Shown here: positions 1-64,000 of the stretch, piece by piece
Layout of the letters: each line of letters begins with the position of its first letter
How positions within the stretch are numbered: position 1 is the stretch's first letter
NCBI GenBank assembly: GCA_051362555.1
Contig: CM120640.1
Span: forward strand, 71,588,788 to 71,652,787
DNA: 64,000 bases
Direction: 5' to 3'
Origin: Lingula anatina
Lineage: Eukaryota; Animalia; Brachiopoda
Made by a program: the position numbers and the translations under genes
The notes under the pieces: model-generated
Seen by the model: the letters and a program-made list of their open reading frames with translations, nothing else
What the model was told of the DNA's origin: nothing
Databases searched by the model: none

Positions 1-498
1 TTTGCACTAACTGATGGGCCAATTTATGTTACAGGATTTATCTTCTAGGATGGAAAAAGGCATATTGATCCAGTGGTTAAAGGCCAACACTGCTAATTAG
101 CTGGGTACATAAAGATGAATGGAAGTACCTCTGCAACCAAGTGGAAAATCTCATTGCGCCTGGTTCATGCTTCCACTACATACTCGTGACATTTACCGAA
201 GATTTCACACTAAGATTTCAGAAATCCTAACTCTGTAAGCTAACAATCCTCTCAGCAAATCTTCCCCCACACGCCATCTTGTAGCAAGTCAGAACAATTA
301 ATATCCCCCCAAGTATACAGCTCAGCAGAAAGCAATAGCATTATCTCTGATACTTGAAAGATTTTGCTGATATATTCTGTTTACTGAAATTTATAAACCT
401 ACTGTATCATGTTTAATAATCATAAATTATTGATCAATTGTTAAGTCATATAGAAGTCACACAAATCTATGCATATTCACTGAACAGCTACAAATAGG

Positions 499-856
499 TG
501 TCACTGGGGCAGTCACTGGGTTAGGGTGGGTGTCACTGGGGCAGTCACTGGGTTAGGGTGAGTGTCACTTGGGCAGTCACTGGGGCAGTCACTGGGTTAG
601 AGTGAGTGTCACTTGGGCAGTCACTGGGTTAGAGTGAGTGTCACTTGGGCAGTCACTGGGTTAGAGTGAGTGTCACTGGGGCAGTCACTGGGTTAGGGTG
701 GGTGTCACTGGGGCAGTCACTGGGTTAGGGTGGGTGTCACTGGGGCAGTCTCTAGGTTAGGATGGGTGTCACTGGGTTAGGGTGGGTTTCCCTGAGGTAT
801 TTACTGGGTTAGGGTGGGTGTCACTAGGGCAGTATCTGAGATAGGGTGCATGTCAC
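499..856. repeat. G-rich minisatellite (about 32-33 bp unit, GTCACTGGGGCAGTCACTGGGTTAGGGTGGGT) in the ADGRA intron
   Basis: About 10 imperfect tandem copies read directly. Confidence 0.9.
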
Positions 857-1128
857 ATTCATACAACAGGTATCAGAAAAACACGATGAGCTTTAATTTT
901 ACCTCATAAAACTGCCTTGCTTAGCATTTCTGTGCACTTCCATATGAATATATTGACCAAAACTAAACTTGTATGAACTTGTACTTAATTCTCAGAAGTT
1001 ACTACAATACAGTGTTTGCTGGCATGATTCCCCCGCAGCCCAGTCCCTCTAATCTGTTGACGTCTTGATTAGCTTTACTCCTCCTTTCTACACCATGGCA
1101 TGTGCCGGTTATTAACACTGCCTTTATA

Positions 1129-1164
1129 GTGTGTGTGTGTGTGTGTGTGCGTGCGTGTGTGTGT
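1129..1164. repeat. (TG)n microsatellite
   Basis: Directly visible. Confidence 0.95.
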
Positions 1165-3237
1165 CAGATATTCTTTTCAAAAAGCCATGACAACTTACGG
1201 CAGTGTTTTAAATTGCTTTTTTCTCCCAAGTTAAATTCACATTGGTGGATAAATCCTGTATAATACACCTCTAATAAAAAAAGGCCAACAGCATGCATTA
1301 AAATACTTTCAAAACCACATTCTTCTAACAAAAATCAAACTTGACTTGTTTAACATGTCTACCCAGTGAGTGTACTGTACAGTACAGCCCTGGGGTAAGC
1401 TGTAGAGGATCAGTGCTGGGAGTTGAGTAGCCCCATGTGAGGCTGTGGTTCACAGTTAATAAGCTGTCTTGTTAACAATCTACATCCTACAAGCTAGCTT
1501 ACATCACCCTACCTCTCACCATGGGTCAGATCTTCCCTATCACTGTTATCAAATACCTGACCAGTTTCTCATTAAACCCATATTTGGACCTAGGTCTACT
1601 GGCTGAACAAGGCAGAATTACCTTGAATTTGTCATTTCTCATTTACATTCTAATGTTCTGTAGTTAAAATGCTCAGTCCATGCCACAATCTACTTCCACT
1701 GATCTACTGTCACAATTCTTATATTAGGAAAATATACTCTGTGTGGAATAAAGACCAGAGAGTTCAAAAGAAGATATCTATGCATTTCATCTCCACATAA
1801 ACTCTTAGATATCATACAAGTCAATTCATTATCCCTTCATCAGGCTCCTGTTTCCCTGTATAGCTACAACAAATATGGCTTATGAAAAAAACAAAACACC
1901 ATCCCAAAGAGCATGATCTGAACCTTGAGCAGCACGCACCACATAAAGAGCATTTCCAGTGAAATTAGATTGATGCCAATATTAATGCAATTTTATCCCA
2001 GCCTATTGAAGATGGTCCACAAAGATTGATTGTCAGTGTATAAAGAGATTTCTTACAAATCCTCAGCAGTAAAATCAATGCACGGATCTGGAGAAGAATG
2101 ACAGCAGTTGCCAGGCTATTGAACTGACATCTAAGAACGGTCTTTTTTTTCTTCTAAAACTGTGTTTGGGGATGAACATGGTCTCTTCCTTGTGGGTGAT
2201 TTAGCACAATATCTCCTCTAGTCCATTCATTGTAGACTCACTATAAAATCTGAAATCTTACTTATCACCTGATATACACAAATCCTCTCTTGTTGAGATG
2301 TTAAAATATTTGGCCATGAAATCATGAATTTTTCTGCACAATTCAAGCTTTCATACATTTCTATGGTGACTGCATAAATCAGCTAATTCCAGAGATGGGA
2401 ATGAGGAAAAGATTTAGCCCAGCCAAAGACAGCAGCCAGGAAACCCAGCCAATATAATAAATAGTTTAAAATGAGGGCAGAAAAATAAATCAGCAGGCTG
2501 ATTCTTTAATAACATTGTGTAATCATCAACAGTGGAATTATTTGTGTGAAGAACCTAAACCTTCCAGTCTATTATGTTGATGTCTAGCTGTCAGTGAGCT
2601 GGGGTCTAAGTGTATTCTGATCAACTGGACATCAATATTAATTCACTGCCAGTCTAATGTATACTCTCTCACAGTGACTGAAAACCACCAGAACAGTTAG
2701 TGTGTGTAACATATACCAAGGCACACTGTGCATAACTGAGATATAATATACAAGAGATTGGAAATCTAGCTTGCTAGGGGCTATACTGCCATATCAACTC
2801 CAGAGCCCAAATATCCAGATATGGCTACTAATATTGTGAAGAAAAAATAATTTTGTATTATTTAGGAGAAACCATGAACATAACAGTGGATGCATGAACT
2901 GTGTGACAGAATGTTTGCCTCGTTTTCTTGATATAATACTCTTTTAAGATATTCTGCACCAATCATTTTATATAAGTATTCTGTATCAATGTTTTAATAA
3001 ATGTTATCAATGGGTTCAAACCTCAAACATCAATATTATACCTGCTAGTACTATAACAATAAACAGATATGACAGAAATGTTTTAAACAAATTAATTTTA
3101 ACCAAAACCTGTGCATACCTAGAGATCAGTAGAACTAGACGTTATATATAACAAAAATGAGATCTATTGGGGAAGGGGGGGAGAACATTTGTAATGATAG
3201 CCATGACTCTCTGATGCCAAAGCTTGTAAATAAGTTA

Positions 3238-4143
3238 ACCTAAACCATTGCACACCTAGTCATCAGTTTAGGTATCCATCTCTACCTAAACCGCTGTACA
3301 CCTAGTCATCACTTTAGGTATCCATCTCTACCTAAACCACTGTACACCTAGTCATCAGTTTAGGTATCCATCTCTACCTAAACCACTGTACACCTAGTCA
3401 TCACTTTAGGTATCCATCTCTACCTAAACCACTGTACACCTAGTCATCACTTTAGGTATCCATCTCTACCTAAACCACTGTACACCTAGTCATCACTTTA
3501 GGTATCCATCTCTACCTAAACCACTGTACACCTAGTCATCACTTTAGGTATCCATCTCTACCTAAACCGCTGTACACCTAGTCATCACTTTAGGTATCCA
3601 TCTCTACCTAAACCACTGTACACCTATTCATCAGTTTAGATATCCATCTCTACCTAAACCACTGTACACCTAGTCATCACTTTAGGTATCCATCTCTACC
3701 TAAACCGCTGATCACCTAGTCATCAGTTTAGGTATCCATCTCTACCTAAACCACTGTACACCTAGTCATCACTTTAGGTATCCATCTCTACCTAAACCGC
3801 TGTACACCTAGTCATCAGTTTAGGTATCCATCTCTACCTAAACCGCTGTACACCTAGTCATCAGTTTAGGTATCCATCTCTACCTAAACCGCTGTACACC
3901 TAGTCATCAGTTTAGGTATCCATCTCTACCTAAACCACTGTACACCTAGTCATCACTTTAGGTATCCATCTCTACCTAAACCACTGTACACCTAGTCATC
4001 AGTTTAGATATCCATCTCTACCTAAACCACTGTACACCTAGTCATCAGTTTAGATATCCATCTCTACCTAAACCACTGTACACCTAGTCATCACTTTAGG
4101 TATCCATCTCTACCTTAACCACTGTACACCTAGTCATCACTTT
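3238..4143. repeat. 46-bp minisatellite, about 20 copies
   Basis: Unit CCTAAACCACTGTACACCTAGTCATCACTTTAGGTATCCATCTCTA; period 46 (TAAACC at 3241, 3287, ...). Confidence 0.95.
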
Positions 4144-4784
4144 ATCCAGTCTACAGAACTGTGGTATTAACTACTGACCATCAACACTACTTAAAGCACC
4201 ACAGTGTCCAGAGGGAGCTCTCTGACCACAAGGTCTAGTCTGGAGATCTGTGGTATTAACTACTGACCATCAACACTACTTACAGCACCACAGTGTCCAG
4301 AGGGAGCTCTCTGACCACAAGGTCCAGTCTACAGAACTGTGGTATTAACTACTGACCATCAACACTACTTACAACACCCCAGTGTCCAGAGGGAGTTCTC
4401 TGACCACAAGGTCCAGTCTACAGAACTGTGGTATTAACTACTGACCATCAACACTACTTACAACACCCCAGTGTCCAGAGGGAGTTCTCTGACCACAAGG
4501 TCCAGTCTACAGAACTGTGGTATTAACTACTGACCATCAACACTACTTACAACACCACAGTGTCCAGAGGGAGCTCTCTGACCACAAGGTCCAGTCTAGA
4601 GAACTGTGGTATTAACTACTGACCATCAACACTACTTACAACACCACAGTGTCCAGAGGGAGCTCTCTGACCACAAGGTCCAGTCTAGAGATCTGTGGTA
4701 TTAACTACTGACCATCAACACTACTTACAACACCACAGTGTCCAGAGGGAGCTCTCTGACCACAAGGTCCAGTCTCGAGATCTG
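4144..4784 (-). repeat. 89-bp tandem repeat (7 copies) made of the ADGRA exon 3' end, the splice donor and the intron start
   Basis: Donor motif (plus-strand TTAC) recurs at 4725, 4636, 4547, 4458, 4369 and 4280; the copy at 4191 is mutated to TTAA. Confidence 0.95.
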
Positions 4785-4928
4785 CGAATTGACATCTGAG
4801 CAGACGACTTTCTTCCCCATGACTCTGTCTTCACTGTCCTTCTTCAGTGTGCAGCTACAGCTCAGTGGACATCCACTGCCCACGGTCACAACTGACCACA
4901 GGACTATGATCCAGCTGGTAATCCTCAT
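4729..4928 (-). CDS. ADGRA3: First coding exon of an adhesion GPCR A (GPR125/GPR124-like, LRR-type): signal peptide plus LRR N-terminal cap; gene continues left of this exon
   Basis: MRITSWIIVLWSVVTVGSG signal peptide, CPxxCxC, KVVCS and LPxDTVVL resemble the ADGRA3 N-terminus (KVVCS...LPNRTVTL). Phase-2 donor GTAAGT after 4729. Acceptor at 5001-5002; candidate non-coding exon ends at 5600. Confidence 0.75.
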
Positions 4929-5714
4929 AATGAATTAACTGCTACATCCATAGTGTGTGTAGACTGCTCCATGATATCCTGTATTCCATATTGATACTAC
5001 CTGAAATCTAATCAAAATACAGACATCAGCATTGGCAATGCCCCATCTTCAATATTCCTTTATGTATACACCTCTTTAACAAAGAGCATGTGAAAAATGT
5101 TCTCAAATACACTCAAATGTTAAAAATTGGTGGGTTTATCCATTTTGGCAGTACTAATACTAGTAAATTTTAAGATCCATGTTAAGTGTAAAGGAGTGAA
5201 AGTCTAGTTCTATCACTGATGTGCATTACATGGAAACAAATTTCTGTCTAGTTTTAAGACTATATAATAACTGAGAAAAATAAAGTGAGTATGAAAAAAG
5301 ACTTAATCACGGTGGAGCCGGTGATTGTACGCTTTCAGTGACTAGAATGAACCTGACGGAGAACCCTAATTTCACCTGTTAATTATCGGTGGACGGCGAA
5401 TGGCTCAACATAAGGTATCTGACCAGAGATACGTTTTCTGTGCATCCTAAAGAAGCCTAGTATTACTAAATACTACAGTGCTGAGACAGAGTGCGGCGAT
5501 AGACCACACAGCAGGCGGCCTACACACATACTCTGTAATCCTGCACGCTTTACCGGAACTTTAGCGGTTTACTTGCCAAAAAAATCAGCCTTGACTTACC
5601 ATTAAACCTTCCTGTTCCACTGATCGTCCTCACATTATGATAACTAAGCAAATATTCGCACAATTTTCAAACAAAACATACCCACATTTCAGTGAGTCTC
5701 AGTCCTTTCAGAAG

Positions 5715-5775
5715 AGGCGGTGACGTTTTCACAGCAAATATTTTGATTGGCCAATGCAAACCAATCAGGTCACCG
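5715..5775 (-). promoter_or_regulatory. Candidate ADGRA promoter: CCAAT boxes and a CRE half-site
   Basis: GATTGGCCAAT and CCAATC at about 5745-5766 and TGACG at 5721, just upstream of the candidate non-coding exon ending at 5600. Confidence 0.45.
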
Positions 5776-8426
5776 GTAGGTGGCTTTTGAGCAAGTGCCC
5801 CAAGACACTCTCTAAAGCATGCCCATGTAAATGATTAAGTTGAAATCAGGACTTTTTTTAGTAATTAGTACTTTAACAACGTCGGATAATCATTATCTTT
5901 AATTATATTGGTGCATTTACTTAACTTTGTAGTCCCCAATTTGACACATCAACTTTTATTCAATCCGAAACCCGCCTATTACAGTATGGTTGTTTGTCTG
6001 CTCCATGTCTAGGGGGTTTTGCTTCAAAATATTCAACAAAAATTTATTTTTAATCTCGCCTCTTGAACAATTTCCTGGAAATTTTAGCTCCAAGCATAAA
6101 GATCTACATATTATTATATATTTTTACGCAGACTCCGGAAACGTTACCTGGGTTCAAGGTTTCTATACAGTTTAACTGGTGTAAGGACACTTTTTTAATA
6201 ATAATAATTATTATTATATTATTATTATTTATAGAGCACAGAAATGTTTTTTACATTCAGAGGCTCTCTAACTACTATATATTATACATATGGAAAGATA
6301 GTAATAATAATAAAAAAAAAACTTTTAATTTTGCTTTTTGTAAAAATACTATTTTTGAACATATTTCATTTCATATTGTAATATATCTTACATACCCTTT
6401 AGGAAAGAAAACAGACCATCTGAACATTGTATGATAGTCATCATTTTTTTTTTTTTTTGGCACAAGCTGTAATTTTTCCTCACCGTTAGCTTACGGACGA
6501 TGGCCTTCAATATTAGACTGATGAGTAGTATACATTAATTGTTACGTACTTACTCAACACTGACCTAAAATTCCAGATTGTGTTAAAACAATTAATATTA
6601 TATAATTCAAATACCAAGCGAATGGCATTTTTGCTTAACTGAACATTTTCTTACACTAGAAATCCAATTGAGTGCGCAATGGTCCTCACTTTAATCCAAA
6701 CACGTACTGTACCGGTACGTACTGAGATGTACTACAGATCAAGAAATCTGAAAAACTATCTCTCTATTACAGGTATATCTCATTTCCTAAAATTTTTATG
6801 TATTTTGCAATATATAGTAACATTTTGCTTAGGCGACATCTAGGTTTTACAGTTCCTGTTTAAGGTGGGATATGTACAAGTATTGTTGGCTAGGGGCCTT
6901 GTAATATGAACAATTCTGCGTTTTTGGTCCCTGTTTTGAAACAACTGATGCAGTTCAATTGGTTAATCATATCATGTTAAAGTATTTTACTTATGTTTTA
7001 TTTCTATTCAGCTAAATCTTAGATGAATTAATTGTATTGTTTTTTCCCAATATTTAATATAGAAATCAGTTTAAAATCACTTTATTTTCTCTGCCTATAC
7101 TGAAAATGATTAGGCAAAATAAGAGGTTTCCTTGACAAAGCTAATTTTCTTTTCTGGGACCTTTGGCTTATGCTCTACCCCTCTCTGCTTACACAAAACC
7201 TACCAAAACAAAACTAATGCAAAAGCCTATCTAACCATACCATGTCCAGATGATGTTATCGTTAACCAGGAACATATCGGTTATGATTGTGATAGTTGTT
7301 CTGGTTGAGACAAACTATTTTATAGGCATGTGTTCAAGTCAAAAACTATTTAGTTGAACGTGGACATAGCACAAGATACTTTGCATTTTTAATCAACCGA
7401 AAATTGCGATTTTGGTTGAGGTGGAAGTGATTTAATTACCTATAAAGTGGATTTAATGTGCCTGTAGTCATAAGTTCATGCTACCTCAAAAGAATATAAA
7501 GATGACATGATGCAACCCCCAGTACAAATATATTCCCGTTCAGTCAAAGTTTCACCAGATCCATTGCTCGGCCAAAAAAAATATACGCCATAATATAAAT
7601 AATTTTTATATTTCCCATTGTCTATTAACTGTTAGTTGTCAATCGTATTTTTAAACCACAAATAAACCACAAATAAAATAAATTCAAATCTGAATTGACT
7701 TGTTCTTATTGTGAAAGTATCAGTTTAAATAACGATTGGATTAAAACTTTATTTTTTTCAAAATCGGATCTTTATAATTCGACAAAATATTACTTAATAT
7801 TAATACAAAATCACAGTCGTTAACTAAATGCACGAATTAAGTGTTCTCTAATAACGATTTTAATTGTTGCAGATATAAAAACTATCCCTGGTGTATAAGG
7901 AGTGCGTGACGTCATGAAGTTACGTCTGACCAACAACCAGAGCTCATGAGGGTCTGTTGTCCCACAGAACAGCTATGGCCCTATATATTTGGTCTTAACA
8001 GTACTTAAATTCAAAATTAGATCTGCTGCAGTCATGATAAATCCACAGTTGTCTGCTTAAATAAATTAAATTAAGTATTGGTTTGAAACGTAGACATGTC
8101 TTCAATCCTGTTTGAAAACAGTCACAGTACATGTACATGTGTACTTCGTCTAGTTGGACTACCAACAATTTGTCTTTTGTCCAATTAGATAAAAAATAGG
8201 TTTGAATTTCAAAGTGATTTTAGAACAGTTTTAGTCTTTGGTTCTATGGAGAAACAAGCCCCAGATGCCCTGGAACCTCCTGGAAAATGGTGATCTTAAA
8301 TATAAAAATTTCTGTCATGTGAAAATAACCAGTTAAAAACATTCAATTTCCTCCACTGCTCCGTTACAGTGCATGAACTGCACATCTTCACAAATCTTGC
8401 CCGCCCGCCTTCAGAGCCCGGCAATC

Positions 8427-8650
8427 TAAGAGTGCATTCCCATAGATTGTTAGATCGATCTATCCCCGTGGGGAGTCTCACTAGATTGTTGTCAGCCTGA
8501 CTGGCTTAAATGTCTGTCCCGCCTACTAAAAGGGGTAATTAACTTTTGTGCGCGTTCGGCTCTCGGAAACTGACAGCAATTTAGCGTGAACCCCCAAGGA
8601 GTTAGGTCAATCGGGATAGATCGATCTAAATCTATGGGAACCCAGTCTAA
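8427..8650. mobile_element. MITE-like element with imperfect TIRs (TTCCCATAGATT..TAGATCGATCTATCCC)
   Basis: Inverted match between about 8437-8467 and 8613-8640. A related copy ending ATGGGAACCCAGTCT lies at about 22902-23170. Confidence 0.6.
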
Positions 8651-9786
8651 GTCTGACGTACGTGATGCACACTCAACCTGTTACTAGGTTAATTAGGGAG
8701 CGTAAATTAAAGGAGTGTGAAAAGACCAGTTTTTAAAAGTTAACAAAATATGCTCAGACTCAAACACATTTAGTTCCAGCCTTACATTTTGGTACAAACA
8801 AAGAAAATTTTAAAATTATTTACTTGTATCAATGCTACAGTGATATTACAAAAGCTATTGGATTGAAATGTTTACACATAAAAATACACCACCATGTGGT
8901 AGTAAAAAGTAAAATATATTGAATCAAAGTGTATCAAAATCAAAAAAGCTTTTTTTTCCTCTCAGAATTGTAGAGATGTTGCCTTGCAACATAACTCTTT
9001 TAAAACTATGATTTCATATTATGATATAAGTTAAAATTTAAAAAATAAATGTTTTTTTTTTTTCATTTACACAATGCTATCGACACATCAATTGTCATGC
9101 ATTGTATTTTAACAAAAAGGTTTAACTTATGATTTCTAGTGCAGCAGGGATCAAGACAAACAGACACGATTCTTTCCAACCATACTTGAATAATGCACAA
9201 ATAGGACACTTAATTATTTCACTAATTGTTAATGCTACATCAAGTCAGTTAAGCTTGAAAATGATGTGATTAACTTCGTCAGTGATTTACTTCTTGACTT
9301 GTACTTCTTCACATTAACAGATGTCAACACACAACCTCACCAAGTCAGAAAGATTAAATAGGACAAAATCTATTTGTTAAAACTATAGTACACACAGTTT
9401 GCAAACAAATAAACACATCAAAAAAGCTTGCATCTCAAATTATCAAAGTTGTAATTTTCTTAATTGTCCACAGTGAATGACGACAAGTAGGTTTGAGTGC
9501 GTACACTGCAGCTACACCTCCAGCCTTAAGTGTTTTATGTTGACAGAAGTTATTTTAATATATTCATTTGTCTTTTTTCAAGTATAAGCTCTCCTACATG
9601 TGCAAAAAAAGGCTTCAAGCTGTGACACACCACTCAAACTTTCATCATCACACACTGACTGGTTTACAGCTAAATTGCTTGCTAATTCTTCTCTGCCTAG
9701 TTAGTGTCAGCTACACGGAAGAACTACTTATATTCTGTAGCTCTGTAATTAAGTCCACGATGGCATCAAGTGAATATCTCTGTAGT

Positions 9787-12700
9787 TTAGATATTCTGAG
9801 GTTTACCGCACTCCACCATGGCATCAAGTGGCTCCACCTTAAAAGGTGCATCAATCCAGTGTTTGAATTGACATGGCTTGTAATACTGTCCATCCACAGT
9901 CTTCACATTGAATGCTTTGATAGCAATGACATAGTACATCTCACCCTCATAGAGGGCCAGGGTTCCCCATTCTAAACTTGGACATTTCGCGCAAACAATC
10001 TTCTTCTGCAATTCCATGCCATCAATGTGAATGACCTTCTTAGGATCTTTGAGCTGGATCTTATTCTGAAAATCTTCATCTAACACAACATGGTGGCTCT
10101 CTTTGATTTTTCTCAGATTTGCAGTACTCGCTGCAAATGTTTGACATTTGCGACAAACAAGATGGAATTCCTCAGATGATTTTTTAGCTAATTTTTTCTG
10201 ACGCTTAATAGCTTCTATGTCCATCTTTTTTATTTCCTCTCTCTGAAAAGTCATTATTTGCTGCGACACATCTTCTCTTTCCAGTTTCCTTTTCATCACG
10301 GCTACCGCTTTATTCATCATTTTTTCCTTCTGACAGTTGAGAGCTGCCTTTAACTGAAAACGATCCTCTGCCATTACGTAAGAGGTGGCATCCTTTGCTC
10401 GGTTTCTTCCTAAGATAAATATTTAATATGATATATGGTAAGATCAAAATTAATAGTAATAGCAAGATTATGCCCATCTCCCTTAATAGTAAAATAATTG
10501 CAACCTAAAAAACCAAAAATCACAATATCATATAAAATACTATCAATCTACTTGGTGTCATATCTTTGTATTTTCTGCTTTATTCAATTCTGAAATGTTA
10601 ATTCACAATGTAACTGTTACCTCTTGTTTGAACTGTGCTGATTTCATTTCCAATATGGTTGTATAATATGACAAAGTTGCACTCAGGAATATCCAGACCT
10701 TCTTCAGCCACTGTTGTTGCAATCAGAAGACGGCATTCACCCGTTCTAAATTTGGCCAGAATGTTTTCTTGCTCATGTTGAGTCATCCCTAATTATGGAC
10801 AAACATTTAAATATTAATTAACTATCAATACACACAATCATGACTGTCAGGTATAGTAAATTAGGCCAGATTTCCATTATTTGGCAAAACACAGCAAATA
10901 CCCAAAATGTTTTTTCAAAGCTAGAAATGTTAACATTAAGACAACACTTCTATGCTCACCTCCTTGTTCTTCTGAGGCCCGTGCCCCCGTAAACTTCTCT
11001 GGTCTGACAGTTTCCGCAAGGTCCAGTTCCGTCAGCCAGTCATACAGTGCCTGCACTATGGCTAATGTGGTCACAAAGATGATGCCCCGGGAATGTAGAG
11101 CCCTGGTGTTACCTTCAATACGCTGCTGAAGCTGGAGGAGTCTTGGGTTTTGATACCTGGGATCCTCAGCGAGTTTGATGACTTCTGGACGCACATCTGC
11201 AAATTATAAATAAAGTTTACAAAAATGTTCCTTTCTGCAGTACATGTATATACAAAATTAAAATCCTGAAATTTGACTATAATCAAAATGGAAAAGGATA
11301 TCAGTTTTGTTTCCTTGGAATGTTGCAGCTGATAGTTAACAGCAGCTGTTGTAAAATAATCTGATGTACAAGTTAAACTTTCGGTTCTTAGAGTTCATAC
11401 CTTCAAACATTTGGAACAGCTCTTTTTCCAATGCAGTTTGTATATGCTGTCTGGTGCTGTAAGGTGAAAACTTCTGTACTAAGTACTCCACAGCATCCGA
11501 GGTCCTGGCATTTCTGTTCACCCCCAGGGCTACATTATATCCCTGCAACAATATTCAATTAAACATTTAACCTAGTTACAAACAATTAAATTTAAAGTTA
11601 CTGTGGCTACAGACCCAACTTGCTTAACTAATCTTTGGCATAAACCTATATAACAACACTGTAGGGGTCCATATTCCTCCCTGCCCAGGTTCTTCTAATA
11701 TATTTCACTTGTCACTAATGCATGGCAGGGCCGTAGCCTGAGCATAATGCCAGGGGGGGGCAGTAAGCGGACACGAGGGGGCGAAAGTAACCGAGGGGGG
11801 AGGGTGTGGTGTGTAAAATTCCAAATTTCAGGGGGGTAGCTGCCCCCCCTGCCCCCCCCCCCCCCCCCCCCCCGGAGGCTACGGCCCTGCATGGGTGAAA
11901 TTTTATACTGGATAAGCATAACATATGGGGCTATTTGGGTACTCTAGCTTTGTTTTTATTAGTGGTATGCATAGGAATCTTTTGTCTAAAAAATTATGGA
12001 AATATAATATGTCGAAAATTTATTTTACAGAAAAAGAACAGGCGCAATCAAGATGCAGAAAGCAGGAGTCCCACGGAAAGACCATCTGTAATCGTATAAC
12101 ATTCATCAAGACACTGTTACTCCGTTAATAGTCAGAACGCAGGACTCGATTGAGCCACTGCGTTCCCTATATGATAAAGATTTCAAATTCCAGGATTAAA
12201 CCGCAAATTTCCCAGCTTGTAAATCATCTGTGTGGATGCGATCTTATTGCTGCATCAGAGACTTGATAGTAAGATTAAATCCACACACGGATATACTAGT
12301 ATGTCACATAAATATCGATGTGGACTGTTGATTGTGTACGATAGGTTCAATTTTCATGATATGTATATTGTTTTTTAGCTAAGGGGAGGTTACGTTAAAC
12401 TATCACGACCCTGGGAAGGGGCTTCGACACTATGATCCTGGGAAGGGACTTTGACACTTCGACCTGGGAAGGGACTTTGACACTACGACCCTAGGAAGGG
12501 TCTTTTAGAGTGGGAACTGAAGATGTAAGTTTGTGGTTATATTCCCTCTCCCATGCATCAGTGACAAGTGAAATATTAGAAGAACCTGAGTAGGGAGGAA
12601 CATGGACCCCTACAACACGTACAAGTTCATTTAAAATACCATATGTCCTTTCACTTACACAAATCCCACAACAGAGTTACCACAGAATTAATCACAAGTT

Positions 12701-13488
12701 TGAGCTATCCCATGAAAACAACAAACCTGGAGATAATCTGTGCAGGTAACAATGGTGCGGGTCAGCTCTGGATTTTGACTCACTGTTGGGGCTATCTTGC
12801 CCAGCTGTGTCGCCCACTGGTGGTATTGCTGGCTGTCACGCTCATTGGGAGCTTTGGTTAAGGCCTTATTACCACTGCTCAGCAGGTCATAACAGACTGA
12901 ATGATGATATAAACAGTTTGATTGGATGACAAAAAAAAACACATAATGATACATAATGATTGCTTAAACTTCCACTTTAAATTTTTTTTAATTAAAAGGT
13001 ATCATTGATTTTTATCACAAATTTTACCTTAGATTTTGTATTTTAACCAAATTTGAAATCACTGCCCAATACAAATATCATATAGTTCAAAAATACAATG
13101 CTGAAATGTTAAGAATATTTTTGATACTGGCCTGAAACTCCAATCTAGATGATAATTACCCATACAATTATAACGAGAGGATGTGAAAATTACATTTTAT
13201 TTCTGTATATGCCACTAATAAGGTCAAAGGTATGTAATGGTCCATGAAGAAAAATAATTTAGAAAGTGAGAGTGACCAAAATTACTATATACAAAAGTCA
13301 ACTCCTGCAGAACTTTTTATCCTTTTACTGTTATCTTTATACGAACTGGTGACATAGAAAAACAATCAAAATAAGTCAAATTTTCTATGTCCACTGATGT
13401 ATTTTTAAGTGTTCTAATTATTTCTGTTCAGTTATTCAGCATAAAAGCTGAGAAATCAACTGATTATACACCAGTTAATTGTCACTGC

Positions 13489-13571
<83 letters not shown>

Positions 13572-16500
13572 GGTTCATGTTTAAATAATTCATACATACT
13601 TGGAGACTGTTTAATGATGCTCTCTATTCTCTTCATAATGGCAATGATTTTGACTCTGAAGGGGTCTTCCTGACGGTTTGGTAAAGGCTGGAATTCTACA
13701 ATGAAATGTAAGCATTAATAGAGGAAACTTTACTTCACATTTCAAAGGATTCATCATCTCATCAGTCTAGTAAGGACATCAATGGTCAAAGAGTATCATA
13801 CATCCTGCAGGGGTACTAATACAGGTACATGCCAGATCACTGCCTCAGTAATATAATTTATTATTCTGAATAAATGAAGTTGGTTCTTATATATTCTGAA
13901 CTGAAAATTAATCTGGTATTATAGATGCATTTTTCCTTGCTTACTTTTGTAAAGGAAAAAATAATCATATAAAAGAAAAGATGTACATATATATGTATGT
14001 AAACAGGGCAACTTATAACCAACAGAAGCATTGGACTTACAGTAGGGCTATCTTGGATGATACCTATTTAACTTAATAGAATAAACTTAATTAATCCAAT
14101 AGTAGACTTGATCAGTGTTTCCAACATTATGTCCTTGCCCAGTAGGTGAAGAGCTGCAAAGCTAATGTTTCCTTTAAATTTTTACCCGACATGAAATAAA
14201 ATGTATTGTATTGTATTGTATTGTATTGTATTGTATTGTATTGTATTGTATTGTATTGTATTGTATCTAAGCTTAAAACAATATGATGAATCAATTGACA
14301 TTCAGGTTGTTAACCTAACCTTCATTTGGCGTGTTGACGTACTGGTCCAGTTCATCTCTATACCTTTCCACTGTGGCTATACAGCGGCTGTCTAGGTTAG
14401 CACATAGATGTAAGATATGGCTCTCTGCTTCATAATCCGTCTTAGCATCTCCAACTCCTAATGAAGCAGTCATACCTACAATCTAATTATGAGAAGAAGG
14501 TCAGTCTCAGTGATTTCAACACCAAAATTTGTATTCCTGCGATTTCTTTAGTTAGAACAACATGACTGACTGTTGTATCCAAGACTGTCTTGATTTAGTG
14601 CTTCGGTGTTTCAATTAAAGCAGTTATAGTTTTTACAGCACACAGTCTCAGGTTCTAATTTTTTTTTTTTTTTGTGGAACCAATTTGCCAGTATAAACTG
14701 TTATAATTGCCATTCTCTGAACAGAAATATAGAGAGAGAATACAGCAATGACCAATAATTCTAAGATCCATCCTTCTACTAAATATTGTACACTAACTGT
14801 AAAAAGATTATCTACATCATGACTTGCACATAACATCTGTGTTTGTATGTATATAATAGTGTTTATTAAAGGGATAATAACTCTTCGTATGAGGTCTATA
14901 TTTCACAACAGAAACATCGTGAACAACTCATAGAAATAAAATATATTCTGTTTTACGACAAAAACAGCAGTTATAGCTATTATTCTGATATCTGAACTTG
15001 TCTTCAGACCACGTCACCTCCATTGATGGCTATACTCTGTTATAATCTCTTAAGAGAATTTAACAAAAAACCAAACTTTTTAGAAAAAAACCAGGGACTA
15101 ACTTTGAATGTAAAAATGGATTCATTAACCATTGGTAAGTATGGGAAAATTGTTGTTTACTCCAGGAAAATTCATTTTTTGGCCAAAACGAAGAGTTATT
15201 ATCCCTTTAAAGTCCAAGCCTTCTTTTAAAATCAAACTGATAACCAATAGTTATTATTATTATCAAATGCATACAATGCCTATTAGATCATTATGAAGCA
15301 AAGAAAAAAATTCCTGGAAATTTTGTCTTTACTTCATAGGTAATTTGCCTAGCCAAAACTGCTGAGAAAATAATGATCTACTTTCTTTTTTTTTTTTACA
15401 TTTCAGATTTGGCATTTTTACTCAGTTTCTATCTCCATTATACGAGAGTGACTCAAAAACTACAAACTCAAACATGGAATTATCATCGAAATTCTGTGAA
15501 TGGTTTTTGGATACTTGACGTTTTTGGATACATACATTTTCGTGCATATAAAAAATATGGTACGTATATAAAGGTCAACTGTCATTACCTGGGGCAACTT
15601 CACCATTTTGTCCCTGTGTTTCTGTCTTATATATCTGGACATGATAGCATTGTAAGGATTGCCTTTCTGGGTGTGATGGCATTCATCAAAGATCAGCAAG
15701 GAGAACACGTCCAGAGAAGAGATGGTGTTTTCTAGCAAGTGGTTTTCCAAGATCTGCGGGGTCAACACAATGATGTCAAACTCAGAAATCAGCTGGTGCA
15801 GAAATTTATTTGACTCATCATCTCCACACACTTTCAGCACCTGGTAATAAAGGAATTGAGAGGAAACATCAAAATTAATTGTGTACATATATTATGTTGA
15901 TCAATATCTAAAGTACACTCTATTTAAAACATGTTTCTGACATATCTGAACAATGTGTATCATACAGTGGTAATTAAGACGCTTTTTCCCCGCTTTCATA
16001 GTTCTTTCATTTAATTAGGTCTCACTCCAAATCTAGCATAATGTTGCCCAAACACATCTCTCCTGCAAATTTCAAAAGAACCATACAGATGGGTTGGAAT
16101 TTATCAGCATTATTATCACAAGTTTATTAATAAACTATATATGTCTATAAACAGATTAAAAAAGGTGAAAGAAAAACTCATCCTGAGCTTCAGAGAACAT
16201 ATACCCTCAATTCATATTTTTCAAATAGTTGACAGAATAGTTGGTACTGCTGTTCAACCAGTGGAACTTTACAAGCCATAAACACCACTTTTCTATCAGC
16301 TCCTGTAAAATATTGTTATAAAATAGAATTAGGATATAATACAAAGCTGTAAATATATTTTGACATATAAATTCTGGCAACTTACTTACACGAAAGTGCA
16401 GGTTACATAAACTACTTTCTAAAGTATTAGATAAAAAATATTGAGATTTCTTGGAGTGCAAGGAAAAAAAAACAAAACAAAAAAAAAAAACATTCACCTT

Positions 16501-19492
16501 GTTTCAAGTGTTCTGCCACAATGTGTGCTGCTACCCTAGTTTTACCACTTCCTGTGGGGGCCACAATGATACAATTCTGCCCTCTCAGGGCAGGCTCTGC
16601 TAACTCATGCTGATAATTACGCAGACTAAGTTCATCTATAAATCCATGAAAGACAGGAGAAGTAAATTCAAAAGGTGAACATCCAGAAAATTGCACTCAT
16701 AAGTAATATTTACCAATTTGTTTTTATGGTTATTGAAAATATACATAACTGTATTTAACTAATAAATATATATAACTGTATTTAACTAATAAATATATAT
16801 AACTGTAAATGGGGCCGTAGCAATAGTCTGAAGGTTCGATAGTCCTAAGGTTCATTGGTCCAAATATTCACTATAAAACCTTGAGACCAATGAACACTTG
16901 ATTTAAAAAAACAATGAAAATGTTACCATTTTTCGGACCAATGAACCTTCGGACTATGGAGAAGCCCCCACTGTAAATAAATATAACTGCATACATGTAT
17001 TTCTACTGTTAAAAAAGATAAAAATATTACCTAGAAAAGCACTACGAGACCACAGTCCTCCATCAGGGCAGCTCAATTTTAATTAATTAATTAATGGATC
17101 ACCACCAAAATCATATCAATTTTAAGTTACCCACTTCCTGGCTGATGATTGACACTGTACAGGACACACATGGACAAGACACACATGGACAAGACACATA
17201 CTGCTGATGATTGACACTGTACAGGACACACATGGACAAGACACATACTGCTGATGATTGACACTGTACAGGACACACATGGACAAGACACATGCTGCTG
17301 GTTTTTTATTTTTGCATAAACAACCTTCATTATTTCTTACCTGTTATGTTCAAATCACTCAACTTGAGAGACACTTGTTCAACTTCTGCACCTAAAGCAA
17401 ATTAATTATATTAATCAACCAACCAATCTAACAGTTAATATTTAGTTAACTTTAATTAACTCTTAAAAGATAATAAGAAAACACTTTACCAATTAATTAT
17501 TCATCACTGTTGTCAATGTTGACAGCTTGCCATAACATTCAGTTTCAGTGTTAATGAAGAATGGCCGCATGTAAATCAGCTGCCATATCAGATGACTTTG
17601 TACCAGCTAGATAGTCAAATTTACCTGTGATATTTCTGCCTTCATCAGCACTGCCGTATTTCCTCCATTTAGGAGGTACAGCATCAATAGTGTCCCCAGC
17701 AATCTCCTTGGTGACTGTCCTCTTCTGGCTGGTCTGGTACTGCTTCCAATCTAGTTTGAAATATTTCAATAAAATTCTCATTGAATTATGATGTAAAATT
17801 ATATCTTCTGATAAGAATCACCCACGCACCCTGCAAAAAATATAATTTAAGCCAGCAAAAAAGAACAAACCTTATATTCACAATATTTCTTGAGATCTAG
17901 GTTATTAAGATCTTGGTCTAGTTGTCTGCAACTGCTTAGACTAGACTGTGTACTGACCATCATACATGTACATGTACTATTATCATATTTAAAACAATAA
18001 TAAAACACATATACCTGGATTGAAATCTGGATCTATCAGCTGCACCAGTTCTTTATCTTTTTGATTTCCACTGTTCCAGAGAGAATACAGGAAGTCAGTG
18101 TACCAGGTCTTCTTGAGAGTGGGCAAGTGTCTGAGTAGCAACAAGCTGCCATAATACCTGCCTTTGTTCCGTGTCTCTGCTCTGATCCTGTCTACAGTGC
18201 TGTCAGACAACACACCTCTCTGGATCAGATGTGGAAGTAACTGGATTGGTTCCAGGTACTCTATGATATGAGGCCTAAATACACGTAAATGCTTCTCATG
18301 CAAGTCCTCAAAGCGCACAGAGTTAAGATCATATTTCATCCCATCTACATGCTGGGAAAAATCACTCAGTGCTTTAAAGTCTTCTAATATTTCTAGTGCA
18401 GTTTCACTACCTGAAAGTAATAACATCACATAATTTTCAGTTTTAAATGTTTAAAAACTTTAGGTATTTTCTTAATATGATTATTTAAAATATAATAATA
18501 CAAATATATTCCAAATATGAAAGTAAAATTTAGCAGAATTACCAGTACTTGTCAGTGAAGATGGAGAGGATATTTGCCACATATCATGTATTTGCACAAT
18601 TACTAATCAATACTTCCATGAAATTCTTTTTCGTCACTTCCATTTGTCAAACAAAATGTTCTTTACCAGTTTCCTTCAGTCCATTAACAAACACTGTGAA
18701 CCAGCCAGGATCCGTACTTTCTAAAACAAAACTCAGCAAGAGCTCTGCTCCTTTCCGTGGTCCTTTCTCATCTGTAGCAGCTTTTATTTTATCTTCTTCA
18801 GCTAAAACAGATTCACAGATTAGTACATCAGTTTCTGTTTTGTTTAATTTTAAGTATGATATAAACCTCTAGTGAGAAAAAAATCAGGCTGTAAAATTTA
18901 AAATTTAATGGCTGATTAACTTTTCTCTTCATATTTGAAGATCTTTAAGACCTCAGAGTTACTTTTACATAGAGCCCCTCTTAATATAAATACCACTTCA
19001 AATAAAATATACCTTAATTGCATGGTATCATATATACAGAAAGTGTGGGAAGTAGATGAATACTTTCTTCTTAAATGTGTTCATGTGCAATAATTTCTAC
19101 CAATGTTCTATAAACAAGCATATATATTTGAATGAAAATTTATCAAACACAAGCCAAAATATTAAGCTTACATCCAACCTGGGTATGTAAAGGCCTTCAT
19201 TAGACTGATGTGAGTAGATGGCCGTAATATTTCAGTGTTTGATAATTTTCACTTATGATCCAACTATACCAAGCTAATAAACATTTTTGCTCATTTAAGA
19301 GCATTTCTCTTTCATGCACCTCTTTTCCAGTGAGATTTTCGGATTTCGTATGCAAGGGTCATATATATCTCTTTAAGTCCCCTGCATCATTACTCCTCAA
19401 CATTTTCACTTTCCTAAATCCATATAAAATACTCCCAGTAAAATTTATATATGTGCACACATCAGTACACTCCCACGTCAGGGCCGTCGCTC

Positions 19493-19560
<68 letters not shown>

Positions 19561-19705
19561 TGCCCCCCCTGGGATTTGAGGTGCAAAAAAAAATAATAAT
19601 TGCAATTTCTGAATTCTGATTGAGCAATAAATAACAGTTAAAATTCACCAGAATGCAGTATTATACATACAGTTTTTACAAAGTTTTCTACACGAACATG
19701 AACAT

Positions 19706-19758
<53 letters not shown>

Positions 19759-19797
19759 TGTACATGTTCATGTTAACAACACCAAGAACAGACATAC

Positions 19798-19840
<43 letters not shown>

Positions 19841-20028
19841 ACGAAAGCAGAATATTTACCTTTACCGATGATATCAGACAGATGAACACAGAGTTCAACT
19901 GGTTGTATTTTGTCGATGAAAACTGTTGAGCATACAGTTAATATTTCCCTCTGCAGTTGAAACTTGTCGATATGCGAGTCGCCTTGACCAACTTCATCGC
20001 ATTCTTCTCTTGGCTGACTATTATCCAT
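9787..20028 (-). CDS. DDX58: RIG-I-like receptor (2xCARD, DExD/H-box helicase, Zn-binding CTD), 15 exons, about 987 aa; RIG-I versus MDA5 orthology unresolved
   Basis: Exons 20028-19860, 18801-18667, 18410-18015, 17750-17625, 17391-17341, 16635-16498, 16302-16205, 15840-15589, 14482-14320, 13695-13600, 12896-12727, 11542-11401, 11196-10960, 10788-10621, 10409-9787. All GT-AG and phase-consistent; total 2964 nt. Motifs: [15 protein letters not shown], Ia KVPLVEQQ, Ib [42 protein letters not shown]; CTD CRKC...CAKC. Confidence 0.95.
11660..12614. mobile_element. Non-autonomous TIR element with TGT...ACA ends and a 4-bp TSD (Ginger-like) in an RLR intron
   Basis: About 65-bp TIRs (TGTAGGGGTCCAT...CACTAATGCATGG versus 12551-12614); ACAC at both 11656-11659 and 12615-12618. 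Confidence 0.8.
11726..11889. mobile_element. 164-bp GC-rich MITE nested in the left TIR of the Ginger-like element
   Basis: TIR CAGGGCCGTAGCC / GGCTACGGCCCTG; CATGG duplicated at 11721-11725 and 11890-11894. Confidence 0.8.
13492..13571. repeat. Compound (CA)n(CAA)n microsatellite
   Basis: Directly visible. Confidence 0.95.
14135..14266 (+). mobile_element. 3' end of a non-LTR retroelement with AATAAA and a (TATTG)n tail
   Basis: Shares CCCAGT..TGAAGAGCT and TACCCGACAT.AAATAAAAT.TATTGTATTG with 21865-21940. Confidence 0.65.
14870..15206. mobile_element. 337-bp MITE with 19-bp TIRs and a TTAA TSD (Kolobok-like AG...CT ends)
   Basis: AGGGATAATAACTCTTCGT (14870-14888) versus ACGAAGAGTTATTATCCCT (15188-15206); TTAA at 14866-14869 and 15207-15210. 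Confidence 0.8.
16811..16969. mobile_element. 159-bp MITE with a 9-bp TSD (Mutator-like)
   Basis: ACTGTAAAT at 16802-16810 and 16970-16978; GGGG...CCCC ends; internal inverted ATAGTCC.AAGGTTCATTGGTCC / GGACCAATGAACCTTCGGACTAT. Confidence 0.75.
17140..17299. repeat. About 56-bp tandem repeat (about 3 copies) in an RLR intron
   Basis: CTGATGATTGACACTGTACAGGACACACATGGACAAGACACA repeated. Confidence 0.85.
19479..19580. repeat. Poly-G tract (about 60 G) inside a CAGGGCCGT-type MITE remnant
   Basis: CAGGGCCGT start matches the element at 11726. Homopolymer length may be inflated by sequencing or assembly. Confidence 0.6.
19710..19836. repeat. (TA)n and (TAA)n microsatellites in RLR intron 1
   Basis: Directly visible. 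Confidence 0.9.
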
Positions 20029-20566
20029 AGTCCAACAATTGATCGGGAAACTAGACAACTCCTTACTTCTAATTATTTCAACTAGAATTTATAGTATTAC
20101 ATGTACCCGACCCTTTACTAAAGTGAAAGCTAGTTCAATCGCGAATGGAATTTATATCTAACAATGTAGAAAAAAATTGGTAAATTCCCACAACATCTCA
20201 GATCTCGTAACGATTGAATAAATACCTGGAAAATACTAAATCGAACTTTCCTTTTCAAATACGTCTCTGCAATTTTCCAGAGGGAATCCCCCTATTTCCC
20301 GACTAACACGAGTATTTCCCGGCAGGTCTAAACACACTGATAAGTTATTTCTTTTATGTCATTTAACTTAAAAAAAAACTCGTTCATGTGTAATATAATA
20401 AAGAAAATATAAAAATCAATTTTACTTTTAAAAATTTAGAACCATAAATATATTAGTATAATTTTATAGATGTTTGCTAATAATAATAATCGTAATGAAT
20501 TGAGAGCTGTGTACATCGTGGTGACGTAAATTCAACAGCCATTTTGGTATCTGGAATCGAAAGCAG
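20029..20566. promoter_or_regulatory. Candidate bidirectional promoter shared by the RLR and MAVS genes, with IRF/ISRE, NF-kB, ATF/CRE and YY1-like motifs
   Basis: AAAGTGAAAGC 20120-20130; GAAAAGGAAAGT on minus 20245-20256; GGAATCGAAAGC 20553-20564; kB GGGAATCCCC 20282-20291 and GGGAATTTAC on minus 20180-20189; TGACGTAA 20522-20529; GCCATTTT 20538-20545. Confidence 0.6.
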
Positions 20567-21169
20567 GTGGGTTATTTTCCTGTTATGTTATCGGATATTT
20601 TCTGTTACTTAACGGGAGTTAGTTACGATTTTAGTCATCACAAGAAGTAGATGGGCTAAATATGACGATTGGAAGAAGATATTGTCAACCCGGTTTTACT
20701 ATCCGGTAAATTATCTATTCATATAATAAAGGAGTAACTACTACATAATATTGTCATATTTTAAAATTAAATTATCCAAGCACATGTACAAGTGTTACTG
20801 TAAGCAGTAAAAGAACAACTAGCTAGTGGTCTGTTGTAGAATATGCATGCTTGTCTTTTTATATTTTAAGCTGGAAAATGCCGGATCAGTATATGAATAT
20901 CTATAGCTCAATTTGGCCCTGCTTAATTAGTCACGTCATTGCTCGTTCAGTTTTAATTGAAAAATGAAAAAAAATGAACAATAATTTATGCAGTGCTATA
21001 TTTGAAGGTACGCCAGTTTTTTGTTTGTTTGTTTGTTTGTTTATTACTTTTTTGTTTATTTGGATTCAAACTACTCAGTATAACACCCTCAAAACCAAAA
21101 ACATTTTTTTACTTCTAAATGTGTCATACAAGTTCAACAAATTTCAAGCGTTTTTATTGGTAAAATAGC

Positions 21170-21940
21170 AGACCACCATAGTAATGAGCAGTTATCTTTC
21201 AATGGAAAATTGGTGAAACCAGAACCTTGGGTCAAACTCCTTGGGTTTTACTTTGACCCAAGACTGACTTTTAGCAAACACATCTCAGAATTATGTTCTC
21301 AAACAGCATGTCCATTAAACACTCTGAGAAGGCTTTCAGCTTATCTAGATGTTTCAAGAGGGCTTGCCATATTCAGGCACTACATTATCACACTTGAATT
21401 ATTGTCTGTTAGTATGGCACTTTTGTGCTGAGGGAATTTGAAAAAATTAGAAAAGATACAGAGAATTAGGGGTCTAAGATCTAGATTTGTCTACAACAAC
21501 CACACAAGCAGTTATAATGAGCTGTTAAATATGTGAGGTCTTTGCAAAGGACCTTGGAAAGGACCCAAATGCAAATTTAGCTTGTGTAACCTATATACAT
21601 TCAGCAAAGCTGTGTAATAATGTATACAACATGTTTGCATTATTTTATGCATCTATATTAGTGAGCATTGTATGTAGAAATATTTGTTTTTAACAATAAA
21701 TTATGTCTAGCATTTGTATATTAATAATCATAGAACGATTTTTCATTTACTATCTTAATTAAAAGACTTCATGTGTGTTTGTATTTTCTGTAGAAAGACT
21801 TTCCATTGACTATCTTACTAGACCTCATATAAATATTGTATTATTTGTAGAAATGTTTGTCCTAACCCAGTCGATGAAGAGCTCCTTTCAGTTTATACCC
21901 GACATTAAATAAAATTTATTGTATTGTATTGTATTGTATT
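21170..21940 (+). mobile_element. Degenerate LINE 3' fragment(s): RT C-terminal part plus AATAAA and (TATTG)n tail, in the MAVS 5' intron
   Basis: ORF 21210-21431 VKLLGFYFDPRLTFSKHISELC...LNTLRRL resembles the post-RT region of CR1/L2-type ORF2; frameshifted downstream; tail at 21901-21940. Confidence 0.7.
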
Positions 21941-21961
21941 AATATTTCTATTTTATACAGA

Positions 21962-24900
21962 ATGGAAGACAAATATAGGAAGATAATCCGGGAAAACAAT
22001 GTAGAACTAGTGAACAAAATAGAACCTGTGCAACTGATGCCACACCTCTCATGTCTGACAGATGTGGACAGGGTAAATAAAAAGACTTGATAGAGATCAC
22101 ATGATTCTTAGAGAGCATTCACATCGAGAAGAGCCGAGGTCTAGCAAGGCCGAGACCTAAATATGGCGGACCTTCATGAAAGGAAGACCGCATAATCCTT
22201 TAATGGTCTTTCAATGAATGTCAATGAATGTCATTGAGAGACCATTAAAGGATTACGCGGTCTTCCCCCCCGGGGGGGGGGGGGGGGGGGGTAATGCCCA
22301 TATAGAGATTGTAAGTGCTAATAAAAATAAAGTAAGTACTCAGAGTTTGTAATAATATAAGTTATCAGTATTATATATAAAACAAATTTGGACATGCTTT
22401 GAGCAGTGGTGACATGAACAAATTTTAGAACTGACATTGTTTATTTCTAAGAATTTGTATGGTATTTGATACTCTTATGTTATAAACAGTGCCAGATGAG
22501 AATTGTAATGGATTTTTTAAAATGTTCACCAGAGATGAAAGAGAGTGTTAACAGTTTTAACTTTATTAACTTTATTAACTTAAGTTTTTTACTTTATTAA
22601 CTTTATTAAAAACTTTATTAAACTTTATATAACTTTATTGAACTTTATTAAAATATAATATACTTCCAGGAGAATATAACAGCAGAGTTGAGGTGTAATG
22701 GCAGGTTCTTTGGGGCAGTGATGTTACTAGACAAGTTACCAAGAAAAGACCAGTGGTTCCCACAGTTCATTTCAGCTCTAAGAGAAACAGGCCAGTTAGA
22801 GCTGGCCAGAAAACTTGACCCCCAGGAGACAAATGGAACTGATGATACTGAAAGAGGTCAGGGTGACCCCTGCAGGCTTGTGACTGTCTTTAGCACTTTG
22901 ATTAGAATCTTTGGGACCATTCCCAGACCCTCTCATACTAACTTTGGATCGATATATCTCCTAGGGGGTTCTTGCTAAATTGCAATCAACTTAAGCGGCT
23001 TAGATGTCTGTTACGCCCACTGAAGCTGAAAGGGGATAATTAACTATCATTTAGCAGCTCTAGAAGACGTGTCAGACATGTAAGCTGCTTAAGCTGAAAG
23101 CGATTTAGCGAGAAACCCCTTGGAGATGGACTGATCCTGTTAGATCAATCTAGGTATGGGAACCCAGTCTTTGCTGAGTCTGTTGATTATGTTGGGGAAG
23201 ACTTATGGTAAATTTTATAAATCAGATTGATAAAAAGTCCAGGCATGCTAACCATGGAAGAATTAAGTAATCTAATACATCCCTGGGGGGATTCCAATGA
23301 ATTATGTTATTTCTCTCCTGTATAATGTTTTTCAAATTGTCCTGTTGTTGGTACAGTTTCTTTTAATTCAGGTGAACGGTATATTAGAAAGAAAACATTC
23401 AAGGAGAGTAAAGCCACCAACAGAGCCCAGAACACCAGTCCAGATGGGAAGACATTGCTGAGGGAGCTGCCGTATAAGGTCACCACCACTGTGGCTAGGT
23501 ACCTGAACATCACAAATAGACATCATGGAAGGGACTGGAAGGGGCTGGCAGCAGAACTAGGTCTGATAAAGGGATGATATATTTATTTAAGGGTTTTTAA
23601 GGGATTTGAACATAAAACATTAATATCTGTCTGGGAGTGGCTGAAGAAAGGGGTAGAGATGGGTAGGGGGTAGGGGTGGGAAGGTAAAGGGGTAGGGGTG
23701 GGAAGGTAAGAGAGTAGGGGTGGGAAGGTAAGGGGGTAGGGGTGGGAAGGTAAGAGAGTAGGGTTGGGAAGGTAAGGGGGTAGGGGTGGGAAGGTAAGGG
23801 GGAAGGTAAGGGGGTAGGGGTGGGAAGTAAGGGGGTAGGGGTGGGAAGGTAAGAATGTAGGGTTGGGAAGGTAAAGGGGTAGGGGTGGGAAGGTAAGGGG
23901 GAAGGTAAGAGAGTAGGGGTGGGAAGGTAAGGGGGTAGGGGTGGGAAGTAAGGGGGTAGGGGTGGGAAGGTAAGAGAGTAGGGGTGGGAAGGTAAGGGGG
24001 TAGGGGTGGGAAGGTAAGAGAGTAGGGGTGGGAAGGTAAGGGGGTAGGGGTGGGAATGTAAGAGAGTAGGGTTGGGAAGGTAAGGGGGTAGGGGTGGGAA
24101 GGTAAGGGGGAAGGTAAGAGAGTAGGGGTGGGAAGGTAAGGGGGTAGGGGTGGGAAGTAAGGGGGTAGGGGTGGGAAGGTACCCTCTACCAGGGCGACTG
24201 ATAGATTTTTACGGATATTCACAGATATGTCTCTAGCTAGATAGATTATCATTTTCAGCTGAAGTCACCCTGTACAGAAATCCCAAGGTTGATTACATGG
24301 CTGGTAATTGTTTGCATAACTGCTCAGGCACTGCCACTTGGCAGGTCTAGTCTAAGTCTGCGTGACAGCAATCAAGACAGTTAATTGCTCTGACCTTAAT
24401 CACTTGCTCTTCTGACACAGATAAAAATAGCCCCCAGTGAATAGCTTATTACTTCAGAGTGAGGCTAACTGTGGAATCCCCTGAAGTAGTTGCAGAGGTA
24501 TAAATACTGGTGCAGTAGCAGCCTGAAAACATTGAGCCGAATCCCAATATAAAATGAGTTTTCGCCCTTTTTTCTTTTTAACTCCGCATCTGGAAATAAT
24601 TGTTTGATCAGCTTCCCTAAAATGTGTCTGTCCAATCCAAATGTCCTCTCTAACGTGACCACTTTCAAAGAACTTGTGTACGGCCCACTCTTCGGTCCCA
24701 TTACAATTGAACTCTTGAGCCTAAAACCAAGATATAATTATTTCAGAAGATAAGGTTTTACCCGAATCACGTTGCCTTAACCTATTAGCCTACAGCATGT
24801 CCTTACTGCAGGAGACGTTTTACAAAGAGTCATTAATAAGTAAGTCATATAAAAGACTAAACAGAGTCTATATAATTGCATCAGAAAGAAGATACCCCCA

Positions 24901-27900
24901 AGAATAAATTGTCAGAACGTCTTACCTCTCTATTTTCTGGGGTTTTTTGGAGGAAACACCGGGCGTGATAGCCACCATTTTTTAAAGCTGCAGTACGGAA
25001 TTGTGGGATACGGCTTACTTCGGGAAACCCCTTCCAACCACGTGACTGGTTTCTGCAGACAGCAGAGCCGGTTACGTAACGTACAGTTAGCATATCGTCG
25101 CGAAGCGAAGCTCATGCAGAGCGAGAATAAAGCCCTCTGCGCGCGGGTAGAGATAATTGCTCCCACATGGGATTTCTGTACAGGGTGACTTCAGCTGAAA
25201 ATGACAATCTATCTAGCTAGAGACATATCTGTGAATATCCGTAAAAATCTATCAGTCGCCCTGGTAGAGGGTAGTGGAAAGGTAAGAGAGTAGGGGTGGG
25301 AAGGTAAGGGGGTAGGGATAGGAGGGAAAGGGGGTAGAGATGGAAAGGTAAGAGGATAGGAATGAGAAAGAGAGGGAGGGGGGCTACTGGTAAAGGTTAC
25401 TTAAGGCTGCTGCAGTGTAGAAAAAGATAAATTCCAGCATTGATTTATCATCCTCCTGAAGTAGATTACAAAGCAGCCATAGATGGTAGATAAATCATTT
25501 CTGAAATATACGCCAAATGAAACACGTATGTAAATGTCTGCCATATCCTGCTGGTGTACTAGTTACAATCAACATGGTTTGAATTCCAGACTTCTTCCAC
25601 AGTGAAGTTCAGTCTCTGGAACAAGAGGAGAGTCCTACAGAGTCTCTGCTTCAAAGATGGCAGCAGAAGTGTCCCCATGAAGCCACACTGGGCAGGCTGT
25701 GTCAGGCACTGGAAAGCATGGAGAGGATGGATCTTTTGGATGAGATCTATAAAATAATCAGTTATAGGGTAAGCATTGGCCTTTACAGACTTTGGCACTC
25801 TAGAGGGTGAGGGAGGGACCAGGTAGACATTGTATGTGTTTAGTTAAACGTCAAACTTTAATCTATTACCATTTAAAAAATGGCAAGTACTTTACAATGC
25901 AGTTTTATTATAAACCACTTTGAAAATGTTGATGAAAACAAAATATTTATTGAAAATAAATGTTTTACTATTCTATTACCAAGCATAATGTCTCCGGGCC
26001 CAGACAGCAGGTGTCCCAGGACAGCCAGGTCCCAGGACCTTTCTCCCCTGTTGTGGATAACTCAGGCTCTCTGTCTTGGACTTCACCAGAACCAGAGGTG
26101 ACAGCTGACAGCAGAGTGCCAGAAACTGAGGTGACAGCTGACAGAAGAGCACCTAAAACTAAGGTGACAGCTGACAACAGAGTGCCAGAAACTAAGGTGA
26201 CAGCTGACAGAAGAGCACCTAAAACTGAGGTGACAGCTGACAACAGAGTGCCAGAAACTAAGGTGACAGCTGACAGCAGAGGGCCTGAAACTGAGGTGAC
26301 AGCTGACAGCAGAGTGCCAGAAACTAAGGTGACAGCTGACAGCAGAGGGCCTGAAACTGAGGTGACAGCTGACAGCAGAACGCCAGAAACTGAGGTGACA
26401 GCTGACAGCAGAACGCCAGAAGCTGAGGTGACAGCTGACAGCAGAGGGCCTGAAACTGAGGTGACAGCTGACAGCAGAGCAGCAGAAACTGAGGTGACAA
26501 CTGACAGCAGAATGCCAGAAACTGAGGTGACAGCTGACATCAGGGCACCAGAAACTGAGGTGACAGCTGACAGCAGAGCAGCAGAAACTGAGGTGACAGC
26601 TGACAGCAGAATGCCAGAAACTGAGGTGACAGCTGACATCAGGGTGCCAGAAACTGAGGTGACAGCTGACATCAGGGCACCAGAAACTGAGGTGACAGCT
26701 GACAGCAGAGCAGCAGGGAGAGAGCAGGTAATTATATAGTGTCAGGGAAGCTGGGAGAGGGAAGCTTGTTTTTATAGTGGACCTTGTGTGGCTCTGTTGG
26801 GAGATGGATGAAACTTTTAAGTTAAAACTATAAACATGCTTATATTGATGGTACAGATATGTTTATATTGATGGTAAGGTCATGTTAATACCCATGGTAC
26901 AGATAAGTCTTTTTTTTTTTGATCTTACATCAGCAACCAATAGGCGACAGCTCTGATCCAGAAGCAAAGGTTCCGTCATCCTCAAACACTGTCCCAGGGG
27001 GTGAGCCACAATTGACCCTCTTGGCAGAGGAAAGAACAGACCATATAAATGATGAAAAGTGTCCATCAACTACTTTAGGAGAGGACTCAAAGCCTTCACT
27101 TCAGCCAGTAAAGGAAGTAAATCCCGGTCACATACATAGAAAACAACCACAACCCACTGAATATGAGCAGGATAGTGCCTGCAAGCCTCCCCAAATGACA
27201 GTAGAGGCAGTGAATGGAGGTCACATACAGAAAGAACAGCCACCACCTGTGCAGCAGGACCAGGAGAGTGAATCAAAACCTCCCCCAGTGGCAGCAGAAG
27301 AAGTGAATGGACATACTGTGGCACAAACAGACCCAATAGAAAATGGTCCTATGAATGCAATGAATGACACGTCAAAAGATCTCCCTTTTTCCACACAAGA
27401 AGAAGGCAAACTTCCCTCCATGTCCAGCATGCAGAAACCATTACCTTTGTCCCAGGAGGAGGGAGACAATCAGCCTTCAGGGCCCTCTAGTGGCAGTATG
27501 GATAAACCATTGCCTTTGTCCCAGGAGGAGGAAAATGTTCAGCCTTCAGTGCCCCCTAGTGTCAGCCAACAGAACAACCTCAGTCCTCCCAGTATGGTTG
27601 GTACTGGATACACCCACCTAAACATAACACAGGCTGAGGGAGAGAATAGTTACATTTCTAGTGGCTCTGAAGTTAACATGCTAAAGAACAGGTCTGGATT
27701 CCAGGGGTTGACCCTTGATAACAATATAACTGGGAGTTCTGGAGAGCACTCAGCAGGTGGTGGCACAGACAGCTCTCTGCAGCATGCCTTGAAACTCAAG
27801 AATCCAGATGCTAGTTTGGTTGGTCGTCTTGAAGAAAGTGAAGAGGATGCAGTATTATCAAGAGGTGTGGCTGATGGTGCATCATGTCCATCAGAACACC

Positions 27901-28460
27901 GTATAACATTGCTGAAACACCCAGAGGACCAGGAAGAGAGCAGTGTTGTTCCCAAGGTATTGTTCAGGCCCCCCTCAGATGATTCCCCTGCTGTATCACA
28001 TCAGACCAGCTCCTTGGAGGGTGACAAGTTGACCCTCCCAGCGCAGGCTCCTGTCACTCTGTCCCCTGTGCCAGAACACCCCACCAGTCCTTCCTACAAG
28101 TCCAAGTGTCCAGAACCTCTGACCCTGGTGGACGATGACACAGCCGAGGACAGACAGAGAGTTGACCGTAGTCAGATAGCTGACAGACCTCAGTCTGGAA
28201 GTCCAGCTCAGGGTCATGTGACAGATGGAAGTCCAGGACTGAGGATGCGCAGGAATTCTCTGCGAGGTGGCATATTGCCTGAACTCCCCAAGCTGGACAT
28301 CACTCCAAGACAGCCCCAGGAATTTGTCTGGGACAGACCTGCTGCCAACCAGGCACAGGAACCTCAAGACAGGGCCGGCTTGAATAGGCTGACAGTGGCG
28401 GCACCTTTTGTAGTGTTTGGTCTCTTAGCAACCATAGGACTATACAAGAATTTAAGGTGA
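21962..28460 (+). CDS. MAVS: MAVS/IPS-1-like antiviral signalling adaptor: CARD, death domain, 19x11-aa repeat, Pro/Ser/Glu-rich region with TRAF motifs, C-terminal TM anchor; about 978 aa
   Basis: Exons 21962-22072, 22670-22856, 23372-23560, 25590-25768, 25984-26727, 26934-28460; phase-consistent, total 2937 nt. CARD KIEPVQLMPHLSCLTDVDR|ENITAELR...WFPQFISALRETG. DD ...DWKGLAAEL|DFFHSEVQSLEQEESPTESLLQRW...ATLGRLCQALESMERMDLL. TM LTVAAPFVVFGLLATIGLY followed by KNLR. Candidate upstream exon donors at 20567 or 20706; the latter adds an in-frame ATG at 20662. Confidence 0.88.
22182..22266. repeat. Inverted repeat/hairpin (36-bp arms, 13-nt loop) in a MAVS intron
   Basis: 22182-22217 versus 22231-22266, 2 mismatches. 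Confidence 0.85.
22902..23170. mobile_element. MITE-like element related to 8427-8650
   Basis: Shared terminal TAGATC.ATCTA...ATGGGAACCCAGTCT and ATTTAGCG.GAA.CCCC motifs. Confidence 0.5.
23645..24180. repeat. Purine-rich G-tract minisatellite (about 21 bp, GGGGTAGGGGTGGGAAGGTAA), potential G-quadruplex; resumes at 25272-25383
   Basis: Directly visible; interrupted by the TIR element at 24182-25271. Confidence 0.9.
24182..25271. mobile_element. 1090-bp DNA transposon derivative with 104-bp TIRs flanked by TA, in the intron splitting the MAVS death domain
   Basis: TIRs 24182-24285 and 25168-25271 differ at one position; CCC...GGG termini; TA at 24180-24181 and 25272-25273. Confidence 0.9.
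24465..24978 (-). CDS. Two-exon ORF (102 aa) inside the TIR element encoding an RFX-like winged-helix fragment
   Basis: AAAAATGG start at 24978; exon 24978-24926 with GTAAG donor; TTTTAG acceptor; exon 24720-24465 in frame. LGKLIKQLFPDAELKRKKGENSFYIGIRL resembles the RFX motif GKLIRSVF...YYGIRL. Confidence 0.55.
26086..26712 (+). repeat. Coding 33-bp minisatellite (19 x PETEVTADSRx) in a MAVS exon
   Basis: 19 units counted in ORF 25960-26739. Confidence 0.95.
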
Positions 28461-28545
28461 CAGTGAATATAGTGATGAATTTTCCTGGGTGTGTAAGCGG
28501 TCACTTTGAAGGTTCTGGTATAATACATGCATGTATCTCAAAACC

Positions 28546-28549
<4 letters not shown>

Positions 28550-28584
<35 letters not shown>
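28550..28584. repeat. (CA)n microsatellite in the MAVS 3' UTR region
   Basis: Directly visible. Confidence 0.95.
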
Positions 28585-28587
<3 letters not shown>

Positions 28588-30749
28588 GGTAAAAGGGCAT
28601 GCTTAGCTCTAATGTCTAAAGTAATTTTGTTTTTTTTTTTTCAATGTTCTTTAGGTGAGCAAAATATTTTCAAACATTCTTGAAAAGAATTATCTTGACA
28701 TTGATGATTCAAGTTTTAGCCACAACTTGTGGAATAAGATAGATACAGAGAGTTGACACAGAACGCAAGTGTAGGCCTCTGTATATTTTATGTTTTTGTG
28801 ATAAGATCAAAATGTCTGTACTTCTGTTAACTATATGAACCAAGTTCTCAATGCATTCTGTGATTACTGCTTTTGTCAAAGTTTGAAATGTAAATTTTAA
28901 TGAATTAAATCAATTAACTGTTGAAATGATTTTGGTAATTCTTAAATGTTTTATAATATTTGCCATACATTTAACAGACTCTACACTTTCCAGTAGAAAT
29001 CATCTAAGATAAGTAGACGTCTTGCAAGATTATGCAGGGTATGAGGAAGAGTGGGGACTGTGGGGTCATAATAAATGGCAGATTAGTAAAATACAAAGTG
29101 GCAATGAATAAAGTTGACCGAATTTACACAGTCATTTTTCTGGTCATTTTTTGCTTCTGACAAATAACAGTCTATTGCTTAATGGTAAGAAATGGCTGTT
29201 TTGGTGTCAATTTTGTATTTCTAAGAAGACATTTGCAAACCAAGAATTCTCCCCTTATAAATACAAAGTAAATCCCAACCACAGGTGGATTCTTGCAGTT
29301 TCTAGTCTCGCACAATTCCTATTGACATACAGATGCCTGTTATACCATAGCAGCTCTATCCCACTGTCACGCAGAACTTTTATAATCCCTGCCAAGACCT
29401 GTTGCTGTGCAGTAAAAACACCGACTTTGCATAACAGGTGTTAATGGAGGGGGGTGTGCTTTAATGACATAATTTTAAATTTATTAAGCTTCTTCAGAAT
29501 TGGAAGACGAGGAATCCATTTTCAAACATTTGCAATATGTTGTTGAATTTAATTTCACATATTATTCACAGAACATATAAAACAGACACGGCCGGCATGA
29601 TATAAATAATGGTTATATTTACAATTGAGGGTATTACATAGAAATACAGTGAATGTTATCTGGAAATACAGTATTATACTGCTGCACTATATAAATATCT
29701 GCCCTCACATCTGCTAACATAGTGAACAATGATATCTGCCCTCACACATGCTAACATAGTGAACAATGATATCTGTCCTCACACATGCTAACATGGTGAA
29801 CAGGGATATCTTTTCCTGGAATGCTCACAATGACAACTGTCCAGGACACATTGACCATAGTTAGAAAATGACTAGATAAAATCTTCCTCCATGTACATGT
29901 AAATCACATAAAAAAGCTCTTATAAAACTTAATTCTTAAAAAAATGTTGGAAGAACATACGAAAGGCAGCCTTAAAAGTAAACAATTCATGACCACAATG
30001 AAACAAATCTGAATCAATGAAAAAGGCTACAGTATACCCAAAACTGAGGGTATGTTAAAATGTATTCTTAAACTAGGTATACATTTCTGCTTAAGAAGAT
30101 TTCAAGCAAATAACCACTTTGTGTTTATGAAAATCACATTTCCTTTGTTCTGCAGGTCAGAGTGAAAAAGTACAATACTAGATCTCTGTACACACTCAAT
30201 GCCTTGATTACCAATTGTTGTCGAGTCCATGCTCCATTGGCACAAAATACTTTGTTTATACTTGAAAACCTCCATCAATAAAATAAAAACAGTCTAAAAG
30301 CACATAAAACAAAAAGGTATGATGGAAGAAGACTGAATCTGAAATCAAAGAACAATTTAACTTTTTCTCAGACACATACAATGCCCTAGTACATTTCACT
30401 CTGAACGGCAACAATTAATAAGAAAACACTGCAAACTTGACATGAATTGATTTGGCATACTTCTGCCACATGGCTTGTACTTTCTACTTCAGAATGAGAT
30501 TCTGTCTTTGTTGCAGAGCATTGTGGGATACCTGGCCTCCATTTTAGCACCAAAACTGATCCACGTCCTTCATGGTCAGTGCACCCATCATATGTCACAG
30601 GCCAGGGCCATGTATTTTATACATTGTTTGTAGAGCTCAGAACAGGGAAGCCCTTGCTAGGCTGTGTTAACCATGTTCATATGAAGTTTGTCTTTGAGCC
30701 AGAACAGGGAAGCCCTTGCTAGGCTGTGTTAACAACAGGAAGTTAATGT

Positions 30750-33700
30750 CTACAATTCAGAACTGTCCCTGCTGTCGCTGGTACTACTGGTCCTACTGGA
30801 GTGCCTGGACCGTCCATAGCATGGCTGGACATGTTGGTCATCCTCACTGGTCAACCGCCGTAACATGAGGGTCAGTGGGGAGAATTCTGGGTGGTCATCT
30901 TGGGCTGTGACAGAGGATGTGTGGGTCTTCTTCACAGAGGCTGGAAGTACAGCAAGATGACATTGGTTTGCTGGTTGTACAGTATTCAGTCTTGTATTTA
31001 AACAACACAGAATCATAATGTATAGCATGGGTTATAATAATGACACACAAAAAAAAAACTTTTCCACTTAGTAGGTATTTTTACTAAAATTGCAGACTAA
31101 TTGCAACTCTCCTCACATCCTGGCACAGGATCTATGACACACTTACGTGTACTTCCATATGGGATATCTCCATGTGTTGAAGAGGCTGAACCTTTCCTCA
31201 TAAAGGTGGGAATCTTGTTTTCATTCGGTGGTTTGATGGTCATTTTATTCTCACACACATGCTGCCATAATACTGAAACAAAACACAGTAAATCTGTTGG
31301 TGAAATTAGTAATTAACAATAATCATCTATATCAGCAAAAGGCAGGTGCTCTGAAATGATTGCCACATTATTAAGACAATGAAATGACACTATGGAGCTG
31401 TGGCCACTTTGATCCCTGCATAGACAACCTACCTTGATCTTGGAGGTGCTGCTGTAACCCCTCCCACCCTGTTGATCCCTACATAGACAACCTACCTTGA
31501 TCTAGGAGGTGCTGCTGTAACCCCTCCCACCCTGTTGATCCCTACATAGACAACCTACCTTGATCTAGGAGGTGCTGCTGTAACCCCTCCCACCCTATTC
31601 ATCCCTGCACAGACAACCTACCTTGATCTAGGAGGTGCTGCTGTAACCCTTCCCACCCTGTTGATCCCTACATAGACAACCTACCTTGATCTAGGAGGTG
31701 CTGCTGTAACCCCTCCCACCCTGTTCATCCCTACATAGACAACCTACCTTGATCTAGGAGGTGCTGCTGTAACCCCTCCCACCCTGTTCATCCCTACATA
31801 GACAACCTACCTTGATCTAGGAGGTGCTGCTGTAACCCTTCCCACCCTGTTGATCCCTACATAGACAACCTACCTTGATCTAGGAGGTGCTGCTGTAACC
31901 CCTCCCACCCTGTTGATCCCTACATAGACAACCTACCTTGATCTAGGAGGTGCTGCTGTAACCCCTCCCACCCTGTTGATCCCTACATAGACAACCTACC
32001 TTGATCTAAGAGGTGCTGCTGTAACCCCTCCCACCCTGTTGATCCCTACATAGACAACCTACCTTGATCTAGGAGGTGCTGCTGTAACCCCTCCCACCCT
32101 GTTCATCCCTACATAGACAACCTACCTTGATCTAGGAGGTGCTGCTGTAACCCTTCCCACCCTGTTGATCCCTACATAGACAACCTACCTTGATCTAGGA
32201 GGTGCTGCTGTAACCCCTCCCACCCTGTTGATCCCTACATAGACAACCTACCTTGATCTAGGAGGTGCTGCTGTAACCCTTCCCACCACATCTGCCAGTC
32301 TTCCTTGGACTCTGCAGCAAATGTGTACTGTTTCCTCTCTCCAAACACATTGGCAGAGATGTAGAGAGTGTGTGGCCGTACCATAGTGCTAGGGTCTGCC
32401 TCACACACCTGGGTCTCCTGGAATAGTACACAACACTGGTAACTCTCTGACAAATATGACATGCAGTCTGTGTTCCTATGACTAATCACTTCATGTTTCA
32501 TGTACTAGTTATGACAAGAGATGTCCTTAGAGTATTACATGTAGCCCACGGTGAAAGACGCATGCCCTGGGGTAGCACTAGCAATTTTTTTTAGCTTAGC
32601 CAAATTGCTACTTTTTCGCCACTATCTTTTCCAGATGGTTTTAAAAATTTTAACTACAACAACTCAAATCAACCCCATTTTGTTTAGCCAATCAAGTCAG
32701 TTCTGGCTAAATTGGCCAGTCTTAGGGCTACCCCAGTATGCCTGCAACTAACATGTCATATGGCTAGAAAATACCAACAAGAGGATAATTGCCTCTGTAT
32801 TTTGCTAGGACTGCACTGAAGCATACAACTTGCATAAGCAATAAAACAAGTGTAATTATACTATTGTTTGAAGCACCAACCTTTGAATAATAAACTGGAG
32901 TTTCTGATGTTTTCACTTAAAAACATAAACAAACATCCAAAAAAATGTGTCATTGCTATAGCATGCAAATTATTCAAATTATTCATTTATTTCAACAATA
33001 AATACATGTAAATATGTGTCATGTGTCTTACTTTAGTGATAGGAATGGCTGCGTCTGGCATAACCATGTGCATGTTAGCTGGGTTGTTCCAACAGTTCAG
33101 TTGTAGTTCCTTCAACACACACCAATGTCTGGTCCAATCATCTGACACCCCATCTATGTTCTAAAACAATAACAATAACAACATCATCTCACACCCCATC
33201 AATGTTCTAAAACAATAACAATAACAACATCATCTCACACCTCATCTATGTTCTAAAACAATACAATAACAACATCATCTCACACCCCATCTATGTTCTA
33301 AAACAATAACAATAACAACATCATCTGACACCCCATCAATGTTCTAAAACAATAACAATAACAACATCATCTGACACCCCATCAATGTTCTAAAACAATA
33401 ACAATAACAACATCATCTCACACCCCATCAATGTTCTAAAACAATAACAACATCATCTGACACCCCATCAATGTTCTAAAACAATAACAATAACAACATC
33501 ATCTGACACCCCATCAATGTTCTAAAACAATAACAATAACAACATCATCTGACACCCCATCAATGTTCTAAAACAATAACAATAACAACATCATCTGACA
33601 CCCCATCAATGTTCTAAAACAATAACAATAACAACATCATCTGACACCCCATCAATGTTCTAAAACAATAACAATAACAACATCATCTGACACCCCATCA

Positions 33701-36700
33701 ATGTTCTAAAACAATAACAATAACAACATCATCCAACACCCCATCAATGTTCTAAAACAATAACAATAACAACATCATCTGACACCCCATCAATGTTCTA
33801 AAACAATAACAATAACAACATCATCTCACACCCCATCAATGTTCTAAAACAACAATAACAACATTAAAACTACAGAATGGCCCACATTATTGTATGAACT
33901 AATCTGGTTTTATTTATCTACATTTCCTTACCTTAACATAAAAGTATCTACTGAGTCCTCTGATATACAATATGTTGAAGTATAAAGATAACAAGTTCCT
34001 TACCTTTATATACAAGTACCCAGTACACGTCTCTTCTGACATACAATATGGCTGCACCGCCATACGACAACACAGGTTACCAAAAAGTGGAAGCTCACAA
34101 GATTCTGAAATATATAATTAAAAATATAAATAATCATTCTTTTAGTAAAATACACATCCTGGGAAAATCAGTATTTAGATTAACTTTGGTCTTACAAAAA
34201 ATTGCTTTTACCTTGTTGTGATTCTAAAGTGATATCATACGTCCTGGTATGTTCTGAGGCATCAGACAGCCTCATTGTGCTGTAGCCTAGCAACTCAAAC
34301 TTTGGACCCCTGCAAAAATAAACAAGACAATAGAACTGCCTCCTCAGAGAACCATCATGGGATAAAGTTGTGAATTCATTTATAATCTCATCTTATTGAC
34401 AACAGTTATTAACTTCTAGGATCACCTGGGATGTTGTATCAGTATGTTATTTTCCCACTAGCACAATGCCAGCTTACTAGAGTCCTGTTAACATGCTGTG
34501 ACTTCCAATACTAGTCCGATACTTAGGAATGTCAAGGTATTCTCTTGAACAAGAAATTATTTCTACTCACACAGTCATGTTTCCTGCCAAGCTTTCTGGA
34601 TCCTCTTTCTATAACAGAAAAAACATTCATATCTTTATTAATTTCTCTTCTATTTAATTAATCAATGTTTCTGTCACTGCTTATATTTATTTAAAGAAAT
34701 CTATTTTGCCTTATAAGTCACAACCTAGCAGTGTGATATTTTTCATGAAAGTTTAAACTAATTTACACTGCAGTCAGCTAGGTTCACACAACCACCTGGT
34801 GTGTCAGGTGTACCAGTACAGGTACACACTGACCACACATGACCAGGAAGGGACCACAGGTGACCAGTTAGTAACCAAACATGACTATTCAGTAACGACC
34901 AGTAGTGATAAGACACGACCAGGAAATGACAACATGCTGCTGTGAGGGAGAAAATATGCTCTGAACTACAAATTTTAAGTTACACAAAAAACATTGAAAA
35001 AAAAAAAAAAAAACAGTCACAGGAGTCTGAGAAGGAGTCTCCTTTGGCACTGTGTGAACCTACCAGTCCTGAGAGCCGTTTTCCAACACTTCTTCCCATT
35101 GAGCTGGAGACATCATGAATTTTCTTCTTTATTTTCTTGGGTGTGCTTGCTATAGTCAGGTCATCCCACAGCTTGTGACAATAGATCTCTGCACGGCACT
35201 CAAAGTCGTGGGGAATGTTTTGGCTAAAAAAGAGTAAATGGTATATATAGACCTGGATATAAGATACCATGAAATATTCCACCTTTCATTATCAAGGTCC
35301 CACTAAAATACTACACAAAATCACACATTTTTGTCTCAGACCACTAGCACACTTTGTGATCAGGGAGTAGAAATATTTAATTACTGCTACCTATATATTT
35401 TCATTTTTCAGGTGCATGCTAGTAAAGTATTTGTTCTACATTTCTTTTCAAGATTGGAACTGGCATTATTTTGTAGCTGAATCTTGCACTTTTTAGTGAT
35501 CAAAAGTTATAGGAAAATAATAAGGTCACCATATGTAAGAGATACTACTTACAAAACAATGGAATCTTCAAAGGTAATATCTGTGCAAGTCCTGTCTACA
35601 TCTTTGATGAGTGAGGAGTCATAAATCTCTGTCCCAATCTTTAATAAAACAAATACTGCATAGCGACGATGATCTGAAACAAATGATAGAAAGAGCCATT
35701 AGAATTAATGACTATTACAGCTCTTTCATCCAGTAAATAAACATTCATGCAATATTATATTTATTGATATACTCTAAAACTACCTGTCCAGCAACCACCT
35801 ATTTTACAGCCTCGTACTTAATGTCATTTGACTAAATTCAGTTTAAGCTGACTTAATTGTATCTTAATTTCTGAAGCAGATGCAGTTTAAGCTTCCTTCA
35901 GTCATTTCCTGGTCAGTGAACATCTACCTCTCAGAACTAATCAAGACTATGTTATCTAGACCTATTATCTGTGGACAGGTTGATTGAATTAGGTGATCTC
36001 CATTTGGCTTCATTAACCCACCAGCCTACAGCACTACTATAACTGAGAGAACTGAGAGTTTGCTATCAACTGGCACTGTTCTCTGCTTTCTACATCACCT
36101 CCCTGTGTAATATCAGTTCATATGTATTGTGCTAGGCTCCATACAGTTCAAGCCAGTTCTTTTTCTGCCCCAGACTATATCTTGTATGTGTAGACAATAT
36201 TACTATTGATCTATGCCAGGGTTTGCTTCTTTACTAATGTGTAATGCTGTATAATTCAGCCTGAGGGGCTGGGTGAATCATAGCCAAGGTTTGTGTGTAA
36301 TCGTTATTATCATGTCAGCTTTATTCTCTCTCTAATGTACAGCTAGTTCTCTACTGGGACATTAAGAACAGGTCACTACTGCAGGCACTAAAGAACAGTT
36401 TTATTCTCTCTCTAATGTACTGCTGGTTTATTATCATGCGAGTTTTATTCTCTCTCTTATGTACTGCTGGTTTATTATCATGTGAGTTTTATTCTCTCTT
36501 TAATGTACTGCTGGTTTATTATCATGTGAGTTTTATTCTCTCTTTAATGTACTGCTGGTTTATTATCATGTGAGTTTTATTCTCTCTTTAATGTACTGCT
36601 GGTTTATTATCATGTGAGTTTTATTCTCTCTCTAATGTACTGCTGGTTTATTATCATGTGAGTTTTATTCTCTCTCTAATGTACTGCTGGTTTATTATCA

Positions 36701-39700
36701 TGTGAGTTTTATTCTCTCTTTAATGTACTGCTGGTTTATTATCATGTGAGTTTTATTTTCTTTAATGTACTGCTGGTTTATTATCATGTGAGTTTTATTC
36801 TCTCTCTTATGTACTGCTGGTTTATTATCATGTGAGTTTTATTCTCTCTTAAATGTACTGCTGGTTTATTATCATGTGAGTTTTATTCTCTCTTTAATGT
36901 ACTGCTGGTTTATTATCATGTGAGTTTTATTCTCTCTTTAATGTACTGCTGGTTTATTATCATGTGAGTTTTATTCTCTCTCTAATGTACTGCTGGTTTA
37001 TTATCATGTGAGTTTTATTCTCTCTCTAATGTACTGCTGGTTTATTATCATGTGAGTTTTATTCTCTCTTTAATGTACTGCTGGTTTATTATCATGTGAG
37101 TTTTATTTTCTTTAATGTACTGCTGGTTTATTATCATGTGAGTTTTATTCTCTCTCTTATGTACTGCTGGTTTATTATCATGTGAGTTTTATTCTCTCTT
37201 TAATGTACTGCTGGTTTATTATCATGTGAGTTTTATTCTCTCTTTAATGTACTGCTGGTTTATTATCATGTGAGTTTTATTCTCTCTTTAATGTACTGCT
37301 GGTTTATTATCATGTGAGTTTTATTCTCTCTCTAATGTACTGCTGGTTTATTATCATGTGAGTTTTATTCTCTCTCTAATGTACTGCTGGTTTATTATCA
37401 TATGAGTTTTATTCTCTCTTTAATGTACTGCTGGTTTATTATCATGTGAGTTTTATTCTCTCTCTTATGTACTGCTGGTTTATTATCATGTGAGTTTTAT
37501 TCTCTCTTTAATGTACTGCTGGTTTATTATCATGTGAGTTTTATTCTCTCTTTAATGTACTGCTGGTTTATTATCATGTGAGTTTTATTCTCTCTTTAAT
37601 GTACTGCTGGTTTATTATCATGTGAGTTTTATTCTCTCTCTAATGTACTGCTGGTTTATTATCATGTGAGTTTTATTCTCTCTCTAATGTACTGCTGGTT
37701 TATTATCATGTGAGTTTTATTCTCTCTCTAATGTACTGCTGGTTTATTATCATGTGAGTTTTATTCTCTCTTTAATGTACTGCTGGTTTATTATCATGTG
37801 AGTTTTATTCTCTCTCTAATGTACTGCTGGTTTATTATCATGTGAGTTTTATTCTCTCTCTAATGTACTGCTGGTTTATTATCATGTGAGTTTTATTCTC
37901 TCTTTAATGTACTGCTGGTTTATTATCATGTGAGTTTTATTCTCTCTCTAATGTACTGCTGGTTTATTATCATGTGAGTTTTATTCTCTCTCTAATGTAC
38001 TGCTGGTTTATTATCATGTGAGTTTTATTCTCTCTTTAATGTACTGCTGGTTTATTATCATGTGAGTTTTATTCTCTCTCTAATGTATACAAGTTGGTGG
38101 GCATTGAGCACACTGTAAACTGTATAGCATTATGTTATGACATAACCATGTTTATTTCAATTTTTTTTAAATAGATAAAGAAAAAAATCCAAATGTACCA
38201 AACCCCCATTACTTTCTATTCAGTGGTCAAACACACTCCTAAGCTGCACTTCATTTCCTTCATGGCAAAGGGAGATAAAGAAAACAAACTTGCCTCCTTC
38301 TTGAAATCTGACAGTAAGTGTATAGATACATATAGAAAGGTGGTGTCATCAGAGTGGATGGTGATAAGTTCAGACAGGTATTTTACTGTCTGTGGTAACA
38401 AGCTGTGGTAACACACTGGCACATTTACCTGAGCCATTTCACAGCCAGTCAGCACAGACATTCTCATCTTACTAATACTGCATTATTACTGATAATTAGG
38501 GTCTCATTAACCATGCAGGTGAAGATTAAGAAAATTACTTCCTCCAAGTATTAACAGAATAAAGAGGGAACATGGACTCAATCCTGGATAACTTTGTGTC
38601 AAATAACTGGACACCTTCAATTTAAACTTTCAGTCAATTATAAATTTGGAAAACAAAATCCTCAACCAAAGAGGAATCAATGTGTTTTGCAACTTGTTGA
38701 AATGCACTATGCTTGTATGAAACCAAAAAATCCACTTTGTTGCAACTTACCTCCTTTGTTCTTGAAATGATCTGAATCCTTCCACATTAGAGGAATGCGT
38801 AGGTCTGCAGAGAAAAATAACACAGTGAGACACAAAATACAATAATAAGCACACTGGTGTCTCTTGTACCTCACATTTAAACTACTATTATCATGTAATC
38901 TATCATCATATAATACTGTTTATTTATAAGACAGTTACTAAATACAGCTTAATAAATAAACAATTGAAGAAGAGCAGTGCTGTCTTCATAGTAGTCAAAG
39001 CAATCAATTATTTGCATGTGTTCTTTGAAAGTATTCAGCTAAGCAGATTAACATAGCAACAAAAAGGCATTAACTTCTCAGCATTCTTTGGGGGAATAAA
39101 CTGCTGTCGTACCTGAGATGCCTACTCTTCCTTTACAGGGCACCTGGTTGCCTGCCGTGGATCTGAAACAATGACACATGACACAGTGCAATCTGTCAGG
39201 CAGGGATTGTTTTCAATACAAATATGACATGAAAATTAGGAGTTAAGATAATGTCTTTCACATTACATCAACTAAGGTAAGTATTCTGTCCTTCAAATAA
39301 AAGCAAGGGGGTTAGGATAATGTCTTTTAAACAATAACTAAGGTGAGGATAATGTCCTTTACACAAAAGCTTGGGGTTTAGGGTAATGTTCTTTATTCAA
39401 AAGCCAGGGGGTTAGAATAATGATCTCTACAGAAAAGCTAGGGGTTAGGGTAATGTACTTTACACAAGAGCTAGGGATTAGGGTAATGTCCTTTACACAA
39501 GAGCTAGGGGTTAGGGTAATGTCCTTTACAAAAGAGCTAGGGGTTAAGGTAATGTCCTTTACACAAGAGCTAGGGGTTAGGGTAATGTCCTTTACACAAG
39601 AGCTAGGGGTTAGTATGTACTTTGCACAAGAGCTAGAGAATAGGGTAAGGTCTGTCACATGACAAGTGGGAGATAGGGTAAGGCTAGTCACATGACTAGT

Positions 39701-42700
39701 GGGAGATGGAATAAGGTCTGTCACATGACAAGTGGGAGATAGGGTAAGGTCAGTCACATGGAGACTGGGGGTTAGGATGATATCATTCTCAGCACCTGGG
39801 AGATGGGATAATATCATATTTACAATGACAACTGGGAGGCAGGAATTCAGAGAGTCACGTAACACTCTGAATATAGGATGTCAGTAAGTATAATGGCAAG
39901 TTATAAAAACATACACCATATGACAACTGCATGTCACAGATTCTTCACATGAGTTTAAATATGTTTTTATGCACACTGAATTAAATGTCAATAAAAAATG
40001 GAATTTTAAATTCTCTGATAAAAGTAACCATAACAACAGTGGGGAACCACAAAATATATAAGCTAGACGAGGCAGGCTGTTTGTGATCCAGTGGCCACAG
40101 CCCTAGAGGATACTCACTGTTTCTTCCCCATCACTTCATCTGTCTTGCGTTTCTGTAGCTCTGACATGTAAGCTATCATCCTGTGGTTGGAGGACAACAG
40201 GTTCTTGGCTGCCTCCAACATCTGTGCCGGGTGTTTGGAGGCGGCCAGGAGTTTGGCCGTGCCGTCTCGCATCTTGATCTCATGGTCAATCTTCTGCTGT
40301 AGCTCTAGGTCCTAAAACACACGACAATGCACGCGTTACTAGCTACTAAATACCTGTATCTCATTCCACCAATATCCATGAACAAGAAAATGAGTTCTGT
40401 AGAAGAGAACATAACACCAGCAGACACCAGTGTAACCAGGCAATGAACAACACACTCACAACTTACTTGAGGATTTAGCTTTACATTTTTCTGTTTGGCA
40501 CGTTTTGTACGCTGAAGAACAAATGAAAACTTGAGCATTTTTCTCTTCACATCTCTCCCTGCTGCTGTCTGTGAGCTGTGTGAGCTGCATACTAACAGTG
40601 CCATTAACCTGTTCTTAGGGCTTAGATATGCTATTACTAACTTGGATCTGCATACTAAATTCAAGGCAGTAAGCTTGTCTTCATCAGTGTACCTATCATT
40701 AAAGGGGGCTGCTGGGAGGTGCTGCACCGCCCCCTATTATGTATATTACTAATCTTGGCCATCTCCCCCCAATATCAACTTGGCCACCAACCTGGGCACT
40801 TATTATGGTCTGGAGGGAACAAACCTTTACTTCCTCAATGGACAAACACAAATAAAACAAACTGGCAACTAGGTTTGGTAAAACATATCATGTAAAAAAG
40901 AAATAGGAGACAGTGATACAAAGAACCAGACATTTCTTTTCATTGATGTTCTTTGTATTTCAACTGTCTTCCTTACTTTTACTTGGAGAGTTTGAAGTTT
41001 TATCACTGCTAGAGGTGGAATGGAAAAGCTATGCAGTCTGCCATTCTTGTCAAGTGAATACTGTGTGTTCAGGTGACACCTGCATGGCTTTCCTTCAGGC
41101 AAACGAAGAACAAGCTGACATCTACTACCCTGATATCACTGATGAAGACTGCCCATCACTAGTAAATATTACATCGATGGCTATCATAATCCTTTATACT
41201 CGGAAAAGGGACGTGGCTTTATAATTTATGTGGGAAATGACATGATATATAAAATAAGAGAGGACTTGTGTAACACGGAGTTGGATTGCCTTTGGATTGA
41301 ATTACAGCTTAAATATAAAAAGCTTCTGTATGGTATTTTTTATAGATCTCCAAGCCAAACTGCAAATGAAAGAAACCAATTTATAAGTCAATTATCTGAT
41401 TGTTTCTATAGAGCTAAATTATCCAGATCTGACGGAATAATCATCAACGGGGACTTTAACGCCCACTCACGGAACTGGTACCTGGGTGGAAGGGATGATG
41501 TTGCAGGTGAATTGCTACATGATCTGTTCTCAACCCATGGTCTGGACCAGCTAGTAAGAGAACCAACCAGAATACAAGGTGATTCATCCTCGTGCATTGA
41601 CTTGACAGTTACTGATATCCCAGGGTTGGTTACAAATGTGTCAGTTGAGGCTCCCATTGGATCGACCGATCATAGCACTCTCGTGTCCTCATTTGATGTT
41701 TTTCTGCTTAAATATAAGCCATATAAGAAAATAATCTGGAAATATGATCAAGCTAATATTCATGGTCTAAACAATGATATTATAAGCTTTGATTGGGATA
41801 CCTTTTTTCAATCTCAAAATAATATACACGAAATGACTAGAAATTTTACTGAAAGATTACTCCTTATCTTTAAAAAGCATATTCCTCAAAAAGTAAGAAT
41901 TATTAAAAGGAATGATTAACCTTGGTTTTCTGATAGACTAAAACATGAAATAAATAAAAAAAAGAAACTTTATGCTAAAATGAAAACCAATCCTACTCCG
42001 GGCAATATACTCTGTTATGATACTCAGTCTGTGCTTGTTAAGGAACTTATAAGGGATACGAAGGAATCCTACTTTAACAGTTTAATTGAAAGCCTTGATG
42101 AAAAACCTGGCAATGGTCGTAAATTATTTTGGCCGACTATTAAAAACCTTATCGGTTCAAAATACACTACGTCAATTCCAACCCTTTTAAACCATTCGAC
42201 TGGCCAAATTGCGATTACAGATTCAGAGAAGGCCAAAGTTTTCCTAGATTATTTTTCAGAAAGGTACCATTCCGATGTAGTGACTTCCACAGCATTAGTT
42301 AACTTCCCTGATAAAACAAATGCAATTTTGTCAGAAATTGATTTTAATGACACTGAGATCAAAGTAATAATCGATGATATGGATGCATCTAAGGCAAGTG
42401 GTCCGGACTCGGTGACGATAAAAATGTTAAAACTAAGCAAAGATGTTGTTGTGAAACCATTATGTATTTTATTTAATTATATTATTCAATCTAACACCTA
42501 CCCTGACCTGTGGAAAATGGCGTTTATTTGCCCGATTTATAAGAAAGGTGACAGAAGTTGCATAGATAACTATAGACCAGTGTCACTTTTGAGCGTCTTA
42601 TCCAAACTTTTGGAAAAAATTATTTATAAAAGGATGATTAATCATGTCGTTAACAATAATTTATTGTTTGAAAAACAATCCGGGTTTCTTAAGGGTCATA

Positions 42701-45700
42701 GCACTGAACACCAATTACTGGCAATTCAAAATTTGATTAGATCTAACTTTAGAAAGGGCCGAGATGTAAGAGGAATATTTCTTGATATTTCAGCCGCTTT
42801 TGATAAAGTTCCGCATAGTTTATTACTAATCAAGCTGTCAGCCTATGGTATTAAAGGTAACCTACTGTCACTATTATCCTCTTATTTGAGCGATAGAAAA
42901 GTTAAAGTCCGTATCAACGGCACGTTATCTGAATCTTCCAACGAATCTTACATCAACACTAGTGTTCCACAAGGCAGCATTCTCGGTCCTCTTCTTTTTC
43001 TTCTATATATAAATGATTTAGCAGACAACCTTTCTTCAGATTGTTTTCTATATGCTGACGACACGTCTATTTTTCAATCTTCTATTCCTTCTAACAGCCA
43101 GTCGCACGATGCACTTCAATCCGACCTCTCAAAGCTCGAGGAATGGTCTAACAGATGGAAACTGGAGTTCAAACCTGATAAGAGTTGTGAGGTTATATTC
43201 TCTACTAAGGTTACAGCGAATAAATACAGAAATCTAATATTATGTGATTTAACGATACCCCGGAAATCATTCCACAAACATCTCGGATTCGTACTAGATT
43301 CAAAACTGTCTTGTGCCAAGCATATAAGTTATCTAACTACTAAGGCCCAAAAGGCCCTGAATCCTCTTAAGTCCCTGTCCCACAGGCTCAGATCTAGGCA
43401 CTTGAATATACTATATAACGCTTACGTTCTGTCTCTGCTTGATTACTGCGACATCCTATATCACTCAGCAACTAAAAGGAATCTTTCCAAACTTTCTTCT
43501 ATTCACTATCAAGCTGGTCTGCTTGTTTTAGGTGCTCTGCCCGGTTCGAACACAATCAAAGTGCTTAGAGAGCTGAACTGGGCTACTTTGGAAAACCGTA
43601 GAATAATGCATGCAAAAAAGGTTATGTTCACTATCCATCACAATATGGCTCCTACATATATTATTAAAGATTTCCGGTCTTTTAAAAATCTAATAACCCC
43701 GCAAACAAGAGAGTCCTCGTATAGAGATTACATCATCCCAGCCAAGTTTACATTTCAGGGTCCTGAATACTTACTCGTGTCTTCATGGAATAGTCTCAGT
43801 CTCGAACGAAAGTATACCCCAAATATCGCGTTATTCAAGCATTCTCTGAAATCCGAACTATTTTCTGGTTCGTTATCTACTACCACCCTAAAGTTAGAAA
43901 GAAAGAATGAAAAATATCTAAACCGTGCGCGTGTAGATCTATTGTTCAAATCCCAATTATATAACCACAACTGGGACTCGGTAAATTCTCCGAACTGCTC
44001 TTGTGGGAAACCTGAGACTATACGCCATTTTTTCTTCCAGTGCCCACAGAGGCAGTTGAAGTATCGTGATTTTCATTTGTCTATTCAGAATGTCCTGGGC
44101 GCTAACAATACAAATTTTAGAACGCAGCTTGATAAGATTTCTTTGTTTCTACACGGCCACAAAACTTTAACAACTGGACAGAATGATAAAATATTCGATA
44201 TTGTCTCGACGTTTTTAATTGATAATGCTTAATTGCTTTTATAAGTTCACCCTCCCGACCCTCCTTCTCTTGATCAACTAATATATCACTTCCCGCATAT
44301 ATCGCCCGTGCCTTTCCCTGTAGTGCCCTTCCCTGTTGCTCTCCTTTACAACAATAAGTACTATTTAGTGTTATCATAACTATAATCATTACCTATATAT
44401 AATCATATTTAAGTCATTTTGTTACTAGAATTACATTAACGCAAGCGAGCCCATAATGCTGTGGCGACGTGCCGCCTGCTCTGAATGTATTTTTTTTTTT
44501 GTATATCTTGATTGTAGAAATAAATCTGTTTAAAAAAAAAATCACTTTATGTATTTAAGTCTCACTTTCCGTTTAATTTTGTACATGGATTGTGTAGAAT
44601 AAAAAAAATATATACCAAGCCTTGAAAAGCAGATGCTTTATTTACTAAACCATCCCTGTACAAAAATTAAAGTAAAAAGACATTTAAATACTCTCAAATG
44701 CATTACATGGTGATAGAACTACTAAAGTTGTTATCGTTCATTTCTGTTTTTTCCTCTTCCTGAAAATGACTTCCCTTCTAAAAAATTATCCCTTAAATTA
44801 AGTTGTATTAAACAATAGGCACAATTCCTGATTTCTGCTATTTTTTAAAATCGAAAACCAAGACTTGAAAGCATGCTTTGCAATCCATCTACAAGCTTGG
44901 AACATTGGCAATCAAGAGTTTTCTTCTAGAATTTGAGTTTATTTCTAAAATTCCAGGTACTTTTCCTAAAATCTGAACTGAACATTAAAATGGCACATTG
45001 ACATAGGAGGTACAAAAGAAGCCTGGCTTATACAATAGGTAACCTACTTGTTATATTATACCACATTCACAGTTCACCGCTGCTTTACACAATAGAATGC
45101 CAACTATTTGATCTTTTCCCCCAACCTATCTGTCACTAATAAATAAGGTGAATGGAAGAAGACATACAGAACTGTACGAGAAGGCCAGTTCTATATCCCC
45201 ACTCTTCCCCATACACCATCATCATAAGCCATGGCCAGTTCTATATCCTTCTCCTCCCCATACACCATCATCATAAGCCATGGCCAGTTCTATATCCTTC
45301 TCCTCCCCATACACCATCATCATAAGCCATGGCCAGTTCTATATCCCCACTCTTCCCCATACACCATCATCATAAGCCATGGCCAGTTCTATATCCCCAC
45401 TCCTCCCCATACAACATCATCATAAGCCATGGCCAGTTCTATATCCCCACTCCTCCCCATACAACATCATCATAAGCCATGGCCAGTTCTATATCCCCAC
45501 TCCTCCCTATACACCATCATCATAAGCCATGGCCAGTTCTATATCCTTCTCCTCCCCATACACCATCATCATAAGCCATGGCCAGTTCTATATCCTTCAT
45601 ACACCATCATCATAAGCCATGGCCAGTTCTATATCCTTCTCCTCCCCATACACCATCATCATAAGCCATGGCCAGTTCTATATCCTTCTCCTCCCCATAC

Positions 45701-48700
45701 ACCATCATCATAAGCCATGGCCAGTTCTATATCCTTCTCCTCCCCATACACCATCATCATAAGCCATGGCCAGTTCTATATCCTTCTCCCCATACACCAT
45801 CATCATAAGCCATGGCCAGTTCTATATCCCCACCCCTCCCCATACAACATCATCATAAGCCATGGCCAGTGCTATATATATCCCCCCTTCACCATATGGG
45901 CTTATCATATGAGAGCTATACAACAGGGGAAAACTTCCAACTAGTCTTCTATAGTGAACTATACTTCTGTGAACAGCTGGTCAGCCACAGTAATAACCAC
46001 GACCGAGGATCTTGGAGTTTTCTTCAAAATATTGTTACTTTTTCTCAAAGTTTTAACAGCACCAACTTTTACTTCATTACCTTATTGTAATGTGTCTTCA
46101 TGTTAAAATGGCTCACTTCTTAGGACCGTCTTTAAAATCCTTCTTTAACTGCCTGAGATTCTAGTGTAAGCAACCAACAGAAAGTTTTCCATGAAATAAA
46201 TGATTCAAGTTATTGGACCGGATTACGGAAACCCGTCTTTTGTCCCCTTTATGGAGACAACAAGTACAAACTGACCTGCTGAAACCTTTGTTTACAATTT
46301 AATAGTGAGTCATAGTATATAGGATTACCTCACCATAATTAATTACAATAACCAGTAGGCAGTGGGATATATTGGATGAGTCATCATTCACTCCACTGTT
46401 TTGGATCAATGACCATCTCTATAGCCCAGCAGTAAGTGGCAGCTACTACTGCTTCTGTAGACTGCTATGTTTGATAGACTTCTATCGCTTCTGTATACTA
46501 TAGCCAATATCTGATAGACTTCTATCGCTTCTGTATACTATAGCCAATGTTTGATAGATGACTTTTACTGCTTCTGTAGACTATAGCCAATGTTTGATAG
46601 ATGACTTTCACTGCTTCTGTAGACTATAGCCAATGTTTGATAGGATGTATCATATGACTTCCAATGTATACTACTTTTACTTGGCAAGGTTAGAAATATA
46701 TGTTTTAGTTTCATTTTCTCTGGTTTTCTCTTTGTGAGACAAAGAACTATTCAGAATAAAATGGTGGGTTTCATAATGTCAAAGTCATGATAAAAAACAA
46801 ACATGTTCTGTTTTAGGAAAAGGAAATGTGACATTTCTTTTGAACCAAAGAGAGGTGTGCAAGACTCGTCTTATGGATGACCTATATAACACTCCTGTAC
46901 ATTTCCATCCACCCACACACAACTTTACATTGCCCAGTGTCTTTATTAATTAAGGAAGCCACCAACATTATGTATATAAAGGTCTTCATTATTGACATCA
47001 TTTTGTACTGTATAACTGCTAAGCCATAACCTTTGTGTAAAGAAATGTGCAAGAACCAATAAAGAACATTATTAACTGCTTCTTGTGTAATTTATCTTCC
47101 TCAACAAGCACTTCTCCCATTATTGTCCACCCATCATTAATTATTATTATCAACAGAGGGAGAGGCACATTAGAACTGACTGTAGGGAAGAGGTTTTAGA
47201 ACTGAGAGCAGGGAGGGCTGCATAAATACTGACTGCAGGGAGAGCCACATTAGAACTGACTGCAGGGAGAGCCACATTAGAACTGACTGCAGGGAGGGCC
47301 ACATTAGAACTGACTGCAGAGAGGGCCACATTAGAACTGACTGCAGGGAGGGCCACATTAGAACTGACTGCAGGGAGGGCTGCATTAGAACTGACTGCAG
47401 GGAGGGTGGATTAGGACTGATATAATACCAAGGACAGTTCACTTGTTAACACATCTGACACAGTGATACCTTATGCACTGACTAACAACTTTGTGGTTTT
47501 TGTGGGTTCCACTTGTGCAAGATAATGTAACACTAAAGTAACCTGTAACATGTCAGCACTTCATGATTTCCAAAGGAAACAAGAACAGAAAGTGGCAGAT
47601 TTATATCCGGGTATAGCTTCTACATTGTAGAGGAAGTTTGTAACCCATGATATACTGATTGGGCAGACTGGGGACTGCAGACTAATGAAAACATCTATCT
47701 CTGGCATCTTAATCTTCAAAATCAAAACAAAAAGTTGCATGCATCCCATCATAAAGCTTCACACCTTTCCTTTATACACTGATATCATCTTATTTTCATT
47801 TCAAGAGACAAAATGTCCTCATTCATCCCCCCCCTTCCCCCATTTTTCACTTTGTAGTCTAAGTGATGCGTGGTACAGTAATATGGACAATAAAACCTGT
47901 TACCACGGCAACCATACACTAAGACTGCCAAGGATGAACATGTCCAGGATTCTAGCTGTGTGTCACCTGGCCTCATCTCACCTGAGAGTCCTGTGCCATG
48001 GTTACCATGATGTCTGGCAGACTGTGCACCAACTCCACCATGTCCTCCATACTGGGACCAGGGTGTTCCAATATAATATGCTCCAACCTAGGGTGCTCCA
48101 ATATAATATGCTCCAATGTAGGGTGCTCCAATGTAGGGTGCTCCAATGTAGGGTGCTCCAATAGATAATCTACACCAGGTATTATTACCACTAGCTCCTT
48201 TTATCTCTGTGTTGTTGCTGCTATCCTCACTTCATTACCCTGTATTGATACTAGTATCCACTTTCCTTGACAACTCTCTCTACTCACTAGATAGCTGCTA
48301 TGATCTGCAGTCTATAAACTGCCTCCTCATTCACCTCACTGCTGATGTGATGTGTATTATTATTATGAACAGTATCCTAACACAGCAGAATGAGGTCAGG
48401 CCAAGTTTGACTCATCCTTCCCCCTCCCCGCCACACAGCCACTTTGTCATATCCTGTGAGTGTGCCGTCACCAGTCAATGTTACCTACTATGACATACGG
48501 GGCCCTAATGACACCACAAAGACACCTTACTGGACAGTGTCACATAACAAAACCAGGAAGATAGTGGCTGGCCACGTACTAGCACACCTGGGTAAGAACA
48601 CCTGGGCTTAGGAGGTCTCTACAGGATACCACGAGTTAATGGGGTTATATATTCCATTCATTCTAGTCTAAAGCCTCCATGAAAAAGACCGGTTGTGTTC

Positions 48701-51700
48701 ATAAATCACCCTAAAATCTTCCCAATCCAGTTTGTCTACTAACTCTCACTGTGATACCAAGCACCAGTTTCAGTGCCTCCAGCAACCTTTGAGGATTGGT
48801 GCATCTTTAATATACAGCTTAATGTAATCACATCAGCTAAAAAACCACAAACTGGGGAAATTATGATGTTACTAATTTGTATTCATGGTGGATATATATT
48901 TTCTTATCCAAAAATCACCTCATCCCATGATACACTGAATTACAGGACATTGGTGATGATATCACATGGAAACCAAGCTTTTCAGTTAAAAGTTGTCCGT
49001 TTAGTCTCCTCAGAACTAAGATAAATTTGTTGTTGTGCTACAGAAGATATTTGGGCAGTGTCACAAATGATAAGTAATGGACTATGTCTTAATGAAAATA
49101 CTTAAAACTTATGCTGGATCAAAGGAAACTGAAACAGTTAAAACCAACTATTGACTACAGTTCTAGAAATGGCCCCAGCCCCACAAGTGTGTAAAAAATA
49201 TTTCTTATCCACAGCTGACAGCAACAGACAGCCTCAAACAAGTTTTAAGCCACCACAAATATCACATATATTCCTAATGTTATCAAAGCTTTCTACAGCC
49301 ACAACAATATGATCTTTATCAAAACTTAACTACATTGCAAGTAAAGCGAAAGGTGACTAAGTCATTGTGTAAACATTAACCTTTATTAAAAATTAACTAC
49401 AATGAAAGTAAAGAGAAAGTTGACTAAGTCAGTGTGTAAATATAAAACATGTCTAATTCTAATCTCCCTTAGCTCCAGTAATACCTTATCCCTAAAGTAT
49501 CTGCAGGTAATTACCAATTTATATGTCTTTATATAAACAAGTGAAATATTGGACACATACCACAGCTGACATTCCAATAGAAAGTTCAAAATCAGTACAA
49601 ACACCCAGTTAACTTAAGGACCCAGCTGACTAAACAGCATATATACCAACAGGACAACTAGTGCAATTTGGATATGAGGAGTTCTTGGACAGACCCCATC
49701 ACCAAGTAGCTTTATACTCTATTCAACAGGCACCACAAGACAGCTTACTGGTACTTTCAGTGTGGCTTTGAGGAGTTGTTGGACAGTGTATTAATCATAA
49801 GAACTTTTATACCTTTTTAACCAAAATAAATATTTTTGTTAAACAGAAAATCTACCAGCAAACAGCAGGTTATTATTTCTAGAAGATGACAGTGACACAT
49901 GTAGTCCTTCCTATTGTGCAGACAGCATAAGGTACTGATACTGACAGCAGACCCTATCCCTCTCAGATAATAGAATTAATTGTCACATCTATAATTGCAG
50001 TGATGTTAACATCTGGTAACATCAGACGACATGGCAGACAGCTGTCACCAACATCAGACTGACACACCTGTCACCAAGAGAGGGCTGACCCAGACACGTG
50101 TCACTGGGTGGAGATAGGGAGGGGGGTCATACCTGTCATGTCACCAGGGGAGGGCTGACCCAGACACCTGTCACTGGGTGGAGATAGGGAGGGGGGTCAT
50201 ATCTGTCATGTCACCAGGGGAGGACTGACCCAGACACCTGTCACTGGGTGGAGATAGGGAGGGGGGGTCATACCTGTTATGTCACCAGGGGAGGGCTGAC
50301 CCAGACACCTGTCACTGGGTGGAGATAGGGAGGGGGGGTCATACCTGTCATGTCACCAGGGGAGGACTGACCCAGACACCTATCACTGGGTGGAGATAGG
50401 GAGGGGGGTCATATCTGTCATGTCACCAGGGGAGGGCTGACCTAGACACCTGTCACTGGGTGGAGATAGGGAGGGGGGGTCATACCTGTCATGTCACCAG
50501 GGGAGGACTGACCCAGACACCTGTCACTGGGTGGAGATAGGGAGGGGGGTCATATCTGTCATGTCACCAAGGGAGGACTGACCCAGACACCTGTCACTGG
50601 GTGGAGATAGGGAGGGGGGTCATATCTGTCATGTCACCAAGGGAGGACTGACCCAGACACCTGTCACTGGGTGGAGATAGGGAGGGGGGTCATATCTGTC
50701 ATGTCACCAGGGAAAGACTGACCCAGACACCTGTCACTGGGTGGAGATAGGGAGGGGGGTCATATCTGTCATGTCACCAGGGAAAGACTGACCCAGACAC
50801 CTGTCACTGGGTGGAGATAGGGAGGTGGGGTCATACCTGTCATGTCACCAAGGGAGGACTGACCCAGACACCTGTCACTGGGTGGAGATAGGGAGGGGGG
50901 TCATATCTGTCATGTCACCAGGGAAAGACTGACCCAGACACCTGTCACTGGGTGGAGATAGGGAGGGGGGTCATATCTGTCATGTCACCAGGGAAAGACT
51001 GACCCAGACACCTGTCACTGGGTGGAGATAGGGAGGGGGGTCATATCTGTCATGTCACCAGGGAAAGACTGACCCAGACACCTATCTCTGGATGGCGATG
51101 GACGGGAGAGGGGGGGGGGGGAAGGGTCATACCTCCCCTGTTACATTGATATTTTCAGCATACGGCTGATTCTACCATTACAGACAAGAACCCAATTTTT
51201 GACACCCCCCCCCCCCCCCCCCCACCTCCTGATATTACTATTTGGCTATCACCGAGACTTTTAAAGGCAGGTTATACACATTTCCTGTGCAGCACATACC
51301 TGCTCGTTGAAACAGAAAGTGGTTATTTGGATTTTTACCTTTGGGAATCAGCTTCATTCTGATGTGTATGAACACAAATCAAATTTTTCATCAGATATCA
51401 AACTTTTAAAAACCCAGATTTCCAAAATGGTATTTAATAAATTGTGAATGTGTAAAAGTATCATCATACAAGTCTTCATCTCCCCTATGCTGCACTAGGT
51501 GGCTGAGGTTTGGTTTATTTCCCTGTCAGTGTTTCCTTGGGCTCTAAACCACAGAAATGAATCTGTGAGATAATATCATATGTGATACCTTTCAATACTA
51601 GCTAGAATACAGGACACTGGGCCCAGTGCTGGCCTCATCTACTGACTGAACAAAAAGGTAAAACAACTATTTTTAGCTTTACAATGAACTACAGCACATT

Positions 51701-54700
51701 TGTGAAAATGATATGCTTCAATTTGAACACCTCATACACTGTTATGATTTTGTTTTAGAAATTATACAAACTAATCTGAGATGAATGTGGCCGTCTCTCG
51801 TGTTCATTCTCACCTGGAGGTTGCTGGCCATTTGGCGATAATAGAACAGGTCCATGTCCTCCATAATAAGAGAAGACTGGACATTCTCAGACTCTGATCC
51901 ATTCCTGGTGATATTATTTCCTTGCTGCTGCTGTGACAGCACCGTATCCTGCTGTTGGCTGGGTGGCTGCTGCTGCTGCTGTAACATTGTCCATGAGTTG
52001 GGAACACAGCTCTCCACAGGTGACACTGGTATATCACTCCACACCTATCTCCATACAATCTGCTGTCACAGTGCTAACTCCAGCACACACACACAGGTTT
52101 ATCACTGACTGAGATCACTAGGATAAGGTCTGTGTCATCCTTTCATTAAACAACCACAATCAGAACCTTATTTGCATCTCATTTATCTCTTCTATCAGCC
52201 AGTGTGGCAGCTGGTCATGCCGTGTCCCTGTCAGTCCACAGCTACTCCTCCACTCAGTATGGAGATCTATCTCCACTGCCAGTACACTGTAGTCCACTCA
52301 CTGCTGCTGTACTGGAGCCATATACATGTGGCATTCCAGCCTCCAGCTGTAAGTTTCCAGTGATATTTGAGCTGCTCTCTCTTTAGACTGTGAACCAGAG
52401 TGCTCACTAGTCAGGGGGAAATGCTAATACCTGTATGACATGCCTCTCACTGCTGACTCATATATAGACTTCCTGTCCAAGAATAGGTGACCAGTGGTCC
52501 TCTATACACTGACCACAGTGTGTGCTATACACACATCTACCTGAGTTCTGATCAATGGATTATATCATGTGTTTACTCTGTGTACAAACACACCCACCAC
52601 CACACTATACTATACTATAGGCAGTGTGTGTATGTGTATTGTGATTGCCAGCAGTCCACACAGAGAGAGTAATCTATAACAGGTTCCTTTCTTAAGGCAC
52701 CCAGTGTCATAACTGCCCTGTCCTCCTCTCACATGTGTCTGTCTTCTCATTCCACAGCCCTACACTGTACTGTTATTTCTATATATTTATATTACGCTAT
52801 ATGTATATCTTCTATGTGTTCCCAGATTATGAACCCTTTGACCTCTGCCACAAAGGTGCCACACAATTCCTCAAGCAGAAAGGCAAACATAAGCAGCAAA
52901 CAGAAAATGTGGTCAAAAGGAAATATAAATCACTGCAAACATTCAATGAGAAGGGAGTTCCTTTTTTCTCCCTTTTTTATTATTTTGAAATTTATTGTTC
53001 AGGTATGCCAAAGGAAAGCATACTTCATATGATAACTAGAGGATCAGAGAGGCGATACCGCCTCCGAATATTGTACCACCAGCTGGAGCAAGCGCATTCG
53101 TATAGACCCCCACATACACAAAATAAGGGACACAGCCACCAGTTTTGTGCTTGACAAGCTGTAAAAATGCAATCAACAAGAATTTTAAACTATTGCAAAA
53201 AATATATATGGTACAATCAAATTTAAGTTCTTCGTAAGGTAGGTCAAGGGTCAATTTCAAGGTCACAGTAAATTGCCAGTATATGACTTCCTATTCAAGT
53301 TCAAGAGTATTTATGGACCTATCTCTGTCAAGTTTGAAGTTAAAAGAGAAAGAAATTAGCAGAGTTCAGTTCATGATAAAAAGTAGGTCAAAGGTCAATT
53401 TCAAGGTCACATTTAGATTGCCAGTATATGACTTTCTATTCAAGTTCAATAGTAACTATGGACCTATCTCTGCCAGTTTTGGAGATAAAAGGGAAGCAAA
53501 ATTTGCAAAGTTCAGTTTATGGTGAAAAGTAGGACAAAGGTCAATTTTAATGTCACATTTATAATGCCAGTATATGACTTCCTATTCAAGTTCAATAGTA
53601 ACTACGGACCTATCTCAGCCAGTTTTGGAGATAAAAGGAAAGCAAAATTTGCAAAATTCAGTTTATGGTGTAAAGTAGGTCAAAGGTCAATTTCAAGGTC
53701 ACATTTGGATTGCCAGTATATGACTTCCTATTCAAGTTCAATAGTAACTATGGACCTATCTCAGCCAGTTTTGGAGATAATAGGGAAGCAAAATTTGCAA
53801 AATTCAGTTCATGGTGAAAAGTAGGTTAAAGGTCAATTTCAAGGTCACATTTAGATTGCCAGTATATGACTTCCTATTCAAGTTCAATAGTAACTATGGA
53901 CCTATCTCTGCCAGTTTTGGAGATAAAAGGGAAGCAAAATTTGCAAAGTTCAGTTTATGGTGAAAAGTAGGTCAAAGGTCAATTTTGAGGTCACATTTAG
54001 ATTGCCAGTATATGACTTCCTATTCAAGTTCAATAGTAACTACGGACCTATCTCAGCCAGTTTTGGAGATAAAAGGAAAGCAAAATTTGCAAAGTTCAGT
54101 TTATGGTGAAAAGTAGGTCAAAGGTCAATTTTGAGGTCACATTTAGATTGCCAGTATATGACTTCCTATTCAAGTTCAATAGTAACTACGGACCTATCTC
54201 AGCCAGTTTTGGAGATAAAAGGAAAGCAAAATTTGCAAAATTCAGTTCATGGTGTAAAGTAGGTCAAAGGTCAATTTTAAGGTCACATTTTGATTGCCAG
54301 TATATGACTTCCTATTCAAGTTCAATAGTAACTATGGACCTATCTCTGCCAGTTTTGGAGATAAAAGGGAAGCAAATTTTGCAAAATTCAGTTTATGGTG
54401 TAAAGTAGGTCAAAGGTCAATTTTAAGGTCACATTTTGATTGCCAGTATATGACTTCCTATTCAAGTTCAATAGTAACTATGGACCTATCTCTGCCAGTT
54501 TTGGAGATAAAAGGGAAGAAAAATTTGCAAAGTTCAGTTCATGGTGAAAAGTAGGTCAAAGGTCACTTTCAAGGTCATAGTAAGATTGCCAGTATATGAC
54601 TTCCTATTCAACTTCAATAGTAACTATGGACCTATCTCTGCCAGTTTTGGAGATAAAAGGGAAGAAAAATTTGCAAAGTTCAGTTCATGGTGAAAAGTAG

Positions 54701-57700
54701 GTCAAAGGTCACTTTCAAGGTCATAGTAAGATTGCCAGTATATGACTTCCTATTCAACTTCAATAGTAACTATGGACCTATCTCTGCCAGTTTTGGAGAT
54801 ATAAGGGACTAAATGTTATAATTTTGGAGTTACCATAATGTGCCTTAAATTTCGTACAGAAAAAATTAATTAAAATAAAGAAAATGTCATTTTGGTCAAA
54901 ATTCTTGAAATAGGAGGTGCTCTGAAGTTTCAGAAGTTCAAATTTGATGAAATAATGTCATTTTTGAACACAAGTTGTCTGCTTTGCCAAGCCTTATGTT
55001 TTATTTTTCCAGAGTTCAAAATTTATTATCCATTACCGTACTGCACATTTTGCTTTTACCACCAATATGTACTTTTTGATACAGCGTAACTCGAAAACCG
55101 TATGGAATACAAAAAAACCGAGACCACCTCCAGTGTTGGGCTTTACATGCTCTACAAAATGCAAAAAAGAATGGGTCTCTAGCATTAACGGTTCCCGAAT
55201 TAGAGACAGTTTTCAGTTTCGGTATCTTATGGCCGCTACTCCCGTGAAAATGCACCGATTGACCCCAAATTCATGGAGATGAAAGATGACCTGAAGGGTA
55301 ACACCTTCCAATAATATTATTGGTTAAGTCTGTGTGGTGTCTGAATAACAGGGCAAAAAAAATTTTTTTCGTAAAAAATTTCATTTTTTTGAAAATTTTG
55401 GCCCATTTGACCTTGAAGTAAAGGTCAAAGGTCAAATCCAAGGGTATATTTGAAATCTACACATATGACTTTTGGAAAGCCGTCTATAGAAATTTTTCCC
55501 ATAACTCCTTCCGTAGGGTAGATAATTAGCATTTAATTTTGCCATTTTTAGACAAGGGTGCATTGCAATGAGTGCCACACCCAGACCCCAATACCGACAA
55601 AGCCCAAATTTTACGTGGAACGAGTTGAGATTATAGGTGACCTAAATCCATGAGATGGGTACGGGGGCCCTTACCGTCTAGGAGGAGAAGTGGTAACGGT
55701 AGCCGTCCGGCGGAGCCGGCGGAACGATCCGGACGGGACCGAAACCATGTGTACCGCCAGCGCTAACGCTGGTGGTACAATTAATTCAACTTAAAGCTGA
55801 GACTTTCCAGAGGCTGGTATCCTGTGAAAGCAGACCTGTACATCCATCAGCAGGTGCTCAGCATGAGTCCAGGGCCAGAGTTTACAGTCCTCACTCACTT
55901 CCTGATCAACTGAATACTGCAGCTTTGTTCTTATCCACAATAGTGGAATGACTGACACATACCAATGAGGATAAAAAAATCCAGGACAAATTTTCTTCTC
56001 TTTTTTCTCACTTCCCTTTTCATGACTACTGCAATTTTTATTTCTATTTAGCAAGTTAAATTTTTCATCTAACCCTCAGGCTTTGCATAAATATATTTAT
56101 CTGGTGCTAATGTAATAATAAGCTCCAGGTTAATATATGTTAAATAAAACCTTGCCACCAAAAGCTCAAGTTGCTCAGAATAAGAAATAGAATAAAATTA
56201 ACAAATTAATCAAAATATTTATAAATTAAAGGATTTACCATAAAGACCAAAATGAGTTTGAAACTAAAACGGATCTCTAAGAATTTGATAAAAGAAAATG
56301 GGATTAAATAAAGGATTTACCATAAAGACCAAAATGAGTTCAAATTTAAAGCACAGACCTCTAAAACTTTGATAAAAAAAGAGATAAAGGTGTTTTTAAA
56401 ACCTTTGATGCTGAATTTTGGTACACTAAAATTTGACTGGCTATTCCTACCATATGTAATAGAATAGATGAACAGATATATTAAAAATACAAAAGGAGGA
56501 AACATTTTAAGAGTATGTTGAATTCTTGGTATACTGATATCATAATGAATGTGGAGTTTCATTGAATTAAAATATTTTTTCTATCATCATAAAATCTTTC
56601 AATTAACTGATTTTAACTTAATTAAAATAGACATTTCAAGTTCCCCGTTTTAAAAAACAAAGGGCATGTTTGCCTAATGGTGTCTTCAGGTCCCTTATTT
56701 CCCCTCTCTCTCTATTCCTCTCCCTTCAGCTCCCATCTCTTCTTTCCCCCTCTCTACGGCCTTCCTTCTTCTCCTCTCCCCATAGCTCTATACAAGGATA
56801 GCTGGCTTCAATGAGTCATACAACTCATGAATTCCCTTCATCAGCAGCTGAGCTCCCATCTTATAATTCATTTTCCAAATACCACAGATACTGTGCCAAT
56901 ACTGCATTAAACCAACATCTGCTGACAAACAAAGAGCAATAACTCACCCTGTAATTCCCTGACATGCAACCAGGTGGAAAAAATTCATCAAACTCATAAC
57001 TGCCATCATATATTAATCATATTCAAATAATTTTTAAAAAAATAATCCAAAAATATGAATGATAAATATAAATCACAAAATGTCCTTGGTCCTAATATAG
57101 ACATTCCCAGTTCATAGTCTGAAGTGAAAATAAAAACTACTGATATCATTTTCTTCTGTAAATGCTGTAAATGCTTAGTTTTTACCTTGCTCCGTCCCAT
57201 CCTAGGACTAGCTGTGCCTGTGGGTCTTGGACTATAACTATACATACTGACAGAAGTACAGTGCAAAGACTTGAGACATCGACTGTGAATATATTATGAC
57301 AAGAGCACATAGAGTGTGTTATCCAGTAACTAGCTCCATGACTGCTTCCTTCCTGATACTGTCAACGTGTTCTCACTCTGATAATGAAAGCATGGCCTCC
57401 AGAACTGCTTTCATCAACTGTCTACGAATAAATTATGAATAATTCCCAGAAATCAATAGACACCAGTTTCCCCTACTGATGTTATTGATTAGTTTGCTGT
57501 CTTGAGTACAAAGGCTGTGTAAGCTACAGATAGAAACTTCACTCCATCACAGCAGGCATATCAGTAGGGAGACAGTACAAATATCAGAATACAGAGAACA
57601 ATTTTATTGATATTCTCCTAATTGTTATACAATTTCTACGAGCTACAGTACTTGGTCATTATATAATTATTACAAAGATTATAGTTTAGATAAATAAGTA

Positions 57701-60022
57701 CTGAATCTACTAATAACACGTGACTAGCTAGATAGAAAATATGTAGAGCATTTATATTGATTTAAAACCGTCCGTTTTTACAGAGAACAAGCACTGATAC
57801 CCTAAGTACAATTATTCCCTTTCTTTGTTATGTAACTCACATCCTTATTAAAAGTTTGTATTTTGACATGAAGTAAAAAAGCAAGGAATGCATCACTTGG
57901 CTCCAGTCAGATGAAAAAAAAATGAAGATATTAAAAAAATTATCTATGCAAACAAGAATTATTAAATTTGGGGCTTGGCAGTGCAATAACAGGCAATTGT
58001 CAAGTATCTCAGGAAAGACTTTTTCTAATTTTCTTTTGGATCAAAATTATAATCATGTTTTCTCTAATAAATCATGTGATCCTAATCAATTTAAAAAATA
58101 ACATTTTTACATAAAAAACAAAATCAAACAAAAATAAAATCACCCTTACCTATTTTTAAACTAAATGGCAGCTTATAAAAAGGTTTATGTATAAATTTAA
58201 TGTGAGCAGAAAATATTGGCTTATGTATAAATTTGCAAAAGAGGAAAATGACATAGAAGAAGACATGAATTGCCTTAAATAAAAACCTAGAGAGCATGTA
58301 CTAGTACATTCTTCATTATTGTGTTAGTTGAGATGTGACACTGAAACATTCATTGTGTTCACTCTGGAGCCTCCATAAGCTGAACAGAATCATGAGTGGA
58401 AATCAGGCATAGTCTAATTAAACTTTGAAATGAGTTGCAGTTCACAAAAAAATTCTTTATTATTATTTTTTCACAGATTATCTGAGTTTTACTATCTAGA
58501 AATAAAGCCTGTTTTGATACCCACTTTTTCTCACTATGATGACCAGTGCCTACTAAGTTATACTAAGTTATACTAAGTTATATCATTGTTGGTTGATAAC
58601 CAGTGAAACAGTTGGAAAGTTAAACCTGTATACTCTATCCATCCCTGCTTAGCGAACTCCAAAATTATTACTACCATATATCCACAGCTGTTTAACTAAT
58701 ATCAAGCAAGATAACTTACCACTTGCTTGTCTTTCTGACATTCTTTAGAAAATCGCTTCAGGTCTTCTGTACCAAGATAGGGAAGGTCATAATTTGTCAT
58801 GCCCTTCAGGATTTTCTTGTGAAATGACCTCCTCATTTGTCCCCGTAGAGTGTTGCGCCATGTTTTAAACGGTGTCACCAACCCACTGGTGCCTGGTTTG
58901 AGTGGTGATCGAAAGTCTTCCACTTTAAGTTCAGCATTAACCTTTTGTACTGATGTCCTTGCCTCCTTTACACATACATTCTGAAAATTAAAAAAAAAAT
59001 GTTCACCCCACTCTTTGGACTGATTAATCTGTTCAAAAGGAATTTAGTCAGTTGTCTAATGTAATAAAAGAAAAGTAACTTTTTCAATCAACAGCTAATA
59101 GCCTCAGAAGCCTGTTCAGCAAGACAAATTATAAGCCACATAGAAGAACAAGGACTAAGGTTTTGAACCAGGATATCAGTATTTTTTGGGAAATATGGGC
59201 AAATATTTTTTTCATAATTTTTTTTTTTTTTTTTTTTTTTGTTACCCCCACCCCTTCGATCCCCATTTAGCCAATGTTTAAAGGTTAAGCTTTGCTGGAT
59301 ACACTATGAAAGTATTATTGTATCAACTCATATTGGACACACCTGTGGCCCAAATATTTATCACTTTGTTTATTTCAGAAACATAGCCACTCTTCTGGGG
59401 AAATTCTAGAATCAAAATTAAAATTGGGGGGTTCATACCTAGCTCTTCTACTTCTTTCGTGGTAGATTTCAAGAATCTATAACATTATTTAACGGGTGAA
59501 AATCAAGTGGGGCAACCTTTGACTCATTTTTTAAAGTGGCAAAAAATTATAGGACGTGGTGCACTAAAACTTGAACAGCTTCTGATCTGAATGAGATAGA
59601 TAACAAATCTAAACGGTTTATTCATACAAAAAATATGTGGCTATATCTCACCATGTGTGGAGCCTAGTTTTTATATTGGATGCCAAATATGTCTTTTCAA
59701 TTCCCAAAATCAAAGCGTGCAAATCCCTGCCTAAGCATGCCTTTTTACGGTTTTTGATATGCACATACTGAACAGTTATTCATTGCTCCAAACACATCGC
59801 AGATAAATACAGACAATTACGGTTGCAGAGAAAGTGGAGTTTCCATTTTCTTCATAGTTCAGATTTAAATGGCAAACCTACCTCTTTCACCGGTTTCAAA
59901 ACACTGCCTGTTGAACGTCTCCTCTTTTTACTATCCAAAGCACGAAAATATTGGAAATTGTCCACATAGTCAAGCAAATCATCTTGAATTTCGCGCTTCC
60001 GCTTTGGCCTGATTGTCGCCAT
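30750..60022 (-). CDS. RTKN: Rhotekin (RTKN/RTKN2-like): HR1 Rho-binding, anillin-homology and PH domains
   Basis: Shared exons 40311-40118 (DLELQQKIDHEIKMRDG...), 39162-39113, 38804-38751 (DLRIPLMWKDSDHFKNKG), 35673-35553, 35223-35064, 34608-34571, 34309-34212, 34104-34004 (LPLFGNLCCRMAVQPYCM), 33160-33032, 32417-32252, 31272-31147, 30940-30750; all phase-consistent. One candidate 5' form adds 60022-59882 and 58980-58720 (less certain). Motifs match vertebrate RTKN (DTELQRKLDHEIRMR, DLRIPLMWKD). Confidence 0.92.
31411..32287 (-). repeat. 63-bp tandem repeat (14 copies) made of the RTKN PH-exon 3' end, donor and intron start
   Basis: Donor motif (plus-strand CTAC) every 63 bp from 32248 to 31429. 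Confidence 0.95.
32560..32744. mobile_element. Possible degenerate MITE (CTGGGGTAGC.CTA inverted repeats)
   Basis: CTGGGGTAGCACTA versus TAGGGCTACCCCAG; no clear TSD. Confidence 0.4.
33138..33863 (-). repeat. About 46-bp tandem repeat (16 copies) made of the RTKN intron end, acceptor and exon start
   Basis: Acceptor motif (plus-strand CTAAAAC) at 33161, 33207, ... 33844. Confidence 0.95.
36398..38087. repeat. 41-bp AT-rich minisatellite, about 40 copies
   Basis: Unit GTTTTATTCTCTCTCTAATGTACTGCTGGTTTATTATCATGTGA-like; unit length estimated at about 41-44 bp. Confidence 0.9.
39300..39780. repeat. 33-bp minisatellite (GAGCTAGGGGTTAGGGTAATGTCCTTTACACAA and variants)
   Basis: Directly visible, diverging at both ends. 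Confidence 0.85.
41161..44232 (+). pseudogene. LINE ORF2 (EN-RT), N-truncated and split by one in-frame TAA at 41917-41919
   Basis: ORFs 41230-41919 and 41980-44232 share a frame; the stop replaces the K of the usual KPW motif (ND*PWF). Confidence 0.85.
41161..44540 (+). mobile_element. 5'-truncated LINE (CR1/L2-group-like; APE endonuclease, RT, C-terminal Cys/His knuckle), antisense in an RTKN intron
   Basis: APE motifs GDFNAH and TDH; RT motifs PQGSILGPLLFLLYINDL and YADD; CSCGKPETIRHFFFQC; AATAAA and A-tail at 44519-44540; candidate TSD ATCACT at 41155-41160 and 44541-44546. Confidence 0.93.
45182..45880. repeat. About 50-bp minisatellite (CATCATCATAAGCCATGGCCAGTTCTATATCC...)
   Basis: About 14 tandem copies visible. 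Confidence 0.9.
46448..46643. repeat. About 40-43 bp tandem repeat
   Basis: CTTCTGTAGACTATAGCCAATGTTTGATAG repeated about 5 times. Confidence 0.8.
47158..47406. repeat. 30-bp minisatellite
   Basis: CACATTAGAACTGACTGCAGGGAGGGC repeated. Confidence 0.9.
50063..51090. repeat. About 61-bp G-rich minisatellite
   Basis: GACCCAGACACCTGTCACTGGGTGGAGATAGGGAGGGGGGTCATATCTGTCATGTCACCAGGG... about 17 copies. Confidence 0.9.
51814..51987 (-). CDS. RTKN: Alternative first coding exon of rhotekin
   Basis: MLQQQQQ...LIMEDMDLFYYRQMASNLQ then GTGAGA donor, phase 0; resembles the human RTKN alternative N-terminus (..ILEDLNMLYIRQMALSLE|DTELQ, recalled). Confidence 0.75.
53034..55783 (-). mobile_element. Non-autonomous Helentron/HINE-like element with an internal 146-bp satellite array
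   Basis: subTIRs ATTGTACCACCAGC (53070-53083) and GCTGGTGGTACAAT (55768-55781); palindrome at 55751-55778; terminal hairpin GAGGCG-ATAC-CGCCTC at 53049-53064; CGGA-rich tract at about 55705-55740. Confidence 0.75.
53241..54808. repeat. 146-bp tandem satellite, about 11 copies
   Basis: AGGTCAAAGGTCA-like motif at 53241, 53385, 53531, 53677 ... 54699. Confidence 0.95.
57186..57282 (-). CDS. Candidate alternative 5' exon of rhotekin (phase 2 to phase 0)
   Basis: TTCACAG acceptor and GTAAAA donor; open frame RCLKSLHCTSVSMYSYSPRPTGTASPRMGRSK. Confidence 0.45.
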
Positions 60023-60420
60023 TCTTGTTTTTGAATAGCGTTACTCTCAAATAACCGATGAGTGAAAATAGGTGCTAAAATAGTAAAATCTGTTCATAAT
60101 AAGTACAAGAACTGTAAATATTTATTTTTATATTGTGCATCCTATCTCACAGGAATACTCTGTTTTTAAGTACATTGTTGTAGTGATATATATTGGGATA
60201 AATACACTCGAGTGTTTGAGAGTATCTCACAGCTGACGAAGGTCGCTGTAGTGAGAGCGAGAATGTTGTTGTGGGCTGTTTCGTATCTATGCTAAGGAAC
60301 GCATAATGAGGATGTCACCAAACTTCAGACATCTAAAAGTGTAGGGCATTTAGTAACTTATGGAAAACATGGATATTAACAATAAGTAATAGTAGTAATA
60401 ATAATAATAATAATGCTTAC

Positions 60421-60507
60421 TTAGATCTACGTATGAGTGTGCGAGTGTTTGTGCCCACACGTACTGCTGTGACAGTGCTTCTGGGGAAATTGGTCTCTCC
60501 AGTAGAC
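60421..60507 (-). CDS. Candidate 87-bp internal exon of an upstream-initiated rhotekin isoform
   Basis: CTTATTTCAG acceptor and GTAAGC donor; open in phase 2 (STGETNFPRSTVTAVRVGTNTRTLIRRS), which matches the phase of exon 57282-57186. Confidence 0.4.
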
Positions 60508-60686
60508 CTGAAATAAGTGACATGTTTTTCTTTTCCAAATATGTTTCCCTACAGCTGAAGAGACCCTTACGGGATTTTAAAGACCAAAGAAAGGCTGGAA
60601 TGGTCATTGTTACCAACGAAGAGCAGGAGTGTAAAGTACAACTACATGTAGAGACATTTACTGAGAATAAAATTGCCCCTTCTCGA

Positions 60687-60718
<32 letters not shown>

Positions 60719-63700
60719 AAAAAAAAAGAAGAAAGAAAAGACGGAAAGAATGGGCTGGGGTTGTTAACAAGTTTTTCTCATACTTGTAAAAAAATCATAT
60801 TTTTTAGTTACATAGGCATGTCAGTTGATTTCAAAAACGGTCATTTCATTGACACAAACTACAGCCATTCGGGATTTGTTTAGAAGCTAGCATGGAAAAT
60901 CAATTGTTAATAAAATGTGGAGACTGACAGTACTATGCCAAGTTAGAACAAGCAGAAGTTGATGTGAACATCATTAAAATTGATGTTAAAATCTCCAATA
61001 GATGTCAGGCCACTGAGAATAACAAACCTTGAAGTTGTTACAGATAGTTGTGGTTGACTGAGTTTTTGTATAAGTCTCCTCTTCTTGTGTGAGGTAAAGC
61101 AATGATTCTTGAGTGAGAGAAAATGGATTCTTAGGGAAAATTACTTGGTACCGAAGTCAGGAGAAGATTGATCCCTTTTACTTAAGGCAAATTTTGAAAT
61201 TGACAATTTTCTTTTTGGGCTCAGTTTTTAAGAATAATTTTATTTATGTCTTCAACTGCACACCAACAGAGTTCTCTTGTTCATTTCTGGACTCGTTTGG
61301 TTAAACTATTTCATGAGGGCAGCAAGGCACACAGGCACTGTGGGATGAAGGACAACAACAGAAAGGCTTACTCGCTCAATAAGAAATCACAAATATGATT
61401 TTTTTAAAAAAAGAACAAATCAGTCTGAATTTTTTTATTCATTTTATTGACATTGAACATGATGTATCTTCCTTTGGAAGAAATATTAAATTCTCACAAG
61501 AAAAAGGAAACGTGCTTTGGACAACATACATTAGAAAACAGCATAGCAAGTACTTGGAATAAACTAATCATATGTTTCTGGTGGAAACTTCTGTTGCTTA
61601 AATTATATATATAGATATATTGGCTTCCCTGTGGCCACAACTGCACCCCCCCCCCCCCAATCACCCTTCCCTGTGGTCACACCAAACTCCTCCCACCCCC
61701 CAGTCCCTGTAGCCAAACACAAATGGGAGCAGTTTATTATAACCTTCAGGAGCACCTGGGCATGCTCCTTGTGAAAGCAACACTTCTCAATATCACTGTT
61801 AGACTACTATTAGAATACAAACTATAGCACAGGTGGTAAGGAGCACCTGTCACCTTATCTACAGTCTGGTCATAACATATTACTATCAAACTAGACACCA
61901 TAAAGATCCATAGATCAGCACCTAGAACTTCAGCCAGAGGTTGAAGAGTGATGCAGACCACCTTGCTGGGGTCCAGCCAAATCGTGACAATTTCCTGGCG
62001 AAGTCTCCACAAGGGCAGGTGCCTAGTCACCTTCAAAACTTGCTATGACCATGGAGTTGTACTGATATACTCCTTGCTTAGACCAATCATGTGGTCAGAT
62101 AAGCTAAGCATTTTAGACAACGTGATTTACAAATCCAGGAAAATGCAAATTATCAGACAAAAGTTTTCCTGTGCCAGCTGATTTGAAAATGTTATAATTA
62201 CCACAGGGTAATGAAACATCCACTGCTACTGACACAGAAATATATCACTGATCTATAATAATCTTTATGTTTACCCATATGAGGCCACAGTGTCAAGAAG
62301 AGCTCTTAGAATTATGTGTCCATAAAAAAAGTTTCCTGGTGATTCTCTAGGCCACACTTCCCTACTGCCAGCCACACTGTAGCCACACAGAATACAGCAA
62401 TAACCTAAATCATCTAGAGAAAATACTGCCTGTAAATCACTTCTTGAGATTGCTCATTCACAAAACATATGCCCTGAAAATATACCAGCATTTTCATAAT
62501 ATGTTTTCATGACAAATCAAATAATTTTCACTTATACAGTTAACTGGCCTCTAGCAAGAAATACACCCTACAGCAATATCAATGCACAATGATAAAAAAC
62601 AAGTGGAGTATCAGGAAATAGACCAGTTCATTTTAAGTTATTAATACATTTTAATTGTAATTGTAAAAAAAATCACTGTCACAAAATGCAAATAAATTCT
62701 TGCTTCCCTTTGCACACAAATATGGACATAATAATACTGATGCACCTGGCGCCATCTATCCTTGAGCATCCATGCAAATAATTTGATAACAATATATGGT
62801 AAACTGTCCTCTTCATTATATCACTCATTTCAGGGCCCAATAATGACAACATCAATAGCAAAGTATGAACAGCATACACCATTGGTGTACTCAAGACAGT
62901 ACACTTGATATGGCATATCACAAAACGCGATACCAGCATCAGAAATATAAGCCATGAAAAATAACAAAAATCTTAATAGGATTAACTCCAACTCTACAAA
63001 CCTCAATTCCTTACTAATGCTGATTCACCTTATAATGCATACCCTCATACTGCTCCTCAACAATGAGCCATCATTTCTATACGTTGACATAAAAAACAAT
63101 TATATTTATTTATATTATTGTAAAAAATGACATAAACAATAGCAAATTCACTTTAGAAATCAAAGTTGATGATAAAAATGACACAAATGACCACTTCCCT
63201 GCAGGCATGTTGTGTGAAACTGTTCAGTTTCAACCTGTTCTACAGGAGGTGCACCGCAGGATGTTTTGTAAGCACACCATAGGTTCTTGTACACCAGATA
63301 AGAGATTTTAGGCCGAGGGAAATAACGTATAAGTATTGAAAACTGTACTGTTGAACACTACAGGTGTTGTATATATGTGCACAGATCAAAGTCAGCCTTC
63401 CTGTTCAACAGGGCACTGCCTGCCATAGTTTTACCCTACAGGTGGCAGCACCTTCTACATGGATGGCAACAGTATCTTCATAAAAAATAATGACCAACAG
63501 CTTATCTACCTTTCACACATCAAATATGGTGATATCAGTCTATGTCTGCACTCTCATACAGAGCTATTACTACTAACATGTTTCCAAGCAGAAATGCTTT
63601 ACCAATACTGATACTAACAGTGGTTCTATGAATAGAGACAATCAATTTCATTGATCAGTTTAAAGCTTAAGACTTCTTAATTCTAAGTGGTTTTACCCAA

Positions 63701-64000
63701 GCTATGATGTAGATGTCTCTGGTTCTGACAGGGTGTGGTGCAGTACTACAGAGATGCCAAGTCTTTCCCTATGGCACTGTTGACAAAGTACATGAAATCT
63801 TTAATGACTAATGATATATATATATATATACCACAGCACCAAACTGTGCTGGTATGTCTGAAATGTGAATCTGTATGAAGAATGGAAAGGTGATGAAAAC
63901 GCCTGACACTTTGTACAGAATATACACAACTATCACAGCTGAACCAGTCCTCTTCTCTATGTACACGCTTGTGTGACATAGCACCAAGATATCAGTATGA

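What the first reader, a model, noticed from the sequence alone, without database searches (positions are those of the whole stretch)
9787..28460. Head-to-head RIG-I-like receptor and MAVS gene pair: an antiviral sensor and its adaptor at one divergent locus
Seen: a complete 2xCARD RLR gene (minus, ATG 20028) and a CARD-DD-TM MAVS-like gene (plus, ATG 21962, candidate first exon about 20530-20705) point away from each other, about 0.5 kb apart at their inferred 5' ends. Established: RLR CARDs nucleate MAVS CARD filaments; in human, DDX58, IFIH1 and MAVS are on different chromosomes. Inference: this is a co-regulated, co-inherited receptor-adaptor module, analogous to plant head-to-head sensor/helper NLR pairs. 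It could be an ancestral linkage or a dedicated pair among expanded invertebrate RLRs. I am not aware of this arrangement having been described.
Basis: partly seen in the sequence, partly recalled or inferred. Interest (0 to 1): 0.9.

Follow-up and report, generated by a model that had tools for sequence, protein, structure and literature searches.

The report
Brachiopod RIG-I–MAVS head-to-head gene pair
In a lamp shell (Lingula), the gene for a RIG-I-type viral-RNA sensor and the gene for its likely signalling partner, a MAVS-like adaptor, sit back to back and are transcribed away from each other from starts about 0.3 kb apart, echoing a sensor-partner linkage so far reported only in sea anemones and corals and hinting that it may be older than the split of cnidarians and bilaterians.

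Summary
Observation confirmed. Minus strand: an intact 15-exon, 987-aa 2xCARD RIG-I-like receptor (RLR). Plus strand: a 978-aa CARD–Death–repeat–tail-anchor protein with the oyster-MAVS layout, orthologous to Lingula anatina LOC106168967. Stranded RNA reads show both genes expressed in opposite directions, with 5' ends about 0.3 kb apart or less. The shared stretch holds a palindromic kB-type site and IRF-type motifs.

A 2025 preprint reports a CARD-only MAVS-like gene (CARDIB) next to RLRb across Anthozoa, binding RLRb. My searches found no report for a bilaterian or a membrane-anchored MAVS. If the two linkages are homologous (about 45%), gene position argues that CARDIB and MAVS are orthologues, against that preprint's conclusion.

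Extra: the MAVS CARD end differs far more from the reference orthologue (70% identity) than its disordered tail does (95%), suggesting diversifying selection.

Untested: synteny in other bilaterians, co-induction, direct binding, and a DNA read across the 0.2-kb spacer. The scan's earlier notes held no such pair.

The parts
9787..20028 (-). RIG-I-like receptor gene, 15 coding exons (20028-19860, 18801-18667, 18410-18015, 17750-17625, 17391-17341, 16635-16498, 16302-16205, 15840-15589, 14482-14320, 13695-13600, 12896-12727, 11542-11401, 11196-10960, 10788-10621, 10409-9787), 987 aa
   Evidence: Open spliced frame, GT-AG introns; Pfam; three introns seen as read joints
18667..20028 (-). RLR CARD1 (exons 1-2)
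   Evidence: CARD_2 on exon 2, E 1e-9; best PDB match RIG-I CARD1; groups with other first CARDs, support 78
18015..18410 (-). RLR CARD2 (exon 3)
   Evidence: CARD_2 E 9e-11; groups with bivalve second CARDs, support 92/73
10621..16635 (-). SF2 helicase core with insertion domain (exons 6-14)
   Evidence: DEAD, RIG-I_C, Helicase_C; motifs intact
9787..10409 (-). Pincer and Zn-binding C-terminal domain (exon 15)
   Evidence: RIG-I_C-RD E 5e-23; best PDB match duck RIG-I E 8e-16
20029..20270 (-). Transcribed 5' leader of the RLR (outer end approximate)
   Evidence: Reads of minus-strand orientation in X3 and X6 (stranded, judged from same-study runs) and X8
20120..20130 (+). IRF-element-like motif AAAGTGAAAGC
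   Evidence: Pattern scan; function untested
20245..20256 (-). ISRE-like motif GAAAAGGAAAGT
   Evidence: Pattern scan; function untested
20282..20292 (.). Palindromic kB-type site GGGAATCCCC
   Evidence: 3 of the window's 6 pattern matches fall on this one site; function untested
20340..20499 (.). Untranscribed A+T-rich spacer (12-20% G+C) between the two starts
   Evidence: Composition; no reads in 20309-20482 in 4 of 4 runs
20537..20567 (+). MAVS-like alternative first exon 1a (donor GT at 20568; start approximate); IRF-like motif at 20554-20564
   Evidence: Matches N-terminus of isoform P0002; reads in X3
20553..20705 (+). MAVS-like first exon 1b (donor GT at 20706; in-frame ATG 20662 would add 15 aa; start approximate)
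   Evidence: Matches N-terminus of P0001; plus-strand reads in X6, X8
21961..22856 (+). MAVS-like CARD, exons 21961-22072 (ATG 21962) and 22670-22856
   Evidence: CARD_2; PDB MAVS hits; splice 22072>22670 in 13 reads of X6
23372..25768 (+). Linker and Death domain, exons 23372-23560 and 25590-25768
   Evidence: Death E 7e-13; best PDB Death match MyD88
25984..26727 (+). Exon with 19 copies of an 11-aa (33-nt) repeat; 8 copies in the reference orthologue
26934..28460 (+). Last exon: disordered S/P/E/Q-rich region, TRAF6-type motif PQEFVW (28314-28331), transmembrane helix (28389-28445) and short basic tail
   Evidence: last 39 aa identical in the reference orthologue

Best explanation
An intact RIG-I-like receptor gene and a MAVS-type adaptor gene are transcribed back to back from a shared stretch of about 0.3 kb, and likely work as one co-regulated antiviral unit in which the receptor would bind viral dsRNA, its CARDs would seed the adaptor's CARD on a membrane, and the adaptor would signal through TRAF6 to NF-kB/IRF factors predicted to act back on the shared promoter. 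Shown: both genes, their domains, expression, orientation and spacing, and the motifs as sequence. Inferred from the RIG-I/MAVS pathway of vertebrates and oyster: RNA sensing, CARD-CARD binding, mitochondrial anchoring, TRAF6 use. Inferred from position: shared regulation, and descent from the same linkage as anthozoan RLRb-CARDIB.
For: Gene models and domains. Divergent transcription with a read-free gap at 20309-20482. kB site plus strict ISRE together in 0.22% of 5000 shuffles; three IRF-type motifs against 0.24 expected. Layout equals CgMAVS, which binds the CARDs of CgRIG-I-1, needs its TM, recruits TRAF6 and protects against OsHV-1 (PMC5557890). The plus-gene CARD is not a recent copy of the neighbour's CARDs: 33% identity, different intron position, separate place in a tree. 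Its nearest Atlas cluster by features and by structure is a 120-aa, mostly cnidarian 'MAVS-like' CARD protein. RLRb-CARDIB adjacency is reported across Anthozoa, with binding shown.
Against: Motif patterns were chosen after seeing the sequence, and most motifs lie on the RLR side of an A+T spacer, so two separate promoters are possible. CgMAVS is 'not dramatically upregulated' by poly(I:C) or virus. CARDIB-RLRb co-expression weakens after poly(I:C), and that preprint's tree separates cnidarian CARDs from MAVS. L. anatina has 8 RLRs (PMC8998645 supplement) and only one MAVS-like protein was found, so the adaptor probably serves several receptors. No second bilaterian genome was tested. No near-identical reference RLR protein was found (best 41%).
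Confidence: 0.58

Rival explanations
1. The pair is a real linked module, but the adaptor acts like CARDIB: it holds the neighbouring receptor in check at rest and is needed for activation only on challenge. Linkage then keeps the two proteins in balance.
For: CARDIB loss raises basal immune genes yet abolishes the poly(I:C) response. Supplementary figure legends of PMC5557890 say CgMAVS attenuates TRAF6-driven NF-kB and IRF2-driven reporter activity. Nearest Atlas cluster is the cnidarian CARD-only protein.
Against: The protein has a tail anchor, a Death domain and a TRAF6-type motif kept unchanged in the orthologue, all features of a positive signalling scaffold that CARDIB lacks.
Confidence: 0.17
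2. The adjacency is lineage-specific or accidental: one of about 8 RLR paralogues came to lie beside the single MAVS gene, with two independent back-to-back promoters (inducible RLR, constitutive MAVS).
For: Lophotrochozoan RLRs duplicate and move often (PMC8998645). The motifs cluster on the RLR side. The two genes are unlinked in human (recalled). X6 reads show the two 5' regions in a different allele combination from the window.
Against: A chance neighbour of MAVS being an RLR is about 8 in some tens of thousands of genes (gene number recalled), and the starts are within 0.3 kb. The same kind of adjacency exists in Anthozoa.
Confidence: 0.17
3. The plus-strand gene is not a MAVS but another CARD-Death adaptor (CRADD-like) or an RLR-derived CARD fusion that links the receptor to a death pathway.
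For: Top Atlas feature hit for CARD+Death together is a CRADD-named cluster (score 0.87). The second half of the CARD matches MDA5 CARD2 better than MAVS. No orthology tree with reference MAVS proteins could be built.
Against: The CARD is of the CARD_2 (RLR/MAVS) type, 65.6 bits against 22.6 for generic CARD. It aligns to human MAVS 5-85. C-terminal TM and layout equal CgMAVS.
Confidence: 0.05
4. The juxtaposition is an assembly join inside the 0.2-kb A+T spacer.
For: No DNA read was laid across 20270-20470. No whole genome is held. The reference orthologue of the RLR was not retrieved.
Against: No N in the window and no repeat of 40 nt or more between 19781 and 21882. Both 5' ends point to the same spacer. 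The accession of LanRLR3 (XP_013403651.1; span 10,177 bp against 10,242 bp here) is 47 numbers from that of the MAVS orthologue (XP_013403698.1), which is suggestive only.
Confidence: 0.03

Closest known systems
RLRb-CARDIB of Nematostella and other Anthozoa (bioRxiv 10.1101/2025.11.22.689925)
   Same: An RLR gene immediately next to a gene for a MAVS-like CARD protein; shared regulation proposed; the Lingula CARD's nearest Atlas cluster is a mostly cnidarian CARD-only MAVS-like protein (that it is CARDIB is my inference).
   Different: CARDIB is CARD-only and represses at rest, and RLRb has one CARD. Here the receptor has two CARDs and the partner has a Death domain, long linker, TRAF6-type motif and tail anchor. 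The orientation of the anthozoan pair is not stated in the text I could read (it is in Fig. 1 and supplements, not visible).
CgMAVS / CgRIG-I-1 of the Pacific oyster (PMC5557890)
   Same: CARD-Death-TM adaptor and 2xCARD RLR, same domain orders.
   Different: No genomic linkage is mentioned in the passages I read; CgMAVS carries no gene-model id there, so its position could not be checked.
Vertebrate RIG-I/MDA5 and MAVS
   Same: CARD_2-type CARDs, helicase and CTD; C-terminal anchor with short basic tail; TRAF6-type motif.
   Different: Genes unlinked in human (recalled); vertebrate MAVS has a proline-rich region instead of a Death domain; no pLxIS-type motif found here.
Plant head-to-head sensor/helper NLR pairs (RRS1/RPS4, Pik-1/Pik-2; recalled)
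   Same: Divergent orientation of two genes of one immune pathway; polymorphic interaction parts.
   Different: Unrelated proteins; those pairs are exclusive partners, whereas one MAVS here probably serves several RLRs; co-inheritance of alleles is not shown here.

Membership tests
RIG-I-like receptors | DExD/H (DECH) SF2 helicase with insertion domain | tested here: met
   DEAD, RIG-I_C, Helicase_C; motifs intact
RIG-I-like receptors | Zn-binding C-terminal domain | tested here: met
   RIG-I_C-RD 82 bits, cut-off 25.6; two CxxC pairs
RIG-I-like receptors | Tandem N-terminal CARDs (signalling type) | tested here: met
   CARD_2 on exons 2 and 3
RIG-I-like receptors | dsRNA binding and ATPase activity | not testable with these tools
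   Inferred from family
MAVS (bivalve type, CARD-Death-TM) | Single N-terminal CARD of RLR/MAVS type | tested here: met
   CARD_2 1-91 of 93, E 4e-18 on orthologue P0001; human MAVS 5-85, E 5e-6
MAVS (bivalve type, CARD-Death-TM) | Death domain after the CARD | tested here: met
   layout as in PMC5557890
MAVS (bivalve type, CARD-Death-TM) | C-terminal transmembrane helix with short basic tail | tested here: met
   Hydropathy 2.0 at aa 956-974, then KNLR-stop; simple hydropathy only
MAVS (bivalve type, CARD-Death-TM) | TRAF-binding motif | tested here: met
   One PxExx-aromatic motif at aa 931-936, identical in P0001; binding untested
MAVS (bivalve type, CARD-Death-TM) | Orthology to oyster and vertebrate MAVS in a CARD phylogeny | tested here: inconclusive
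   Tree of 33 CARDs held no reference MAVS; the CARD is apart from the neighbour's CARDs, with weak support; half of it matches MDA5 best
MAVS (bivalve type, CARD-Death-TM) | Mitochondrial location, RLR-CARD binding, filament formation | not testable with these tools
CARDIB-type regulator | CARD-only protein | tested here: not met
   978 aa with Death domain and TM
CARDIB-type regulator | Gene adjacent to an RLR | tested here: met
Bidirectional promoter pair | Divergent 5' ends under 1 kb apart | tested here: met
   Stranded reads, read-free gap 20309-20482
Bidirectional promoter pair | Shared cis-elements and correlated expression | tested here: inconclusive
   Motifs present; four runs give no usable correlation

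The most novel reading that the evidence does not exclude
RLR and MAVS were one head-to-head unit in the cnidarian-bilaterian ancestor: the Lingula pair and anthozoan RLRb-CARDIB are the same locus, making CARDIB the positional orthologue of MAVS, which later gained a Death domain and membrane anchor. The arrangement packs all three interacting CARDs into 5 kb (18015-22856), and in Lingula the adaptor end of this block is held under diversifying selection.
Probability: 0.4. Interest if true: 0.82.

Novelty: new variant of a known kind. Interest (0 to 1): 0.63.

Why it matters
The origin of MAVS is open: CARD trees are poorly resolved, and a recent preprint concludes that the cnidarian MAVS-like gene is not a MAVS orthologue. 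A bilaterian, membrane-anchored MAVS in the same neighbourhood as its receptor gives independent positional evidence that can be tested in existing genomes. It also gives a rule for finding 'missing' invertebrate MAVS genes (reported absent in abalone and Aplysia; PMC11103948, PMC9334734): look just upstream of RLR genes. The strongly diverged CARD alleles offer a natural test of receptor-adaptor co-evolution.

Tried and rejected
No own genome is held, so copy number and a second assembly could not be checked. The reference RLR orthologue was not found: 0 of 197 candidates scored; best of 150 listed representatives 37% on the last exon and 41% on the helicase; none of the 20 hits looked up by name was a Lingula protein (18 named from other animals or unnamed). 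A search for MAVS relatives returned only P0001 (1 of 17 and 1 of 1277 candidates), so synteny could not be read from contig lengths. Metagenome scan with an RLR alignment: 80 loci kept of 184; a CARD profile hit 2 of 80 (L003, L061), each a same-strand CARD best read as the RLR's own; L003 holds only 1.6 kb upstream and no opposite-strand CARD, which is too short to test. Oyster gene ids beside CgRIG-I-1 in one supplement gave no MAVS label. A single-sequence fold of P0001 residues 16-239 was poor (pLDDT 51) and its Foldseek matches were all E > 0.05: not used. The sigma-70 scan does not apply to an animal. No RNA holder was listed by the index; raw-read runs were laid instead. No complex prediction was sent: the receptor's first CARD is split over two exons and a pass would mirror solved structures. 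Expression across 4 runs (ranks by hand) is uninformative. Gerdol et al. 2018 on Lingula immunity is not held and may mention these genes. The scan's earlier notes gave no such pair.
Full report
1. What is in the sequence. Splicing at GT-AG sites gives two uninterrupted frames. The minus-strand gene runs from ATG 20028 to stop 9787 in 15 coding exons (987 aa). Pfam on 12 of its 15 exons finds CARD_2 twice, DEAD/ResIII, RIG-I_C, Helicase_C and RIG-I_C-RD; the first CARD matches RIG-I CARD1 best and the last exon duck RIG-I. In a tree of 53 helicase-CTD regions it falls in a clade (support 1.0) with mostly annelid and mollusc receptors. The plus-strand gene runs from ATG 21962 to stop 28460 in 6 coding exons (978 aa): CARD, Death domain, 19 copies of an 11-aa repeat, a long low-complexity region, one PxExx-aromatic motif, a hydrophobic helix and a four-residue basic tail. 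Its only database relative is P0001 = XP_013403698.1, Lingula anatina LOC106168967. The last exon is 95% identical to it, so the window is from L. anatina or a close relative.

2. The 5' ends. Eight of nine listed RNA runs were laid, 6-26% of each read. In the stranded runs the RLR exons are read in one orientation and the MAVS exons in the other. Three RLR introns appear among the 15 joints shown (34 more hidden), and the splice 22072>22670 shows in 13 reads of X6. In one search the minus transcript reaches the bin 20222-20308 in 3 of 4 runs, the plus transcript lies in 20483-20743 in 3 of 4, and 20309-20482 is empty in all 4; X2 has neither exon. From bin means the outermost reads end near 20270 and begin near 20537, so the gap is about 0.3 kb or less. 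Depth is 1-8 reads, and no joint from the first exon to 21961 reached the listing threshold.

3. The shared stretch. 20029-20705 holds a palindromic kB-type site (20282-20292), an ISRE-like motif (20245-20256) and two further IRF-type motifs (20120, 20554). A kB site and a strict ISRE occur together in 0.22% of 5000 dinucleotide shuffles; three relaxed IRF motifs are seen against 0.24 expected; the strict ISRE alone is unremarkable (8%); no GAS motif was found. I chose these patterns after seeing the sequence. Three of the four sites lie on the RLR side of a 160-bp A+T spacer.

4. Is the plus gene a MAVS? Its layout is that of oyster CgMAVS (PMC5557890: passages, two results sections and supplement passages read). 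The orthologue's CARD covers CARD_2 positions 1-91 and aligns to human MAVS 5-85 at E 5e-6, although an MDA5 chain scores alike. It is not a recent copy of the neighbour's CARDs: 33% identity, a phase-0 intron about three codons from the phase-1 intron of RLR CARD1, and a separate, weakly supported place in a tree of 33 CARDs (duplicate P0001/P0002 segments left out). The nearest Atlas cluster, by features (0.90) and structure (TM 0.92), is a 120-aa, mostly cnidarian 'MAVS-like' protein. Formal orthology is untested.

5. What is already known. bioRxiv 10.1101/2025.11.22.689925 (abstract to discussion read whole, methods in passages; figures and supplements not visible) describes CARDIB, a CARD-only best reciprocal hit of human MAVS, adjacent to RLRb in Nematostella, Exaiptasia, Xenia and Acropora. 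It binds RLRb, represses at rest and is required for the poly(I:C) response. The authors conclude that it is not a MAVS orthologue, and the text does not give the orientation or mention bilaterian linkage. Ten full-text searches listed no report of RLR-MAVS linkage in a bilaterian; most hits were seen only as listings. PMC8998645 (passages and whole supplement) lists 8 Lingula RLRs and tandem arrays, with no mention of MAVS as a neighbour in the passages found. PMC11103948, PMC9334734, PMC8476169, PMC6723221 and PMC8455134 were seen in passages, PMC7064767 in supplement rows only. The main paper on Lingula immunity (Gerdol 2018) is not held.

6. Is the linkage conserved? Not shown. LanRLR3 (XP_013403651.1) spans 10,177 bp against 10,242 bp here, and its accession is 47 from that of the MAVS orthologue, which hints at the same scaffold in the reference assembly. 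Against this, no near-identical RLR protein came back. The metagenome scan gave no locus long enough to test. An assembly join is unlikely (no N; no long repeat in 19781-21882), but no DNA read was laid across the spacer.

7. An unexpected pattern. Against P0001, the three exons nearest the promoter (CARD, linker, start of Death) are 112 of 160 identical (70%), the rest of the Death domain 53 of 59, and the last exon 475 of 502 (95%); Fisher p 4e-15. The folded domain is thus far more diverged than the disordered tail. Reads show two further CARD alleles: among the rows listed (142 hidden), changed codons in the first CARD exon are 10 replacement to 1 silent in X6 and 9 to 2 in X8, against 5 to 5 for listed rows of the last exon in X1 (p 0.06). 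This suggests diversifying selection on the CARD; paralogous reads or cryptic species are not excluded. X8 also differs in RLR exon 1 (4 of 5 changed codons, all before the CARD), but X6 matches the window there at 7 of 8 listed sites, so the two ends do not travel as one fixed haplotype in these data.

8. Mechanism and verdict. Most likely (0.58) the two genes form a feed-forward antiviral unit: dsRNA frees the receptor's CARDs, these seed the anchored adaptor, TRAF6 and NF-kB/IRF factors are engaged, and the shared promoter raises both genes. All biochemical steps are inferred from vertebrate and oyster work. Rivals: a CARDIB-like brake (0.17), incidental adjacency (0.17), a non-MAVS adaptor (0.05), an assembly join (0.03). 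The finding is a new variant of a recently described kind. Its value is as positional evidence on the origin of MAVS, and it can be settled by a synteny survey of public genomes.

Noticed in passing
window 21962-23560 against 26934-28460: The MAVS-like CARD end is 65-74% identical to the reference orthologue while the disordered last exon is 92-98%; reads show two more CARD alleles with mostly replacement changes.
   Followed up: partly
window 26728-26933: Reads (X1, X7) and P0001 carry about 15 extra codons at the start of the last exon that are missing from the window; here a T run and a downstream AG give an in-frame acceptor. Allelic deletion or assembly error.
   Followed up: partly
window 25984-26727: 33-nt coding repeat: 19 copies here, 8 in P0001.
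   Followed up: partly
window 20651-20705: A two-codon upstream ORF (20651-20659) precedes an in-frame ATG (20662) that would add 15 residues before the CARD; the alternative first exon lacks it, so isoforms may differ at the CARD's N-terminus.
   Followed up: no
window 24180-25273: Non-autonomous element with 106-nt terminal inverted repeats (99%) inserted in a 22-nt minisatellite in a MAVS intron; a second one with 42-nt arms at 11660-12614 in an RLR intron.
   Followed up: no
window 14866-15210: High-copy repeat in RLR intron 8 that draws hundreds to thousands of RNA reads from elsewhere.
   Followed up: no
window about 29000-60000, minus strand: Exons with Anillin and PH domains (rhotekin/anillin-like gene) convergent with the MAVS-like gene.
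   Followed up: partly
window 41146-44232: LINE-type endonuclease and reverse transcriptase frames separated by one in-frame stop.
   Followed up: no
window 4725-4934, minus strand: Exon that looks like a signal peptide plus LRR N-terminal cap; no Pfam hit at E 0.01.
   Followed up: no
window 23374-25768: The Death domain's best solved match is that of MyD88 (E 5e-6), which hints at recruitment of IRAK-type kinases.
   Followed up: no
L001 9983-15469: Two apparently intron-free RLR-like helicase frames facing each other tail to tail on a 237-kb metagenome contig.
   Followed up: no
L003 1340-1960: Single-CARD RLR start with IRF-type motifs within 300 bp upstream, read by eye.
   Followed up: no
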